From a virus (taxonomy: Duplodnaviria > Caudoviricetes), in the IMG/VR virus record IMGVR_UViG_3300020463_000001, positions 128,001-192,000 of that record: a stretch of DNA of 64,000 bases; one strand, 5' to 3'. Made by a program: the position numbers and the translations under genes. This document shows positions 1 to 64,000 of this stretch, piece after piece. Position 1 is the first letter of the stretch; the number at the start of each line of letters is the position of its first letter. Below the pieces are notes generated by a model, which was given only the letters and a program-made list of their open reading frames with translations, had not been told where the DNA came from and searched no databases.

Positions 1-22
1 GATTATTAAAAAACACTTTTTT

Positions 23-30
23 TATAAATA
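23..30 (+). promoter_or_regulatory. T4-type late promoter
   Basis: Exact TATAAATA upstream of gp18. Confidence 0.85.
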
Positions 31-92
31 TTAATCAAAGAAGAATACACTTAAACTAATGAGTTTATGATAAATTTTAAGGAGATGATAAA

Positions 93-2147
93 ATGCCATT
101 TCAAGTAAGTCCCGGCGTTAATGTATCAGAAGTAGACCTAACTACTACCACCCCAGCAGCTGCGGTATCCGTAGGTGCTTTGGTGGGTCAATTCGCAAAA
201 GGCCCAGTAGGTGAAATAGTTACGGTTTCTAGTGAAACTGAATTGGCGCAAGTTTTTGGTAAACCAACAGACCAAAACTACAGATCTTTTTACACCGCCG
301 CGAATTTCTTGGCATACGCTGGAAACTTGCAAGTTTCTAGAGTTGTTGGAAGCGGAACTTTAAACGCGGTCGCAGGAGTCCCTACTACATCGACTCCTAC
401 TCTTGCAACAGAAACAGGAACTGCCGTCGTTGCAATAAGTGGAGAAACATTCACTGGTAACGGTGCAGATACAACATTTACTCTTTCTAGAGTTACTTAC
501 GACGAAACTCTGACAGTGACTGTGGACGGAACTGCTACTACAGATTTCACAGTAGACGGAACTACACTGACATTTGACTCTGCTCCTACTGGAACTATTC
601 TTGTAGATGTTCCTGCGAGAAGCATATTTGAAGTTTCTCAAACAGTTGGGGCAAATGACACAGTAGAAGTTGACGGATTTAGTATTGGTGTTGATTTTAC
701 TGTTAGTGGTCAATCAATTGACTTCTCAACCGCTCCGGTAAGTGATATCACAATTACAGTCAAAGGCCCAACAGTTACATCATTTGCATATACCCCAGTA
801 TTGGTTGGATCTTCTGACGATGTTTCATTTGGTTCCGGTCAAGCAGGCGGGGCCGAGTTTGTTGCAAGAACCCCTGGCCCTCACGGTAATTTTCTGAAGG
901 TTTATATGGTCGATGCAGGAACTTTCTCAAGTTTATCCTCGACTTTTCAAAATGAATTTTCTGGAGCTCCAAGTGCAGGCGAAGTTCACGTTCTTGTATG
1001 TTCTTATGAGTCTGGAACTGATAAGGTTGTCGAGAAGTTTTCATTCCTGTCAAAGGCGTCTGATGGAAAGCTCGAAGACGGAACAAATATCTACTATGTG
1101 GATTATGTCAATGAATATTCAGATTTTATTTTTGTAGTAAATCACACAACAGAAGGAACAAACTGGGGAACTCCCGCATTAGGTACAACCTTTGCAACTT
1201 TAAGTTCTATGGTTTATGTAGAATTTTCTGGTGGCACTGAAGGTTCTGTTCCAACAGCAGGCGAAGCAATATCAGGATATGGAGTTTTTGAAGACTCAGA
1301 AACTACAGATGTTGCGTTAGTAATGTCTGGAGAGTGGGGAGATATTACAGATGGTAATACGGTACAAACACATATCATCGACACAGTTGCGGCTGGTCGA
1401 AGAGATGCAGTCGCTCTGATATCTGCACGATATGTAGATTGTGCAGGATCATCTCCAGCCTCTGATGTTATTAGTTATTTCACTTCTACAATGACTAGTA
1501 ACAGCAATTATGCATTTGTAGATTCAAACTACAAGTATCAATACGACAAGTACAATGATAAGTATCGATGGATTCCGCTAAATGGAGACATCGCTGGTCT
1601 TATGGCAAGAACTGACAGCGAAAGAGATCCTTGGTTCTCTCCTGCTGGCTTCAACCGTGGGGTTATCAAGAATGTTGTTAAAACGGCTTGGACACAAACG
1701 AAGGCAAACAGAGACGATCTTTACAGAAAAGCCTTAAATCCCGTTGTTACATTCCCAGGCCAAGGTACAGTTCTTTATGGTGACAAGACGTTCACTACAA
1801 AACCAAGTGCCTTTGACAGAATAAATGTAAGAAGATTGTTTATTGTTCTAGAGAAAACTATTGCAACAGCATCTAAGTTTACATTATTCGAAATGAATGA
1901 TGAATTTACGAGATCACAATTTGTATCTCTGGTAGAACCTTTCTTGAGAGAAGTAAAGGGCCGAAGGGGAATTTTTGATTTTAAGGTGGTTTGTGACTCA
2001 ACAAATAATACTGCTCAGATAGTAGATAGTAATGAATTTGTGGGTGACATCTTTATCAAGCCTGCAAGATCTATCAACTTCATCCAGTTAAACTTTGTTG
2101 CTACAAGAACTGGAACAGATTTTGAAGAAATTGTTGGATCTGTATAA
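93..2147 (+). CDS. gp18: tail sheath protein
   Basis: N-term SPGVNVSEVDLT; C-term PWFSPAGFNRG, RINVRRLF, IKPARSINFIQLNF; first gene of the T4 18-23 block. Confidence 0.97.
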   Translation: MPFQVSPGVNVSEVDLTTTTPAAAVSVGALVGQFAKGPVGEIVTVSSETELAQVFGKPTDQNYRSFYTAANFLAYAGNLQVSRVVGSGTLNAVAGVPTTSTPTLATETGTAVVAISGETFTGNGADTTFTLSRVTYDETLTVTVDGTATTDFTVDGTTLTFDSAPTGTILVDVPARSIFEVSQTVGANDTVEVDGFSIGVDFTVSGQSIDFSTAPVSDITITVKGPTVTSFAYTPVLVGSSDDVSFGSGQAGGAEFVARTPGPHGNFLKVYMVDAGTFSSLSSTFQNEFSGAPSAGEVHVLVCSYESGTDKVVEKFSFLSKASDGKLEDGTNIYYVDYVNEYSDFIFVVNHTTEGTNWGTPALGTTFATLSSMVYVEFSGGTEGSVPTAGEAISGYGVFEDSETTDVALVMSGEWGDITDGNTVQTHIIDTVAAGRRDAVALISARYVDCAGSSPASDVISYFTSTMTSNSNYAFVDSNYKYQYDKYNDKYRWIPLNGDIAGLMARTDSERDPWFSPAGFNRGVIKNVVKTAWTQTKANRDDLYRKALNPVVTFPGQGTVLYGDKTFTTKPSAFDRINVRRLFIVLEKTIATASKFTLFEMNDEFTRSQFVSLVEPFLREVKGRRGIFDFKVVCDSTNNTAQIVDSNEFVGDIFIKPARSINFIQLNFVATRTGTDFEEIVGSV

Positions 2148-2154
2148 TAATCGT

Positions 2155-2162
2155 TATAAATA
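2155..2162 (+). promoter_or_regulatory. T4-type late promoter
   Basis: TATAAATA before gp19; AGGAG RBS follows. Confidence 0.85.
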
Positions 2163-2186
2163 TAGTTAAAATTTTAGGAGAAAACA

Positions 2187-2738
2187 ATGGCGTTTGATAT
2201 CGCATCATTCAAATCAAGATTGAGAAACGGTGGAGCAAGACCTAATCTATTTGAAGTAGAAGTAGGAAATCCAATTGACGGTTCTGCAGATGACGTATTT
2301 CGTTTTCATTGCAGAGCGGCCCAGTTACCAGCATCCACAATACCCGCAATTGATGTTCCTTATTTTGGAAGACAGGTGAGGATTGCCGGAAACAGAACAT
2401 TTGAGCCTTGGACGGTTACAATTCTTAATGATGAAGATTTCTCAGTAAGAACTGCACTTGAAAACTGGATGGGTGGAATTAATGATCATGCATCAAATTT
2501 ACAGTTTAACAGTCAAACATCTTATAAGAATAGAGATTCTAAAGTCGTTCATTATGGTAAAGACGGTTCAGTTATTGCAACATACAAGTTTGTTGGTATT
2601 TTCCCAACAGAACTTGGTGCGGTAGAGCTCGCGTGGGATTCTAATGATCAGATTGAAGAATTTACTTGCACATTTGCATATGACTATTGGTTGCATGAAG
2701 AAGCAGCCGGAGGCCTGAGGGTTACCGTAAGTCTATAA
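2187..2738 (+). CDS. gp19: tail tube protein
   Basis: GGARPNLFEV, GRQVRIAGNRTFEPWTVT, IEEFTCTFAYDYW; synteny. Confidence 0.96.
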   Translation: MAFDIASFKSRLRNGGARPNLFEVEVGNPIDGSADDVFRFHCRAAQLPASTIPAIDVPYFGRQVRIAGNRTFEPWTVTILNDEDFSVRTALENWMGGINDHASNLQFNSQTSYKNRDSKVVHYGKDGSVIATYKFVGIFPTELGAVELAWDSNDQIEEFTCTFAYDYWLHEEAAGGLRVTVSL

Positions 2739-2769
2739 TACTCCCGAATTTACACAACTATTTTTTCAT

Positions 2770-2777
2770 TATAAATA
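2770..2777 (+). promoter_or_regulatory. T4-type late promoter embedded in a 17-bp inverted repeat (2747-2789)
   Basis: TATAAATA upstream of gp20. Confidence 0.8.
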
Positions 2778-2803
2778 GTTGTGTAGATTTAAGGTGATGT
2801 TAA

Positions 2804-4372
2804 ATGGCGATTAAACTTTTTGGATTCAATATATCTAGGAGTTCGGAGGAGAATAAACAAGTTCGTTCCTTTGTTCCTAGAGAAGATCAAACCGATGACG
2901 GCGCATTAACAGTTCAGAGTGGGTTCTCCGGAACCTACTTGGAATTGGAAAACAATGCTAAGTCAGATTCAGAACTTATAAACAAATATCGTGAAATGGT
3001 GATGCATCCAGAAGTGGAGATTGCCGTTGACGATATCACATCAGAAGCGATAGTTCATGACACTATCGAATACCCTGTCAAAATTCACACAAAGAATATT
3101 AAGAGTGCTTCTCTGAGAAAAACTATTGAAGAGGAATTTAATAATATTCTAAAACTTCTCAAGTTTAAAGAAAGAGGATATGACATTTTCCGCAACTGGT
3201 ACGTTGACGGAAGACTATTCTATCATATCATCATTAACGAGTCCAAACCAAAAGATGGAATTAGAGAACTTCGAAGTATCGATCCTCGCAAAATCAAAAA
3301 AGTAAAACAAGTTAAGAAAGACAAAGTTTCTCCGCAAGATCCGGTGAATACTGCAGGGATAGTTTCTAAACAAGAAGAGTATTATGTCTACAATCAAAAG
3401 GGAATTGTAAATGCGGAAGGTGTTTCTGGACTTCCAATTACTGTCGATTCTATTTGTCATATCACATCAGGACTTAAAGATGGCCGCAGAAACTATGTTG
3501 TAAGTCATCTCCATAAAGCAATCAAACCCCTCAATCAGTTGAAATTGGTAGAAGACTCCGTTGTCATTTACAGATGGACAAGAGCACCAGAAAGAAGAGT
3601 ATTCTATATCGATGTTGGTAACTTACCAAAACAGAAAGCAGAACAATATCTTTCTGAAATAATGACCAAACACAAGAACAAGATTGTCTATGATGGAACT
3701 ACTGGTGAAGTCAGGGACGATAGAAAACATCTATCAATGTTAGAAGATTACTGGTTCCCTCGTAGAGAAGGTGGGCGAGGAACAGAGATTGAAACATTGC
3801 CCGGCGGTACAAACCTAGGCGAGATGGATGATGTCAATTACTTCCTCAAGAAATTATACAAGTCTCTTAATGTTCCTATCTCAAGATTAGAACCAGAGAA
3901 TACTATGCAGTTGGGAAGGGCTCAGGAGATATCTAGAGACGAATACAAATTCAACAGATTTATCATACGACTGCGAGATAAATTTTCAGATCTATTTACC
4001 GATCTATTGAAAAAACAATTAGTTCTCAAAGGTTATATCAGTCTTGATGAATGGAAAGAGATGAGTCAAGATATTATATTTGACTTTACTCAAGACTCAT
4101 ATTATACAGAAATTAAGAATGCAGAAATGCTGCGAGATAGGATTGCCTTGGTTGCTGAAATGCAAGACTACATTGGTAAGTACTATTCTAATGAATGGGT
4201 GAGAAAAAATATTCTTAAGATGACTACATCCGAAATTAAACAGATGGATACTCAGATTAAGAAAGAATTGGAAAGTGAAGAACCTCAAGACCAACCGCCG
4301 TCAGGAGAAGACGGTGAAGGTGGAGAAGAGGGTGGAAACGATCAACAAGATAATGAACAAAATTTCATATAG
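2804..4372 (+). CDS. gp20: portal vertex protein
   Basis: RAPERRVFYIDVGNLPKQKAEQY and MLEDYWFPRREGGRGTEIETLPGG are T4 portal motifs. Confidence 0.98.
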   Translation: MAIKLFGFNISRSSEENKQVRSFVPREDQTDDGALTVQSGFSGTYLELENNAKSDSELINKYREMVMHPEVEIAVDDITSEAIVHDTIEYPVKIHTKNIKSASLRKTIEEEFNNILKLLKFKERGYDIFRNWYVDGRLFYHIIINESKPKDGIRELRSIDPRKIKKVKQVKKDKVSPQDPVNTAGIVSKQEEYYVYNQKGIVNAEGVSGLPITVDSICHITSGLKDGRRNYVVSHLHKAIKPLNQLKLVEDSVVIYRWTRAPERRVFYIDVGNLPKQKAEQYLSEIMTKHKNKIVYDGTTGEVRDDRKHLSMLEDYWFPRREGGRGTEIETLPGGTNLGEMDDVNYFLKKLYKSLNVPISRLEPENTMQLGRAQEISRDEYKFNRFIIRLRDKFSDLFTDLLKKQLVLKGYISLDEWKEMSQDIIFDFTQDSYYTEIKNAEMLRDRIALVAEMQDYIGKYYSNEWVRKNILKMTTSEIKQMDTQIKKELESEEPQDQPPSGEDGEGGEEGGNDQQDNEQNFI

Positions 4373-4383
4373 GAGTGTAAAAA

Positions 4384-4641
4384 ATGACTGACAATGAAGA
4401 AAATATAAATAATGAAGTAGATGCGACAACAAGTATTGTCGATGACATTGTTAATGGTGAATTATCAGATGCTCAGAATACAATCAAAGGTATACTGAGT
4501 CAAAATATGGCCGGCGAAATCGAAGGTCATAAACAAGAATTTGCGGGCACTCTTTTTCAAGATGAACCAGAAGTTGAGGTAGAAGATACCGAAGAAACAT
4601 CTGCAGAAGTCGAGACAGAGGTTGCAGAAACCGAAGAATAG
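4384..4641 (+). CDS. gp67: acidic prohead core protein (gp67-like)
   Basis: Small, very acidic, immediately after the portal gene; mainly positional. Confidence 0.65.
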   Translation: MTDNEENINNEVDATTSIVDDIVNGELSDAQNTIKGILSQNMAGEIEGHKQEFAGTLFQDEPEVEVEDTEETSAEVETEVAETEE

Positions 4642-4649
4642 GAATTACT

Positions 4650-4919
4650 ATGAAGACTTTTTCTCAATTTTTAGAAGATGATTTAGACGAAGCGGTAAAA
4701 CGTAAAGTTGTTATCCGTGGCGGAAAACGCAAGATTAAGTTTAAGTCTGACAGGGCCGGATACAAAGTTGACGGCAATAAAAGAGAAGTCAAAATTTCTG
4801 CATCAGATAAAGTCAAAATGAGTTTGAGAAATAAAAAGTCTGCTCGAAAGAGAAAGGGCAAAGTTGCTATTTCTAATACTCGCAGAGCAAGGTCAATGGC
4901 CAAACGTACAGGAACATAG
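4650..4919 (+). CDS. gp68: basic prohead core protein (gp68-like)
   Basis: Lys/Arg-rich, MKTFSQFLE..LDE N-terminus, precedes gp21. Confidence 0.75.
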   Translation: MKTFSQFLEDDLDEAVKRKVVIRGGKRKIKFKSDRAGYKVDGNKREVKISASDKVKMSLRNKKSARKRKGKVAISNTRRARSMAKRTGT

Positions 4920-4921
4920 AC

Positions 4922-5569
4922 ATGAAACTAATCACAGAAATTTGCGAAGATCTAATTGTTGAAGAAAAAGGAAAAGACCTTTATATCGAAGGTGTTTTTC
5001 TCCAGTCAAATGTAGAAAACAGAAATGGCAGAGTGTATCCAAAAGAAGTTCTTGAGAAAGAAGTCAAAAGATATACAGAAAATTACATCAATAAAAACAG
5101 GGCATTCGGTGAATTAGGTCATCCGGATGGGCCCTCTATTAACCTAGAAAGAGTTTCCCACATGATTAAATCTCTCAAACTTGAGGGCGATAATTATGTC
5201 GGTAAAGCAAAGATTATGAAAGAAACTCCTTATGGTGCAATAGTATCAAATCTTATCAAAGAAGGTGCGTCTCTTGGTGTTTCTTCTAGAGGTATGGGAA
5301 GTGTGAAGTCTACGAAAGAAGGAAACAATGTAGTGCAAGGTGATTTTTATCTTGCGACTGCGGCCGATATCGTGGCGGATCCATCTGCTCCTGATGCATT
5401 CGTAAATGGAATCATGGAAGGAAAGGAATGGATTTGGGATAATGGTATTATCCGCGAAGCACAAATTGACAGTTATCGAAATGCAGTTAGGTCTGCAAAG
5501 TCTAAAGAGATGGAAACTACTAAGATAGGACTCTTTGAAGATTTCTTCGAAAAATTGTCTAAAAACTAA
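4922..5569 (+). CDS. gp21: prohead core protease
   Basis: NRNGRVYP, GELGHPDGP, GVSSRGMGS, DIVADPSAPDA. Confidence 0.97.
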   Translation: MKLITEICEDLIVEEKGKDLYIEGVFLQSNVENRNGRVYPKEVLEKEVKRYTENYINKNRAFGELGHPDGPSINLERVSHMIKSLKLEGDNYVGKAKIMKETPYGAIVSNLIKEGASLGVSSRGMGSVKSTKEGNNVVQGDFYLATAADIVADPSAPDAFVNGIMEGKEWIWDNGIIREAQIDSYRNAVRSAKSKEMETTKIGLFEDFFEKLSKN

Positions 5570-5574
5570 ATTAT

Positions 5575-5582
5575 TATAAATA
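5575..5582 (+). promoter_or_regulatory. T4-type late promoter
   Basis: TATAAATA before gp22. Confidence 0.85.
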
Positions 5583-5617
5583 TTTGGTAAAATCAACTCA
5601 ATTAGGAGAATAATACG

Positions 5618-6682
5618 ATGGCTAATGAACTAGAAGTCAATGAAGTTGAAGAACTAGAGAATTCAGTAGAGTCTGAAGAAATTTCTGAAGAGTCTCAAGA
5701 CGAACTAGTTCAAGAAGTTTCTGAAGAACAAGCTGACGAAGCGGTAGAAGAAATTCTTGCCGAGTTAGACGAAGAAGAAACTTCTGAAGAAAGTGAAGAA
5801 GAAGAGTCTTTGGCAGAAGGCGGTTACGGCAAGAAAAAAATGAAAGAAGCCGACGATGAAGAAGACGAAGAAGAACCTAAGAATTCTTTTATGATGAAGA
5901 AGAAGGTCAAGAAAGAAGATATTGATGTATCAGAGCACATTGATGCAATGTTGTCTGGTCATGAATTATCAGAAGATTTCCAAGAAAAGGCTCGCACAAT
6001 TTTCGAAGCTGCAGTTCTAGAACAAGTAAACAAAGAAGTTGAAAAGATAGATCAACAGTATGAAGAAGATTTTGAGAAGTCAGTTCTTGAAGTCAGATCA
6101 CAAATTGCAGAAAAGGTAGATGAGTATCTATCTTATGTTGCTAAAGAGTGGTTGGAAGAGAATAAGGTTGTTGTTGAAAGCAGCCTTAAACTTGAAATCA
6201 TGGAAAATTTCATTTCTGGTATGAAGACAGTTTTCGAAGAAAATTATATCGAAGTCCCAGAAGAGAAAGCAGATTTGTATGCAGAAGCAGTTGCTGAAGC
6301 AGAACAAGTCAAAGAACAACTCAATGAAGCAATCGAAAAGAATGTTAAACTTTCTAAAGAAGTTGAAACTGTTCAGAAAGATGGAATCATTAGGGATGTC
6401 GTGGAAGGTATGACTATACAACAGGCTGATAAGATTCGTTCTTTGTCTGAAGGTGTAGAATTTACTTCTGCTGAAGATTTTGCTGAAAAGGTTAAAGTCA
6501 TTAAGGAAAATTATTTTCCAAGTGAAGAAACTGTTTCTAGTGAAGTTGTAGATGGCGAAGAAGAAGTTACTGCGGTTGAAGATTCTGAGGTTGTTCTTGA
6601 AGAACAGGCTTCTAAGAAAACTTCTGATCCTGTAATGGAGAACTACGCAAGAGCAATCTCAAGGTTCAGTAGAAAACAGTAA
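5618..6682 (+). CDS. gp22: prohead core scaffolding protein
   Basis: Acidic coiled coil, KVDEYLSYVAKEW, KVIKENYF; lies between gp21 and gp23. Confidence 0.93.
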   Translation: MANELEVNEVEELENSVESEEISEESQDELVQEVSEEQADEAVEEILAELDEEETSEESEEEESLAEGGYGKKKMKEADDEEDEEEPKNSFMMKKKVKKEDIDVSEHIDAMLSGHELSEDFQEKARTIFEAAVLEQVNKEVEKIDQQYEEDFEKSVLEVRSQIAEKVDEYLSYVAKEWLEENKVVVESSLKLEIMENFISGMKTVFEENYIEVPEEKADLYAEAVAEAEQVKEQLNEAIEKNVKLSKEVETVQKDGIIRDVVEGMTIQQADKIRSLSEGVEFTSAEDFAEKVKVIKENYFPSEETVSSEVVDGEEEVTAVEDSEVVLEEQASKKTSDPVMENYARAISRFSRKQ

Positions 6683-6694
6683 AAATCAAAATAT

Positions 6695-6702
6695 TATAAA
6701 TA
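6695..6702 (+). promoter_or_regulatory. T4-type late promoter
   Basis: TATAAATA before gp23. Confidence 0.85.
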
Positions 6703-6764
6703 ATAACTGAAAATTAAGAAAAACTTGACAAAAACTTAATTGAATTAATCCAAAGGAGACTACG

Positions 6765-8126
6765 ATGTATACAGAAATGCATTTGTCAGAGCAACTTCAA
6801 GAGAAGTGGAAGCCGGTAATCGAGCATCCCGATCTACCTAAGATCGAAGATTCTTACAAGAGAGCGGTAACTGCTATGCTTCTTGAAAACCAAGAAAAAG
6901 TTGCAAGAGAAGAAGCATCAATGTTGACTGAAGGGCCGATAAATGCAGTTGGTGGCGGTATGTCTCCAGTTGTCGGTGGTGAAGGCAACATTAAAGGTAT
7001 GGATCCAGTACTGATCTCATTGATCAGACGTTCTATGCCCAACCTGATGGCGTATGATGTTCTAGGTGTTCAACCTATGAGCGGCCCAACAGGTCTTATC
7101 TTCGCGATGAAATCACAATACGGCGATCAGGCCGGCGAAGCACTTTACGGCGAAGCAGATACTGCTTTCTCTGGTGCCTCAAGTCCTGTTCACAACGGAA
7201 CTGATCCATTCAGTGGTGTCGCAGTAACTGGTTCTGGCGCTTCTGCCGAACTTGATTACTCTGGTAGCGATTACACATCTGGAGGGCCCGCCGCTACTGC
7301 TAAGGCAGAAGCATTGGGAGACGGTACTGTAACTGGAATGGGTACAGGCGGTCACTTCAATCAGATGTCATTCTCAATCGATAGAGTATCTGTGACAGCG
7401 CAATCAAGAGCACTGAAAGCAGAATACACTATGGAATTGGCACAAGATCTGAAGGCAGTTCACGGTCTAGACGCTGAAAGCGAATTATCAAACATTCTTT
7501 CTTCAGAAATCACTGCTGAAATCAACAGAGAAGTTCTGAGAACAGTATACGCAGTTGCAAAGCCTGGCGCACAAGCTGGTGTAACTACGAAGGGTGTTTT
7601 TGATCTAGATGCTGACGCAGATGGTCGTTGGTCAGTAGAGAAGTACAAAGGTCTTCTTTACCAGATCGAAAGAGAAGCAAACGCAATCGCTAAAGAAACT
7701 CGTAGAGGAAAAGGTAACTTGGTTATCTGTTCTTCAGACGTTGCTTCGGCTCTCGCCATGTCAGGTGTACTAGATTACAACCCTGCGCTACAAACTAATC
7801 TTTCAGTTGATGACACAGGTCAAACTTTTGCCGGTGTTCTTAACGGAAGAATGAGAGTTTATATTGATCCTTACTTTACATCAACCTCTGGTTATGAGTT
7901 GTTGGTTGTAGGTTATAAGGGATCTTCACCTTATGATGCTGGTATTTTCTACTGCCCATACGTCCCATTACAAATGGTTCGCGCAGTGGGTGAAAATACT
8001 TTCCAACCTAAGATTGGATTCAAGACCCGATACGGAATTGTTGCAAACCCATTTGCATCAATGAGTTCTGGTTCAAACCAATACTACAGAAAGGTTGCCA
8101 TCTCAGGATTGACAGCAATCGGTTAA
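6765..8126 (+). CDS. gp23: major capsid protein
   Basis: GVQPMSGPTGLIFAM, SRALKAEYTMELAQDLKAVHGLDAE, YCPYVPLQM, FQPKIGFKTRYG. Confidence 0.99.
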   Translation: MYTEMHLSEQLQEKWKPVIEHPDLPKIEDSYKRAVTAMLLENQEKVAREEASMLTEGPINAVGGGMSPVVGGEGNIKGMDPVLISLIRRSMPNLMAYDVLGVQPMSGPTGLIFAMKSQYGDQAGEALYGEADTAFSGASSPVHNGTDPFSGVAVTGSGASAELDYSGSDYTSGGPAATAKAEALGDGTVTGMGTGGHFNQMSFSIDRVSVTAQSRALKAEYTMELAQDLKAVHGLDAESELSNILSSEITAEINREVLRTVYAVAKPGAQAGVTTKGVFDLDADADGRWSVEKYKGLLYQIEREANAIAKETRRGKGNLVICSSDVASALAMSGVLDYNPALQTNLSVDDTGQTFAGVLNGRMRVYIDPYFTSTSGYELLVVGYKGSSPYDAGIFYCPYVPLQMVRAVGENTFQPKIGFKTRYGIVANPFASMSSGSNQYYRKVAISGLTAIG

Positions 8127-8155
8127 TCGATTACTTAAAATCTAAAAAGAAAAAA

Positions 8156-8178
8156 GGGACTTTCGAGTCCCTTTTTTT
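8156..8178 (+). terminator. rho-independent terminator
   Basis: GGGACT-TTCG-AGTCCC stem-loop followed by T7, with an upstream A-tract. Confidence 0.9.
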
Positions 8179-8187
8179 GTGGTTGAT

Positions 8188-8195
8188 TATAAATA
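8188..8195 (+). promoter_or_regulatory. T4-type late promoter (drives putative sRNA)
   Basis: TATAAATA just after the gp23 terminator. Confidence 0.75.
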
Positions 8196-8293
8196 GTTTG
8201 GTCGTTTAACGACTTCCATTCTTACTTAAATTATTAAAGAGCAATTCTTTATAAAAAAGGTGGTAGAAGGGGGCAATGCCCCCTTCTTTTTTG
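8196..8293 (+). ncRNA. putative late small non-coding RNA
   Basis: Bounded by a late promoter and a terminator; no ORF; hairpins GTCGT-TTA-ACGAC and TAAAGA-GCAAT-TCTTTA. Confidence 0.5.
8265..8292 (+). terminator. rho-independent terminator
   Basis: AGAAGGGGGC-AAT-GCCCCCTTCT 10-bp stem followed by a T-run. Confidence 0.85.
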
Positions 8294-8313
8294 GGAAAGT
8301 CAAATACTTTTTT

Positions 8314-8321
8314 TATAAATA
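8314..8321 (+). promoter_or_regulatory. T4-type late promoter
   Basis: TATAAATA upstream of ATG 8357. Confidence 0.8.
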
Positions 8322-8356
8322 TAAGAAAATCATTTTACACTGGAGAGAGAGAATCC

Positions 8357-10633
8357 ATGCCTAATTCCAATCTAGTCAACGCAAAGAATAATATGAAAAC
8401 TAGAATCAGAAATCGTGTTTCTGGTTCTAATCCAAGAGATTTAGGAAGACTTGCAAAATCTGCAAGATTTGTCGGTCTTACCGATGATTCAGAAGTTGAA
8501 ACTGATATCGATACCGAAATGGCTGCAGTAATTCCTAGTGCATCAGTAGATGACCTAGTAGAAATGTCCGAAGGTCTTAAAGAATTAAGAACTGGTGCTG
8601 CGGATATGGGAACAGTTGCAAACGCAGATAGTCTCACAGAAGGCGGAAATAAGTTTCTAAACGCCGAAAGTGTTCAACCATCAATAAGTGTCTCTGGAGA
8701 TTTATCATACAACGGCGGTGTTGTTTCTTACACCGCTCCCACTGCTTCCGCACTACAAGTTGTTGCAACAGTCGGTGATTTGCCCGCTGGTGCTTCGGCC
8801 GGAGATCAAGCAGTTGTTCAATCAAATAATAAGTTATACATCAAAACTGCAGACGGTTGGTATGCAGTAGCATTAATTAACACTGCTCCAAGTATATCTG
8901 GGAACAGTGCTACATACGAGCTCGCCACTGACATGACTCCAACAGTTATCACATTAACTGCAACAGATCCAGAAAATGATCCAGTAACATTTTCATATGC
9001 AGTCACTTCTGGAGATCTCAATGGAACTACAGTACAACAGGCAGATAATGTATTCACTGTAAGTCCACACGGATTAAATGATGCTACTTTCGAATTAACA
9101 TTCTCCGCAAATGATACGGTGAATGTTGCAACATCAGTTTCTAGTTTTAGTTTGACTCATGGAATTGATTGGAGTAATCCAACTCAAATAGCTGTTCGAG
9201 GTTGGTGGGGAGTTAACATATACGAATCGCATGGTCTTAATGTATCCAGTAATCAAAATCAGTGGCCAGGCGGTTCAGAACAGACAGCAGTAGCGTCATA
9301 TTTTAAAAATGGAAAAAGTTGGGTTGTTGCTGGAGATTCTAAGGTAACAGATGGAAGTACTGATGGTTTAATTTATGGTCTCGCCCTACACCCCGCAGCA
9401 GGACTACAAGAAGAATATGGAGGTGATTGGGAAAATGCTCATTGGAGTTATCAGAATCCAAATCCATATTCTGCTTCATATGGCCAACCCGACTATTATG
9501 GTCAAAAGGTAGATGTATCACCAAATGCAACTTGGGTAATTACCGGAGCAGAAAATGAAAATCCTCCGCAAGATTTTGGTAGACAAGCTGCTGGAATGGC
9601 ATATCTATACAATTTAGATACAGATTCTTACGTTACAATAAATGACCCCAATATATCTCATATGGGGAATTGGGGAGAAGCAGTTGCGGTCAACGATACT
9701 CATTGTGCGGTTGGTAAAACAGATTATGATTCTAAATCTGGAAAAGTTGGTATTTTTGAAAATGCAACTGGAAATCTTGTAACTTGGGTATATCATACAG
9801 GAACTCATTATCAAGACACAAGATGGCCGACTGATTCTTGGCACACAACAGAAGCCAACGGTTACTTTGGATCACATATAGTAATGAATAATGAATATAT
9901 GTGTGTTTCTGCTTCAAACGAACAGCCCGCCAACGGCCATAACCAAATTGGTGCTGTGTATGTTTATGATATGACAAATCCTGCTAGTCCTGCATTTTTG
10001 TACAAATTAGAAAATCCGGATTATAGTGGTGCAAATGTTCCTACTTCAGTAATTGGTAATTCTCCATATCAAATGAATCACAGAGTACATTTTGGAGGTG
10101 ATTCGACAAATCCGATGAGAGCATCTAGTATCCAAATTTCTGGAACTAAACTTGCTGTCGGTGCGCCAGGAAACTATACTGCAGATTCTCTTTCTGGGAC
10201 TGGAGGAAGTCAAAACCAAGGATGGGGTGGAAGTTCATTTAATGTATCAGAAGAAGAGTATCAAAGAGGCGGAAAGATATTCGTATTTGATTTAACAACA
10301 GGAAATCTTATAACAGATATAGAACATCCAAACAATCAATCATATGGAAACAGAAACTCTACCTCATTTGGAGCTGGATTCTTAGGAAAGAATTTTGCAT
10401 TTAATGGAGATGTGGTTGTTGCTGGTAGAGGAAATACAAAAGACATCGATATTTATAGTGCGACAGATGGAAGTATAATCAGTACTTTGGTCGATGCAAT
10501 GCCCTTCACTTCGCAGATGGGTTATAGACCTCCTGCAGTTGCCATACAGGATGAATATATTGTAGTCTTTTACAAAGATGGAACAGACTACTATTCTGGG
10601 GGTCGGCCGACCATCAAGGTCTATAAAGCTTAA
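8357..10633 (+). CDS. virion structural protein: helical N-domain, Ig/cadherin-like domain, FG-GAP-like beta-propeller (paralog 1)
   Basis: Start moved to ATG 8357 (GGAG RBS; track start 8276 lies inside the terminator). Repeats YYGQKVDVS, WGEAVAVN, YFGSHIVMN, FLGKNFAFNG. Confidence 0.7.
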   Translation: MPNSNLVNAKNNMKTRIRNRVSGSNPRDLGRLAKSARFVGLTDDSEVETDIDTEMAAVIPSASVDDLVEMSEGLKELRTGAADMGTVANADSLTEGGNKFLNAESVQPSISVSGDLSYNGGVVSYTAPTASALQVVATVGDLPAGASAGDQAVVQSNNKLYIKTADGWYAVALINTAPSISGNSATYELATDMTPTVITLTATDPENDPVTFSYAVTSGDLNGTTVQQADNVFTVSPHGLNDATFELTFSANDTVNVATSVSSFSLTHGIDWSNPTQIAVRGWWGVNIYESHGLNVSSNQNQWPGGSEQTAVASYFKNGKSWVVAGDSKVTDGSTDGLIYGLALHPAAGLQEEYGGDWENAHWSYQNPNPYSASYGQPDYYGQKVDVSPNATWVITGAENENPPQDFGRQAAGMAYLYNLDTDSYVTINDPNISHMGNWGEAVAVNDTHCAVGKTDYDSKSGKVGIFENATGNLVTWVYHTGTHYQDTRWPTDSWHTTEANGYFGSHIVMNNEYMCVSASNEQPANGHNQIGAVYVYDMTNPASPAFLYKLENPDYSGANVPTSVIGNSPYQMNHRVHFGGDSTNPMRASSIQISGTKLAVGAPGNYTADSLSGTGGSQNQGWGGSSFNVSEEEYQRGGKIFVFDLTTGNLITDIEHPNNQSYGNRNSTSFGAGFLGKNFAFNGDVVVAGRGNTKDIDIYSATDGSIISTLVDAMPFTSQMGYRPPAVAIQDEYIVVFYKDGTDYYSGGRPTIKVYKA

Positions 10634-10651
10634 TTTAAATAGGAAAAACAA

Positions 10652-13534
10652 ATGTCAGATACAAATTTAGATCCTTCAATAACCGCCCTCACTAATAGGG
10701 CATCTACAGTTGCTGTCACTGCGACTGCAAGAGAGTTAATGAATCTTTCAAGGCTTGCTCCTAGTTTGGAACAGTCAGAGAACACAGATTTAGAAGTTGC
10801 AATCAACGCAAGGGCAGAAGATCTGGCTCCATCCGCGACTGCAACAGAACTCAAGAGTATTGGTAAGGCAATCGGTAATGTTCTAGAACCAGAAACATTT
10901 GTCGCTGGTGGGACACTTCCAAATCAAGCACAAAACTCTGGTAACTTCCTTGCAACAAATGGAACTGCAGAATCTTGGGGTGGACTTTCAGTCTCTACTC
11001 TTAGTGAAGTCAATATATCTTCTATCATGAATGACGAGACTTTAGTTTACAATCATGTCAATGGTCTCTTTGAAAATAACTCACAGGTTTTCAGAATCCA
11101 AGAAATCGGTTTAACAGAAAATATCCCTGCTTCTGGAGCATTTGAAGGACAGGTTGTTTTTGATCAACAAACATCAGAACTCAAATACTGGGACGGATCC
11201 GAATGGAAAGTTGCAGCGGTTGTTGCAGCTGCCGGTGGTGGTGGAACTTCTACGGTAGATTGGACAGGATCACAAACCACTCTTGCCACATTACCTCGCG
11301 GATCTGGTACAACTAGATTCGGAAGAATGGTTGTAATGAATAGTACTTATGTCGCGGTATCGGATTATGAATTCGATCAGGGCGGATATACAGACAACGG
11401 AAAGGTCACAGTATATCTAGTCGCAGATGGTTCTGAAGTATGGACTGTTTATGGGACGGAATCACATAATTATCATGGATACACTAATAACGGCGAGAAG
11501 GGGATGTTCATGTCCGAAAATCTTCTTGTTATCAATGATGGAGCTACTCGGTCATATGGAGACACTGGAGCAAGAGTTAGACTTTATGATGTGACCAATG
11601 GAAATTTATTAGGAACATTTGATGTTAGTGGTGATACGAATATAAGCGTAAATGCTAGCAATCACTATGGGCGTTCTGTTGCCATCAATGACGATGAAAC
11701 TAAACTTGCAATTGGGTCTCCCGAAGCTTCGCCATCGACAGGAGGGAAGTGGGGGAGATTTTCTGTATATGATATATCCGATTTAAATAACTTGTCAAAC
11801 ACACCCATTCATTCTGTTGGTGGAGAAGATTTACCAGCTAGTGATACTTACTCATTATTTGGATTTGATTTAGATTTTTCTGGAGTCAATACTTTGGTTG
11901 TAAGTGCTCCAGATTGGAAAGATGGTGGAGTTAAAACAGGTAGAACTTTTATATTTGATCTGACTGCAGCAGGAAATGGATTACAACAAAGTCTTCCCGG
12001 CAAAGCAGTTAGAGTTATTGCTTCCGGAGGAGAATATTCTGGTGGAAATTTAGTTGTTGTTGCTTCAGACTGGCAAGCAGATCCTACAGAAAACGGATTA
12101 GTTAAAATTTGGGATTCAAATAGTTTCGGAACTGCAACACCAACTGCGACTATAAATTATCCCGATGGGGGAGCAAACGCGAGATTTGGTCATTCAACTG
12201 CCTTTGATGGGAACTACATATTGGTTGCTGGTCTTTATGCAAATACTGATACAACAGGCGGTGGTCAGATTTATGTTTATAACTTAGATGGAACTTCTGT
12301 TAGTCAGATATCAAGCCCAAATCCTACTACATGGGGTTCATTCGGATTCTGTGTTGCAGTAGATGCTTCTGGAAGCGGAAAGTGGGCAGTGGGTGCTACT
12401 GGGGAAGCAAAGGTTTATGTATTCCAACAGGCGATGTCTGGAGGCGGTTCTGGTTCATCTTACACTGTAGTAGACTGGACTGCAGCAGACTCAACACTAA
12501 CCACAATATGGGGGTCTAGAATCGGTCACACTCTAACTTCTACTCAATTATCAGATGGTAGAAATGTAGTAATCGCGGCCGTCAATAGCGGTCATTTCTA
12601 CGCATATGATTTGGCAGATAACTCTCTGATATGGACTGTATCAACGTCGGGTCATGTCCCAGATGATAATGGAGCAATGGCTTCTTCCGGAGATTATTTT
12701 GCTGCTGTCGAAGGAGGGAGCGTTAGAGTTCGTTCAGCGCTTGACGGAAGTGCTGTTGACGGCGGGTCAGTTGAAAATGGAGTTGAAAGTATCCCAGGCT
12801 GGGGAATCTTCCAAGTCGAGAGTATTAGTATGCATGGAAATTATATCTTCTTACCCAGAACAGCGTATAACGAGTATGCCATGGTCAAATGGGATACAAG
12901 GGAGATAGTCTGGCAATATAACTCAAATAATCATCCTTGGAACATAGTTAATTCAAATCCAAATGCTGGTATCGCGGCTTATAACCACGACATGGGAGAA
13001 AATTATCTTGCAGTTCAAGATATGTATAGTCATTCCGGAGCATATCAAGCTGGATGTGTATATGTGGTAGATGTTCTTACTGGCCAAGAAATTTCTAGAC
13101 TTGACGATCCAAATCCTAGAGTTAATGGTAGATTTGGTGGTATTGGTGGGAGAGAAAATGGAATTGCAGTTTCTGGAGACAAGGCTATTATTGGTGATCC
13201 CGAAGACGGTCATGGTAAAGTCCACATTTTCGATATGCCCACAGGAACATTAGAATTCACAATAGATGAAAACACTGCTGGTGGGTCAGGCATAACCACT
13301 TATGCGCGACAGAGCATTGCTGGATACAATTTTGGTCAGGAAATCGAAGCATACGGAGACTACGCATTAATTTCTCACAATTGGGACTCTTTCATAGTTC
13401 AGATATCTACGGGCGAAATTAAACATGAAACTGACCTTCTTAATATTGACAGAGTAACTATAGTAGAGAACTATGCGATTGGCGGAGATTTGAATACACA
13501 AAATCTAAGAATCATAAAAGGAATAATTTCTTAA
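10652..13534 (+). CDS. virion structural protein with tandem beta-propellers (paralog 2)
   Basis: Shared N-domain; repeats RFGRMVVMN, YGRSVAIN, LFGFDLDFS, RFGHSTAFDG, SFGFCVAVD. Confidence 0.7.
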   Translation: MSDTNLDPSITALTNRASTVAVTATARELMNLSRLAPSLEQSENTDLEVAINARAEDLAPSATATELKSIGKAIGNVLEPETFVAGGTLPNQAQNSGNFLATNGTAESWGGLSVSTLSEVNISSIMNDETLVYNHVNGLFENNSQVFRIQEIGLTENIPASGAFEGQVVFDQQTSELKYWDGSEWKVAAVVAAAGGGGTSTVDWTGSQTTLATLPRGSGTTRFGRMVVMNSTYVAVSDYEFDQGGYTDNGKVTVYLVADGSEVWTVYGTESHNYHGYTNNGEKGMFMSENLLVINDGATRSYGDTGARVRLYDVTNGNLLGTFDVSGDTNISVNASNHYGRSVAINDDETKLAIGSPEASPSTGGKWGRFSVYDISDLNNLSNTPIHSVGGEDLPASDTYSLFGFDLDFSGVNTLVVSAPDWKDGGVKTGRTFIFDLTAAGNGLQQSLPGKAVRVIASGGEYSGGNLVVVASDWQADPTENGLVKIWDSNSFGTATPTATINYPDGGANARFGHSTAFDGNYILVAGLYANTDTTGGGQIYVYNLDGTSVSQISSPNPTTWGSFGFCVAVDASGSGKWAVGATGEAKVYVFQQAMSGGGSGSSYTVVDWTAADSTLTTIWGSRIGHTLTSTQLSDGRNVVIAAVNSGHFYAYDLADNSLIWTVSTSGHVPDDNGAMASSGDYFAAVEGGSVRVRSALDGSAVDGGSVENGVESIPGWGIFQVESISMHGNYIFLPRTAYNEYAMVKWDTREIVWQYNSNNHPWNIVNSNPNAGIAAYNHDMGENYLAVQDMYSHSGAYQAGCVYVVDVLTGQEISRLDDPNPRVNGRFGGIGGRENGIAVSGDKAIIGDPEDGHGKVHIFDMPTGTLEFTIDENTAGGSGITTYARQSIAGYNFGQEIEAYGDYALISHNWDSFIVQISTGEIKHETDLLNIDRVTIVENYAIGGDLNTQNLRIIKGIIS

Positions 13535-13551
13535 TTTAAAGGAAAATTAAA

Positions 13552-15753
13552 ATGGCAAATACATTTACTTCGAGAGATACTCTCAAAACAAAACTCTTGG
13601 CCGCAGTAGGTTCTGCGACTACTGCAGATCAGATTGTAAAGTTGTCTCGTTCAATTGAGAGAGCAAATCTGGACGATGATGCAGATCTAGAGACTGCACT
13701 AGATACAAAAGTATCTGCAATGGCGACTAGTGCGTCCACTGCAGATATTGAGAAACTTGCATTTGGTGTCAAGAAACTCAGAACTCCGCCGGGCGCTGCA
13801 ACTCCGACATCTAGTATGATTGCGGAAGGTTCTAGTAATCTCTATGTAACTGACTCTAGAGTTAGAAGTTCATTCAGTGCATCTGGAGACTTATCATATA
13901 ATGCAGGAACTGGTGTTCTATCTTACACTGCACTACCAGACGCATTAACAGTTTACGCAACAGTCGCAGATTTGCCTGCAAGTGGAGTTGCAGCTGGTGC
14001 AAAGGGTATCGTAGAAGAGAATAAGAAACTCTACATCTTCACAGGTGCATCATGGGTTGGTGTAGGATTGGTTGATCAGAAACCAAACTTCACAACAACT
14101 CCAGATGGTTCTTATGCATTATCACCTGGCGCTGATACGGTGATCACTCTTGCTGCAACAGATCCACAAGGAGACGCAATCACATATAGTTATCAAGTAA
14201 CTGCAGGGGCCTTGGGTGGAACTACAGTATCACAGACAGATAATGTCTTCACAATTTCCGCAAGTTCTAATAGTGCGGATGCTGGTTCTTTCTCATTGTC
14301 ATTTACTGCATCAGACGGAACTAACTTAACAACCACAACTCCTTCAGAGTTTACTCTCGTGTTTGGTTTTAATTGGGACAGTATTGACATTTATACTCCA
14401 TATTCCAAAGACGAAAACAACAGTTTTGGTAGATGGATGGACACATCTGGTCAATTTTTCACAACCTCCAAGCCAGGTTATTTCGATATAGGAATGATAG
14501 ACATACAAGATAGTTCGTCCGGCACCAATCCTTTAGGACAACAAATAGATTATATTATTCCGACTTGGATATCTAGTAGTGTCGGTCAGGGGCCCGCGTC
14601 AAATAACGGTCATGGTTTGAGTTGGTTGACCGGAACATACACTCCACAAAACGCAGGAACAAGACTATGCCTAGATGGAAATCTGGTTGCATTCCAATCT
14701 CACAGTAATAATGGTGATGTACAGGTTTGGAAAGTAAATACAGACGGAACTCAAACATATGGCCAGCCAGTTGCTAAATTTATGTTCACTCCAAGAGATT
14801 CATATCTTGATCAACGAATACAAGATTATTGTTATTTTAATGGGTTCTCTGCGTTTGGTCAATCAATTGCAATGGGCGGCGGTTACTTGGCAGTCGGTGA
14901 TTACAGAGCGAAAATGAACCGGCTCGATTCTCCATATGACGGAGATGGAAATGCACTAGAAAATTCTGGAAAGGTTTTTGTATATGACCTTAGTCAATCG
15001 GACGAGGCAGCTGCATTTGCTAATGGATATGTTTTAGAAAGACCATTCACTCCATACAACGGAACCCCAGGCCAACCAGTTGGCGGATCAGGAACTCCAA
15101 GAGTTACCATAAGGTTTGGTAGTTCGATAGCGATAGCCGGAGACGCTGGACTTCTCGCTGTTGCCGCGGCAGGATATTCATATTCAAGCAATGAAAGGGT
15201 GAGTGGGGCAGTTTTCATCTACAACCTTGCGGATGGGTCTTTTGTACGAGAAATTGATGTATCTTCGCAGAGTGCAGATGGATTAGGAGACCAAGGCGAT
15301 GCAACCAGTGCGCCCGGAGCTTATCACGACCAACTGCGAATTACTCCAGACGGTTCTAGGTTGGTTATAGGAGATCAAAATACTAGACGATCAGGGTATA
15401 CTCAAAGAGGAGCAGTCTCCGTATATGATGTAAGTACTGGAGCTCACATAATTACTTGGAGATCTTCCGATCAGAGTGTCGGAGAAGTTAATACCAAATG
15501 GGGTAGTACGGTTGATATAACTCCCGATGGAAATTATGTATTATTTGGTGCTCAAGATTCATTCAGTGGAGATGTGGGAAGATGTTTTATGGTCAAGGTG
15601 GATGGAACTACATTTGACAATAATCTGCTGTGGTGGGATATTGATGGTAGGACTACTTCATTCAGTGGATTTGGAACCAGTGTCAGATTTGGAGATGATC
15701 AAATCTATATTGGTGTTGAAGTACAGGATGCTGTTGTTACATATAAAGCATAA
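13552..15753 (+). CDS. virion structural protein: N-domain, Ig-like domain, beta-propeller (paralog 3)
   Basis: Shares SGDLSYN...TVITLxATDP...GTTVxQxDNVFT with paralog 1; repeats AFGQSIAMG, RFGSSIAIAG, WGSTVDIT, GFGTSVRFG. Confidence 0.7.
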   Translation: MANTFTSRDTLKTKLLAAVGSATTADQIVKLSRSIERANLDDDADLETALDTKVSAMATSASTADIEKLAFGVKKLRTPPGAATPTSSMIAEGSSNLYVTDSRVRSSFSASGDLSYNAGTGVLSYTALPDALTVYATVADLPASGVAAGAKGIVEENKKLYIFTGASWVGVGLVDQKPNFTTTPDGSYALSPGADTVITLAATDPQGDAITYSYQVTAGALGGTTVSQTDNVFTISASSNSADAGSFSLSFTASDGTNLTTTTPSEFTLVFGFNWDSIDIYTPYSKDENNSFGRWMDTSGQFFTTSKPGYFDIGMIDIQDSSSGTNPLGQQIDYIIPTWISSSVGQGPASNNGHGLSWLTGTYTPQNAGTRLCLDGNLVAFQSHSNNGDVQVWKVNTDGTQTYGQPVAKFMFTPRDSYLDQRIQDYCYFNGFSAFGQSIAMGGGYLAVGDYRAKMNRLDSPYDGDGNALENSGKVFVYDLSQSDEAAAFANGYVLERPFTPYNGTPGQPVGGSGTPRVTIRFGSSIAIAGDAGLLAVAAAGYSYSSNERVSGAVFIYNLADGSFVREIDVSSQSADGLGDQGDATSAPGAYHDQLRITPDGSRLVIGDQNTRRSGYTQRGAVSVYDVSTGAHIITWRSSDQSVGEVNTKWGSTVDITPDGNYVLFGAQDSFSGDVGRCFMVKVDGTTFDNNLLWWDIDGRTTSFSGFGTSVRFGDDQIYIGVEVQDAVVTYKA

Positions 15754-15774
15754 TAATATACCTTATGACTTTAG

Positions 15775-15802
15775 AGGGACTCTTCGGAGTCCCTTTTTTT
15801 TT
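15775..15802 (+). terminator. rho-independent terminator with C(UUCG)G tetraloop
   Basis: AGGGACTC-TTCG-GAGTCCCT followed by a T-run. Confidence 0.92.
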
Positions 15803-15804
15803 GA

Positions 15805-15812
15805 TATAAATA
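15805..15812 (+). promoter_or_regulatory. T4-type late promoter
   Basis: TATAAATA before gp3. Confidence 0.85.
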
Positions 15813-15834
15813 ATAGTGTTACGGAGTATCTATT

Positions 15835-16356
15835 GTGGCGTTAAATGTCGATTTTGAAAATCCAAATTATCTGAGTAATCAGTCTTTCCAATTAAGTATT
15901 CTTAAGTGTCCTTCACTGAGTCCGTTTGTACAGGGTGTCAGTTTGCCTGGCCTCACATTCGGAGAAGCACTTCTTGGAACACCATTTGCGGATAGAAAGG
16001 AACCGGGCGATAAAATAATATTCTCAGTTCTTTCTGTAAGTTTTCTAGTCGATGAAGAAATGAAAACTTGGATGGAAATTTATGAATGGATCCGTGGTCT
16101 TGGATTCCCAGAAAGCTTTGATCAGTATCGAAGTTTTGCACAGGGAAGAAAACTTATCGGAACAGATGTTTATTCCGATGGATCTTTGATGATATATAAC
16201 AATCAGGGTGCTCCAATATATGAAGCAGTATTCAGAGATTTATTTCCAATTGCGTTAGGTGATATACCTCTATCATCCTTAGAAACTGGAGACGAACCTA
16301 CTGCGGCAACTGCAGATTTCCAATATACAACATATGAAATTAGAAAAATAGAATAA
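15835..16356 (+). CDS. gp3: tail completion / tube terminator protein
   Basis: NPNYLSNQSFQL, VSLPGLTFG, FLVDEEMKTWMEIYEWIRG, FRDLFPIALG; gp3-uvsY-uvsW synteny. Confidence 0.88.
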   Translation: MALNVDFENPNYLSNQSFQLSILKCPSLSPFVQGVSLPGLTFGEALLGTPFADRKEPGDKIIFSVLSVSFLVDEEMKTWMEIYEWIRGLGFPESFDQYRSFAQGRKLIGTDVYSDGSLMIYNNQGAPIYEAVFRDLFPIALGDIPLSSLETGDEPTAATADFQYTTYEIRKIE

Positions 16357-16359
16357 AAT

Positions 16360-16794
16360 ATGAAACTAAGTGAACTCAAGGAAGAGGCTTCTCAAGACCT
16401 CCAAATTGACAGAACTGATATTGAAACCTCTATTCTCAATCTTTCCATGTTATGTTCTAAGTGGCATAACTATCGTATTGAACAGGCTTCTATTGTCAGT
16501 TTGAATCAATTCAAATATAAAAAACTCGAAGCAAAGAAAAAGAAATACTATCTAGGCAAACTTACAGAAGATGAGATGGATCGTCTTGGGTGGGAATCTG
16601 ATGGATATAAAGTTCTTAAAGGTGATGTACAAATGTGGTTAGATGACGATGATGATCTTATCACAGAGGCACAGAAACTCACCTACCAAAAAGAAATATT
16701 ACACTTCATAGAGAAACAGATGGATCTTCTTGATAGCAATAAATGGTTGATCAAGGATCTCATTAACGTGCGGAAATTTCTAGAGGGCGGTTAA
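16360..16794 (+). CDS. uvsY: recombination mediator UvsY
   Basis: Helical protein, KKKYYLGK...LKGDVQMWLDDD; precedes uvsW. Confidence 0.85.
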   Translation: MKLSELKEEASQDLQIDRTDIETSILNLSMLCSKWHNYRIEQASIVSLNQFKYKKLEAKKKKYYLGKLTEDEMDRLGWESDGYKVLKGDVQMWLDDDDDLITEAQKLTYQKEILHFIEKQMDLLDSNKWLIKDLINVRKFLEGG

Positions 16795-18281
16795 TGCAAT
16801 CGGTTACTGCACAAAAACATAGCGAAGTGCATTACATTCTGGATTCGGATGAACTATTCATTCTGAAAGAATTGGTGGATTACTTTACCTACGAAGTGCC
16901 TGGCGCAAAGTTTATGCCTGCATACAGGAACAAAGTGTGGGACGGAAAGATTCGTTTGTTCAATCCTACCAATAGAAAGATATATGCTGGTCTTATCAAT
17001 CAGGTTCAAAATTTCTGTGAAAGGAATGAATATGAATTTTTCTGCGAAAAACCAGAAAAAAAATTATTCGGAGAAGATAATCTTAAGGAACTTGCAGAGT
17101 ATGTTAAACCTCAATCTAAAGGTCAACCTCTTACCTATAGAGATTATCAACTAGACGCGATACAAACTGCAATCAATAAAGATAGGTGTCTCTTACTATC
17201 ACCTACGGCTTCTGGTAAGTCTCTTATCATATACACTCTGATACGATTTTATCTTTTACATCCGGATCTGTCTGGTAAGAAGATATTAATAATTGTTCCG
17301 ACTACTTCTTTGGTGTCTCAGATGTATGCAGATTTCCAAGATTATGGATTTGATGTTAAGAATAAGTGTCATGTTATCTATCAGGGACAATCCAAGACTA
17401 CGGATAAGAGAGTGGTAATCTCTACATGGCAATCTATCTATAAAGAACGGAAAGATTACTTTGATCAATTTGGTGTAGTTATCGGTGATGAATGTCATTT
17501 ATTTAAGGCTAATTCTCTTACAAAAATTATGGAGAAAATGACTCAATGTAAGTATAGATTTGGAACTACTGGAACATTGGATGGAACTAAGACTCATAAG
17601 TTAGTTCTCACTGGTTTATTTGGAGATGTCAAAAAGGTCACAACTACAAGAAAATTAATTGACAATGAAACTCTTTCTAGTTTTAAGATTCAGTGTCTGG
17701 TTCTCAAATACTCAGAAGAACAATGTAAAGAAATAAAAAAGATGCCATATCAGGATGAGATTGATTGGATAGTGAGAAATGAAAAAAGAAACAACTTCAT
17801 AGTTAATTTGACAAATAGTCTTAAAGGTAATACACTAGTTCTTTTTAATTTTGTAGAAAAACATGGTAAGCCCTTATTTTCTCAGATACAAGAAAGGGTT
17901 GAAGAGGGGAGGCCAGTTTTTTATGTAAGTGGTGAGACTAAAGTAGACAATAGAGAGGATATCAGAACTACCACAGAAGAATCTGAAAATGCAATCATTG
18001 TTGCTTCTTATGGTACATTCTCGACTGGTATTAATATAAAGAATCTTCATAATATTGTGTTTGCTTCTCCCTCCAAAAGTAAGATAAGAAATCTTCAATC
18101 AATCGGAAGGGGATTGAGAAAGGGCGATAGAAAAGAGAATGCAGTACTCTACGATATTGTAGATAATCTCAAGTATAAGTCCTACACGAACTTTGCTTTG
18201 AGGCATTTTTTTGAACGTATAAATATTTACAACGAAGAGAAATTTGATTTTAAAATTAACGAAATAAGAATGTATAAATGA
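16794..18281 (+). CDS. uvsW: SF2 DNA helicase UvsW
   Basis: WDGKIRLF, SPTASGKS, DECH, GTFSTGINI, QSIGRGLR. Confidence 0.97.
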   Translation: MQSVTAQKHSEVHYILDSDELFILKELVDYFTYEVPGAKFMPAYRNKVWDGKIRLFNPTNRKIYAGLINQVQNFCERNEYEFFCEKPEKKLFGEDNLKELAEYVKPQSKGQPLTYRDYQLDAIQTAINKDRCLLLSPTASGKSLIIYTLIRFYLLHPDLSGKKILIIVPTTSLVSQMYADFQDYGFDVKNKCHVIYQGQSKTTDKRVVISTWQSIYKERKDYFDQFGVVIGDECHLFKANSLTKIMEKMTQCKYRFGTTGTLDGTKTHKLVLTGLFGDVKKVTTTRKLIDNETLSSFKIQCLVLKYSEEQCKEIKKMPYQDEIDWIVRNEKRNNFIVNLTNSLKGNTLVLFNFVEKHGKPLFSQIQERVEEGRPVFYVSGETKVDNREDIRTTTEESENAIIVASYGTFSTGINIKNLHNIVFASPSKSKIRNLQSIGRGLRKGDRKENAVLYDIVDNLKYKSYTNFALRHFFERINIYNEEKFDFKINEIRMYK

Positions 18282-18667
18282 ATCATAAAGTAGTCAGGTT
18301 ACAAAACGGAGAAGATTTGCTCACAGAATTGGTAAGTGAGAGTAGAGATTATTATAGGATTAGAAATCCTTGGTTACTCTCTAGAATTCCAACTGGTGTA
18401 AAACCTTCTGAGGCTTACCTTGCTTTTTCTGAGTGGAACCCCTACACAAATGAAAAAGATTTTTCTATTGCTAAAAGGGATGTTCTCATCATCTCATCTT
18501 GTAAGCAGGAAATTATAGATTTTTATGATCAACTGATTGAGTCAAAAAGCGGAGAGACTAACTTCCGAGCATTTGACGAAGTTATGGCAGAAAGAAGAGA
18601 GAAAGTAGAAAATGCCAAAGACTATATGCAAGTTCTAAAAGACTTCGATTCACCAGATAAACATTAG
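18278..18667 (+). CDS. conserved T4-like hypothetical protein (Sm-like fold likely)
   Basis: KVVRLQNGEDLL N-terminal pattern; ATGA-coupled to uvsW. Confidence 0.6.
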   Translation: MNHKVVRLQNGEDLLTELVSESRDYYRIRNPWLLSRIPTGVKPSEAYLAFSEWNPYTNEKDFSIAKRDVLIISSCKQEIIDFYDQLIESKSGETNFRAFDEVMAERREKVENAKDYMQVLKDFDSPDKH

Positions 18668-18746
18668 AATAATCCTTAAATCACAACAGAATTATTATAC
18701 ACACAGAAGCACATTCTGTCAAGTATTAATTTAAAAAAATTAGTGT

Positions 18747-18775
18747 TTGACAAATCCAACCTCATTTGTTACAAT
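18747..18775 (+). promoter_or_regulatory. sigma70-type early/middle promoter
   Basis: TTGACA-N17-TACAAT. Confidence 0.8.
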
Positions 18776-18800
18776 GTATGCAACTTTTAAAGAGGATATA

Positions 18801-19352
18801 ATGGCCGAAAAAAAGAAAAACGCACACTATGTAGATAACAAAAAACTCCTTGCTGCGATGATAGAATTTCGTAATTCTGTTATTGAGGCGAAAGAGAATG
18901 ATAAACCAAGGCCCAGAATTCCTAATTACATTGGAGAATGTATTATGAAGATTTCTGAGCATTTGTCGTATCGTCCTAATTTTATTAACTACACATACAA
19001 AGATGAAATGATTTCCGATGGGATAGAGAATTGTCTCCTATACATAGATAACTTCAATCCAGAGAAATCTAAAAATCCCTTCGCATATTTTACTCAGATA
19101 ATCTACTATGCCTTTATAAGAAGAATGCAGAAAGAGAAGAAACAAACTTATGTTAAGTATAAGTCTCTTGAACGTCATGTCTTGGAAGATGATATACTTG
19201 AGGCCGGTGGAGTGACTAAGAAAAGTTATCTAGAGTTTATGCAGAATAATATGTCTGGATTTATCGAAGATTTTGAGAAATCACAGAAAGTCAAAAAGAC
19301 CAGAGCAAAAGCAAAGAAAAAGGAACAGAATGAAAATAGCCCTCTTGACTGA
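18801..19352 (+). CDS. gp55: late-transcription sigma factor
   Basis: HYVDNKKL, YIGECIMKI, RPNFINY, NFNPEKSKNPFAYFTQI; start moved to ATG 18801 after AGAGGA. Confidence 0.96.
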   Translation: MAEKKKNAHYVDNKKLLAAMIEFRNSVIEAKENDKPRPRIPNYIGECIMKISEHLSYRPNFINYTYKDEMISDGIENCLLYIDNFNPEKSKNPFAYFTQIIYYAFIRRMQKEKKQTYVKYKSLERHVLEDDILEAGGVTKKSYLEFMQNNMSGFIEDFEKSQKVKKTRAKAKKKEQNENSPLD

Positions 19353-20376
19353 TACTCATTTTGGAGCTAGGGGTGATTCCCTAGTCTTCTTTGATTACAT
19401 GATGGAGTTCTATGACAATGTGTTTTTTCCATACCTGTCAGAGAACAATATTACAACTATGATTCATCTTGGAGATGTTGTGGATAGACGAAAGTTTATC
19501 AACTTCAATATTCTTCATGGCATGAATAGTCGGTTTATGAAACGATTACAAGACGATAAGATAGAATCTCATATCATTATTGGGAACCATGATACTTACT
19601 TTAAGAATACGAATGATATCAATTCTATGAATGAACTGATAGACTTCAACCACGAGTACTCTCCTAAAGTCTATTCGGATCCGGTTACTTTGAATTTTGA
19701 CGGCAGAGATATTTGTTTTATGCCGTGGATCAACTCTGGTAACTACACCGATTGTAGATCTCACATTAAAGATACCAAAGCAAAAACTTTATTCGGACAT
19801 CTTGAAATTGCCGGATTTGAAATGAGTCGCGGAATCAAGTGCGAAGATGGATTTGATATTCATATGTTTAAAAAGTTTGATTTAGTTTGCTCTGGACATT
19901 TCCATCATAAATCAAACAACGGAAATATTCATTATCTTGGAAGCCCATACGAAACAACTTGGATAGATTATAATGATCCAAGAGGCTTTCACATATATGA
20001 TACGGATACAAATGAAATTGAATTTATTCAGAACCCATATCGTATGTTTCATAAGATATATTATGATGAAGAAAACCTTGACCGAATAAATTACTCGACA
20101 TACAATCAGAAATATGTTAAGGTGATTGTCAAAAACAAAACAAAGCAACATTTATTGGATAATCTAATAGATGAATTATACAACAATGATGTCGTTGATG
20201 TATCTGTAGTTGACGATACATACGAGTTTGAAGGGATGGATGAGACACAATCTATAGAAGATACTATGTCTCTTCTCTCTGGATACATAGATGATTATAA
20301 TTTAGATTTGGATAAGAATCGGCTTAAAGGTTTGATTCAAGATTTATACATTACTGCGTTAAGAGAGCCTGCCTAG
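19330..20376 (+). CDS. gp47: recombination endonuclease subunit (SbcD/Mre11-like)
   Basis: KIALLTDTHFG, HLGDVVDRR, GNHD, SGHFH; start moved to ATG 19330. Confidence 0.96.
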   Translation: MKIALLTDTHFGARGDSLVFFDYMMEFYDNVFFPYLSENNITTMIHLGDVVDRRKFINFNILHGMNSRFMKRLQDDKIESHIIIGNHDTYFKNTNDINSMNELIDFNHEYSPKVYSDPVTLNFDGRDICFMPWINSGNYTDCRSHIKDTKAKTLFGHLEIAGFEMSRGIKCEDGFDIHMFKKFDLVCSGHFHHKSNNGNIHYLGSPYETTWIDYNDPRGFHIYDTDTNEIEFIQNPYRMFHKIYYDEENLDRINYSTYNQKYVKVIVKNKTKQHLLDNLIDELYNNDVVDVSVVDDTYEFEGMDETQSIEDTMSLLSGYIDDYNLDLDKNRLKGLIQDLYITALREPA

Positions 20377-22094
20377 TGTTAGAATTTCAAAAAATACGGT
20401 GGAAGAATTTTCTTTCCACTGGTGATAACTTTACTGAAATATTATTTGACAAATCTCCAACCACATTAATCCTTGGTGCAAATGGAGCCGGAAAATCTAC
20501 GGTTCTGGATGCACTCACCTTTGGATTGTTTGGTAAACCCTTTCGAAAGATAAACAAACCTCAGTTGGCGAACTCTGTCAATGAGAAAGATTGTCTTATT
20601 GAGATTGAGTTCAAGATAGGAAAGACTCAGTATAAGATTCGTAGAGGTATCAAGCCTGGCATCTTTGAGATATATCATAATAAAAAGATGATCAATCAGG
20701 ATTCCAAGATAAAAGACTATCAAAAATATCTAGAAGATAATATTCTCAAACTTAATTTTAAGTCTTTTACTCAAACAGTGATCTTGGGATCTGCTACTTT
20801 TGTTCCGTTCATGCAACTTTCGGCAAAAGATCGAAGAGACATCATAGAAGATCTATTAGACATTAAGATATTCTCTTCTATGAATGAGATACTGAAATCC
20901 AGATTAATAGACCATAAAGAAAATTTAAGAGAAACCGGCAATGAAAGAAATAATATAGACAATCAGATCCACTTACAAGAATCTAGCATAGAAGAAATCA
21001 AGAAGGATAGAAAGAAACTTATACAAACTTCTAAGAAAAAGATAGAAGAGTATCAATTAAAGATTGATGAAAATGATTCTTGTATAGAAAAACTTACCGC
21101 AAAGATTGGTATGTTAAATGATACACTTGTTGAATTAAAACCAGTACAAAAGAAAATATCCAAGATGGATAGTATTAGTGCTGGACTGACTTCTAAGATT
21201 AAGTCTCTTAAAGAAGATCAAGAGTTCTTTCACGATATTGATAATTGTCCTACCTGTAAACAAGATGTTGATGCATCTCATAAAGAAATGATGATTGCAG
21301 AAAGGAAAGATAAACAAAAAGAAATAGAACAGGCCATAGAAGATTTTAAGAGTGAATATGAAGTTATTAATGCAAGGATGGATAAATTATTAAATACTCA
21401 GAATAAAGTATCTAATCTTACTGCAGATATATCCGAAAAAACTTCTCACAATAAAGGCCTCAAAAGTTCTATAAAGGATTACGAAAGAGAAGTAGAAGAA
21501 CTTGAATCGACAGATACATCTACCACTAAGATGCGAAAAGATCTCAAGAAGTTTACTGATCAGAAAAATAGGATAGAAAGGATAAGAGAAGAACTTTTGG
21601 AAGAAAGAGAATACTTGAATGTTGCTTCTACACTTCTTAAGGATGGTGGTATTAAGACTTCTATCATCAAATATTATCTTCCCATTATGAATGGTCTGAT
21701 AAACAAGTATCTTCATCAAATGGATTTCTATGTTAACTTTACAATGGATGAAAACTTCTCAGAGAATATTAAGTCTCGCAATAGAGAAAACTTTTCTTAC
21801 AGCTCATTCTCCGAAGGTGAAAAGATGCGAATAGACCTGGCTCTACTCTTCACTTGGAGAGAAGTCGCGAAGATGAAGAATAGTGTTAATACAAATCTTT
21901 TGATACTGGATGAAGTATTTGATAGTTCTCTAGATAGTAATGGAACAGATGAGTTCTTAAAACTTCTCAATCAACTTGGCGGAAATAATGTATTTGTTAT
22001 TTCACACAAAGGAGAGATCCTCTACGATAAATTTAGAAGTATCATCAAGTTTGATAAAATCAAAAACTTCAGTAAAATAGTGGAAGAGAAGTAA
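20376..22094 (+). CDS. gp46: recombination ATPase subunit (SbcC/Rad50-like)
   Basis: GANGAGKS, CPTC zinc hook, FSEGEKMRIDLAL, LDEVFD. Confidence 0.97.
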   Translation: MLEFQKIRWKNFLSTGDNFTEILFDKSPTTLILGANGAGKSTVLDALTFGLFGKPFRKINKPQLANSVNEKDCLIEIEFKIGKTQYKIRRGIKPGIFEIYHNKKMINQDSKIKDYQKYLEDNILKLNFKSFTQTVILGSATFVPFMQLSAKDRRDIIEDLLDIKIFSSMNEILKSRLIDHKENLRETGNERNNIDNQIHLQESSIEEIKKDRKKLIQTSKKKIEEYQLKIDENDSCIEKLTAKIGMLNDTLVELKPVQKKISKMDSISAGLTSKIKSLKEDQEFFHDIDNCPTCKQDVDASHKEMMIAERKDKQKEIEQAIEDFKSEYEVINARMDKLLNTQNKVSNLTADISEKTSHNKGLKSSIKDYEREVEELESTDTSTTKMRKDLKKFTDQKNRIERIREELLEEREYLNVASTLLKDGGIKTSIIKYYLPIMNGLINKYLHQMDFYVNFTMDENFSENIKSRNRENFSYSSFSEGEKMRIDLALLFTWREVAKMKNSVNTNLLILDEVFDSSLDSNGTDEFLKLLNQLGGNNVFVISHKGEILYDKFRSIIKFDKIKNFSKIVEEK

Positions 22095-22282
22095 TGGATG
22101 GCGTGGATCTAGAAATCAAAAGGAAGGATTCTACTCTGTTGATAAAAGTCAACAAAGAAGAGAAGAAAAAGTTTATTGCTCTGTGTGAGTTGAATGATTC
22201 CAGTGCATCCAGAGAGATTCGCAGATTTATGAAAGAATATATTAATAATTTTTCGGTGGAAATAAAACTTGACAACGGCTAG
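22094..22282 (+). CDS. ribbon-helix-helix (CopG/Arc-like) DNA-binding protein
   Basis: LLIKVNKEEKKKFIALCELNDSSASREIRRFMKEYI fits strand-helix-helix; TAATG-coupled to gp46. Confidence 0.6.
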   Translation: MDGVDLEIKRKDSTLLIKVNKEEKKKFIALCELNDSSASREIRRFMKEYINNFSVEIKLDNG

Positions 22283-22297
22283 AAAATTTGAGACAAT
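22269..22297 (+). promoter_or_regulatory. possible sigma70-type promoter for the modification cassette
   Basis: TTGACA-N17-GACAAT (imperfect -10). Confidence 0.4.
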
Positions 22298-23492
22298 GGT
22301 TCCCATGTATCAACCTTATACTCTAAAGGATGTGTTTGCAGCATCCGCACAGAATAAATTTAACGTCATATCTACATTCGCTGGCGGTGGTGGATCTAGT
22401 ACTGGTTATCGTCTTGCTGGCGGTAATGTATTGTGTGTAAATGAATTTGTCGAAGAGGCACAAAATACCTACGCAGAAAACTATCCAAACACTCCTATAC
22501 TACCTAACGATATTAAGGAGTTGAGTGGATCAGACTTTTTAGATATTGTCGGATTGGGTGTGGGCGAGTTAGATATTCTTGATGGTTCGCCACCGTGTTC
22601 TGCATTTTCAGTTGCAGGAAAACTATCTCACAATGTTAAAAAGGAAGAGATGGTTGATTTGTTTGGAGAGACAACTATAGTCAATGTGTCTGGAAAACAT
22701 TCAGATGGTTGGGGTCAGACTAAGAATTATTCTGACGGAAAGATGGTAGAGAATATCGAAGATCTTTTCTTTGAGTTCCTTAGAGTTGCAAATGATATCA
22801 AACCCAAAGTGATTGTTGCGGAGAATGTTAAAGGATTGACCATAGGCGAGGCGAAACAATACTATAATAAAATTCTCAACGAGTTCGAAAAGATAGGGTA
22901 TGATGTTTCATCTCAAGTCATGGACGCAAGATATTATGGTGTTTCTCAGACAAGAACTAGGGTAATCTTTATCGGCATTAGACACGATATTACTGAGAAG
23001 GCTGGTTTTAACTTTATGACTGTTGGAAATATTTTTCCGCAACCGTCCAGAAAAATAATTCCCTTGATGGATGCCCTAGTAGATTTAGAATACGATCAAG
23101 AAGAAGTTGATTATCTCACAGAGAAGTTTACTAAAACTGCGTATTGGTTACAGACCGGAAGTAAGATGGAAGACGATCCAAAGAAAGTTTTGACTGGAAT
23201 GGATTATCATCCGAAAGGACATCACTTTAACCTCAAAAGAGTGTCCAGATACGCACCAGCACCCACGCTAACGGCGATGGGGAGTAATGACACTACAGCA
23301 GGTGCATTCCACTGGGCCGAACCTAGAAAACTCACTCTGGGGGAATTAAAGAGGATTCAGAGTTTACCTGATGACTTCAAGTTGACCGGAAAATGGAACC
23401 AGAAATCAGAAAGAATCGGTAGAATGGTTCCGCCAAAAATGATGCAGTCAATTGCTGCGTCTATCTATGAAAATGTATTGGAGAAAATATGA
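22296..23492 (+). CDS. C5-cytosine DNA methyltransferase-family protein, probable carboxymethyltransferase (CmoX-like)
   Basis: Motif I FAGGGG, IV GSPPC, VI ENVKG, VIII QTRTR, IX RKLT..E..RIQ; motif X reads GRMVPP instead of GN(A/S)VP; start is ATG 22296 or 22305. Confidence 0.85.
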   Translation: MVPMYQPYTLKDVFAASAQNKFNVISTFAGGGGSSTGYRLAGGNVLCVNEFVEEAQNTYAENYPNTPILPNDIKELSGSDFLDIVGLGVGELDILDGSPPCSAFSVAGKLSHNVKKEEMVDLFGETTIVNVSGKHSDGWGQTKNYSDGKMVENIEDLFFEFLRVANDIKPKVIVAENVKGLTIGEAKQYYNKILNEFEKIGYDVSSQVMDARYYGVSQTRTRVIFIGIRHDITEKAGFNFMTVGNIFPQPSRKIIPLMDALVDLEYDQEEVDYLTEKFTKTAYWLQTGSKMEDDPKKVLTGMDYHPKGHHFNLKRVSRYAPAPTLTAMGSNDTTAGAFHWAEPRKLTLGELKRIQSLPDDFKLTGKWNQKSERIGRMVPPKMMQSIAASIYENVLEKI

Positions 23493-24037
23493 GCAACGTA
23501 AGCCAATTGATCGCTAAACATAATGGTGATGATCCTTTTAACGATGAAGCCCAAAGAAACGCGCTTAAAAGTTTCCTTCGCACAGACCTTGATTTTGTCA
23601 GATTTATTTTAGACTATGCAGAAATAAAAAGTGACGCTAAGCCATGTGATATTATAGATGACCCTTTAGGAGAAAAAAGAGTAGACTTGGGAATAATAGA
23701 TAAAAATTCTAATGTTCGATGTTTAGTTGAAGTTGATTACTATTTCAAATGGGATCCATTTTGGCCAAAAAACTATAAAAATGCTCACGCATTAGAGAGA
23801 AAAATAAAATATTGGAGGGGCAAAAATATCCCATATATTGGTTGTACTTTTAGTAAAAATCTCGATAAGATGATAGTAATTACAGATGAACTTATAACAG
23901 AGTATATGCACACCAAACGAAAAAAGTGGGTAGAACTTCATGGCGAGTTGGTAGAAGATGTTTTCATTAGTATACCCCCCTTCAGAGCGTTTAAGTTTGG
24001 AGATTGGCAAGACGACGAATTACGGAGAGTTTCATAA
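23489..24037 (+). CDS. putative PD-(D/E)xK-fold nuclease-like protein
   Basis: DDPLG..RVDLGI...LVEVD pattern; ATGA/TAATG-coupled to both neighbours. Confidence 0.45.
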   Translation: MSNVSQLIAKHNGDDPFNDEAQRNALKSFLRTDLDFVRFILDYAEIKSDAKPCDIIDDPLGEKRVDLGIIDKNSNVRCLVEVDYYFKWDPFWPKNYKNAHALERKIKYWRGKNIPYIGCTFSKNLDKMIVITDELITEYMHTKRKKWVELHGELVEDVFISIPPFRAFKFGDWQDDELRRVS

Positions 24038-24723
24038 TGGCAGACTTTACTTTTGCACACAGAAAAGAGGGCTTCGATGCTCACATAGATGCATCTATTC
24101 GTCACTACTCATCACTTCATGATGATATAGTTGCAATGTCTAGATACTTTGTAGAGAATGATACCAGTGTAGTTGATATTGGTTGCTCTACTGGAAAAAC
24201 TCTAGGGGCAATGATTGACCAGAATAAGGAATCGGCTCCTAATGCACAGTATCATGGAGTTGAAAACGCAGATGGATTTGCGGAAGATATGAAATCCAGA
24301 GAAGAAGAATATGTTGATTCTAATCTCAGTTTACATTTTCAAGATGTAAGAAACTTTGTATTTCCTGTTGATTCTTCATTCATAACGAGCATATTTACTT
24401 TACAGTTTATTCCAAAACGAGATCGACAATCTATTCTGGATTCGATATATGATTCTCTTCTTCCCGGCGGAGCATTCGTTTTTTCTGAGAAGACTTATGC
24501 CTCATCTCCAGAACTAGAACAGATACTCACATTCCTCTTTTATGACCATAAAAGAAAAGAGTTTTCCTGTGAAGATATTATGGACAAAGAATATACTTTG
24601 AGATCAATGCTGAAACCAATGCACTGGGACGATTTACTATCCATGATGTACGAGGCAGGATTCCAAGAAGTTCAACCTTTTTGGAGAAATCATCTATTCG
24701 TAGGAGCAATCGCTATAAAATAG
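24037..24723 (+). CDS. cmoA: CmoA-like carboxy-S-adenosylmethionine synthase (class I SAM-binding fold)
   Basis: FD.HI..SI..Y, VVDIGCSTG, FTLQFI, LLPGGAFVFSEK, HKR, EAGF..V..FW parallel E. coli CmoA; start ATG 24037. Confidence 0.78.
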   Translation: MADFTFAHRKEGFDAHIDASIRHYSSLHDDIVAMSRYFVENDTSVVDIGCSTGKTLGAMIDQNKESAPNAQYHGVENADGFAEDMKSREEEYVDSNLSLHFQDVRNFVFPVDSSFITSIFTLQFIPKRDRQSILDSIYDSLLPGGAFVFSEKTYASSPELEQILTFLFYDHKRKEFSCEDIMDKEYTLRSMLKPMHWDDLLSMMYEAGFQEVQPFWRNHLFVGAIAIK

Positions 24724-24768
24724 TTATAACGATATTCCAAAAAGTTCTATAAATCGCCAAATAATTAG

Positions 24769-24797
24769 TTGACATTCGCCAACTAGCCCCTTAGAAT
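24769..24797 (+). promoter_or_regulatory. sigma70-type early/middle promoter
   Basis: TTGACA-N17-TAGAAT. Confidence 0.85.
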
Positions 24798-24826
24798 AGC
24801 TGTATAGTTTGTTGATAGAGAACCAA

Positions 24827-27145
24827 ATGACCGAAGTTACCGTCTCCAAGAATTCCAAGAGTCTTCTTGCTCGTCTACTTGCGGAAGAAAACATTCGCGT
24901 CGAACACTCTTCAGAAGTTGTGACAGCGAGTTTCAATGTAGAGACTCGACTATTACTTCTTCCTATCTGGAAAGATGAATCATATACTCCTGATATATAT
25001 GACCTTTTTGTTGGCCATGAAGTTGCTCACGCATTATACACTCCAAGTGATCTAGAAGTTCTAGAAGAAGCCATGAAGCGATCCAACCATGCGTTTCTTA
25101 ACGTAGTGGAAGATGCGCGAATTGAGAAGTTAATGAAGCGAAAGTTTCAAGGTCTTCAGGCTCCTTTCAAGAATGCGTATCAAGATCTTTACGAGAGAGA
25201 CTTTTTCAGTCTTAAGGGTCAACCTATTCAATCTCGCAATTTCATTGACCGCATCAATCTCTTCTTTAAGTTGCGATATGCGCTGAACCTATACGCACCA
25301 TCCATCTTCAATTCAGAAGAAATGACTTTCATTCGCAGGATCGATGATGCAGAAACTTATGTGGAAGTTGCGGATATCTGTGAAGATCTTTACAAGTATC
25401 TGAAAGAGAAGCAAGAAGAACAACAGCAACAGGCACAAATGTCTCCCAGTTCTTCTAATTCTGAAGGAGAACCTCAAGAAGGCGAGACTTATGAAATGCC
25501 TTCTGATGATGAAGAAGAAGAATCTGAGGGGTCAACAGAGGCTTCTGGATCCGGAGAAGAAGAATCAGAAGAAGGGCCCAAGGAATCTTCTGGATCATCT
25601 TCTGAAGAACAACCAGAAGAGTCTGGAGAAGAGACCGAAGAACAATCTACCGCATCATCTTCTGAAGAAAAGAAAAATCCTCAAGATGGAAATCAGTCAA
25701 GCGTCTTTACCGATGAGTTCACTTCAGAGACTAGTGAGTCTCTAGAAGAAAATCTCAAGGAGATGGTTAATGAAAATACTCGCGAAAGTGTTTACATCAA
25801 TCTTCACAGTAACTATGAACTAGAGAAGTATGTCCATGACTATACAGAAGTTCAGGCAGACTTTGAACGCGAGGTATCTGCAGTAGAAGTACTTCATCGT
25901 CAACAATATAGTCACGGTGATGCACCAGAGTTAAATTTTCCTTCTCTGAAAGAATTGATCTCAGAAAACTCAAAGACCATTTCTTATCTTGTAAAAGAAT
26001 TCGAAATGAAGAAAGCTGCTCGCGCACAGGCATTGAGTTCAGAATCCAAGACTGGTGCGATCAACACTTCCAAGTTGTGGAGTTATCAAGTCAACGAAGA
26101 TATTTTCCTTCGTAAGACTAACACTCCAGACGGCAAGAATCATGGTATGGTTATGGTAGTAGACTGGAGTGGATCTATGGGATCTACTGTTCTTAACACT
26201 GTCAAACAGACCATCGTTCTCGCAACATTTTGTAAGAGAGTTGGAATTCCTTTTGAGGTCTACAACTTTACCAGTGTTAATAAGAAGGCTGTTCCGGAAC
26301 CAAGTATCTTGCCATTATCGGAAGGAGACATTCTTCTAAGGAGTATCGCATTGCGAAATACGTTATCCAGTAGAATGAGTGGCAAGGTCTTTAATCAGGC
26401 CTGTCAAAACTATCTGAACATTGCTGCGATAGTAGGGAATGCGATAGGGGCATACTACATTCCTTATCGATTGATGCATACTGCAGTCTCTGAGGATCAG
26501 TTTGGTGCCACTCCTACTAATCAGGCACTGGTTCTTCTAGACAGAGTGATTCCTAAGTTCCGCAAAGAAAATTCTTTAGAGAAGGTTAACTTAGTTCTAT
26601 TGACTGATGGAGAACCTACCGATCATCTTACTTATAAGAAAATAGATGATGACTATCCAACGGAACGAACAACTAGATATGCTTCGAACATTTATGTGCG
26701 AGATACATCTACTAATGAGACTTATCGCATGGTTGCTGAGAATGAGTATAGTGGAATTGACGGTTTCGACTCTTCTAAGTTTCTTATCAAGATCTTGCGA
26801 GAGAAGCATGGGATCAATTCTATTGGATTCTATCTCTTGAATTCTCATGGGAGAACTGAGATTAAACGAGTCATTCAAAGATTTGTTAACTACAATCTAC
26901 AACCATACATGGAAGAGTATCGCACTCTGCGAAAAGAATTCAACAAGAATAACTTCTTTGTTGCGACTAACTCAGGACACAATGAGTACTATATCATCAA
27001 TGCGAAGGTAGATCCTAAGACTGATGAGTTGGATGTAAATTCATCTATGTCAAAGGCTGCAATCGCAAAAAGCTTCATGAGTCACAATAGATCTAAGGTT
27101 GTAAACCGACAATTATTAAATAAATTTGTCGATTTAGTAAAATAG
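24827..27145 (+). CDS. zincin-motif / VWA (CobT-like) protein, MoxR partner
   Basis: HEVAH, acidic linker, MIDAS DWSGS, LLTDGE; start ATG 24827. Confidence 0.85.
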   Translation: MTEVTVSKNSKSLLARLLAEENIRVEHSSEVVTASFNVETRLLLLPIWKDESYTPDIYDLFVGHEVAHALYTPSDLEVLEEAMKRSNHAFLNVVEDARIEKLMKRKFQGLQAPFKNAYQDLYERDFFSLKGQPIQSRNFIDRINLFFKLRYALNLYAPSIFNSEEMTFIRRIDDAETYVEVADICEDLYKYLKEKQEEQQQQAQMSPSSSNSEGEPQEGETYEMPSDDEEEESEGSTEASGSGEEESEEGPKESSGSSSEEQPEESGEETEEQSTASSSEEKKNPQDGNQSSVFTDEFTSETSESLEENLKEMVNENTRESVYINLHSNYELEKYVHDYTEVQADFEREVSAVEVLHRQQYSHGDAPELNFPSLKELISENSKTISYLVKEFEMKKAARAQALSSESKTGAINTSKLWSYQVNEDIFLRKTNTPDGKNHGMVMVVDWSGSMGSTVLNTVKQTIVLATFCKRVGIPFEVYNFTSVNKKAVPEPSILPLSEGDILLRSIALRNTLSSRMSGKVFNQACQNYLNIAAIVGNAIGAYYIPYRLMHTAVSEDQFGATPTNQALVLLDRVIPKFRKENSLEKVNLVLLTDGEPTDHLTYKKIDDDYPTERTTRYASNIYVRDTSTNETYRMVAENEYSGIDGFDSSKFLIKILREKHGINSIGFYLLNSHGRTEIKRVIQRFVNYNLQPYMEEYRTLRKEFNKNNFFVATNSGHNEYYIINAKVDPKTDELDVNSSMSKAAIAKSFMSHNRSKVVNRQLLNKFVDLVK

Positions 27146-27148
27146 CCC

Positions 27149-27177
27149 TTGACAAAGAGCTAAGAATAGATTAGCAT
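27149..27177 (+). promoter_or_regulatory. sigma70-type promoter
   Basis: TTGACA-N17-TAGCAT. Confidence 0.7.
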
Positions 27178-27210
27178 ATAAACTGGAATTTTTAACTGAG
27201 AGAGAAAATT

Positions 27211-28380
27211 ATGCCTCGCACTGCAAACCTAGAAACCCGAAAGACTCTTCTTACCGCCCTTCAAGAAGAAGCGGTTGATGGAATTGTCACTACAGGTCAA
27301 ATCAAGGCTGCTGCTAAGAAGATTGGATCTTCTAGTACTAAATGGTTGCGTTCAATGGAACTGAAAGTTTCTTACGGAAAGTATCAACTTCCGGAAAGTG
27401 TTGCCGGAACTCCGCCAACTAAAACTCAAACAGTATCTAAGGTTGTCGAAGAGACTTCTATCGATATTTCATTGGAACAAAATCTGGTTCCGGCAAAAGA
27501 TCCCAACTTCGTCAAGTTTGGATTCTACAATGATCTCAAGACCATCGTAGGTTCTAAGATGTTCTATCCGGTATTCATCACTGGTCTTTCTGGAAATGGT
27601 AAGACTCATGGTGCTCAACAAGTTTGTGCGGCTCTCAAGCGAGAGTGTATCACCATCCCGATAACTGTTGAGACAGATGAGTCGGATCTTTTAGGAGATA
27701 AGACTCTAGTGGATGGAAACATCCGATTTGTTCCTGGCCCTGTAGTTCGGGCGATGGAAACTGGTGCGGTTTTGATCTTGGATGAGATTGACCTTGCATC
27801 AAATAAGATTATGTGTCTTCAGTCTATCATTGACGGCAAGGGAGTTTTTCTTAAGAAGGACAACCGATTCGTAATTCCTAAGAAGGGATTCACTGTCATT
27901 GCGACTGCGAACACTAAAGGTAAAGGATCCGACGATGGTCGATTCATTGGAACCAATGTCCTAAACGAAGCTTTCCTAGAGCGATTCAAGGTTACTTTCG
28001 AACAAGAGTATCCTACTCAGGTTACTGAGAAGAAGATTCTAAACAACTACCTTGAATCCTTCGGCGTGAAGGATGCAGAGTTCGCGGAAGATTTGACCGT
28101 ATGGGCTTCTGCAATTCGTAAGACCTTCATGGAAGGCGGTTGTGATGAGTTGATCTCTACTCGCCGCCTGGTTCACATTGTCGAGACTTTCTCAATCTTC
28201 AAGAACAAAATGAAGTCTATTGAATTGTGCGTCAGTCGTTTTGATGAAGATACTAAGGCATCATTCATCGATCTCTTTGAGAAGATCAGTGACCCGAATG
28301 AAGAGTTTCAAGACTCTTCATGCGAGGGTCAGATTCCAGAAGGATCCGACTATGCCTCTGATAATGACACTGCGTTTTAA
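27211..28380 (+). CDS. MoxR/CobS-like AAA+ ATPase
   Basis: GLSGNGKT, LILDEID, ATANTKG, NEAFLERF, ISTRRLV. Confidence 0.92.
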   Translation: MPRTANLETRKTLLTALQEEAVDGIVTTGQIKAAAKKIGSSSTKWLRSMELKVSYGKYQLPESVAGTPPTKTQTVSKVVEETSIDISLEQNLVPAKDPNFVKFGFYNDLKTIVGSKMFYPVFITGLSGNGKTHGAQQVCAALKRECITIPITVETDESDLLGDKTLVDGNIRFVPGPVVRAMETGAVLILDEIDLASNKIMCLQSIIDGKGVFLKKDNRFVIPKKGFTVIATANTKGKGSDDGRFIGTNVLNEAFLERFKVTFEQEYPTQVTEKKILNNYLESFGVKDAEFAEDLTVWASAIRKTFMEGGCDELISTRRLVHIVETFSIFKNKMKSIELCVSRFDEDTKASFIDLFEKISDPNEEFQDSSCEGQIPEGSDYASDNDTAF

Positions 28381-28389
28381 GGATCGAGA

Positions 28390-28734
28390 ATGTCGGCAGA
28401 ATTAAATAAACTAATCCAACAACAGTTGGGAGAAATTAGCAACTATCCGATTGAATACAAGTTCAATGAAGATGAGTTGCTAAAAGAACTTAAAATATAC
28501 ATTGACAAAACCTACTCAATGCATTATTCTAAGAACCAGTTTCAATCGACAGAGTTTATCATTGACTCTGGCCATGGAACTGGATTTTTAATTGGGAATA
28601 TTATGAAGTATGCCCAGAGATATGGAAGGAAGGGATCACCAGAAGAGTGGCGAAGAGATCTGATGAAGATCATACACTACTCTCTTTTGGCCCTTTATAA
28701 TCATGACAATGACGGAGATTTAAATGATGATTAG
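28390..28734 (+). CDS. DUF3310-like conserved phage protein (putative nucleotide kinase family)
   Basis: HY...GFLIGNIMKYAQRYGRKG..RDLMKIIHY. Confidence 0.7.
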   Translation: MSAELNKLIQQQLGEISNYPIEYKFNEDELLKELKIYIDKTYSMHYSKNQFQSTEFIIDSGHGTGFLIGNIMKYAQRYGRKGSPEEWRRDLMKIIHYSLLALYNHDNDGDLNDD

Positions 28735-29419
28735 TGAAGATACTCAAACTATACTAAGGAACTTTTCGGGTATTAACCCTTCAATTTTATTGACTGGTAA
28801 TAATCGAATTGCCACAATGTCAGTAATGCGAAACATTCTCGCAACTGCTGATATCGAAGAAGAGTTTCCAGAAGAATTTGGCATCTATGATTTGCCTCGG
28901 TTCTTGGGAAACCTTGCGGTATATCCTGAGTTGAACTTTGGTGACACTTCTGTAATTATGGCAGATGGGTCTAAGACCTACAAGTTCATGGCTGCGGAAC
29001 CAAGTGCGATTATCCATCCTACAACTATGTTTGCGATGGAAGGATCTAGGAACAACCCTGAGAACGTGAAGGCGACTCCTGAGTATGATATCAATGTCAC
29101 TCTGCCCAGTTCTACTCTTGCGACAATCCAAAAAGTCGCTGCGATAAATTCTTTACCAGACTATGGATTGATCACCGAAGGTGGAGAGATATTCTTTACT
29201 GCGTTAGATAAGAAGTCTGATACAACTGATATCGCAAAAGAGCCAGTTGGGAGTAGCAATGTCAATTTCAAGATGTACTTCAAGTCTGAGAATCTTAAGT
29301 TGATTGAAGGCGATTATAATGTGAGTGTGTCTCGCAATGCGATATCTACTTTCAGACATCAGACTAGGCCCATTCAATACTGGATCACTCTGGAATCAGA
29401 TTCTCAGTATGATATTTAA
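28724..29419 (+). CDS. gp45: DNA polymerase sliding clamp
   Basis: LRNFSGINPSI, FGIYDL, NLKLIEGDY, YWITLE; 45-44-62-regA order. Confidence 0.95.
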   Translation: MMISEDTQTILRNFSGINPSILLTGNNRIATMSVMRNILATADIEEEFPEEFGIYDLPRFLGNLAVYPELNFGDTSVIMADGSKTYKFMAAEPSAIIHPTTMFAMEGSRNNPENVKATPEYDINVTLPSSTLATIQKVAAINSLPDYGLITEGGEIFFTALDKKSDTTDIAKEPVGSSNVNFKMYFKSENLKLIEGDYNVSVSRNAISTFRHQTRPIQYWITLESDSQYDI

Positions 29420-29430
29420 GGCGAAGTCTA

Positions 29431-30369
29431 TTGAAAGATTTATTATTATGGGTGGAGAAATATCGTCCACAAACAATTGATGACTGCATTCTCCCCGAAG
29501 AGTTGAAAGATACTTTTCGGGAGTTTGTGGCCAACAAAGAAATTCCAAACCTACTTCTTAGTGGTGCGCCAGGCGTCGGTAAAACGACTGTAGCGAAGAT
29601 ATTATGCAAAGAGGTAGGTTTGGATCACCTTATGATAAACGGGTCTGAGGATGGAAATATAGACACTCTTAGAACCAAAATAAGGCACTATGCGTCTACC
29701 GTGTCATTCTCTGGTGAAGGTAAGTGTGTGATTCTGGATGAGGCAGATTATCTCAATCCACAATCCACACAACCAGCCCTGCGTGGGTTCATCGAAGAGT
29801 TTGCGGGCAACTGTAGATTCATTCTTACTTGTAACTTCCGCAACCGAATTATCGATCCATTACATAGTCGATGTTCGGTAGTGGAGTTCAAGATTCCTAA
29901 ATCAGAGAAACCAAAACTCTCAGCTGGATTCTATGAAAGAATCAAAAACATTCTTGCAGAAGAAGGCATTGAATACAAACAGAAATCTCTGTTGGAACTT
30001 ATCAACAAGTACTATCCTGATTGGCGTAGAGTTCTGAATGAACTTCAACGATACTCTGTCGGCGGAGAGATAGATGAAGGGATTCTAGTTAATGTCAGTG
30101 AGTCTAGTCTTAAGAGATTAAGTAATACTCTCAAGGATAGAAAGTTCACCGATATGCGAAAGTGGGTTGTCGATAATCTTGACAACGATCCTTCAACAAT
30201 CTTCCGGACAGTCTATGACGGATTGTATTCTTATATGGAACCACAATCTATTCCACAGGCTGTGGTTACGATTGCTGATTATCAACACAAGTCCGCCTTT
30301 GTTGCGGATCAAGAAATCAACATGGTTGCGTGTTTGACTGAATTAATGGTCGAGTGCGATTGGAAATAA
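29431..30369 (+). CDS. gp44: clamp loader large subunit
   Basis: WVEKYRP, GAPGVGKTT, DEADYL, SRC. Confidence 0.97.
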   Translation: MKDLLLWVEKYRPQTIDDCILPEELKDTFREFVANKEIPNLLLSGAPGVGKTTVAKILCKEVGLDHLMINGSEDGNIDTLRTKIRHYASTVSFSGEGKCVILDEADYLNPQSTQPALRGFIEEFAGNCRFILTCNFRNRIIDPLHSRCSVVEFKIPKSEKPKLSAGFYERIKNILAEEGIEYKQKSLLELINKYYPDWRRVLNELQRYSVGGEIDEGILVNVSESSLKRLSNTLKDRKFTDMRKWVVDNLDNDPSTIFRTVYDGLYSYMEPQSIPQAVVTIADYQHKSAFVADQEINMVACLTELMVECDWK

Positions 30370-30370
30370 T

Positions 30371-30754
30371 ATGTATGATCTATTTAAAGATTATGTCCCA
30401 GCTTTGTCTCATACAAAAGAGAACCTTTTAGACAACGAGGATGAACTATGGGAGAAATCTTACCAACCATACTTGATAAATAAAACATTCTCATACTATA
30501 TGGACACTATCATGTATGCGAATGAGATGAATCAATATTCTATGATAGATAATAAACTTCAATTCGACTATTTACTAAATAGTGTAAGACCAAGGAAAAG
30601 ATTTTCTCCTTGGGCTAAAAAAGAAATCAACTCTGATATTGATTTGATTAAAGAATATTATGGGTACAGTAATAGAAAAGCTGAAGAAGCGATGTCCATT
30701 TTATCTAGTTCGCAGTTAGAATATATCAGAACTAAACTATACAAAGGCGGATAA
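30371..30754 (+). CDS. gp62: clamp loader small subunit
   Basis: YQPYLIN..SY..DT, VRPRKRFSPW, KEYYGYS. Confidence 0.93.
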   Translation: MYDLFKDYVPALSHTKENLLDNEDELWEKSYQPYLINKTFSYYMDTIMYANEMNQYSMIDNKLQFDYLLNSVRPRKRFSPWAKKEINSDIDLIKEYYGYSNRKAEEAMSILSSSQLEYIRTKLYKGG

Positions 30755-30755
30755 T

Positions 30756-31166
30756 GTGGATTTTCTGAACATAGAAGACTTAGTAGAGGTGACTCTAAAA
30801 GATCCGGAAGATTTTCTCAAAATACGAGAAACTCTGACACGGATTGGTGTGTCTTCAAAAAAGGAAAAGAAGCTTTATCAATCCTGCCACATTCTGCATA
30901 AACGTGGAAAATACTATATCGTCCACTTCAAAGAATTATTCAAATTAGATGGAAAACCATCAGACTTTTCTGACAATGACAGAGCAAGAAGAAACGCTAT
31001 TGTCAATTTATTAGAAGAGTGGAAGTTAGTTGATGTTCCAGTGAAAGATGTTATGGATCCTGCCCCATTGTCTCAAATAAAAATCATTTCGCATAGAGAT
31101 AAATCTGAATGGGAACTGGTGCCCAAGTATAATATCGGCAGAAAGACTAAACCAGTTGACAAGTAA
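30756..31166 (+). CDS. regA: translational repressor RegA
   Basis: FLKIRETLTRIG, LYQSCHILHKRGKYYIVHFKELF, PKYNIG. Confidence 0.97.
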   Translation: MDFLNIEDLVEVTLKDPEDFLKIRETLTRIGVSSKKEKKLYQSCHILHKRGKYYIVHFKELFKLDGKPSDFSDNDRARRNAIVNLLEEWKLVDVPVKDVMDPAPLSQIKIISHRDKSEWELVPKYNIGRKTKPVDK

Positions 31167-31194
31167 GAAATAAACCTGTATAGTGTTATAAATA
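31156..31194 (+). promoter_or_regulatory. tandem sigma70-type and late promoters for hsp20
   Basis: TTGACA-N17-TATAGT (31156-31184) then TATAAATA (31187-31194). Confidence 0.75.
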
Positions 31195-31281
31195 TAAATG
31201 AGGATTGCGTAAAGAGTCCTCACTTAGTCTTGCGACAATGGTCGGAGACAATATATAACTCGCTTATACAAGGAGATAACA

Positions 31282-31728
31282 ATGGTTACAATGAGAACCT
31301 TAGCTGAGTTCGATCCATTTTTGAAGAGAACTATCGGATTTGATAGTTTGTTTAGAACATTAGATTCTATGACCGAAGGAACTCAGGACAACTATCCGCC
31401 CTATAACATCGTCAAGAACGATAAATTATATCGAATAGAAATTTCGGTATCAGGCTTTTCGGAAGAAGATCTTTCTGTAGTACATGAAAATTATGTACTT
31501 ACTGTATCTGGTTCAAAGACAACACAAGAACCCGAGCAAGAGTATCTTCATAAAGGAATTGCATCTAGAGACTTCGTTAAGAAGTTTACTCTATCTAAAG
31601 ATCTAGTTGTTGTGGATGCCACAATTAACGACGGCCTTTTGGTAGTCACTCTAGAATTGGTTGTTCCAGAAGAGAAAAAACCAAGAGTTATTGACATAAC
31701 AAGTTCCCCTAAATTACTGGTGGACTAA
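31282..31728 (+). CDS. hsp20: small heat-shock protein (Hsp20/IbpA-like)
   Basis: NYPPYNI, YLHKGIASRDF, DGLLVV, PEEKKPRVI. Confidence 0.95.
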   Translation: MVTMRTLAEFDPFLKRTIGFDSLFRTLDSMTEGTQDNYPPYNIVKNDKLYRIEISVSGFSEEDLSVVHENYVLTVSGSKTTQEPEQEYLHKGIASRDFVKKFTLSKDLVVVDATINDGLLVVTLELVVPEEKKPRVIDITSSPKLLVD

Positions 31729-31739
31729 ATAATTGTAGT

Positions 31740-31758
31740 GGGGGTACTCTGTACCCCC
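31740..31758 (+). terminator. GC-rich stem-loop after hsp20 (possible terminator)
   Basis: GGGGGTAC-TCT-GTACCCCC; weak T-tail. Confidence 0.5.
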
Positions 31759-31781
31759 TCTATAATTTACCGGAGACTACA

Positions 31782-31964
31782 ATGGAAACGCATGAACAAC
31801 TTATCGTTTTATTAGAACAATACAAATTTGAGAATGAGAAGTTTGCGAGAGGAAATAAATCTGCTGGCGTTAGAGCTCGTAAGGCACTCATGGAAATAAT
31901 CAAGGCTTCAAAGGTTCGTAGATCAGAGATTCAAGAAGAAAAGGAATGGATAGTCAAGAAGTAA
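31782..31964 (+). CDS. histone H1-like (Hc1-family) small basic protein
   Basis: F.RGNKSAGVRARKALMEI matches the Hc1 GNKAAGxRARK pattern. Confidence 0.7.
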   Translation: METHEQLIVLLEQYKFENEKFARGNKSAGVRARKALMEIIKASKVRRSEIQEEKEWIVKK

Positions 31965-32308
31965 AGTATGATGTTCATCTAAGAAAAGATGAAGAAACTG
32001 GAGAACCGATTCTATACAGAACTAAAAATAGATCGAATTCGTTTGGTGATGTGAGAATGACTCCAGCACTTCCCAATCAAAGAATTATAGAACTGATTTG
32101 TAACAATAAAAAACTGATGCAAGAACAGCCTCAGGTTGTACAAAGAGTTCTCAACATGGAGTGGCGGTATATCGAAAGAAGAATCGTCCGATGGTTAGGT
32201 AATGTTCCCGAAGCACTAGAGTTAAAGGAACTGCTAAGAAACCACATTAAAAGTGAAAAAAAATGGTATCGTGAAAAGGGAAAAGATTATGAAATTCAAC
32301 TACGTTAA
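31946..32308 (+). CDS. hypothetical protein
   Basis: ORF tiles with neighbours; no motif recognised. Confidence 0.5.
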   Translation: MDSQEVKYDVHLRKDEETGEPILYRTKNRSNSFGDVRMTPALPNQRIIELICNNKKLMQEQPQVVQRVLNMEWRYIERRIVRWLGNVPEALELKELLRNHIKSEKKWYREKGKDYEIQLR

Positions 32309-32555
32309 CAGTCCATTAACTGCTGCATTGATACGAAAGTACGAATACGAAAGAGATCAGGCAATCGCCAATCTTAATGTATACTTTACAAATCCAGCAG
32401 GAATTGGTGAACATGGAGACATAGTTTCGCAGATGGATGCACAGATAAATAAATTGGCGGTGGCAGAAGGAAATCTCAAAACATTTATATCAACTTTTGT
32501 TAATATTCCTCAGCAAGCACCGCCTGGCGCACCCGAAGAAACCGAAGAGTCCTAA
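32289..32555 (+). CDS. conserved hypothetical protein
   Basis: NPAGIGEHGDIV motif; start moved to ATG 32289. Confidence 0.6.
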   Translation: MKFNYVNSPLTAALIRKYEYERDQAIANLNVYFTNPAGIGEHGDIVSQMDAQINKLAVAEGNLKTFISTFVNIPQQAPPGAPEETEES

Positions 32556-32929
32556 TGTCTATAAATGATATAAAAGTTATTCGCCTGATCTCAGGTGAAG
32601 AACTAATGGGAGAAATAACTGAGGATGGAGAGGATACATACAGAATTAAAAATGTATGTCAAATCGCAAGTTCTTATGCGGATCCAACATCTGCGACTGC
32701 AAGAATTGGTATCGCACCATTTCTTCCATATACTAAAGTCAAGGACGGACTCACTCTTAACAAATTTTATGTAGGATTTGTTATTGAGCCGGTTAATGAA
32801 CTACTGAGTGAATATAACAAAGTCTTTGGAAGTGGTATTGTATTGCCGCCTGAAGGTACGCAGTCTATTAAGTCTACTACCGCAAATGCAGCAACATCCT
32901 CTTCCAATTCTGCGTTTGTTAAATTATGA
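32555..32929 (+). CDS. Sm-like conserved T4-like protein upstream of DNA polymerase
   Basis: IKVIRLISGEELMGEI, APFLPY. Confidence 0.65.
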   Translation: MSINDIKVIRLISGEELMGEITEDGEDTYRIKNVCQIASSYADPTSATARIGIAPFLPYTKVKDGLTLNKFYVGFVIEPVNELLSEYNKVFGSGIVLPPEGTQSIKSTTANAATSSSNSAFVKL

Positions 32930-32941
32930 TTCGGAGATTGA

Positions 32942-35437
32942 ATGAGATTTTACACTAATGTTCAGTGTGTAAAAAACAAAATCTTTCTCAGAGAAATTGA
33001 TGGAAATAAACGTCGAGAAGTCAAGATAGACTACTCGCCGTCTCTGTTTATATCTGGAAAGAAAGATTCTTTATACAAAACTCTAGACGGAAAACCTCTA
33101 GATAGAGTCCAGTTTGGTTCTATCGCAGAGGCCAGAGAATTCAAAGAGAAGTATAAAGACATAGATAATATGAAGGTATATGGCCATGACCAATATCTTT
33201 ATCCGTTCATTTCTGATGAATATCCTTCCAATATTGAGTATGATTTCTCTAAACTCAACATCTGCAATATCGATATTGAGGTAGAATGCGAAACTGGATT
33301 CCCAGAACCAACCGAAGCAATAGAAAGAGTTAACGCCATCACTATGAAGATGGGCGGATTCTATGTTGTTCTTGGTCTTGGTGACTGGGAAAATAAAGAC
33401 AATCTTCCCAGAATAAAGTACATGAAGTTCAAGGATGAGCACAGTCTTCTCCGCAATTTCTTACAAATTTGGGAAAGTTCTAAGATTGATATTGTGACTG
33501 GTTGGAATGTAAACCAGTTTGATATGACTTATCTTGTCAACAGAATTGAAAAACTCTTTGGCGAAAAAGAAGTCAGAAGAATGTCTCCTTGGGGAATGTA
33601 TTCTAGGATAGAAAAAGTTTTGTTCGGTAGAACACAAACTCAAGTCAAACTACCTGGCCTCGCCATTATAGACTATCTAGATTTATACAAGAAGTTTACT
33701 TATGTGAACCGTGAAAGTTATTCTCTGGACTTTATTGCCCATGTCGAACTTGGCGAAAGAAAATTAGATCACTCAGAATTTGAGCAGATGCATCTGTTCT
33801 ATAAATTAGACTACCAGAAGTATATCGATTATAATATCAAAGATGTAGAGTTGGTTGATAAACTTGAGGATAAACTGAAGTTGATGGAACTTCTAGTGAC
33901 TCTTGCTTATCAGTCTAAAGTTAATTTTGAAGATGTTTTCTCTCCTGTTAAGATATGGGATACAGTCGCGTTTGATGAACTAAAGAAAACTAAAACTGTA
34001 GTTCCCAATAAATCTAGAAATGAAAAATCTGAATCTTTCGAAGGGGCTTATGTAAAAGATCCAGTTGTTGGGCTGCATAAGTGGGTAGTATCATTTGACT
34101 TAAATAGTCTATATCCTCATCTAATCATGCAGTATAATATCAGTCCAGAAACATTGATAGAAGGAGAAATTATACCAACTTCCATCGATGAATTGTTAGA
34201 AAAGAAGACAGATCTATCTGGACTAAAAGATGAAACTGTCTGCCCTACTGGTCATATGTTTTTAAAATCAAATAAAGGATTTCTTCCCAAACTGATGCAG
34301 AGGATGTATGATGATCGTGTCCAGTATAAGAAGGAGATGATACAGTGGAAACAAAAGAAACAATCAGGCCAAGGTGATCCTGTAGAGATAGATAAGAAAA
34401 TATCTCAATTAGATAATAAACAGATGGCCGCTAAGATTCTTCTTAATTCCGCTTATGGTGCGTTGGGAAATCAGTGGTTTCGATATTATGATATTCGACA
34501 GGCAGAATCTATAACTACCGCTGGTAAGTTGTCTATCAAGTGGATTGAAAATAAGGTCAATGATTACTTTAATAAACTAATGGGCAATGAAGAACCGAAG
34601 AGTTATGTTATTGCGAGTGATACTGATTCAATCTATGTTGCCCTTGGTGATTTTGTGGAGAAAGTATTTAAGGAAGTTCCCGAAGATAGTAAAGTGGTAG
34701 ACTTTCTTGATACAGTCGCAAAGGATAAGATAGAACCTTATATCGATAAGTGTTATCAGGAACTTGCAGACTATATGAATGCATATGATCAGAAGATGTT
34801 TATGAAGCGAGAAGTGATTGCATCTAAGGGCATATGGACTGCAAAGAAGAGATACATTCTTAATGTTCACGATAACGAGGGAGTTAGATACAAGTCTCCG
34901 GAACTTAAGATTATGGGAATAGAGGCTGTCAGATCTTCGACACCACAGGCCTGCAGAGAAAAGATTAAAGAATCACTAAAGATCATCATGAACAGTTCGA
35001 ATGAAGATCTGATGAAGTTCATTATAGATTTTGAAAAAGAATTTAAAACATATCCGGTGCCGGATATATCGTTTCCGCGAGGAGTCAACGGAATAGAAAA
35101 ATATAAAGACTCAAAGGATGTATTTAAAAAGGGCACTCCTATTCATGTAAAGGGTGTTCTCTTTTATAACTTATTGATAGATCAATATAAATTGGGTAAT
35201 ATATATCAAAAGATAAAGAATGGAGATAAGATTAAATTTGCATATCTTAAAACTCCAAACCCAATACAAAATAATGCAATTGCGTTAATGTCTAGTTTGC
35301 CCAAAGAGTTCAATCTAGAAAACTATATTGATTATAACATACAATTTGAAAAATCGTTTTTAGAACCAATTAAAACAATCACAGATTCTATTGATTGGCA
35401 ATTGAAAAAACAATACACACTTGATGACTTTTTTTAG
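32942..35437 (+). CDS. gp43: family B DNA polymerase
   Basis: Exo DIEVE and GWN..FD; polymerase SFDLNSLYP, KILLNSAYG, ASDTDS. Confidence 0.99.
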   Translation: MRFYTNVQCVKNKIFLREIDGNKRREVKIDYSPSLFISGKKDSLYKTLDGKPLDRVQFGSIAEAREFKEKYKDIDNMKVYGHDQYLYPFISDEYPSNIEYDFSKLNICNIDIEVECETGFPEPTEAIERVNAITMKMGGFYVVLGLGDWENKDNLPRIKYMKFKDEHSLLRNFLQIWESSKIDIVTGWNVNQFDMTYLVNRIEKLFGEKEVRRMSPWGMYSRIEKVLFGRTQTQVKLPGLAIIDYLDLYKKFTYVNRESYSLDFIAHVELGERKLDHSEFEQMHLFYKLDYQKYIDYNIKDVELVDKLEDKLKLMELLVTLAYQSKVNFEDVFSPVKIWDTVAFDELKKTKTVVPNKSRNEKSESFEGAYVKDPVVGLHKWVVSFDLNSLYPHLIMQYNISPETLIEGEIIPTSIDELLEKKTDLSGLKDETVCPTGHMFLKSNKGFLPKLMQRMYDDRVQYKKEMIQWKQKKQSGQGDPVEIDKKISQLDNKQMAAKILLNSAYGALGNQWFRYYDIRQAESITTAGKLSIKWIENKVNDYFNKLMGNEEPKSYVIASDTDSIYVALGDFVEKVFKEVPEDSKVVDFLDTVAKDKIEPYIDKCYQELADYMNAYDQKMFMKREVIASKGIWTAKKRYILNVHDNEGVRYKSPELKIMGIEAVRSSTPQACREKIKESLKIIMNSSNEDLMKFIIDFEKEFKTYPVPDISFPRGVNGIEKYKDSKDVFKKGTPIHVKGVLFYNLLIDQYKLGNIYQKIKNGDKIKFAYLKTPNPIQNNAIALMSSLPKEFNLENYIDYNIQFEKSFLEPIKTITDSIDWQLKKQYTLDDFF

Positions 35438-35446
35438 GAGATTAAT

Positions 35447-36484
35447 ATGTCAAAATTGATGGATAAGTTGAGAACTAACACAACTATCAAAGCAGCACAA
35501 CTGCTTAAAGATTCTGATTTTATGAATAATGAAATGGTTCCTACCGACATCCCTGCAGTTAATATTGCGTTATCAGGGACTATCTGTGGTGGATTGACAT
35601 CTGGACTGACTACAATTGCAGGGCCATCTAAACACTTTAAGACTGCATTTGGTTTATTGATGATGAAGGCATATCTGCAGTCAAAACCAAATGCGATTGC
35701 GTTATTCTATGACTCAGAGTTTGGTACTCCCCAGAAATACTTTGAGACATTTGACATCGATATGTCCAGAGTATTACATTCACCGATTATGGATGTAGAA
35801 CAATTAAAGATTGATATCGTCAAGCAGTTGGATCAATTGGAAAAAGAAGATGAAGTCTATATTTTTGTAGATTCTATTGGTAATCTTGCGTCACACAAAG
35901 AAGTCCAAGATGCTCTGGATGGAAAGATGGTTGGTGATATGACTAGAGCAAAATCTATCAAGTCATTATTCCGATCAGTTACTCCATATCTGAAGTCAAA
36001 GAATATTCCGATGGTTGTTGTGAATCACACATATGACTCTCAGGAAATGTTCTCCAAGCCAGTAGTGTCTGGGGGAACTGGTATCTACTACTCTTCTGAT
36101 ACAATCTGGATCGTCGGTAGGAGACAACAGAAAGAAGGTTCTGATGTCACTGGATATCAGTTTGTCATTAATGTAGAGAAGTCTAGATACGTCAAGGAGA
36201 AGTCTAAGATCCCTGTCAGCGTCAGTTTTGACGGCGGTATTGATAAGTGGTCGGGTCTTCTTGATATGGCCTTAGACGCCGGTGTAATAAGTCGTAGTGG
36301 TGCTTGGTATCAGTTGACGGATCTGGAAACTGGAGAGATCATAGAGAAGAAGTATCGTGCAAAAGAACTTGTAGGAAATGACCTGTGGAATCCTATCTTG
36401 AAGAGCGAATCTTTTAAGAATTATGTGAAAGAAAAATATATGTTAGTCACCGATTCTATTATGGAAGAAGAAATTGAGGCATAA
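35447..36484 (+). CDS. uvsX: RecA-like recombinase UvsX
   Basis: GPSKHFKT, YDSEFG, DSIGNLAS, VVSGGTG. Confidence 0.97.
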   Translation: MSKLMDKLRTNTTIKAAQLLKDSDFMNNEMVPTDIPAVNIALSGTICGGLTSGLTTIAGPSKHFKTAFGLLMMKAYLQSKPNAIALFYDSEFGTPQKYFETFDIDMSRVLHSPIMDVEQLKIDIVKQLDQLEKEDEVYIFVDSIGNLASHKEVQDALDGKMVGDMTRAKSIKSLFRSVTPYLKSKNIPMVVVNHTYDSQEMFSKPVVSGGTGIYYSSDTIWIVGRRQQKEGSDVTGYQFVINVEKSRYVKEKSKIPVSVSFDGGIDKWSGLLDMALDAGVISRSGAWYQLTDLETGEIIEKKYRAKELVGNDLWNPILKSESFKNYVKEKYMLVTDSIMEEEIEA

Positions 36485-36804
36485 TGGCATTCTTCGCATC
36501 TGCGTTCATTTACAAAGAAAGGCTGTCTATATGTAAGACTTGTGAGTATTACATAAAGTCGGCTCATATGTGTAAAGAATGTGGGTGTTTCATGCCCGCA
36601 AAGGCAAAGATTGCGAAACTTAGATGTCCAAAAGATAAATGGGTTGAAGTCTACGGAACTGAAGAACGAGAACCGGAGACACTCTTATCGGAAGAACAAG
36701 CTATAATGACGGAAGAACGAAAAAAAGAAAAAATAGAAAATACTATAGTTTCTTTAGAAAGAGAGATAATTAAATTAAAGGATGAGTTAAATGGAAATAA
36801 ATGA
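36484..36804 (+). CDS. Cys-rich small protein (metal-binding) with C-terminal coiled coil
   Basis: CKTC...CKECGC...CPKDKW. Confidence 0.6.
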   Translation: MAFFASAFIYKERLSICKTCEYYIKSAHMCKECGCFMPAKAKIAKLRCPKDKWVEVYGTEEREPETLLSEEQAIMTEERKKEKIENTIVSLEREIIKLKDELNGNK

Positions 36805-37120
36805 AAACTTTTTTACCGTAATGGAATCTGATCAAGAAGACCATTTTGCATTTAGGATCGATGAAGGTGATTATAAAGATGTTATCTTCAAGATAGGTAA
36901 TGTAAAATTAGAAGAAGATGGCGACGAATCAGGAGCCGCCTGTACCTTCGATTATAATGCATTGCGTCCAAATGAAACGTATACAATAGAAGAACTTGAC
37001 AAAGATATCATATTTGGTACAATAGTAGGTGAAGTTTTAAATTTTATGTTGACAACTTCAATACAGGACGCCATGAATGGAATTAACGGAACTCACAATA
37101 CTGCAGAACTTAGTCAATAG
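36791..37120 (+). CDS. hypothetical protein at the gp40 position
   Basis: Acidic ORF between uvsX and gp41; assignment is positional only. Confidence 0.5.
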   Translation: MEINENFFTVMESDQEDHFAFRIDEGDYKDVIFKIGNVKLEEDGDESGAACTFDYNALRPNETYTIEELDKDIIFGTIVGEVLNFMLTTSIQDAMNGINGTHNTAELSQ

Positions 37121-38459
37121 AGAAGATTACTCTAGAAAAGTAATTCCCTTTATTGAGACTGAATATTTCTCCGAAGAAAGAGACAGAGAAATATTTAAAA
37201 TGGTTTATAACCATATAGAAAAATATAATGCCCTGCCGGAAAAAACAAGTCTTCGAATAACACTAGAAGATCTTAATCTGTACGATGCCCTCCACAAAGA
37301 GTGTATCGAAACTATCGGTGTTATTGAAGAATATGATTCGAATATAAATATAGATTGGTTGGTTGATGTCACAGAGAAGTGGTGTCAAGACCGAGCAATA
37401 TATAATGCTATATTTAAATCTATTAAGATTATTGAAGATGATAATACTAAAGAAGATCCCGGCTCCCTACCAAAGATATTACAAGATGCTCTCGCCGTAT
37501 CTTTTGATAACCATGTTGGTCATGATTTTATTGATGACTCGGAAGAGCGTTTTGAATTCTATCAGAGGGTAGAAGAGAAACTTCCTTTCCATCTTGAGAA
37601 ATTCAATGAGATAACCAAAGGTGGATTATCCAAGAAAACTCTCAACATTGCGTTGGCTGGTACTGGTGTGGGTAAGTCTCTCTTTATGTGCGATTCTGCG
37701 TCTGCACAACTCTCTCAGGGAAAGAATGTTTTATATATTACCTTAGAGATGTCTGAAGAAAAGATCGCTGAGAGGATAGATGCGAACCTTCTGAACGTCC
37801 CTATTCAACAAATACCAGAGATGAGTAAAGATATGTTTGAGAATAAAATCAAACGTATTGAAAAGAAAACATCTGGCAAAATGGTTATTAAAGAATATCC
37901 TACTGCATCTGCAAACGCAAATCATTTCCGACATCTTCTTAATGAACTCCAAATGAAGAAGAACTTTTATCCGGATATAGTCTTTATTGACTATCTAAAT
38001 ATTTGTAGTTCTGCGAGAATCCGCGGCGGTGCAAATGTTAATTCATATACCTACATCAAATCTATTGCGGAAGAACTCAGAGGATTGGCTGTAGAGTTTA
38101 ATGTCCCGATAGTGAGTGCAACACAGACAACTAGATCTGGTTTCACTAGTTCAGATATTGGACTAGAAGATACTTCAGAGAGTTTTGGTCTGCCTGCGAC
38201 TGCTGACTTTATGTTTGCGATTATATCTACAGAAGAACTGGAAGATATGAATCAGATTCTAATTAAACAATTGAAGAATCGATATAATGATCCGAATATG
38301 AACAAACGATTTGTGGTTGGAATTGACAGATCTAAAATGAGATTATATGATGTGGAAGAATCTGCCCAATCTGATTTGATTGAAGCACCATATGAAGATA
38401 CGACAAATTTTACAAAGAATACTAAATCTAAATTTGGTAAAGTAGAGGTTACATTATGA
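37077..38459 (+). CDS. gp41: replicative DNA helicase
   Basis: AGTGVGKS, ITLEMSE, IDYLNIC, SATQTTR, SESFGLPATADF. Confidence 0.98.
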   Translation: MELTELTILQNLVNREDYSRKVIPFIETEYFSEERDREIFKMVYNHIEKYNALPEKTSLRITLEDLNLYDALHKECIETIGVIEEYDSNINIDWLVDVTEKWCQDRAIYNAIFKSIKIIEDDNTKEDPGSLPKILQDALAVSFDNHVGHDFIDDSEERFEFYQRVEEKLPFHLEKFNEITKGGLSKKTLNIALAGTGVGKSLFMCDSASAQLSQGKNVLYITLEMSEEKIAERIDANLLNVPIQQIPEMSKDMFENKIKRIEKKTSGKMVIKEYPTASANANHFRHLLNELQMKKNFYPDIVFIDYLNICSSARIRGGANVNSYTYIKSIAEELRGLAVEFNVPIVSATQTTRSGFTSSDIGLEDTSESFGLPATADFMFAIISTEELEDMNQILIKQLKNRYNDPNMNKRFVVGIDRSKMRLYDVEESAQSDLIEAPYEDTTNFTKNTKSKFGKVEVTL

Positions 38460-39064
38460 CAGAACAATTAGAAGAAGTTGAACTTGAATCAGAAGAGATA
38501 GAAATACCAACAGAACCATCGGCTGCAAAATCTTATATCTGTATGTGGGATGATGCATTGCCTCCCGATTACTGTGAGGAAACAATTGATCTTTTTAAGG
38601 AATCTATTCCGCGAAGAGTTGATGAAGAAAATTACGGTTGCTTTGAACTTGATATTCTGGATGAAAATCTACTGAAAATTAAACCAAGATGGAAAGAAGT
38701 TTCTTATTTCGTACTGCAAAGACTCCAGCGATATAGTGAAATATATCGACAATTTTATAACATTGAATTCTTCCCTTCGCAGGCTGTCAATGAACAACTG
38801 ATGATGAGAAAGTATATTCCGACAGATGAGGTAGGGTATCATTCTGATGTTATGATTGATGACGAACACAAAAGATTTTTGACTGTAAACTTTTTTCTCA
38901 ACAATACAGAAGACGGTCAATATACTCTGCCCGACTATAATATCGGCGTAGAATCGCGCACAGGAAGAGTTCTTATACACCCTTCATTCTGGACTCATCC
39001 TTCCCAAATAACTCCCTCAAAGGAAGAACGATACGTTATATCAACATTTTTGCGGTATCAGTAA
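38456..39064 (+). CDS. 2OG-Fe(II) oxygenase-like protein
   Basis: YHSD (HxD), FLNN, GRVLIHPSFW, RY; distal His appears replaced (THPS). Confidence 0.75.
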   Translation: MTEQLEEVELESEEIEIPTEPSAAKSYICMWDDALPPDYCEETIDLFKESIPRRVDEENYGCFELDILDENLLKIKPRWKEVSYFVLQRLQRYSEIYRQFYNIEFFPSQAVNEQLMMRKYIPTDEVGYHSDVMIDDEHKRFLTVNFFLNNTEDGQYTLPDYNIGVESRTGRVLIHPSFWTHPSQITPSKEERYVISTFLRYQ

Positions 39065-39067
39065 TAT

Positions 39068-39075
39068 TATAAATA
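39068..39075 (+). promoter_or_regulatory. T4-type late promoter
   Basis: TATAAATA heading the 39.1-47.8 kb cluster. Confidence 0.85.
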
Positions 39076-39097
39076 TTCTATTAAAGGAATATTTTTG

Positions 39098-40351
39098 ATG
39101 CACGATTTTACTGATTTCTTAACGGAAGCGAAAGGTGGAAAAAATCTACACCTAGAACATATAGAAGAAGAAATCATCAATCATGGAATTGATGGTGGAC
39201 GCGCTGCATTAAATTTTCTTCGTTCTCTTCGTAATATGCTCGCCGGAACATCAGGTTCTAGAGTTAATATGACCGTTAAGTGGGACGGAGCTCCAGCAAT
39301 ATTCGCCGGAGTTGATCCATCAGACGGCAAGTTCTTTGTCGCAAAGAAAAGTGTTTTCAATGTCAACCCAATACTTTATAAGAGCATTAAAGATATTAAT
39401 GATGATACTTTATCTGCCCAACTTGATTCCAAATTCAAAATAGCATTTAATGAGTTCAAGAAACTCAATATCAAAGGTGTCATACAGGGAGACTTGATGT
39501 TCACCGATGATGTCTCTACTACCAAGATAGATGGTAAAACCTATTATACATTTCAACCAAACACTCTAGTATATGCTGCAGAAGTAAATTCTGATCTTGG
39601 TAAACAAATTAATAAGGCCAAGATTGGAGTAGTTTGGCACACCACATATAAAGGAAGTGATCTACAAGATATGTCTGCATCATTTGGTGTCAATATATCC
39701 GGACTTAAAAAGTCTTCTTCTGTTTGGATGGACGATGCGACATATAAAGATGTCTCTGGTAGTGCGAAGTTTACTAAATCCGAAACCGATCAAGTGACTA
39801 AAATATTATCTGGCGTTGGAAGTTCATTCAGAAAAATTAAATCATCTGAATTAAGAAAGTTCTTATCTATGCAGGATAAGAGTTTTTCTAAGTCGAAGGT
39901 CGGCGGGTCATTCAAAACATATTTAAATCAATTCATCAAATCTGGGAATAATTTTTCTGTACAAAATGTCAAAAACCTAAATTATTCTATGTACGTTAAA
40001 AAGTATTACGATGAAAAAGTAATATCGAAATTGAAGTCTGCAAGGGGCAGAGAGGCAAAAGAACAAGAGAGAGATGAATTAGTAAAACAATTGATCTCGT
40101 ATGATAAATTAATAATAAACTTGGTAGAATTCATGCAAGGATTAGTTTCTGCGAAGTCAATTATTGTAACGAAGTTGAATAAAGTGAAACAACTTACCGA
40201 TATCTTTATAAGAACTTCAACTGGATATGAAGTAAGTAATCCGGAAGGATATGTTGCTATTGATAGGAGTGGTAAGGGTGCGGTAAAACTGGTCGATAGA
40301 TTAGAGTTTAGTTATAATAACTTTACTGCTGCGAAAAACTGGGATAAGTGA
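39098..40351 (+). CDS. conserved protein with KxDG motif (ligase/nucleotidyltransferase-like) and capsid-targeting-like N-terminus
   Basis: MHDFTDFLTE; HLEHIEE; TVKWDGAPA; QGDLMF; EGYV; VKLVDR. Confidence 0.6.
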   Translation: MHDFTDFLTEAKGGKNLHLEHIEEEIINHGIDGGRAALNFLRSLRNMLAGTSGSRVNMTVKWDGAPAIFAGVDPSDGKFFVAKKSVFNVNPILYKSIKDINDDTLSAQLDSKFKIAFNEFKKLNIKGVIQGDLMFTDDVSTTKIDGKTYYTFQPNTLVYAAEVNSDLGKQINKAKIGVVWHTTYKGSDLQDMSASFGVNISGLKKSSSVWMDDATYKDVSGSAKFTKSETDQVTKILSGVGSSFRKIKSSELRKFLSMQDKSFSKSKVGGSFKTYLNQFIKSGNNFSVQNVKNLNYSMYVKKYYDEKVISKLKSARGREAKEQERDELVKQLISYDKLIINLVEFMQGLVSAKSIIVTKLNKVKQLTDIFIRTSTGYEVSNPEGYVAIDRSGKGAVKLVDRLEFSYNNFTAAKNWDK

Positions 40352-40352
40352 T

Positions 40353-40820
40353 ATGTACAAGTATAGAGTTGATGTGATAAAAGTTATTGATGGTGACACA
40401 GTAGATGTTGATATCGATTTAGGATTTGGTGTTTGGTTAAAGAAAGAACGAGTTAGATTATATGGAATTGACACTCCAGAGTCCAGAACCAGAGATTTAG
40501 AAGAAAAGAAATTTGGATTACTCGCAAAAGACTTCTTACAGGAAGCCTTAATGGGAGATAAATATGATGAGGTATTACTACAAACTCACAAAGACGAAAA
40601 GGGTAAGTTTGGTAGAATACTTGGTGAGTTTATTGTAGTAGATAACGCTGGTCATCCTACGTTTGAAGTAGAATTAAATTTAAACGATATGATGATAGAA
40701 CGCAAGATGGCGGTTGCCTATTACGGTCAGAGCAAAGATGATATTGAAGAAGGTCATCTAAAGAATAGAGAATACCTCTATGAGAATGGAACGGTAGAAT
40801 TTGAAATTGCGGAAAGTTAA
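40353..40820 (+). CDS. staphylococcal nuclease-like (thermonuclease) protein
   Basis: VIDGDTVDV, RVRLYGIDTPE, GKFGRILG. Confidence 0.9.
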   Translation: MYKYRVDVIKVIDGDTVDVDIDLGFGVWLKKERVRLYGIDTPESRTRDLEEKKFGLLAKDFLQEALMGDKYDEVLLQTHKDEKGKFGRILGEFIVVDNAGHPTFEVELNLNDMMIERKMAVAYYGQSKDDIEEGHLKNREYLYENGTVEFEIAES

Positions 40821-42181
40821 TGAGAGATTATAAACAAATATTCCTCAACGAGAAACTCAAGAGAGTTGCACAGGACAAAGATATCGAAGATAAAGAAGGT
40901 ACTCAACCGAAGAAGTACTACGCTGGAGATATGTCTAAATCAACTAAAGATAAACGTGCAGCACACTTCAAAAAGAAGAAGTCTGGGCCTGCTCCAGGCG
41001 ATGCTGGTGCGAAAACAAAACCATCCAAACATACATTAAAGTATAAGAAGATGTATGGTGAGGAAGAGAACGAAGCAGTATCTCCTGCCCAACAGGCAGC
41101 GATTGCCATTGCAAAAAAAGAAAAGAAAAAACAACAAGAGAAACTTGATCCTAAGAAGGATGATGCCGGAGATTATATAGACGATTTCCGCAAGTCAGAC
41201 GCTCCTCAGTTTAAGGGTAAGTCTGACAAAAAGATTCAAAAGATGGCCATCGCAGCATATCTCAAAGACAAAGAAAAATCAGAAGAAGTAGATTTAGAAG
41301 AAGGCATAAATGATCCTTCTATATTCAAGGCAGTATTCCTCGCAGGAGGGCCCGGATCCGGTAAATCATTCATTGTAGGTCAAACTGGACTGGTTGCGCT
41401 TGGCATGAAACTTGTTAATTCAGATCCAGCATTTGAGAAGTTACTCAAGAAAGCAGGATTATCAACAACTCCAGATGATATAATGTCGCCGCAAGGACAA
41501 GCAGTCAGAGGTAAAGCAACTAAGCTGACAGACATTCAGAAGTCAATGTATATTAAGGGAAGATTGGGACTTGTCATCGACGGAACTGGGAAGAACTTCA
41601 AGAAGATATTAACACAAAAGAGATACTTAGATCAACTAGGATATGACTCTGCAATGATTTTTGTCAACACAGATCTTGAGACTGCATTAGAAAGAAACCG
41701 AAATCGTCCAAGACAATTGCCAGACGCAGAAGTAGAAAAGATGTGGAAGGGAGTTCAGAAGAATATCGGTAGATTCCAGAACACATTTAAGACAAATTTT
41801 TATGTGGTGGACAACTCTGACGGTGCAGATTTCGCAAGAGACTCAAAGAGAGTTTATAAAGATATTAAAACTTGGTCTACTAAACCTCCCAAGAATAGTA
41901 TCGGCAAAGATTGGATAACTCAGGTGAAGAAACAAAGAGGTATCAAGGAGGATTATTCTATGGACATATATGAAGATCAAGAATCGAAGATGGCATTAAC
42001 TCAACTCAGAGCCCTCGCAGATAAAGCAGAACAACTCTCAGATGAACTAATTGGTCTTCTGCGTGATTCTCCTAATCAGGATATCGAATTGGACGCATGG
42101 GTTCAGGCAAAGATTACTAAGGCAAGTGATTATATGACATCCGTCTATGATTACATGATGTATTCGGAGAAAGAAGATTGA
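40820..42181 (+). CDS. multi-module protein with a zeta-toxin/AAA_33-like P-loop kinase
   Basis: KAVFLAGGPGSGKS, VNSD, VIDGTG, RNRNRPR; basic N-modules and a helical C-module separated by acidic linkers. Confidence 0.75.
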   Translation: MRDYKQIFLNEKLKRVAQDKDIEDKEGTQPKKYYAGDMSKSTKDKRAAHFKKKKSGPAPGDAGAKTKPSKHTLKYKKMYGEEENEAVSPAQQAAIAIAKKEKKKQQEKLDPKKDDAGDYIDDFRKSDAPQFKGKSDKKIQKMAIAAYLKDKEKSEEVDLEEGINDPSIFKAVFLAGGPGSGKSFIVGQTGLVALGMKLVNSDPAFEKLLKKAGLSTTPDDIMSPQGQAVRGKATKLTDIQKSMYIKGRLGLVIDGTGKNFKKILTQKRYLDQLGYDSAMIFVNTDLETALERNRNRPRQLPDAEVEKMWKGVQKNIGRFQNTFKTNFYVVDNSDGADFARDSKRVYKDIKTWSTKPPKNSIGKDWITQVKKQRGIKEDYSMDIYEDQESKMALTQLRALADKAEQLSDELIGLLRDSPNQDIELDAWVQAKITKASDYMTSVYDYMMYSEKED

Positions 42182-42501
42182 AAGACTTTAAACAATACAT
42201 GACAGAAAAAGTCAAGGTAGAAGTACAGAATCCACAAAGTCTTGAAGATTTCGAAGATCCTCAAGTATACTTTAATGGAATATATACATATAGTACTCTC
42301 AATATGAAGTTGAGGGGTTATGTGGATCAACTATCTCGCGCAGTCAAAATGAAAAACTGGAAACAAGCCGGAAGTCTTATGGAGAAGGGTGGGATGTCTA
42401 TGAATATTCCAGACCTCATAGAAGCAATTGAACAAGTTGAAAAGGAAATGGGTTCTAGGACATGGAAATCCAAGAGAACCAAAATGAAAAAGAAAGGATA
42501 A
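42178..42501 (+). CDS. hypothetical protein with capsid-targeting-like N-terminus
   Basis: TTG start; MKDFKQYMTE. Confidence 0.55.
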   Translation: MKDFKQYMTEKVKVEVQNPQSLEDFEDPQVYFNGIYTYSTLNMKLRGYVDQLSRAVKMKNWKQAGSLMEKGGMSMNIPDLIEAIEQVEKEMGSRTWKSKRTKMKKKG

Positions 42502-42504
42502 ATT

Positions 42505-42681
42505 ATGTGTGTTAGTGAAAAACAAGATTTAGTAAATACTCTGAGAAGAGAAATTGCTTATGCAGAGTCACAGGTTCGTCCATCTGCGACAGGAAATATT
42601 ATTACCGCAATCAGTTGGATGAAAACTAGAGTGGAAGAATTAGAAACACAACTCAACGAAGAGTACTTGGAAGCAATGTAA
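42505..42681 (+). CDS. small hypothetical protein (58 aa, not in ORF track)
   Basis: AAGGA RBS; MCVSEKQDLVNTLRREIAYAESQ...; TAATG-coupled to the next gene. Confidence 0.6.
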   Translation: MCVSEKQDLVNTLRREIAYAESQVRPSATGNIITAISWMKTRVEELETQLNEEYLEAM

Positions 42682-43232
42682 TGAAAAGTTTCGCGTCTTA
42701 CAATAAGACTATATGTGAAGATTGCAGCGAAGCAATCCGATTTCATTTAGAGAATGATATACCATTCCTAGAGAATATATTTCGTATGGGTTCTGAAGGA
42801 TTTTTTGAATTCTTTATAGAGGCCAAAGGATTATATCATGAAGGTAAATTAGAACACCTAAATGAATCCGACATAGAGATATTAAATACCGACATAGGAG
42901 ACTTTGCGGAGTTTGAAGGCGAAGAAGTCCCACTGGATTTACCTATGTCAGAAGAAGAAAAAGATGTGGAACTGAATAAACCCAAGAGAGGCGGCAGTAA
43001 AAAATATTATGTTTATGTTAAGAATGATAAAGGAAATGTTATAAAGATTTCGTTTGGTGATGATACTGGACTCTCTGCAAAAATCAATGACCCCGAAGCA
43101 AGAAAATCCTTTAATGCTAGGCATAAATGTGCTCAAAAGAACGACAAAACAAAGGCCGGATACTGGGCTTGTCGTTTACCGAAGTATGCTAAATCATTGG
43201 GACTTTCTGGCGGGGGTAACTTCTTTTGGTAG
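42681..43232 (+). CDS. conserved phage protein (acidic N-module, basic C-module ARKSFNARHKC...AGYWAC)
   Basis: MKSFASY..ICE N-terminus; LNE and MSE motifs. Confidence 0.6.
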   Translation: MKSFASYNKTICEDCSEAIRFHLENDIPFLENIFRMGSEGFFEFFIEAKGLYHEGKLEHLNESDIEILNTDIGDFAEFEGEEVPLDLPMSEEEKDVELNKPKRGGSKKYYVYVKNDKGNVIKISFGDDTGLSAKINDPEARKSFNARHKCAQKNDKTKAGYWACRLPKYAKSLGLSGGGNFFW

Positions 43233-43501
43233 AACCATACGTTCAAACCTCAATAACATCAAATAAATTCCTCAGAACATTCCCAGAAACAGTCGATGAA
43301 GATTCTCTCGTATGGCATAGAGATATAAACACAAGACACATGAGAGTAATAGAAGTAGGAGATTGGTATTTTCAGAAAGATAATATTTTACCAGCAAAGT
43401 TAAAATTTGATGATGAGTTTATTATATGGGAAATGGAATATCATAGGTTAATAAAAAAAAGTGGCCACCTTATTATCGAAATTACTGAGTTCCGGAAATA
43501 A
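43226..43501 (+). CDS. small cupin-like protein
   Basis: LVWHRD...YHRLIK metal-ligand pattern. Confidence 0.55.
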   Translation: MVEPYVQTSITSNKFLRTFPETVDEDSLVWHRDINTRHMRVIEVGDWYFQKDNILPAKLKFDDEFIIWEMEYHRLIKKSGHLIIEITEFRK

Positions 43502-43523
43502 CGAACAGATAAATACAAGTACT

Positions 43524-43940
43524 ATGAGTAAAGAATACAAATACGAAGATATAGATTACGGTTTCACTGCCGTCGATGAAGACGAACTTGCGGAACTCCG
43601 ATCTGCGCCTCAAGAAGTCTCGGTCAAGATTGACGGTGTAGATAGTGAAATACAAAATCTTGGTATCAAAATACAAGAATTAGTAGAACTTCAGACAGAT
43701 ATTATGTCTGAGTTGGTCGATACGAAACAACTGTATCAGGAAAAACTGAGCGGATTAGATATAACCAGTGAAGTTACGGAAGATAAGTTAATGAAAGTAG
43801 AAAAACTTATTATGCCACTTCTTTATAATTTATTGAAGAACAAAGAGAAAGATTATATTTACTGGCCCAATCGTGAACCGATTATCAAAACTCAGATAGA
43901 AAAGATACTTGAAATAACAAGGACTTCCGATGAAGGATAA
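43524..43940 (+). CDS. conserved T4-like coiled-coil protein
   Basis: DYGFTAVDEDEL; PLLYNLLKN..DYIYWPNR; start ATG 43524. Confidence 0.6.
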   Translation: MSKEYKYEDIDYGFTAVDEDELAELRSAPQEVSVKIDGVDSEIQNLGIKIQELVELQTDIMSELVDTKQLYQEKLSGLDITSEVTEDKLMKVEKLIMPLLYNLLKNKEKDYIYWPNREPIIKTQIEKILEITRTSDEG

Positions 43941-44934
43941 AGTAGTCTTCACATTCGGAAGATTTAATCCTCCAACAATAGGACATGAGAAGTTGTTGGA
44001 TAAAGTCTATGCGGTTGCTTCTAGAGAGGGGGCTGATTTCTTGGTGTTCCCTAGTCACTCTCAAAACCCAAAGAAAGATCCATTGGATTTCAGATCCAAG
44101 GTCAAATTTATGAAGAAGATGTTTCCGAAGTATTCTAAGAACATTATGTCAAATAATAAAGTCAAGACTGCGTTTAATGCTGTCAGTCTTCTTCATGAAC
44201 TGGGATACAAAGAAGCGTTAATGGTTGTGGGTGGAGATAGAGTATCAGAGTTTAATAGTGTCCTTAATAAGTATAATGGAGTTGAAGGCAGACATGGTTT
44301 CTATGACTTCGAAGGTGGAATCAAAATAGTATCTGCAGGAGAAAGAGATCCAGATGCGGAAGGTGTCTCCGGTATGTCTGCGTCTAAGATGAGAACAGCC
44401 GCTGCAGCAAATGACTATGACTCGTTTAAAAATGGATTGCCATCTAAGTTTAGAGGCGGAGACCTTCTATTTAAAATGTTGCGTAAGGCAATGAAAGTAG
44501 AAGAAACAGAATTAGGAATATTTCTTGGTTCTGATGTTAATACTTTCAGAGAATTTATAGAGTCTCCTACAGTAGAATCTATAGAAGTATTTAATGATAA
44601 GGAACTCATACAAGAATTTTATACCCCAGTTAATCTACAGAAGAGAGAATCATCTATCTCAGGTTTCAAGTCTTTTCTTAGCGAAGAGAATGTCGAAGAA
44701 GATTTTACTAATATTCCTTGGATTGATGATACTCTAGATAGATTGTTTAGAAGAAGTAGATATAAGATGGCGCTTCAATACTTTTTCAAGTTTTACGACA
44801 AAGATCCACAACATAATTCTAGAAATGCGTTAGATAGGGCCTCTAAAGTTTTGGGATTAGAACCTTTACCTCTTCAAAAATATGTCATATCTTTAATTAA
44901 AAAAGGTAAGATCCCGAAAAAGTACTCTTTCTAA
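43930..44934 (+). CDS. HIGH-family nucleotidyltransferase (cytidyltransferase-like) with C-terminal extra module
   Basis: TFGRFNPPTIGHEKL, VVGGDRV, SAGERDPD, MSASKMR. Confidence 0.85.
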   Translation: MKDKVVFTFGRFNPPTIGHEKLLDKVYAVASREGADFLVFPSHSQNPKKDPLDFRSKVKFMKKMFPKYSKNIMSNNKVKTAFNAVSLLHELGYKEALMVVGGDRVSEFNSVLNKYNGVEGRHGFYDFEGGIKIVSAGERDPDAEGVSGMSASKMRTAAAANDYDSFKNGLPSKFRGGDLLFKMLRKAMKVEETELGIFLGSDVNTFREFIESPTVESIEVFNDKELIQEFYTPVNLQKRESSISGFKSFLSEENVEEDFTNIPWIDDTLDRLFRRSRYKMALQYFFKFYDKDPQHNSRNALDRASKVLGLEPLPLQKYVISLIKKGKIPKKYSF

Positions 44935-44938
44935 AAAT

Positions 44939-44946
44939 TATAAATA
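44939..44946 (+). promoter_or_regulatory. T4-type late promoter
   Basis: TATAAATA before the 960-aa gene. Confidence 0.85.
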
Positions 44947-44966
44947 TTGAGGATAAATATACCTAA

Positions 44967-47849
44967 ATGGGGATCGTTATGGAATCTGGTCACAATTCAT
45001 TCAAAAATTTCCTTGAGTGGCATAAGAAAGAAGGCGCAGAAAGAAGAGTCCGTGGTGGAGATAAGAGGAAACCTCATAACAAAGAGTTAGAGGAATCTGA
45101 TGAAGCACTTAAAGGCAAAGCCGAAAAAAGTGGTATCTCTCTTGGAATTCTAAAACAAGTCTACAATCGTGGAATGGCTGCATACAAGACAGGTCATCGC
45201 CCCGGCACAACTGCACAACAATGGGCACTTGCCCGTGTCAACTCCTTTATCACCAAAGGAAAAGGAACATGGGGTGGTGCGGATAAAGATCTCGCTGCTA
45301 AAGTCGGTGGTGGAACCAAGAAAGAACAAGCTCCTTGTTGGGATGGATATAAACAAATAGGAATGAAAAAGAAAGGGAACAAGATGGTTCCCGATTGTGT
45401 CCCAGAGTCTTTTAGTGGAGCAGAGAAACAACCATTCAAATCCAAGGCTGGTGCTGGAGAATTTGCATCCAAAGAACTAGAAAAGAAATATCGCAAAGGA
45501 ACTCCTGGCCAACCAAAGAAAAAGATTGAAGATGCCACGATAACAGAAAAACTAGATTATGATTTGTATCACAAAACATTTTCTGCCGCAATGCAACATT
45601 CTTACAAGGTGGCAAAGAAAAGAGGATTCAAAGTATCTGCAGATTCGATAGATACACAGGTCGCATTTGGCCCTCGCAAACCATCAAACGGAAAGATGAA
45701 CAGTTATCATTTAGACTTGGATGGAGAAAGAAATAAGAAACTTCGCGTTCAAGTATACAACACCGGAAAGTCATACGAACTGAATATGTATATTGAGTCT
45801 ATGGAACTTAATGAGAGAATGTCCAGAAAAGACTTTGAAAAACTGAAGAAAGGCGATAAGGTAGAAATAAATTACGGTAGCACCATGTCTGGTTCTACGA
45901 CTAGAGAGTTTTCTGTAGTCAATAGATCCAGAAGTGCGAAGTATGATGTTGATAAGATAAGACTACAACCGACAGACAAGACTGGCGGAATGAAATTCTT
46001 TCTCTATAGCAGAAAGGGTGGAGATGCCACCCTCGCACTTGGAGATATGGGCGCATCCATTAAGAGTTATAGATTGACAGAAGAAGTCGAACTTCGAGAG
46101 AAGAAGTACAGTCCTTCTGATGAAAAGAAAATCCAAAAAACAATTAGTATTATGAAGAAGTATCCAGACAATAAAAAGAAGTCGGATAAAGAATTAAGAG
46201 ACGGTGCGATTGAATATCTATTCCACAATAGAACTATGAAAAGAAAGAAGGTAGAAACTACAGAAGGTTTCACCACATCACAGATTGGTAAACTGAAGAA
46301 GGCATACTCTACTGTTTCTACTGTAGATCCTACTAGTTCTTCTTATAAAAAATTAACAAAGATGATTAAGTCTCAGGATAAAGAAGCTCTGACTCAAATT
46401 GCAAAGGCAAAGGTTAACTTTGTCTCTCAGATAGCTGCAACAGAACTTCGAAGAACTCACAACATTAAACTGAAGGCTTCTGAATTTATGGAGGAAATTG
46501 AGATGAATGAGTCAGAATTTAAGACTGTCAAAGGAAAAGATGGTAAGAAGTATGACGTTAAGATTTCTATGGACGGCAAAAAGTTCAAGTTTAGAGTGAC
46601 GGATAAGACCGGAAATGTAGGCGCATTTAAGGTTATATCTCTAGGCCAGGCTGCAAAACTCTTTGAGAACCTAGAAGAACTTATAGATATCACTGAAGAA
46701 AGTGGTATCGAACTTGCTCGTAAAATTGTTGACAGAAAACAACACATGAAGGGAATTGATTTGACCACTGCTGGTCTTATTCTACAAGTTTATGATAAAG
46801 TAAACGATAAGAATAAATCGAAGATGGAGAAGATGTCTGGAAAACAACTTGCTTCTGTTGTCTACAAAATGCTTTCTAAAGAAGAAGTTCAAGAGGAACA
46901 TGATATGTATGGATATAAATTATTCAATGAAGAAGTTGAACTTGATGAGAAATTGAAAGTTGGGGATAAGGTCAAGTTCAAGAAAGGCATCGACCCAAAG
47001 ACTGCTAGAAGTTATGGAGACGCAATAAGGAAGTCTGGCAAGGTTGTGAAGGACTACGGTGATGGTGATGTCAAAGTAAACTTTGGTGGTAATAATGATA
47101 AGTCTGTTGATGCTAAACTATTAGTAAAAGAAGAAGTAGAACTAGAAGAAGCGACAGGAAAAGAAATTGCTGCACTCATGAAGAAATCCAAGACTATGAA
47201 AGGATTTGCTGCTAAAGTTGCGAAGATGAAGACTGTCACCGTAGATGATCTAGAAGATATGCTTCCCGATTATGTTTCTGGTGGAGATATCAGAAAGATG
47301 TTCGAAGCTCATTGTAGTTCTAAGAAAATGAAGAAAGAAGGAATTACCGATGAAGATGTTGCACAGTTTATTGGTGCCGCGTCTGCTGCTAAGAAGGCTG
47401 GAAAGAAAAATTTCTCATTTGGTGGTAAGTCTTATCCAGTAACGATCTCTGGAGATACTGCAAAGAAGGTTCTTGAGGACTCTCTTGAGGAATCCTTGCA
47501 AGAAAAGATGGATCCTACAGAACACGTTGAGAAAAATAAAGAAACTGGGATGTATTGTGTCTATGATGCCAACGGGAAGAAAGTAAAAGAATTTGAGGAT
47601 AAGGAAGAAGCAGATGACTATGCTATCAAGAATCACGAAAAATTGATGGCTGTAAAGGAGTCTAAATATACAGACATAGAAGAATTAATTGAGTCTTCTG
47701 ATAAAAAAGACGCAGCAGAGATGTCGAAGTTAGTGAAAGAATTGCAACCAAAAATTTCTAACTCTGAATTGAAGAAAGAGGTTCATGCAATGGCAATGGA
47801 AAAATATAAGAACAAAACTAGAGCGAAGAAGATCGCCAGTTTTGCATAA
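44967..47849 (+). CDS. large modular putative internal-head polyprotein
   Basis: Lys-rich modules separated by EEVELxE-type motifs; NSFKNFLE near the N-terminus; alternative start 44979. Confidence 0.6.
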   Translation: MGIVMESGHNSFKNFLEWHKKEGAERRVRGGDKRKPHNKELEESDEALKGKAEKSGISLGILKQVYNRGMAAYKTGHRPGTTAQQWALARVNSFITKGKGTWGGADKDLAAKVGGGTKKEQAPCWDGYKQIGMKKKGNKMVPDCVPESFSGAEKQPFKSKAGAGEFASKELEKKYRKGTPGQPKKKIEDATITEKLDYDLYHKTFSAAMQHSYKVAKKRGFKVSADSIDTQVAFGPRKPSNGKMNSYHLDLDGERNKKLRVQVYNTGKSYELNMYIESMELNERMSRKDFEKLKKGDKVEINYGSTMSGSTTREFSVVNRSRSAKYDVDKIRLQPTDKTGGMKFFLYSRKGGDATLALGDMGASIKSYRLTEEVELREKKYSPSDEKKIQKTISIMKKYPDNKKKSDKELRDGAIEYLFHNRTMKRKKVETTEGFTTSQIGKLKKAYSTVSTVDPTSSSYKKLTKMIKSQDKEALTQIAKAKVNFVSQIAATELRRTHNIKLKASEFMEEIEMNESEFKTVKGKDGKKYDVKISMDGKKFKFRVTDKTGNVGAFKVISLGQAAKLFENLEELIDITEESGIELARKIVDRKQHMKGIDLTTAGLILQVYDKVNDKNKSKMEKMSGKQLASVVYKMLSKEEVQEEHDMYGYKLFNEEVELDEKLKVGDKVKFKKGIDPKTARSYGDAIRKSGKVVKDYGDGDVKVNFGGNNDKSVDAKLLVKEEVELEEATGKEIAALMKKSKTMKGFAAKVAKMKTVTVDDLEDMLPDYVSGGDIRKMFEAHCSSKKMKKEGITDEDVAQFIGAASAAKKAGKKNFSFGGKSYPVTISGDTAKKVLEDSLEESLQEKMDPTEHVEKNKETGMYCVYDANGKKVKEFEDKEEADDYAIKNHEKLMAVKESKYTDIEELIESSDKKDAAEMSKLVKELQPKISNSELKKEVHAMAMEKYKNKTRAKKIASFA

Positions 47850-47859
47850 GTGAGGTATC

Positions 47860-48219
47860 ATGGGTAAGTTTACGCCGCCTAAGTGGGCAAAATTCGCAGT
47901 CGCGACAGATAAGGGATGGGAAGATTCCAGAACTGGAGAACTCTTAGTTTCTATGAGAAACTTAAAGACCGATATGGAAGCCGCCGCAGCACCTGTCGTT
48001 GCAGAACCAGAGCCTGTTGAAGAACCAGTGGTCGAAGAGAAACCCAAGAAGAAACGCGAACAGAAAAATCATTTCGCAGCAAAACCAGAATCGCCAGACT
48101 TTGAATCAATGACAAAAGAAGAACTGGAACTCTGGGCAAGAGAACACATAGATGTCGAGTTGGACAGAAGAAAGACTAAGAAAAGTCTTATCGAAGAAAT
48201 ACAGGAAAATTTAAAGTAG
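47860..48219 (+). CDS. conserved T4-like protein with C-terminal Rho-N/HeH-like helical motif
   Basis: PPKWAK..ATDKGW...TGELLVS; MTKEELE..DRRKTKKSLIEEI. Confidence 0.55.
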   Translation: MGKFTPPKWAKFAVATDKGWEDSRTGELLVSMRNLKTDMEAAAAPVVAEPEPVEEPVVEEKPKKKREQKNHFAAKPESPDFESMTKEELELWAREHIDVELDRRKTKKSLIEEIQENLK

Positions 48220-48238
48220 AAATACTTTAGGAGGAAAA

Positions 48239-48451
48239 ATGGCAGTATCACAATTTGGTCAAGAGAACTATATCGCAAACGGCCTAGGAATCCCTGCCCA
48301 CGATTTTATAGAAAACTCATACGAATCCTCTACTAATAATTTGATTGCAGTTGAATACAAACTTGGAGGTTCGTCCGGTACAGTGGTTGCCCGTTTAGAT
48401 TTTACATATGATTCATCCGGAAACTTACTGACTGTTGAAAGGACGGCGTAA
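48239..48451 (+). CDS. small fibre-associated structural protein
   Basis: IPAHDFI...YKLGGSSGTVVA..TYDSSGNL; coupled to the fibre gene. Confidence 0.55.
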   Translation: MAVSQFGQENYIANGLGIPAHDFIENSYESSTNNLIAVEYKLGGSSGTVVARLDFTYDSSGNLLTVERTA

Positions 48452-51400
48452 TGAGTTATAGATATAATCCACTATCCGGAAAGATAGAATTTGTAGGAAT
48501 CTCAACCTCAGATGGAACATCTCTCGAAGCAACTATCAATGAGAAAGTTGCAAACTTAGTAGATTCTGCACCAACTACATTGGACACGCTCAATGAGTTG
48601 GCTGCTGCGTTGAATAATGATCCTAACTTTGCGACATCTACCGCGACATTGCTTGGCGAAAAGGCACTCGCAACTGATTTGGCGTCTTTGGCTGCGTCTC
48701 TGAACCAAGTTGCAACATCTGGTTCTTATGCAGATTTGACCGGCACTCCTACTTTGGTTAATATTGCAACATCTGGTTTATATGCGGATTTAACTGGTGC
48801 TCCCGATTTGTCTGATGTCGCAACATCTGGTTCTTACGCCGACTTGACCGGAACTCCTACTAATGTTTCTGATTTTACAAATGATGAAGGATTTATCACT
48901 GATTATACTGTAACAGAATCTGACGTAACAGGACATGAGGCGTCACTAACTTTAACTGAATCACAGATTAGTGATTTACAATCTTATTTAACTACAGTTG
49001 CATTTGCAGATTTAACATCTAAACCAACCACTGTCTCTGGTTATGGAATTACTGATGCATTTGATGGAGATTATGGTTCACTGACAAATAAACCAGATCT
49101 TTTTGACGGCGCATATTCTAGTTTATCCGGAGCTCCCACTAATGTTTCTACATTTACAAACGATTCTGGATATATCACTGGTTATACCGTCACTGAATCT
49201 GATGTTACTGGTCATGAGTCTGCACTCACCATAACTGAATCTCAAATATCTGACTTGGGATCATACTTAGTTGCTGCAGATTTATCATCTTATGCTACAC
49301 AAACATATGTAAATGCCCAAGGATTTATTACTGGTTATACCGTCACTGAATCTGATGTTACTGGTCATGAGTCTGCACTCACCATAACTGAATCTCAAAT
49401 ATCTGATTTGACACCATATTTAGTTTCCGCCGATCTGAATGGATATGCGACAGAAACCTTTGTTGGTTCGCAGGGATATATCACTGGTTATGCAGTCACT
49501 GAATCTGATGTTACTGGCCACCAAACCGCATTATCAATTACAGAATCACAGATTAGTGATTTACAATCTTATTTAACTACAGTTGCATTTGCAGATTTAA
49601 CATCTAAACCAACCACTGTCTCTGGTTATGGAATTACTGATGCATTTGATGGAGATTATGGTTCACTGACAAATAAACCAACAATACCTACCGTCCCAAC
49701 AACGGTGAGTTCTTTCACTAATGATTCTGGATATATTACAGGATATACTGTTACTCAGGATGATCTTTCTGGATTAACTATAACTGAATCTCAAATAACA
49801 GATTTGGGAGCTTATCTAGTTGCGTCTGATTTATCAACATATGCACTGACAACGTATGTAGACGCTCAAGTTGCTGGAGTTGTAAATTCTGCTCCGGAAA
49901 CATTAAATACCTTAAATGAACTGGCAACTGCCCTTGGAAATGATCCAGACTTTGCCACATCAACTGCTAATTTAATTGGCACAAAGGCAAACACTGCGGA
50001 TTTGTCTTCTGTCGCAACATCCGGTGCATACGCAGATTTAAGTGGTGTTCCTTCTTTGTTTGACGGCGCATATTCTAGTTTATCTGGAGCTCCCACTAAT
50101 GTTTCTACATTTACAAACGATTCTGGATATTTAACAACAGTTTCTTTTGATGATCTGTCTTCTTCCCCGACAACTGTCTCTGGTTATGGAATTACCGATG
50201 CGTTCTCAGGAGCATATGGAGATTTGACTGGTGTTCCTACTAATATTTCTACATTCACAAATGACTCAGGGTATTTAACTACTATATCTTATGCAGAAGT
50301 AACTGGTAAACCAACATTATTTGATGGTGCATATTCTAGTTTGTCTGGTGTTCCTACTAATATTTCTGATTTTACAAACGATTCTGGATATTTAACAACA
50401 GTTGCATTTGCAGATTTAACATCCAAACCAACCACTGTTTCGGGCTACGGAATCACCGATGCCTTTGATGGTGCATATTCTAGTTTATCCGGAGCTCCCA
50501 CTAATGTTTCTACATTTACAAATGACTCTGGTTATTTAACAACAGTTTCCTTCGAAGACTTAACATCAAAACCAACGACTATCGATGGTTATGGAATTAC
50601 TGATGCTTTTGATGGTGCATATTCTAGTTTATCTGGTGTCCCTACTACTGTTTCTACATTCGCAAATGACTCAGGGTATTTAACAACAGTTGCATTTGCA
50701 GACTTAACTTCTAAACCAACAACTGTTTCTGGTTACGGAATCACTGATGCATTTGATGGTGCGTATTCTAGTTTATCTGGAGCTCCCACTAATGTTTCTA
50801 CATTTGCAAATGACTCTGGCTATTTAACAACAGTTGCATTTGCAGATTTAACTTCTAAACCAACTACTATATCTGGTTATGGAATCACAGATGCATTTGA
50901 TGGAGATTATACTAATTTAACAAATAGACCAACTATACCGACTGTCCCAACTGCATTAAGTTCTTTTTCTAATGATACTAACTTTATCACTCTAGACGAA
51001 TCTCAATCTGGAGTCAGTGTTACCAGCGTATCCGCAAGTGGCTCCGGTTCACTTAACTATAATAATTCTAGTGGCGTATTTACATTTGCTCCTGCAGATT
51101 TGAGTTCTTATCTAGTTGCGTCTGATTTATCAACTTATGCATTAAAGACTTATGTTGATACTCAGGTTGCTGGTGTAGTAAGTTCTGCTCCAGAAACTTT
51201 GGATACTTTGAATGAATTGGCGGCCGCGTTAGGAGACGATCCAAACTTTGCAACAACAGTATCAAATCAGATTGGTACAAAGGCTGAATTGGGCGACTTT
51301 AGTGTTTCTACTGTTGCTGAAAGTGGTGCCGGATCTCTTAACTATAATAATGCTGGAGTATTTACATTTGCTCCTGCAGATCTAAGTTCTTATTTAACAA

Positions 51401-52926
51401 CAGTTGCGTTTGCAGATTTAACATCTAAACCAACCACTGTCTCTGGCTACGGAATTACTGATGCATTTGATGGAGATTATAATAGTCTTACAAATCAACC
51501 AGTAATCCCCGAAGGTGCAGATCTTACAGGGTATGCAACAGAAATTTATGTTAATGATCAGGGTTTTATCACAGGAATCTCATTCGCAAATGTATCCGCA
51601 AAACCAACTACTATTGCTGGTTATGGAATAACTGATGCCTTCTCTGGTGCATATGGAGATTTGACTGGAGCTCCTACTTTATTTGACGGTGCATATTCAT
51701 CGCTTACAGATGCACCTACTGCATTAAGTAGTTTTTCTAACGATACAAACTTTATTGATTTGACCAGAGTAAGTGTCTCCAGTGTCGCTGCAAGTGGTTC
51801 TGGTTCTCTTAACTATAATAACGCAAATGGAGTATTTACATTCTCTCCTGCAGATTTGAGTTCTTATTTGACTTCTTCTGATCTATCAACATACGCAACA
51901 GAGTCTTTTGTCTCTACTCAAGTTGCAAATGTTGTTAATTCTGCGCCAGAGGCATTAAATACTCTTAATGAACTTGCTGATGCTTTGGGAGATGATCCAA
52001 ATTTTGCAACAACTATTTCAACTCAAATAGGAACTAAGGCAGCTCTTGGAGATTTGGATGTCAACACCGTATCTTCAAGTGGTTCTGGTTCTCTTAATTA
52101 TGATAGTTCTACTGGTGCGTTTACATTTGCACCAGCAGATTTGAGTTCGTTTTTAACTTCTTATACCGAGACAGATCCAGTATTTACTGCCCATCCTTCC
52201 TCTGGAATTACGACATTCCACATCCAACAATGGAATACTGCATATACTTGGGGAGACCATAGTACTGTAGGATATTTAACTACAGAGACACAATCAGACT
52301 ATAATCAAACAGATAGTAGTGCTGTAGATTTTATCAAGAACAAACCTTCTTTGTTTGACGGTGATTATGATTCTTTGACTAATAAACCATCTTTATTTGA
52401 TGGCGATTATGGAAGTTTGAGCAATCAACCGTCACTATTTTCTGGTGCATATGCGGATTTATCTGGAAAACCTACTATCCCATCAGCACAAGTTCAATCA
52501 GATTATGATCAGACAGATGATACTGCGGTAGATTTTATTAAGAATAAACCAACATTATTTGATGGCGACTACAGTTCTCTGACTAATCCGCCTTCACTAT
52601 TCGATGGGGATTATGGTTCATTGACTAATACACCTTCTCTATTCGATGGGGATTATGATAGTTTAAGTAATAAACCTACATTGTTTGATGGAGACTATAC
52701 AAACTTAACAAACCAGCCAACCATACCAACTAACAATAATGAGTTGACTAATGGTGCTGGTTATCTTGCTTTAGTTTCTGTACCATCAACATCTAAGGGA
52801 GCGTCAGGAGATGCCTCTGGAGATGTCGCGATGGATAATGATTATATATATAGATGTACTGCGAATTATACTGATGGAAATGCCGATATTTGGAAGAGAG
52901 TAGAATTCTCAACTGATACTTGGTAA
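48451..52926 (+). CDS. long repeat-rich tail/virion fibre protein
   Basis: Many KPTTVSGYGITDAFDG and TNDSGY repeats; 4x TLNELAxALxxDPxFAT; C-term DNDYIYRC...WKRV. Confidence 0.85.
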   Translation: MSYRYNPLSGKIEFVGISTSDGTSLEATINEKVANLVDSAPTTLDTLNELAAALNNDPNFATSTATLLGEKALATDLASLAASLNQVATSGSYADLTGTPTLVNIATSGLYADLTGAPDLSDVATSGSYADLTGTPTNVSDFTNDEGFITDYTVTESDVTGHEASLTLTESQISDLQSYLTTVAFADLTSKPTTVSGYGITDAFDGDYGSLTNKPDLFDGAYSSLSGAPTNVSTFTNDSGYITGYTVTESDVTGHESALTITESQISDLGSYLVAADLSSYATQTYVNAQGFITGYTVTESDVTGHESALTITESQISDLTPYLVSADLNGYATETFVGSQGYITGYAVTESDVTGHQTALSITESQISDLQSYLTTVAFADLTSKPTTVSGYGITDAFDGDYGSLTNKPTIPTVPTTVSSFTNDSGYITGYTVTQDDLSGLTITESQITDLGAYLVASDLSTYALTTYVDAQVAGVVNSAPETLNTLNELATALGNDPDFATSTANLIGTKANTADLSSVATSGAYADLSGVPSLFDGAYSSLSGAPTNVSTFTNDSGYLTTVSFDDLSSSPTTVSGYGITDAFSGAYGDLTGVPTNISTFTNDSGYLTTISYAEVTGKPTLFDGAYSSLSGVPTNISDFTNDSGYLTTVAFADLTSKPTTVSGYGITDAFDGAYSSLSGAPTNVSTFTNDSGYLTTVSFEDLTSKPTTIDGYGITDAFDGAYSSLSGVPTTVSTFANDSGYLTTVAFADLTSKPTTVSGYGITDAFDGAYSSLSGAPTNVSTFANDSGYLTTVAFADLTSKPTTISGYGITDAFDGDYTNLTNRPTIPTVPTALSSFSNDTNFITLDESQSGVSVTSVSASGSGSLNYNNSSGVFTFAPADLSSYLVASDLSTYALKTYVDTQVAGVVSSAPETLDTLNELAAALGDDPNFATTVSNQIGTKAELGDFSVSTVAESGAGSLNYNNAGVFTFAPADLSSYLTTVAFADLTSKPTTVSGYGITDAFDGDYNSLTNQPVIPEGADLTGYATEIYVNDQGFITGISFANVSAKPTTIAGYGITDAFSGAYGDLTGAPTLFDGAYSSLTDAPTALSSFSNDTNFIDLTRVSVSSVAASGSGSLNYNNANGVFTFSPADLSSYLTSSDLSTYATESFVSTQVANVVNSAPEALNTLNELADALGDDPNFATTISTQIGTKAALGDLDVNTVSSSGSGSLNYDSSTGAFTFAPADLSSFLTSYTETDPVFTAHPSSGITTFHIQQWNTAYTWGDHSTVGYLTTETQSDYNQTDSSAVDFIKNKPSLFDGDYDSLTNKPSLFDGDYGSLSNQPSLFSGAYADLSGKPTIPSAQVQSDYDQTDDTAVDFIKNKPTLFDGDYSSLTNPPSLFDGDYGSLTNTPSLFDGDYDSLSNKPTLFDGDYTNLTNQPTIPTNNNELTNGAGYLALVSVPSTSKGASGDASGDVAMDNDYIYRCTANYTDGNADIWKRVEFSTDTW
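48958..49680 (+). repeat. exact coding direct repeats in the fibre gene
   Basis: 138-bp identical copies at 48958-49095 and 49543-49680; 77-bp identical copies at 49177-49253 and 49330-49406. Confidence 0.85.
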
Positions 52927-52948
52927 TTTGAACTACTAAGATTATTTT

Positions 52949-53344
52949 ATGCAAAAATTTGACAACTTGACGGAAGAAAACGTCTTGATGTATCAAATGA
53001 AGTCTTACGATAATCCGCAATGTCACACATACGAAGAGTTTGTGGATGATATGAAGCGGATAAAATATATCAAGAGACTTTTTTTTAGATACCACACAAA
53101 ACGTATATTGAAAGAAAGATTGATTATCAATCACCTAATTATTTTATATAATGTTTTAGGGAATAGCGCGGCTTCGCGAATTCTCTTTTTAAAGATAGAC
53201 CCTTCTCAGTATTATATACTAAAGAGTTTTCTAGTCTTTATAAACAAGATGCCAAACCGCATTTATGGGGTAAATGGGTCTGATATAAATAGTATTGACA
53301 TACCCATAGATGATGATATAATAGAAACACTCAGGAAATTATAA
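52949..53344 (+). CDS. conserved T4-like hypothetical protein
   Basis: YDNPQC...EEF.DD.KRIKYIKRL...LKERLIINHLIILYNV. Confidence 0.7.
   Translation: MQKFDNLTEENVLMYQMKSYDNPQCHTYEEFVDDMKRIKYIKRLFFRYHTKRILKERLIINHLIILYNVLGNSAASRILFLKIDPSQYYILKSFLVFINKMPNRIYGVNGSDINSIDIPIDDDIIETLRKL
53284..53291 (+). promoter_or_regulatory. T4-type late promoter (intragenic)
   Basis: TATAAATA 60 bp upstream of ATG 53344. Confidence 0.6.
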
Positions 53345-54009
53345 TGGCATCAGTCTTTAACGCATTTCTAGCATACAAATTTATCAAAGTTATAACGACT
53401 CCTTGGAAAGACATGGAGGCATTTGAACACGGTATTGTAGATGCGAATGGAAAACAGTTAAAGAAATCTAATCAATTGAAAACTTCCGAAGAAAAATCTT
53501 CGTACACACTCTTTCATAGATTGATATTTAATCTTAAACGAGTATTAGAAAAGTTTCCTTTTGGTAAGAGTCGTATTGCAAGTTATGCGGCCGCATTTGC
53601 ACTTCTCAGAGAAGAAAGAAACAAGTCTCTCAAAGATATGGATGACGAAACATATGAACAAATAGAAGGTTTCTTGTGTGACTATGTTAATATACTTGAA
53701 GAGAAAACACAAGAACTTTTGATGGAAGATGCTCCAGTTAATTCTATTGGAGACGCAAGTCATCTTGCAGGGTTGGGTAAAATGCCTCCGACATCTTTTG
53801 CTGGAATGCGAGTTTTTAGAATAAAAAATGATACTTATAATAAACTTCTCAAAGGAAAGAAGAAGTATGCGAGATGGCAGAATTATATTTCTGCGGAAGA
53901 AGCATCAGATATTAGAGATTATATAAGAAGAAATCCAAAGAAGAGTGTGGTACTCATGGATGATTCTTATGGAACTATGACTATATTAAGAAGACACAAC
54001 GAGATTTGA
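53344..54009 (+). CDS. conserved T4-like hypothetical protein
   Basis: AYKFIK..TTPW...GIVD.NG..LK; HRLIFNLKR; SYAAA..LLRE. Confidence 0.65.
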   Translation: MASVFNAFLAYKFIKVITTPWKDMEAFEHGIVDANGKQLKKSNQLKTSEEKSSYTLFHRLIFNLKRVLEKFPFGKSRIASYAAAFALLREERNKSLKDMDDETYEQIEGFLCDYVNILEEKTQELLMEDAPVNSIGDASHLAGLGKMPPTSFAGMRVFRIKNDTYNKLLKGKKKYARWQNYISAEEASDIRDYIRRNPKKSVVLMDDSYGTMTILRRHNEI

Positions 54010-54010
54010 A

Positions 54011-54415
54011 ATGGCATTTTTCAGTACATTTAAGATAGTTATGATACTCATTCCTCTCCTTATGGGAGCTGGGGGGTGGTACTATATCAAGGGATTGAAA
54101 GAATCTTTGGAACAGATGAAAATCAACGCTGCACAGATGGAAGACGCAATCAATTCCAAAGATGGAGAGATAAATAGACTGAATGAAAATATTAACGTAC
54201 TGAGAACAGTCACGGACGAAGTTCAGGCAGTCAGGAACAATTTAGAAAAAGAAGTAGACAAGTTAAGAGTAACTCTTGGAGAACACGATTTGGGTTATCT
54301 TGCGAGTAAGAAGCCCGGTTTGGTAGAAAAAATAGTAAATAGAGCAGTAGATAGAGATGTTAAACAACGTCTTGATAGAATTACAGGAAATGTAGATGAA
54401 GATAAAGATTCTTAG
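54011..54415 (+). CDS. putative inner-membrane spanin (Rz-like)
   Basis: Single N-terminal TM helix followed by a long coiled coil; overlaps the next gene. Confidence 0.7.
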   Translation: MAFFSTFKIVMILIPLLMGAGGWYYIKGLKESLEQMKINAAQMEDAINSKDGEINRLNENINVLRTVTDEVQAVRNNLEKEVDKLRVTLGEHDLGYLASKKPGLVEKIVNRAVDRDVKQRLDRITGNVDEDKDS

Positions 54416-54791
54416 TTTATTATTACTAGTATTTTTGATGACAGTTTCTACTGGTTGTTCAATACTAAGACCAGAACCAGTTGAAAAAATAATTACTAAA
54501 GAGGTTTTAATTAAAAAACTTCCTCTTAAATTGAAAAATCCGGAACCAATTGATTGGTTGGGTATAAAGTGGATGATCATAACTCCGGAAACATATGAGT
54601 CCAGAATAGAAGAATTGAAGAGGGACGGAAAAAGTTTAGCGATATTTGCATTAGACAAAGATTCGTATGAGGCCATATCTATAAATATGGCTGAGATCTT
54701 AAAATATATGGAAGAGCAAAGTTTCATTCTTGCTCAATACCGAGAGTATTACGAATCGGAAGATGAATCTGAAGAGTCTGAAGATAAATAA
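54396..54791 (+). CDS. putative outer-membrane lipoprotein spanin (Rz1-like)
   Basis: Signal peptide MKIKILSLLLLVFLMTVSTG-C lipobox. Confidence 0.72.
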   Translation: MKIKILSLLLLVFLMTVSTGCSILRPEPVEKIITKEVLIKKLPLKLKNPEPIDWLGIKWMIITPETYESRIEELKRDGKSLAIFALDKDSYEAISINMAEILKYMEEQSFILAQYREYYESEDESEESEDK

Positions 54792-54802
54792 TAGGAACAA
54801 TT

Positions 54803-55144
54803 ATGTCAGCACAAGACGGCGTGGACAGTGTAGAAGACTTTCAAGATTCTGTTAAACAGAACACAGATAGGATACATTCTATGGAACAAAGAATACAAAC
54901 AGTCGCAATGGTTTTGATTGTTGGTTTTTTGACATGGGTTGGCACTGGATTGGTAGATGTAAAAGTAGGACTCGCTCAAGTTTTATCTGAGTCCGTATCA
55001 CTGAGAGGTTCACTCGATTCTCAGGGTAGAAGGTTGGTTGATATTGAAAAGGATATTCAAGAGATCAATAAAGAGATGGCAAGTTACATCACCAGAGACG
55101 AATTTAGAGAAGAATTAAAAGAATTGAAGGAAAGTAAAGATTGA
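54803..55144 (+). CDS. single-TM coiled-coil protein, possible holin/antiholin
   Basis: Hydrophobic VAMVLIVGFLTWVG; adjacent to spanins. Confidence 0.4.
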   Translation: MSAQDGVDSVEDFQDSVKQNTDRIHSMEQRIQTVAMVLIVGFLTWVGTGLVDVKVGLAQVLSESVSLRGSLDSQGRRLVDIEKDIQEINKEMASYITRDEFREELKELKESKD

Positions 55145-55169
55145 CAAGACACAAATAAGAGTGTAGAAT
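55141..55169 (+). promoter_or_regulatory. sigma70-type promoter
   Basis: TTGACA-N17-TAGAAT with TG extension. Confidence 0.85.
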
Positions 55170-55193
55170 GGTTTCTAAAATTCGTACACCCTT

Positions 55194-56279
55194 ATGTTAT
55201 ATATTGATCATACCTACATAAATCTAGTTGGTAGTAAACTAGAAAGATTTGCAAAGAAACGAGATAACCTATACAATTGTAGGTGCCCTCTATGTGGTGA
55301 TTCTCAAAAACACTCTTATAAAGCCAGAGGGTTCTTCTTTGAGAAGAAGAGTAAGTTCTTCTATATGTGTCATAATTGTGGTGCGTCCATGTCTCTTGGT
55401 AAGTTCTTAAGTATAGTTGATGGAGAAATTCATAAACAATATAGACTTGAGAAGTGGAAAGATAATAATCCAAAGAAAGAACAAAAGAAGGAAGAACATA
55501 AACCTCTAAAGTTCTATTACGATTTTAGGGATAATTCAGTACTTGTTAAAGAAGAACAGACCGAGTTCAATATAGACTTCAAGGCAAAGTTCAAAGACAA
55601 ATTACAGGGTATGACTCCAATTAAAAAGTTGGATGATTCACACCCAGCCAAACGATATTTGGTAAACAGAAAAATTCCTAACTTGGATGTATTATATTAT
55701 ACTGAAGACTTTAAGTCAACAGTCAATACATTACTTTCTAAGTTTGGTGACAATTCTAGATTGTATGACAGACTTGTAGATAATGAAAAACGGATTGTAA
55801 TTCCCTTCTTCAACGAAAACAAGAAACTTGTCGCATTACAGGGTAGAGCATTAGACTCTTCTGGTATGCGATATATTACTATCAAGATAGATGAAGACGC
55901 AGAAAAGATCTATGGATTGGAGAGAGTAGATAAGAGTAAAACTGTATATGTGACAGAGGGCCCAATCGATTCTTTGTTTCTTGATAATGCAATCGCAATG
56001 GCGGGTAGTGATGTTGGTTTGAAGTACTTTGACAAGTTCAGTGACGTTGTTTTTGTGTTCGATAATGAACCCAGAAACCCCCAAATTGTCAAGAGAATGT
56101 TGAATGTAATCCAGACGGGATTTAGTATTTTTGTCTGGCCAAATAAAATAAAAGAAAAAGATATAAATGATGTGATACTGTCAGGAATGAGTGTTTTAGA
56201 ATTACAAGACATTATAAGTAAAAACACATCAAATGGATTAGAAGCGAAATTAAAAATTTCCGCATGGAAAAAGTGTTAA
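55194..56279 (+). CDS. gp61: DNA primase
   Basis: CRCPLCGDS...CHNC zinc finger; TOPRIM VTEGPIDSLF; DNEPRN; KDIND. Confidence 0.97.
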   Translation: MLYIDHTYINLVGSKLERFAKKRDNLYNCRCPLCGDSQKHSYKARGFFFEKKSKFFYMCHNCGASMSLGKFLSIVDGEIHKQYRLEKWKDNNPKKEQKKEEHKPLKFYYDFRDNSVLVKEEQTEFNIDFKAKFKDKLQGMTPIKKLDDSHPAKRYLVNRKIPNLDVLYYTEDFKSTVNTLLSKFGDNSRLYDRLVDNEKRIVIPFFNENKKLVALQGRALDSSGMRYITIKIDEDAEKIYGLERVDKSKTVYVTEGPIDSLFLDNAIAMAGSDVGLKYFDKFSDVVFVFDNEPRNPQIVKRMLNVIQTGFSIFVWPNKIKEKDINDVILSGMSVLELQDIISKNTSNGLEAKLKISAWKKC

Positions 56280-56290
56280 GGTGAGTACGG

Positions 56291-58048
56291 ATGAAGTTGA
56301 GATTAGAATATGAGAGAGATGAGAAGTTATCAGAACAGTCCTACAAATTATTGAAAGATTATTATTGCATTGAAGGTGAAAATTCCCCCCAAGATTCATT
56401 CGCAAGAGCCGCAGTATCGTACTCTTACGGAGATAAAAAACTCGCCCAGAGAATATATGAAGGTGCGTCGAAGGGTTGGTTTATGTTCTCTTCACCAGTA
56501 TTATCTAACGCACCGAAACAAGGAAAACAACCAAAGTCCCTGCCGATTTCTTGTTTTCTCTCATATGTTCCAGACACACTAGAAGGTCTTATTTCGCACT
56601 CATCTGAATTGAGATGGTTGTCAGTGAAGGGTGGTGGTGTTGGTGGTCACTGGAGCACTGTCCGTTCAGTCTCTGATAAAGCACCCGGCCCTATTCCCTT
56701 TATGCACACCGTAGATGCGGATATGACAGCGTACAGACAGGGCAAAACTAGGAAGGGGTCTTATGCAGCATACCTTGATATAGACCATCCAGACATCTTA
56801 GAGTTCGTAGGAATGCGTACTCCAACTGGTGATGTGAACAGAAAGAATCTTAATCTACATCACGCAGTCAATATAACCGACAAGTTCATGGAAGCAGTCA
56901 AAGAAAATTTAGACTGGGATTTAATTGACCCAAATGAAAAGACTGCAAAGGATACAATACGGGCTAGAAAGTTATGGGAGACTATTCTGGAAACCCGATA
57001 TAGAACCGGAGAACCATATTTAAACTTCATCGATACCGCAAATCGATCACTCCCAAAAGAGATGAAGAAGAAAGGATTAAAGATACATGGGTCTAACTTA
57101 TGTAACGAGATTCATTTACCTACAAGCGAAGATAGAACCGCTGTTTGTTGTTTGTCATCACTAAATATCGAGAAATATGACGAATGGAAAGAATCTAATA
57201 TTGTCAGAGATTTGATTAGATTCTTGGATAATGTATTACAATATTTTATAGACCATGCCGGAGATGAGATATCAAAGGCAAAATACTCCGCACAGATGGA
57301 GAGGTCTCTGGGATTGGGTGCAATGGGATTGCATTCCTATTTCCATAAAAATAGAGTCTCTTTCGATTCGGAAGAAGCAAGAGAAATGAACAATGAGATA
57401 TTTAAGTTCATTAAAGATCAGGCTTCAGAAGAATCTAAGTTACTCGCTGAAGAAAGAGGGGAGTGTCCGGACATGGAAGGTTCTGGACTTCGTAACTCAC
57501 ATTTATTGGCTATTGCGCCCAATGCGAATAGTTCAATTATTGTGAATACTTCTCCCTCAATTGAACCTCTGAAGGCAAACGCCTATACCCATAGAACCAG
57601 AGTTGGTTCACATTTGGTTAGGAACAGATACTTAGAGGAAGAATTGGAAAAAATCGATAAAAGTACTGACGAAGTATGGAGTTCGATAATCACTAATGGT
57701 GGTTCTGTACAACACCTAGCATTCTTAAGTGATCATCTTAAAGAGGTATTTAAGACTGCGATAGAAATTGATCAGATGGCATTGATAGAACAAGCAGCAG
57801 ACCGACAGAATTATCTCTGTCAGGGACAGTCGTTGAATATATTCTTTCCGCCATCTGCAGATAAATCGTATATACATAAAGTCCATTATAGAGCTTGGGA
57901 AAGTGGATGTAAAGGACTTTACTACTTGAGAACTGAGAGTTCAAGTAGAGCAGAGAATGTTGCACAAAAGGTTACTAGAATTGCATTGAAGGATTACGAA
58001 ACTCCAACCGATGAAAGTCAGGAAGAATGTGAAGCCTGTCAAGGTTAG
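56291..58048 (+). CDS. nrdA: ribonucleotide reductase class I alpha subunit (no ATP cone)
   Basis: PISCFL, SNLCNE, IAPNANSS, GLYYLR, C-term CEACQG. Confidence 0.96.
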   Translation: MKLRLEYERDEKLSEQSYKLLKDYYCIEGENSPQDSFARAAVSYSYGDKKLAQRIYEGASKGWFMFSSPVLSNAPKQGKQPKSLPISCFLSYVPDTLEGLISHSSELRWLSVKGGGVGGHWSTVRSVSDKAPGPIPFMHTVDADMTAYRQGKTRKGSYAAYLDIDHPDILEFVGMRTPTGDVNRKNLNLHHAVNITDKFMEAVKENLDWDLIDPNEKTAKDTIRARKLWETILETRYRTGEPYLNFIDTANRSLPKEMKKKGLKIHGSNLCNEIHLPTSEDRTAVCCLSSLNIEKYDEWKESNIVRDLIRFLDNVLQYFIDHAGDEISKAKYSAQMERSLGLGAMGLHSYFHKNRVSFDSEEAREMNNEIFKFIKDQASEESKLLAEERGECPDMEGSGLRNSHLLAIAPNANSSIIVNTSPSIEPLKANAYTHRTRVGSHLVRNRYLEEELEKIDKSTDEVWSSIITNGGSVQHLAFLSDHLKEVFKTAIEIDQMALIEQAADRQNYLCQGQSLNIFFPPSADKSYIHKVHYRAWESGCKGLYYLRTESSSRAENVAQKVTRIALKDYETPTDESQEECEACQG

Positions 58049-58057
58049 GAGAAAAAT

Positions 58058-59296
58058 ATGGATGTATCTATCTATTCAAAATCGGGTTGTCCCTTTTGCG
58101 TAAAGGCAAAAGATTGGTTTGAAGATTTTGATATTAAATATACAGAGGTTGTTCTTGATGATGAAGAACAGCGTCTATCATTTTATCAAAGAATAAATGG
58201 TTCAAAAGAAGTTCTAGGGACAGGTTCGTTCCCTAGAAGAGTTAACTCTATGCCTCAGATATTTGTCGATGACAAACATATCGGTGGGTATGATGATTTG
58301 ATGGTTAGTGCAGATAAGATACTGAAGAAAGTATCTGGTGGATTGACAAAAGTATCTCAGACATATAAACCATTCTTTTATCCTTGGGCAGTAGAACTGA
58401 CTACGAAACATGAAAAAGTTCACTGGATCGAAGATGAAGTTGACCTATCCGAAGATGTGATGGATTGGAAGACTGGTAGGGTGTCAGAAACAGAAAAGGA
58501 ATACATAACAAACATCCTTAGATTGTTTACTCAATCAGATGTGGAAGTTGGTAAGAACTATTACGATCAATTCATTCCCAGAATTAAGAATAATGAAGTT
58601 CGTAATATGTTGGGGTCATTCGCTGCGAGAGAAGGTATCCATCAAAGGGCCTACGCACTGTTAAACGAGACTCTTGGATTGCCTGATAGTGAGTATCACG
58701 CATTCTTGGAGTATCAGGAAATGACCGACAAGGTAGAGTTCATGACAGACTCCGATCCTTCTACTGTAAGAGGTTTGGGGCTCGCCTTCGCAAAATCTGT
58801 ATTCAACGAAGGTGTCGCACTGTTTGCCTCATTCGTAATGTTGCTCAACTTCCAGAGATATGGAAAGATGAAAGGAATGGGTAAGGTCGTAGAGTGGTCT
58901 ATCAGAGACGAATCTATGCACGTTGAGGGAAACGCAAATCTATTCAGATCATACTGTTCAGAACATCCAAGAATTGTAGATGATTCCTTTAAGAAAGAAA
59001 TTTATGAAATGTCCAAGACTGCAGTTAAGTTAGAAGATAAGTTTATTGACTTGGCTTACAGTCTAGGAGATATTGATGGACTGTCTTCAAATGAGGTGAA
59101 AGTTTATATTAGATATATAACTGATAGAAGATTACTTCAATTGGGACTAAAACCTGTGTTTAAGGTAAAAACGAATCCTCTTCCTTGGTTGGAATGGATT
59201 CTAAATGGCGCAGATCACACCAACTTCTTCGAAAATAGGGTTACGGAATACGAAGTTGCAGGGCTGGTTGGAAGTTGGGATGATGCCTACGCATAA
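58058..59296 (+). CDS. nrdB: glutaredoxin-NrdB fusion (RNR beta subunit)
   Basis: N-term YSKSGCPFC...MPQIFVDDKHIGGYD (Grx); FTQSD, EGIH, DESMH, TNFFE (R2). Confidence 0.94.
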   Translation: MDVSIYSKSGCPFCVKAKDWFEDFDIKYTEVVLDDEEQRLSFYQRINGSKEVLGTGSFPRRVNSMPQIFVDDKHIGGYDDLMVSADKILKKVSGGLTKVSQTYKPFFYPWAVELTTKHEKVHWIEDEVDLSEDVMDWKTGRVSETEKEYITNILRLFTQSDVEVGKNYYDQFIPRIKNNEVRNMLGSFAAREGIHQRAYALLNETLGLPDSEYHAFLEYQEMTDKVEFMTDSDPSTVRGLGLAFAKSVFNEGVALFASFVMLLNFQRYGKMKGMGKVVEWSIRDESMHVEGNANLFRSYCSEHPRIVDDSFKKEIYEMSKTAVKLEDKFIDLAYSLGDIDGLSSNEVKVYIRYITDRRLLQLGLKPVFKVKTNPLPWLEWILNGADHTNFFENRVTEYEVAGLVGSWDDAYA

Positions 59297-59308
59297 ATAG
59301 GAATGTAG

Positions 59309-59521
59309 ATGTCAAGAGATAACGCATTAGAGATTCTAGAGTGTCGTTATTGTTCTTGTTACTTTGAAATATTTTTAAGAAATATAGATGATAGTGTGAA
59401 TTATTGCCCGAATTGTGGAGAACAAATTTCGGGCAGTTACTCTTTAGAAGATGATGAAGATGAAGATGAAGATGAGGGTAGAGATTTATATAATGAAACT
59501 AATAGGTTATGGTCAGATTAG
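59309..59521 (+). CDS. zinc-ribbon protein with acidic tail
   Basis: CRYC...CPNCG. Confidence 0.6.
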   Translation: MSRDNALEILECRYCSCYFEIFLRNIDDSVNYCPNCGEQISGSYSLEDDEDEDEDEGRDLYNETNRLWSD

Positions 59522-60078
59522 GCGGAATTGATTACAGTTTAACATCACCATCTGTATGTGTATACACAGGAGAACCAGAAGATTTTTCATTTGAGTCTTG
59601 TGGTGTGTACTTCCTGTCACCTACTAAAAAATATTCAGAGTATTCTTTCAAGAACATAGACGGTCAATCGACAATATTTACTTATGAGTATCCCGAAGAG
59701 AGATATGATTTTATATCCGATTGGGCGATAGATATTGTATTGACAAACGAGATAGAATCTGTTTATATAGAAGATTATAGTTATAACTCTACAGGAAAGG
59801 TATTTCATATCGCAGAAAACTGTGGCCTTCTGAAGTGGAAACTATGGAATTCGGAGATAGATTATCATCTAGTATCACCAGCGGAGATTAAAAAGTTCGC
59901 TTCTGGTAAAGGAAATGCGAATAAAGAACTGATGTATGAGAGTTTTATTTCTTCTACAGATGTTGATCTGAAGCAGTATCTAGAATCTAAATCTACAAAA
60001 ATAGGAAATCCAATATCGGATATCATAGATTCCTATTATATTTGCAAATATGGTATAAATTTACTTGACAAAGACTAG
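59509..60078 (+). CDS. RuvC-like Holliday junction resolvase/nuclease
   Basis: GIDYSLT, YIEDY, KKFASGKGNANKE, DIIDS. Confidence 0.8.
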   Translation: MVRLGGIDYSLTSPSVCVYTGEPEDFSFESCGVYFLSPTKKYSEYSFKNIDGQSTIFTYEYPEERYDFISDWAIDIVLTNEIESVYIEDYSYNSTGKVFHIAENCGLLKWKLWNSEIDYHLVSPAEIKKFASGKGNANKELMYESFISSTDVDLKQYLESKSTKIGNPISDIIDSYYICKYGINLLDKD

Positions 60079-60093
60079 ATTATTCTATAGAAT
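60065..60093 (+). promoter_or_regulatory. sigma70-type promoter
   Basis: TTGACA-N17-TAGAAT. Confidence 0.85.
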
Positions 60094-60120
60094 GGTCTTA
60101 TCTTTTAATTGAGTAAATTT

Positions 60121-60420
60121 ATGCAGATAATTTACGGCAGCATGAGACACGATCCATCAGGTAGAAAACGGAAAACGTCTCGCAAATCTACTAAAAAATA
60201 CCAACAAGAATTTCGTCCGCTCAAGACTAAACCTAATGTCCTTAGACAAGAAACTGTTTATCCTTCTAGAGAGTTGACAAGTTCGACTACTTGTGGTATG
60301 ATAGAAAAACAAAAATATACAGGCGATTCTATTGTAGGTATCGCCACTATGCATAAGTCTAACGCAGTCCCAGTTACAAGTGCAAAATACGCAGAAGAAA
60401 TATCAAGGATGGGGAAATGA
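60121..60420 (+). CDS. conserved basic hypothetical protein
   Basis: YTG..IVGIATMHKSNAVPV. Confidence 0.6.
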   Translation: MQIIYGSMRHDPSGRKRKTSRKSTKKYQQEFRPLKTKPNVLRQETVYPSRELTSSTTCGMIEKQKYTGDSIVGIATMHKSNAVPVTSAKYAEEISRMGK

Positions 60421-60971
60421 ATGTATTTGTATTAAGTCGCGATCCGGTTGAGGCAGCACAACAACAGTGTGATAAACACATTCCGAAGATGGTTGTTGAA
60501 TCAGCTCAGATGCTCTCAACAGTCCATCGTATACTGGATGGAGTTGAAATGTTGAAACCATCTGTATCCGGAAAAACACAAGTAAAGTATTATATGTTGC
60601 CGGACAATAGAGAACTAACTCTATACAAGGCTGTTCATCATAAACATCCATGCACTGTATGGACTGGTGAATCTTTCATCAATTACAGGTGGCACTGGAA
60701 ACATTTTTCTGCGCTCTGTGACGAATATACGCACCGCTACGGTAAGGTTCACGCAACTGATACGAAACTACGAGAAGAACTGGAAAGGATGCCAGACAAC
60801 ATCCCACGCACCAGAATGACCGATTTTAAACTGGCAATGCAGTCAAATCCAGAGTGTATGTTCCCAGAAGATCCTGTTAAGTCATATCAAAAATTTTACA
60901 TGACAAAACAGAAAAGATTCAATATGAAATGGACTAACAGAAAAGTACCGGAGTGGTTTAAGTATGAGTGA
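60417..60971 (+). CDS. pyrimidine-dimer DNA glycosylase family (DenV-like)
   Basis: MNVFVL..DP..AAQ..CDKH..KM..ESAQML; H.HPCT.W; EYT.RYGK.H. Confidence 0.8.
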   Translation: MNVFVLSRDPVEAAQQQCDKHIPKMVVESAQMLSTVHRILDGVEMLKPSVSGKTQVKYYMLPDNRELTLYKAVHHKHPCTVWTGESFINYRWHWKHFSALCDEYTHRYGKVHATDTKLREELERMPDNIPRTRMTDFKLAMQSNPECMFPEDPVKSYQKFYMTKQKRFNMKWTNRKVPEWFKYE

Positions 60972-61251
60972 ATTTATTGGAAAGATTGGTGAAAGGGCTC
61001 TTTGGTTCGCAAAGATCATCGAAAAGAAAGATGTCAATACTCACTATGGAGCAAGCACAGTCTATAGCGTTGTGACCCAGACCGGAAGGTACGGATCATT
61101 CTTTGCTGATAACAATGATCAATTAGATGTTGATATTTGTTTTCATTTCAAAGGAACTGTCAAGTCTCATGATTTTAATCAATACACAAACAGAAATGAG
61201 ACAAAGTTCAATAGGGTATCGATTGGAGATGTCATAGGAAAAGCTTCTTGA
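60964..61251 (+). CDS. hypothetical protein (OB-fold-like)
   Basis: FIGKIGER...KGTVKSH..N.Y....ET.FNRV. Confidence 0.5.
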   Translation: MSEFIGKIGERALWFAKIIEKKDVNTHYGASTVYSVVTQTGRYGSFFADNNDQLDVDICFHFKGTVKSHDFNQYTNRNETKFNRVSIGDVIGKAS

Positions 61252-61276
61252 CAAACTCCGAATATCTCGGTATACT
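61248..61276 (+). promoter_or_regulatory. sigma70-type promoter
   Basis: TTGACA-N17-TATACT. Confidence 0.85.
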
Positions 61277-61304
61277 GTTCTACAATATAAAAATGGATTT
61301 CTAA

Positions 61305-62183
61305 ATGATTTTGGTTGATTTGAATCAAGTTGTAATATCTAACTTGATGACGCAGATAAACTCCTACCAAGAAACTGTCGATGAAAATTTAATTCGACAC
61401 ATGATTCTCAACAGCATTCTAAGTGTTAAAAAGAGGTTCTCTGGAGACTATGGAAATATTATCCTCTGTTGTGATAATAAAAATTTTTGGCGTAAGGAGA
61501 TTTATCCGTATTATAAAGCTTCTCGTAGGAAAATGCGTGAAGATTCTGATTATGATTGGAATCTTATCTTTAATACTATTACTGATGTAAAGAGAGATCT
61601 ACGAGAAGTTTTTCCTTACAAGATACTTGAAGTCGAACACGCAGAGGCAGATGATATAATCGGTGTTCTCACAAGACACTTTTCTTCAAGAGAAAAGATA
61701 CTGATCATCTCTAGTGACAAAGACTTCAAGCAACTTCAACGATACGAAGGAGTTGCACAATACAGTCCTATTTTGAAGAAATTTATCTCAACTTCCGATC
61801 CTTATAAATATATCAGAGAACATATTATTAGGGGCGATAGAGGTGATGGTATTCCCAATTTTTTGTCTCCAGATGATGTATTTGTGTCAGGTAAGAGACA
61901 GAAGGCCCTATCCAAAAATAAGATGGTAGATTGGTTGGACATAGACAGAGATCCAGAGGATTTCTGTGATTCGAATATGTTGAAGAATTACAAAAGAAAT
62001 CAGCAACTGGTCGATCTAACATTCGTTCCCGAAGAAATAGAGAATCAAATTCTCCAAGAGTATCAGAAACTTCCGACTGGTGACATGAAGAAAGTTTTTG
62101 ATTATTTTATTAAAAACAAGATGATTCTTCTTATGGATGAATTATCTGAGTTTAAAGAGGCAAATTATGAAGTTAGTATCTGA
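61305..62183 (+). CDS. rnh: T4 RNase H / 5'-3' exonuclease
   Basis: LVDLNQ, WRKE.YPYYK..R, EADDII, SSDKDFKQL, GDRGDGIPN. Confidence 0.96.
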   Translation: MILVDLNQVVISNLMTQINSYQETVDENLIRHMILNSILSVKKRFSGDYGNIILCCDNKNFWRKEIYPYYKASRRKMREDSDYDWNLIFNTITDVKRDLREVFPYKILEVEHAEADDIIGVLTRHFSSREKILIISSDKDFKQLQRYEGVAQYSPILKKFISTSDPYKYIREHIIRGDRGDGIPNFLSPDDVFVSGKRQKALSKNKMVDWLDIDRDPEDFCDSNMLKNYKRNQQLVDLTFVPEEIENQILQEYQKLPTGDMKKVFDYFIKNKMILLMDELSEFKEANYEVSI

Positions 62184-62589
62184 AATCTTTGAGGAAATAG
62201 AGTCCACACGATCTATTAATCAAAAGAAAGATATTCTATCCGGCCATAAAAGGACTGGATTCTTGAGTGTTTTACAACATATGTTCGATAGGAACATCAA
62301 GTTCGCTATCAAAAAAATTCCAGAATATCGCCCATCCAAGGCACCTCTAGGACTGGAAGACAGTTATCTAGAGAAAGCAATGAAAGATCTTAGACTGTTC
62401 TACACGGACAGCAACGTATCCGAAGAAAGAATGAAAATCATTCTTATTCAGATTCTTGAGAGTCTTAATCCCAAAGAGGCAGAAATCCTCTGTAAGATTA
62501 TCACTCGCAAGATAAAGGTTTCCGGTCTGACTGAGAGATTAGTTAGAGAAGTTCATCCAGACCTTCTACCGGAAGCAGTAGGGGAGTAA
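62167..62589 (+). CDS. conserved T4-like helical protein
   Basis: LVSEIFE...PEYRPS.APLG...QILESL.PKEAE; start ATG 62167. Confidence 0.6.
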   Translation: MKLVSEIFEEIESTRSINQKKDILSGHKRTGFLSVLQHMFDRNIKFAIKKIPEYRPSKAPLGLEDSYLEKAMKDLRLFYTDSNVSEERMKIILIQILESLNPKEAEILCKIITRKIKVSGLTERLVREVHPDLLPEAVGE

Positions 62590-62596
62590 TAGTCTG

Positions 62597-62758
62597 ATGA
62601 ATATGATGAGTAAATTCGTGAAAGGTTCATTTTTAGTTCTTGTTTTCGTTTTTATTATGTCATGTTTCAATCAAACTAATGCTTTAATCGATGACTTTGT
62701 TCATGTAAAATATAATGGGATAATTGATGAAAAACAAGAAAGATTTTCACAAAAATAA
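62597..62758 (+). CDS. small putative lipoprotein (53 aa, not in ORF track)
   Basis: MNMMSKFVKGSFLVLVFVFIMS-C; GGGGAG upstream. Confidence 0.45.
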   Translation: MNMMSKFVKGSFLVLVFVFIMSCFNQTNALIDDFVHVKYNGIIDEKQERFSQK

Positions 62759-62978
62759 TCGTCACCACAAAATAGAAAGTTATAAAAACTTTTCTAAAAA
62801 TCTAGTGGTCAAATTGCGGCCTATAATCAACTTTAGAAAGACTTGGGGATATGAAGTCAAACTTATTGACTTTGCTTCTGAGTGGTCTAGAGAAAATGGG
62901 CCAGAAGTAACCGCAAAGTTCTTTCTCAGAGAAAACGAAGCAAGAACTTATGCAAAAGAATTAGCAGGAGCTTCATAA
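62724..62978 (+). CDS. hypothetical protein (start uncertain)
   Basis: TAATG-coupled to the next gene. Confidence 0.45.
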   Translation: MMKNKKDFHKNNRHHKIESYKNFSKNLVVKLRPIINFRKTWGYEVKLIDFASEWSRENGPEVTAKFFLRENEARTYAKELAGAS

Positions 62979-63169
62979 TGCAAGATTTTGAAGAATATAT
63001 GCGTCCAGAAGATACGGAAAAGTGGAATAATGATCCATACTATGCCGGTTGGTTCTGGTCAAATGAAGAAAATGACTTCTTCCGATGGCCAACATTCGTT
63101 GCTAAGAGTCGTATGTATGACCTCAAAGCAACAGTAACATCAACAACTTATGATAGGAGTTTAGTTTAA
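62978..63169 (+). CDS. hypothetical protein
   Basis: AGGAG RBS; Trp-rich. Confidence 0.55.
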   Translation: MQDFEEYMRPEDTEKWNNDPYYAGWFWSNEENDFFRWPTFVAKSRMYDLKATVTSTTYDRSLV

Positions 63170-63172
63170 ATT

Positions 63173-63469
63173 ATGGCAAAAGGAAAGGGCGGATCTAAGA
63201 CCGCAAATATCTCATCTGGCCCAAAGGTATCTGCGGGCCCATCTAGGAGTCGTTGGGCAGGCGATCCTAATCGTCCAATGCAACGTGCGATGAACCAACT
63301 CAACGCATGGAAGAAAGGTAAGAATGTTGTTCTTACAGTTCCCAATCCGGACAAAAACGTAACCAATGCTCGGTACATCAAAGTGAATGCCAGAGAGTAT
63401 TGGGGTAGTCCTTTCAAGAAGCAACAACCTTCTAAGAAGGCTGTAGAGACCGAAAAGGGAGACGAATAA
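63173..63469 (+). CDS. conserved basic hypothetical protein
   Basis: LNAWKKGKNVVLTVPNPD. Confidence 0.55.
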   Translation: MAKGKGGSKTANISSGPKVSAGPSRSRWAGDPNRPMQRAMNQLNAWKKGKNVVLTVPNPDKNVTNARYIKVNAREYWGSPFKKQQPSKKAVETEKGDE

Positions 63470-63777
63470 TGACATTATCTAGAGGAGCAGTGGTGGCAAC
63501 TAGAACTAACTTGAAGTCGTTAACGAGACAAGAAATTGAAATGTCTCTCAAGAGGGGCAAGTTCTTGATAGATTTTACCAAAGTCAATGGAGATCAGAGA
63601 AAACTTCTCTGTACTCTATCTCAAAAGTTTATGCCCAAGGCAGAATTTAATGTCAGTCGGGTAGAAGCAAAACGACAAAAAAACACAGAAACTCTTTCCG
63701 TATGGGATTTAGAGTCTGAGTCTTGGAAGTCGTTTAGAATCAATTCTGTTAAATCATTGGAACAAGTGAATGACTAG
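63469..63777 (+). CDS. SH3/WYL-like beta-barrel protein (DUF2693-like)
   Basis: FTKVNGDQRKLLCTL; VWDLE..SWKSFR. Confidence 0.65.
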   Translation: MTLSRGAVVATRTNLKSLTRQEIEMSLKRGKFLIDFTKVNGDQRKLLCTLSQKFMPKAEFNVSRVEAKRQKNTETLSVWDLESESWKSFRINSVKSLEQVND

Positions 63778-63922
63778 AGAAGAAGAATTCGAAATCTATA
63801 AAAAGATTTACATCGATGTTTATCGTAAAAGATGGGGAAGAGATCCTCATATCATCCGAGGCAGTCTCTTCGTGGAAAGTCTCAAATATATCCTTAGTGC
63901 AGTTTACGAAGTAGACGTATAG
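63770..63922 (+). CDS. small hypothetical protein (50 aa, not in ORF track)
   Basis: MTREEEFEIYKKIYIDVYRKRWGRDP...; overlaps the upstream stop. Confidence 0.5.
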   Translation: MTREEEFEIYKKIYIDVYRKRWGRDPHIIRGSLFVESLKYILSAVYEVDV

Positions 63923-63928
63923 AACCAT

Positions 63929-64000
<72 letters not shown>

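What the first reader, a model, noticed from the sequence alone, without database searches (positions are those of the whole stretch)
44967..47849. 960-aa apparent polyprotein of about a dozen Lys-rich mini-domains cut by EEVELxE linkers
Seen: basic modules of roughly 30-90 aa separated by acidic motifs ELEE, ATITE, ESMELNE, EEVELRE (46080), EEIEMNE (46491), EELIDITE, EEVELDE (46929), EEVELEE (47130), EESLQE and DIEE. Modules include a CWDGY..PDC peptide, two KxGDKV (SH3/KOW-like) units and helical units. Known: gp21 cleaves after (I/L/V)-X-E. Inference: the prohead protease matures one gene product into many small injected effectors, a cassette-like arsenal in which modules can be swapped.
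Basis: partly seen in the sequence, partly recalled or inferred. Interest (0 to 1): 0.75.

Follow-up and report, generated by a model that had tools for sequence, protein, structure and literature searches.

The report
Phage bead-string polyprotein with protease-site linkers
An uncultured marine T4-like phage encodes one late 960-residue, lysine-rich protein made of about a dozen small modules joined by a recurring acidic linker (EEVELxE) that looks like a cut site of the phage's own head protease, so one gene probably supplies a swappable set of small proteins packed in the capsid, although neither cutting nor packaging of this protein has been measured.

Summary
ORF 44967-47849 is real. It is 16.8% Lys, pI 9.4.

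The strict linker E[VI]E[LM]xE occurs 4 times, against 0.06 expected. In the whole 200.7-kb genome it is found in only three other ORFs.

In about 265 relatives, the same small modules occur in other orders and in other genes. Of distinct module starts, 90% are preceded by [LIVM]-x-E, against an 18% background.

DNA comparison with two near relatives puts homology breakpoints inside the linkers. One module is 96-97% identical but sits at another position.

AlphaFold gives separate folded beads, with confidence minima at the linkers.

Several features fit loading into the prohead and cutting by gp21:
- a T4 late promoter;
- an S77 protease gene;
- an L-T-E|G site in gp23;
- CTS-like N-termini in the cluster;
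- published virion proteomics of the syntenic genes in cyanophage S-SCSM1.

That reading is still inferred (confidence about 0.6). "Injected effectors" is weaker, because no module has a known function.

No paper describing this was found. This scan has noted look-alike polyproteins on other phage DNA.

The parts
44939..44946 (+). T4-type late promoter TATAAATA in the 32-nt gap before the gene
   Evidence: 18 matches in the window against 5.4 expected, 17 of them on the + strand. At least nine lie just upstream of a gene start (93, 2187, 2804, 5618, 6765, 8276, 15835, 39095, 44967). Sequence.
44967..47849 (+). 960-aa modular Lys-rich ORF (P0001). The alternative start is Met5 at 44979.
44967..45095 (+). 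N-cap (aa 1-43). It contains SFKNFLE, which resembles capsid-targeting N-termini, and ends in ELEE.
   Evidence: this N-terminus recurs only at protein starts in about 15 relatives. It resembles MKTFSQFLE of ORF 4650 and T4 MKTYQEFIAE.
45096..45326 (+). Module A: DUF5824 helical domain (aa 44-120)
   Evidence: Pfam PF19141, E 1.4e-15. Four-helix model. 3882 clusters in 1.84 billion representatives.
45327..45407 (+). Module B: CWDGY..PDC beta-hairpin (aa 121-147), ending in VPE
   Evidence: 54 hits in relatives. Hairpin in the models. A matching CWPGY..NNC stretch, seen by eye, is in the virion-detected S-CREM2 gp160.
45408..45548 (+). Segment C: basic, low-confidence stretch (aa 148-194), ending in ATITE
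   Evidence: pLDDT below 50 at aa 149-198. Net charge +4.
45549..45815 (+). Module D: YDLYHK..YELNMY alpha+beta module (aa 195-283), ending in ESMELNE
   Evidence: 89 hits in 88 proteins with varied neighbours. Ten-residue block means of pLDDT 61-85.
45816..46100 (+). Module E: KKGDKV beta-rich module (aa 284-378), ending in LTEEVELRE
   Evidence: 44 hits. Ten-residue block means of pLDDT 66-89 over aa 281-370. The nucleotide homology to relatives breaks at aa 376.
46101..46511 (+). Module F: helical region (aa 379-515), probably two sub-modules split at aa 432/433, ending in EEIEMNE
   Evidence: Breakpoint at aa 433 against L004.
46512..46697 (+). Module G: FKTVKGKDGKKY beta module (aa 516-577), ending in EELIDITE
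46698..46949 (+). Module H: helical module (aa 578-661), ending in EEVELDE
   Evidence: 46 hits. Model.
46950..47150 (+). Module I: KVGDKV module (aa 662-728), ending in EEVELEE. It sits at another position in close relatives.
   Evidence: 96-97% nucleotide identity to L004 and L006, but at aa 545-620 and 504-580 there, with both breakpoints in linkers. Weak SH3_15 hit.
47151..47306 (+). Module J (aa 729-780), ending in KMFE
   Evidence: Homology restarts at aa 780.
47307..47504 (+). Module K: AHCSS..ITDEDV module (aa 781-846), ending in LEDSLEESLQE (three tandem L-x-E)
   Evidence: 42 hits..
47505..47660 (+). Module L: MDPTEH alpha/beta module (aa 847-898); acidic
   Evidence: pLDDT 84-91. 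Homolog inside HTVC008M gp132.
47661..47846 (+). C-cap (aa 899-960), helical, ending in AKKIASFA
   Evidence: Found at the extreme C-terminus of 43 of 119 relatives and never internally.
4922..5569 (+). gp21-type prohead protease, the candidate processing enzyme
   Evidence: Peptidase_S77, E 1.6e-39; phrog_207
6924..6932 (+). L-T-E codons in gp23, aligned with the T4 gp23 maturation site FLTE|A
   Evidence: MAFFT alignment with T4 gp23. Coordinates.
4650..4919 (+). 89-aa basic internal-protein-like ORF with the N-terminus MKTFSQFLEDDLDE|A
   Evidence: Compare T4 IPI, IPII and IPIII.
39095..44934 (+). Upstream late cluster drawing on the same module pool: DUF6267, SNase, kinase polyprotein, small ORFs and cytidylyltransferase
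   Evidence: Late promoter at 39068. Pfam and PHROG hits. Shared modules. Module indel bounded by LDE and IDE.

Best explanation
P0001 is a late-expressed cargo polyprotein of a T4-like marine myovirus.

Architecture (shown): a conserved N-cap, about eleven small and mostly basic, independently folding modules, and a conserved C-cap. They are strung together by a short acidic linker with consensus (K)-E-E-V-E-L-x-E.

Most likely course (inferred):
1. The chain is made late in infection.
2. It is recruited into the prohead core, through its CTS-like N-cap and perhaps its C-cap.
3. It is cut after the last Glu of each linker by the phage's gp21-family protease, whose known rule is L/I-X-E.
4. 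This releases 5-16 kDa Lys-rich proteins that stay with the packaged DNA, like T4 internal proteins, and probably leave with it at infection.

The same linker is also the junction at which relatives gain, lose and move modules by recombination (shown at the DNA level). One promoter and one targeting signal would therefore serve an exchangeable set of cargo proteins.

What the individual modules do is unknown. Possibilities are DNA charge neutralisation or condensation, early host takeover, and anti-defence.
For: Shown here:
- The strict linker occurs 4 times against 0.064 expected. It is found in only 4 ORFs of the 200.7-kb genome.
- EEVEL and VELDE are the most recurrent 5-mers with distinct flanks in 119 relatives, with 127 and 108 contexts. 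The best domain-core word (ELNMY) has 53 and GHRPG has 28.
- 188 of 209 distinct module starts are preceded by [LIVM]xE, against an 18% background.
- In an independent set of 146 diverse DUF5824 proteins, 53 of 63 module starts are preceded by [LIVMF]xE.
- P1' after the linker is Ala in 65 of 210 cases and A/S/G in 113 of 210. This matches the glutamyl-alanyl bonds cut by gp21 (PMC9026906).
- AlphaFold gives pTM 0.28, with folded beads and pLDDT below 50 at or next to the linkers.
- blastn against near relatives puts breakpoints inside the linkers. Module I is transposed at 96-97% identity, while the flanks are 84-90% identical.
- A module indel bounded by LDE and IDE is present in the neighbouring gene.

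Context:
- TATAAATA lies 21 nt before the ATG.
- An S77 protease is encoded.
- gp23 has L-T-E|G aligned to T4 FLTE|A.
- CTS-like N-termini occur in the same genome: MKTFSQFLE.., MHDFTDFLTEA, MRDYKQIFLNE. Compare T4 MKTYQEFIAE|A.
- Module size, Lys content and pI match T4 IPI, IPII and IPIII.

Experimental, indirect:
- The syntenic block of S-SCSM1 is annotated as virion proteins from MS. It includes the NMNAT gene, which starts MKSFLQFLKE|A, and the 520-aa gene at the position of P0001, which contains EEVELDE.
- The cytidylyltransferase of S-CREM2 (MKNFSSFLTE|A) and gp160, which carries a CWPGY..NNC stretch like module B (by eye), were detected in virions.
- T4 can package and process CTS fusions as large as beta-galactosidase.
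Against: - No cleavage product, virion peptide or expression datum exists for this protein or for any close relative.
- The minimal [LIVM]xE motif is only mildly enriched (p about 0.02).
- The N-cap is not a canonical 10-residue CTS: it has F-L-E, with Phe at P3.
- Many relatives start directly with the cytidylyltransferase domain and have no CTS.
- For DUF5824, the upstream L-x-E lies in a predicted helix and is kept even in N-terminal copies (MDILNEKIEGL). There it may belong to the fold rather than be a cut site.
- P1' is often Lys, Asp or Asn, and the preference of this protease at P1' is unknown.
- The S-SCSM1 protein at the same position has no detectable homology to P0001.
- The authors of the proteomic papers themselves caution that abundant late proteins may co-purify with virions.
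- No fusion of these modules to a head protease or scaffold was found.
Confidence: 0.6

Rival explanations
1. P0001 is an uncleaved multidomain ('polyvalent'-type) protein. The chain works intact, whether packaged or not. The acidic linker is kept because it is a good flexible spacer and, above all, a recombination junction that lets modules be shuffled without disrupting folds.
For: - Module exchange at the linkers is directly seen at the DNA level.
- Polyvalent proteins with 2-15 domains, packaged intact or processed, are known (PMC5512222).
- No evidence of cleavage exists.
- The N4 vRNAP precedent shows that large virion proteins can stay unprocessed.
Against: - A spacer or recombination site would not need amino-acid-level conservation of Leu at P3 and Glu at P1.
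- It would also not need enrichment of Ala, Ser and Gly at P1'.
- The four linkers in this gene differ at synonymous positions (GTC/GTT/GTA, CTT/CTA, GAG/GAA). Selection is therefore on the peptide, not on the DNA.
- The motif equals the specificity rule of the protease encoded in the same genome.
Confidence: 0.22
2. P0001 is a cytoplasmic late protein, or a polyprotein cut by some other protease. It never enters the capsid. One possible role is a late-phase scaffold or nucleoid-binding protein set for DNA condensation before packaging.
For: - High Lys content and pI.
- The gene lies outside the head-gene block, between replication genes and a fibre gene.
- The proteomic papers warn of co-purification.
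Against: - A late promoter of the kind used by the structural genes.
- CTS-like N-termini in the cluster and in virion-detected homologs of neighbouring genes.
- Five consecutive syntenic genes of S-SCSM1 are scored as virion proteins.
- No other protease candidate was seen among the window proteins scanned.
Confidence: 0.12
3. The motifs are composition-driven coincidence in a Glu/Lys-rich protein, and the 'modules' are arbitrary.
For: The minimal [LIVM]xE motif is only 2 sd above shuffles.
Against: - The strict motif was never reached in 5000 shuffles.
- 90% of independently defined module boundaries carry it.
- pLDDT minima coincide with it.
- DNA breakpoints coincide with it.
Confidence: 0.02

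Closest known systems
T4 internal proteins IPI, IPII, IPIII and Alt (capsid targeting sequence, gp21 processing, ejection with the DNA)
   Same: - Small, basic, Lys-rich proteins of 10-20 kDa. T4 IPs are 13-15% Lys with pI 8.9-9.5; the modules here are 12-21% Lys and mostly pI 9-10.
- Late expression.
- A gp21-family protease in the genome.
- An L/I-x-E|A-type junction.
- CTS-like N-termini in the same cluster.
- Hypervariable content between related phages (PMC3012670).
   Different: - T4 IPs are separate genes, each with its own CTS and a single cut. Here about a dozen unrelated modules share one ORF, one N-cap and one C-cap, with a uniform extended linker between all of them.
- There is no sequence homology to the T4 IPs.
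- Processing and packaging are not demonstrated.
Polyvalent proteins of phages and conjugative elements (Iyer, Burroughs, Anand, de Souza, Aravind 2017; PMC5512222)
   Same: - Many unrelated domains (2-15) in one polypeptide.
- Extensive domain shuffling.
- Predicted packaging into the capsid and delivery with the DNA.
   Different: - Those proteins are built from recognisable enzymatic or conflict domains. They often carry their own zincin-like peptidase, and no uniform linker is described for them.
- P0001 has only DUF5824 plus unassigned mini-domains.
- It has no peptidase domain.
- It has a near-invariant linker matching the head protease's site.
Head, inner-body and ejection proteins of giant phages phiKZ, 201phi2-1 and SPN3US, cut by a gp21-like protease at S/A/G-x-E
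   Same: - A prohead protease related to gp21 cuts many internal proteins after Glu at a three-residue motif.
- Propeptides contain redundant tandem sites. Compare the tandem L-x-E sites here: LTEEVELRE and VLEDSLEESLQE.
   Different: - In the giant phages, propeptides are trimmed from individual proteins. No string of unrelated modules released from one chain is reported.
- The P3 preference differs (small residue against Leu/Ile/Val/Met).
Polyproteins of RNA viruses, processed by a viral protease at repeated consensus sites
   Same: One translation product. Repeated short protease sites between functional units. Stoichiometric production.
   Different: A different virus realm and protease fold. 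Those polyproteins are essential replication or structural proteins in a fixed order, not shuffled accessory cargo.
Pfam DUF5824 (PF19141), and cytidylyltransferase/NMNAT-like virion proteins of cyanomyoviruses (phrog_3041)
   Same: - Residues 51-108 match DUF5824 (58 bits against a cut-off of 25).
- phrog_3041 joins the cytidylyltransferase of the upstream gene and this DUF5824 in one profile.
- NMNAT-like proteins are repeatedly found in virion proteomes.
   Different: In this phage the cytidylyltransferase and the DUF5824 lie in two adjacent genes. DUF5824 has no known function.

Membership tests
T4-type CTS-targeted, gp21-processed internal head proteins | The genome encodes a gp21-family (Peptidase_S77) prohead protease | tested here: met
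   Window 4922-5569, PF03420, E 1.6e-39
T4-type CTS-targeted, gp21-processed internal head proteins | L/I-X-E motif at the junction between the removed and retained parts | tested here: met
   [LIVM]xE is at every proposed junction and at 188 of 209 module starts in relatives. This is presence of the motif only, not cleavage.
T4-type CTS-targeted, gp21-processed internal head proteins | N-terminal capsid targeting sequence of about 10 residues (T4: MKTYQEFIAE; residues 4 and 7 target, residues 8 and 10 are needed for processing) | tested here: inconclusive
   From Met5, P0001 reads MESGHNSFKNFLEW. The F-x-x-F-L-E core resembles MKTFSQFLE (ORF 4650) and T4, but it is shifted by 4 residues and has Phe at P3.
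T4-type CTS-targeted, gp21-processed internal head proteins | Late transcription together with the head genes | tested here: met
   TATAAATA at 44939-44946; the motif is enriched and precedes structural genes. This is a sequence prediction, not expression data.
T4-type CTS-targeted, gp21-processed internal head proteins | Physical presence in the head, cleavage by gp21, ejection with the DNA | not testable with these tools
   Only indirect evidence: the syntenic genes of S-SCSM1 and S-CREM2 were detected in virion proteomes.
T4-type CTS-targeted, gp21-processed internal head proteins | Sequence homology to IPI, IPII, IPIII or Alt | tested here: not met
   No internal-virion-protein family appeared among the PHROG or Pfam hits of the whole protein or of its ten pieces. 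The claim is therefore 'works like', not 'is a member of'.
Polyvalent proteins (Iyer et al. 2017) | Two to fifteen distinct domains in one phage or plasmid polypeptide, with shuffled architectures | tested here: met
   13 segments. 185 piece clusters, with varied orders, in 119 relatives.
Polyvalent proteins (Iyer et al. 2017) | Domains drawn from the described conflict repertoire (MPTase, ART, ParB, PBECR, lysozyme and others) | tested here: not met
   P0001 has only DUF5824 above threshold. Relatives add Zeta_toxin/AAA_33, HD and CTP_transf_like.
Pfam DUF5824 (PF19141) | Score above Pfam's gathering threshold | tested here: met
   58-64 bits against a cut-off of 25, residues 51-108
   Module I matches SH3_15 at E 6.4e-4, 20.4 bits against a cut-off of 24. 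Module E is beta-rich in the model. The single-module fold was not searched.

The most novel reading that the evidence does not exclude
Marine T4-like phages have a general, evolvable 'cargo bus'. A fixed N-cap and C-cap, plus one short linker that is both the head-protease cut site and the recombination junction, let any small protein be loaded into the capsid in fixed stoichiometry, released there, delivered with the DNA, and swapped between phages one cassette at a time. The thousands of DUF5824-linked mosaic proteins in ocean metagenomes would then be a large, unexplored pool of injected early-acting or anti-defence proteins.
Probability: 0.35. Interest if true: 0.85.

Novelty: new variant of a known kind. 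Interest (0 to 1): 0.7.

Why it matters
If the chain is cut and packaged as proposed, tailed dsDNA phages use a polyprotein strategy, which is normally associated with RNA viruses, to load accessory cargo into the capsid. The protease site would double as a module-exchange junction.

This would explain the function of a very large family of 'hypothetical' mosaic proteins in abundant ocean phages: 3882 clusters for one module alone.

It would extend the T4 capsid-targeting paradigm to multi-protein cargo.

It would also offer a natural design rule (cap, linker, module) for loading several foreign proteins into phage heads.

The idea is directly testable by virion N/C-terminomics in cultured carriers (HTVC008M, Melnitz, S-SCSM1).

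Tried and rejected
- Whole-protein fold searches against the PDB and BFVD gave no meaningful match. TM was at most 0.09 and the alignments were long, with rmsd above 20.
- The ESM Atlas feature search for modules D+E gave no usable hit.
- The DUF5824+hairpin model gave only weak helical-bundle matches: sigma-factor region 2, Z 5.3, below the level that means anything for helical bundles. In AFDB it matched only other DUF5824 proteins.
- Pfam and PHROG scans of ten pieces gave nothing above threshold except DUF5824 and the hairpin.
- I looked for 'Rosetta stone' fusions of these modules to gp21 or gp22 among 265 relatives and found none.
- I searched S-SCSM1 for a homolog of P0001 and found none. 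Only synteny, composition and one EEVELDE are shared.
It is not in this gene.
- MAFFT alignments of mosaic fragments were partly misaligned. The whole-protein model therefore rests on a noisy alignment. Module I and parts of F to H are poorly modelled, and their low pLDDT is not evidence of disorder.
- Literature searches for DUF5824, for 'polyprotein' with T4-like/prohead/marine, and for 'capsid targeting sequence' with cyanophage found no description of this arrangement.
- The supplement of the S-SCSM1 paper holds no peptide-level data.
Full report
**1. What is there**

The window is part of a 200.7-kb contig of a T4-like marine myovirus.
- It carries a portal gene, a gp21-type protease (4922-5569, Peptidase_S77, E 1.6e-39), the scaffold gp22 and the major capsid protein gp23.
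- Its nearest cultured relatives belong to Kyanoviridae: Synechococcus phage S-SCSM1 by gp23, and Pelagibacter phage HTVC008M and Methylophilales phage Melnitz by the protein studied here.

The ORF 44967-47849 is open and 960 aa long. Database gene calls start at Met5.

The protein is 16.8% Lys, against 5.1% in other large genes of the window, and has pI 9.4. Cutting at the motifs gives 13 pieces of 43-137 aa (5-16 kDa), 11 of which have pI above 8.

Only one Pfam family is found: DUF5824 at residues 51-108.

**2. Is the linker more than chance?**

- The strict form [ED][VILM][EDQ][LMI]xE occurs four times, against 0.064 expected from 5000 shuffles, none of which exceeded two.
- In the whole genome the strict form occurs in only four ORFs. 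One of the others is the neighbouring kinase polyprotein.
- The bare [LIVM]xE motif is only mildly enriched, 25 against 17.3 +/- 3.6. The signal therefore lies in the extended motif and in where it sits, not in L-x-E counts.

**3. Modules and shuffling**

A search of 5.8 billion proteins gave more than 1365 relatives.
- All are mosaics that share some modules with P0001, in other orders.
- They are often combined with cytidylyltransferase, Zeta-toxin-like kinase or HD domains.
- In Melnitz and HTVC008M the same modules are spread over three adjacent genes in a different order.

Among 119 relatives:
- The 5-mers EEVEL and VELDE are the most recurrent words with distinct flanks. They have 127 and 108 contexts, ahead of the best domain-core word (ELNMY, 53) and well ahead of GHRPG (28).
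- For eleven modules defined in P0001, 188 of 209 distinct N-terminal boundaries in other proteins carry [LIVM]xE within a few residues. The background is 18%.
- The N-cap and the C-cap (..AKKIASFA) are found only at protein ends. The C-cap is terminal in 43 of 119 proteins and never internal.

A profile of module A+B found 3882 clusters in 1.84 billion representatives, with the module at any position in proteins of 116-1392 aa. In that independent set, 53 of 63 internal copies are again preceded by [LIVMF]xE.

**4. Exchange at the DNA level**

Two near relatives from ocean metagenomes have the same gene order, but their polyproteins are 1160 and 1144 aa long. blastn against them shows the following:
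- Nucleotide homology (84-90%) breaks inside EEVEL|RE (aa 376), at aa 433, inside EEVELDE and EEVELEE, and at KMF|EAHCSS (aa 780).
- Module I (aa 658-733) is 96-97% identical but sits about 110-150 residues earlier in the relatives.

The neighbouring cytidylyltransferase gene differs from its relatives by one module of about 122 aa, bounded by ..LDE| and ..IDE|.

The four linkers in this gene differ at synonymous sites, so the conservation is on the peptide.

**5. Structure**

AlphaFold2 on a fragment alignment gave pTM 0.28, which means no fixed arrangement of the parts.
- Confidently folded beads are at residues 41-115, 125-147, 200-280, 284-371, 850-895 and 905-960.
- pLDDT falls below 50 at or next to the linkers: 278-282, 372-386, 506-508, 546-588, 637-729, 767-792, 843-845 and 896-907.
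- Some of the low-confidence stretches reflect thin or misaligned rows.

No informative fold match was obtained for the whole chain or for DUF5824.

**6. Why the head protease?**

The published rule for gp21 is cleavage after Glu in L/I-X-E, typically at Glu-Ala bonds (PMC9026906). Four points fit that rule.

(a) The site in this phage's own gp23 that aligns with T4 FLTE|A is MLTE|G.

(b) After 210 distinct strict linkers in the family, P1' is Ala in 31% and A/S/G in 54%.

(c) A T4 late promoter, TATAAATA, lies directly before the gene. The motif occurs 18 times against 5.4 expected, and at least nine copies lie just upstream of a gene start, including the portal, scaffold and capsid genes.

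(d) T4 IPII and IPIII start MKTYQEFIAE|A, and IPI starts MKTFKEF..ITE|A. The window has similar N-termini:
- MKTFSQFLEDDLDE|A on a small basic ORF between the portal and gp21;
- MHDFTDFLTE|A on the first gene after the other late promoter of this cluster;
- MRDYKQIFLNE on the kinase polyprotein;
- MESGHNSFKNFLE on P0001.

Many relatives start MTTYRKTMAE|A.

The modules match T4 internal proteins in size, Lys content and pI. In T4, the lysines of the internal proteins contact DNA phosphates (PMC3012670).

**7. Indirect experimental support**

In S-SCSM1 the gene order is the same as here: 2OG oxygenase, several genes, NMNAT/cytidylyltransferase, a 520-aa Lys-rich protein, small ORFs, a fibre gene, primase and RNR.
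- Five consecutive genes of this block are annotated as virion proteins from mass spectrometry (PMC9602691).
- Its NMNAT starts MKSFLQFLKE|A.
- The 520-aa protein at the position of P0001 contains NKEEVELDE|R.

In S-CREM2, the cytidylyltransferase (MKNFSSFLTE|A) and gp160, which carries a CWPGY..NNC stretch that by eye matches module B, were detected in virions.

Both papers caution that abundant late proteins might co-purify with virions.

**8. Caveats**

- Nothing shows that this protein is expressed, packaged or cut.
- The N-cap is not a canonical CTS.
- Many family members begin with the enzyme domain and have no CTS.
- The L-x-E before DUF5824 lies in a predicted helix and persists in N-terminal copies (MDILNEKIEGL). 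It may be structural there.
- In P0001 the A-B junction has lost the motif, although relatives have KKESVELDE|K. A and B are probably not separated in this protein.
- The 'effector' label has no support from any module.

**9. Verdict**

Protease processing and capsid loading are the best-supported mechanism, but they are inferred (about 0.6).

The main rival is an uncleaved polyvalent-type protein whose linker serves only as a spacer and recombination junction (about 0.2).

I found no paper describing such an arrangement.

Earlier notes of this scan report look-alike polyproteins on other phage genomes. These are unverified AI notes, not independent evidence.

Noticed in passing
window 4650-4919 (+): An 89-aa, very basic ORF lies between the portal gene and gp21. 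Its N-terminus, MKTFSQFLEDDLDE|A, closely resembles the capsid targeting sequences of T4 IPI, IPII and IPIII. It is probably this phage's internal or core protein.
   Followed up: partly
window 39095-40351 (+), promoter at 39068-39075: A DUF6267 protein (418 aa) sits right after a late promoter. From its second codon it reads MHDFTDFLTE|A, a near-perfect CTS pattern. PHROG 455 joins it with the C-terminal part of the cytidylyltransferase gene in other phages.
   Followed up: partly
window 40820-42181 (+): A 453-aa protein starts MRDYKQIFLNE. It has small basic modules shared with Melnitz gene 18 and HTVC008M gp130. A Zeta-toxin/AAA_33-like P-loop kinase is preceded by SEEVDLEE|G, and the C-terminal helical module is shared with HTVC008M gp132. 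It is a second polyprotein of the same kind.
   Followed up: partly
window 43930-44934 (+) against L004:4586-5956: The cytidylyltransferase gene is 334 aa here but 456 aa in close relatives. The difference is one module of about 122 aa, flanked by ..LDE| and ..IDE|.
   Followed up: yes
window 47860-48219 (+): A 119-aa ORF just downstream has a SAP/HeH-like C-terminus. It weakly matches PHROG 8608, 'prohead protease inhibitor' (E 3.8e-6 over 35 residues), and the C-terminus of endonuclease VII. The meaning is unclear.
   Followed up: no
window 48451-52926 (+): A 1491-aa protein is made of many degenerate repeats (..SGYGITDAF.., ..SDVTGHESALTITESQISDL..). It has no Pfam hit and sits where S-SCSM1 has a tail fibre gene, so it is probably a fibre.
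   Followed up: no
L007 (S-RIM8 A.HR1) 2166-4267: Cyanophage S-RIM8 gp114 (591 aa) lies inside the structural module and carries the CWKGY..PNC hairpin and other small Cys-containing modules. The next gene starts MKSYNEFISE|S, almost the T4 CTS.
   Followed up: partly
P0001 aa 121-147 (window 45327-45407): The CWDGY hairpin model matches free-standing 38-47-aa bacterial proteins in AFDB at 51-63% identity. One of them is auto-annotated 'SSU ribosomal protein S31P'. Another AFDB row has DUF5824 at the end of an XkdF (prohead-protease-like) domain protein.
   Followed up: no
window 23-61810, 18 sites: TATAAATA is strongly over-represented (18 against 5.4 expected). At least nine copies lie just upstream of a gene start, so T4-type late promoters can be used to map late genes in this genome.
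   Followed up: partly
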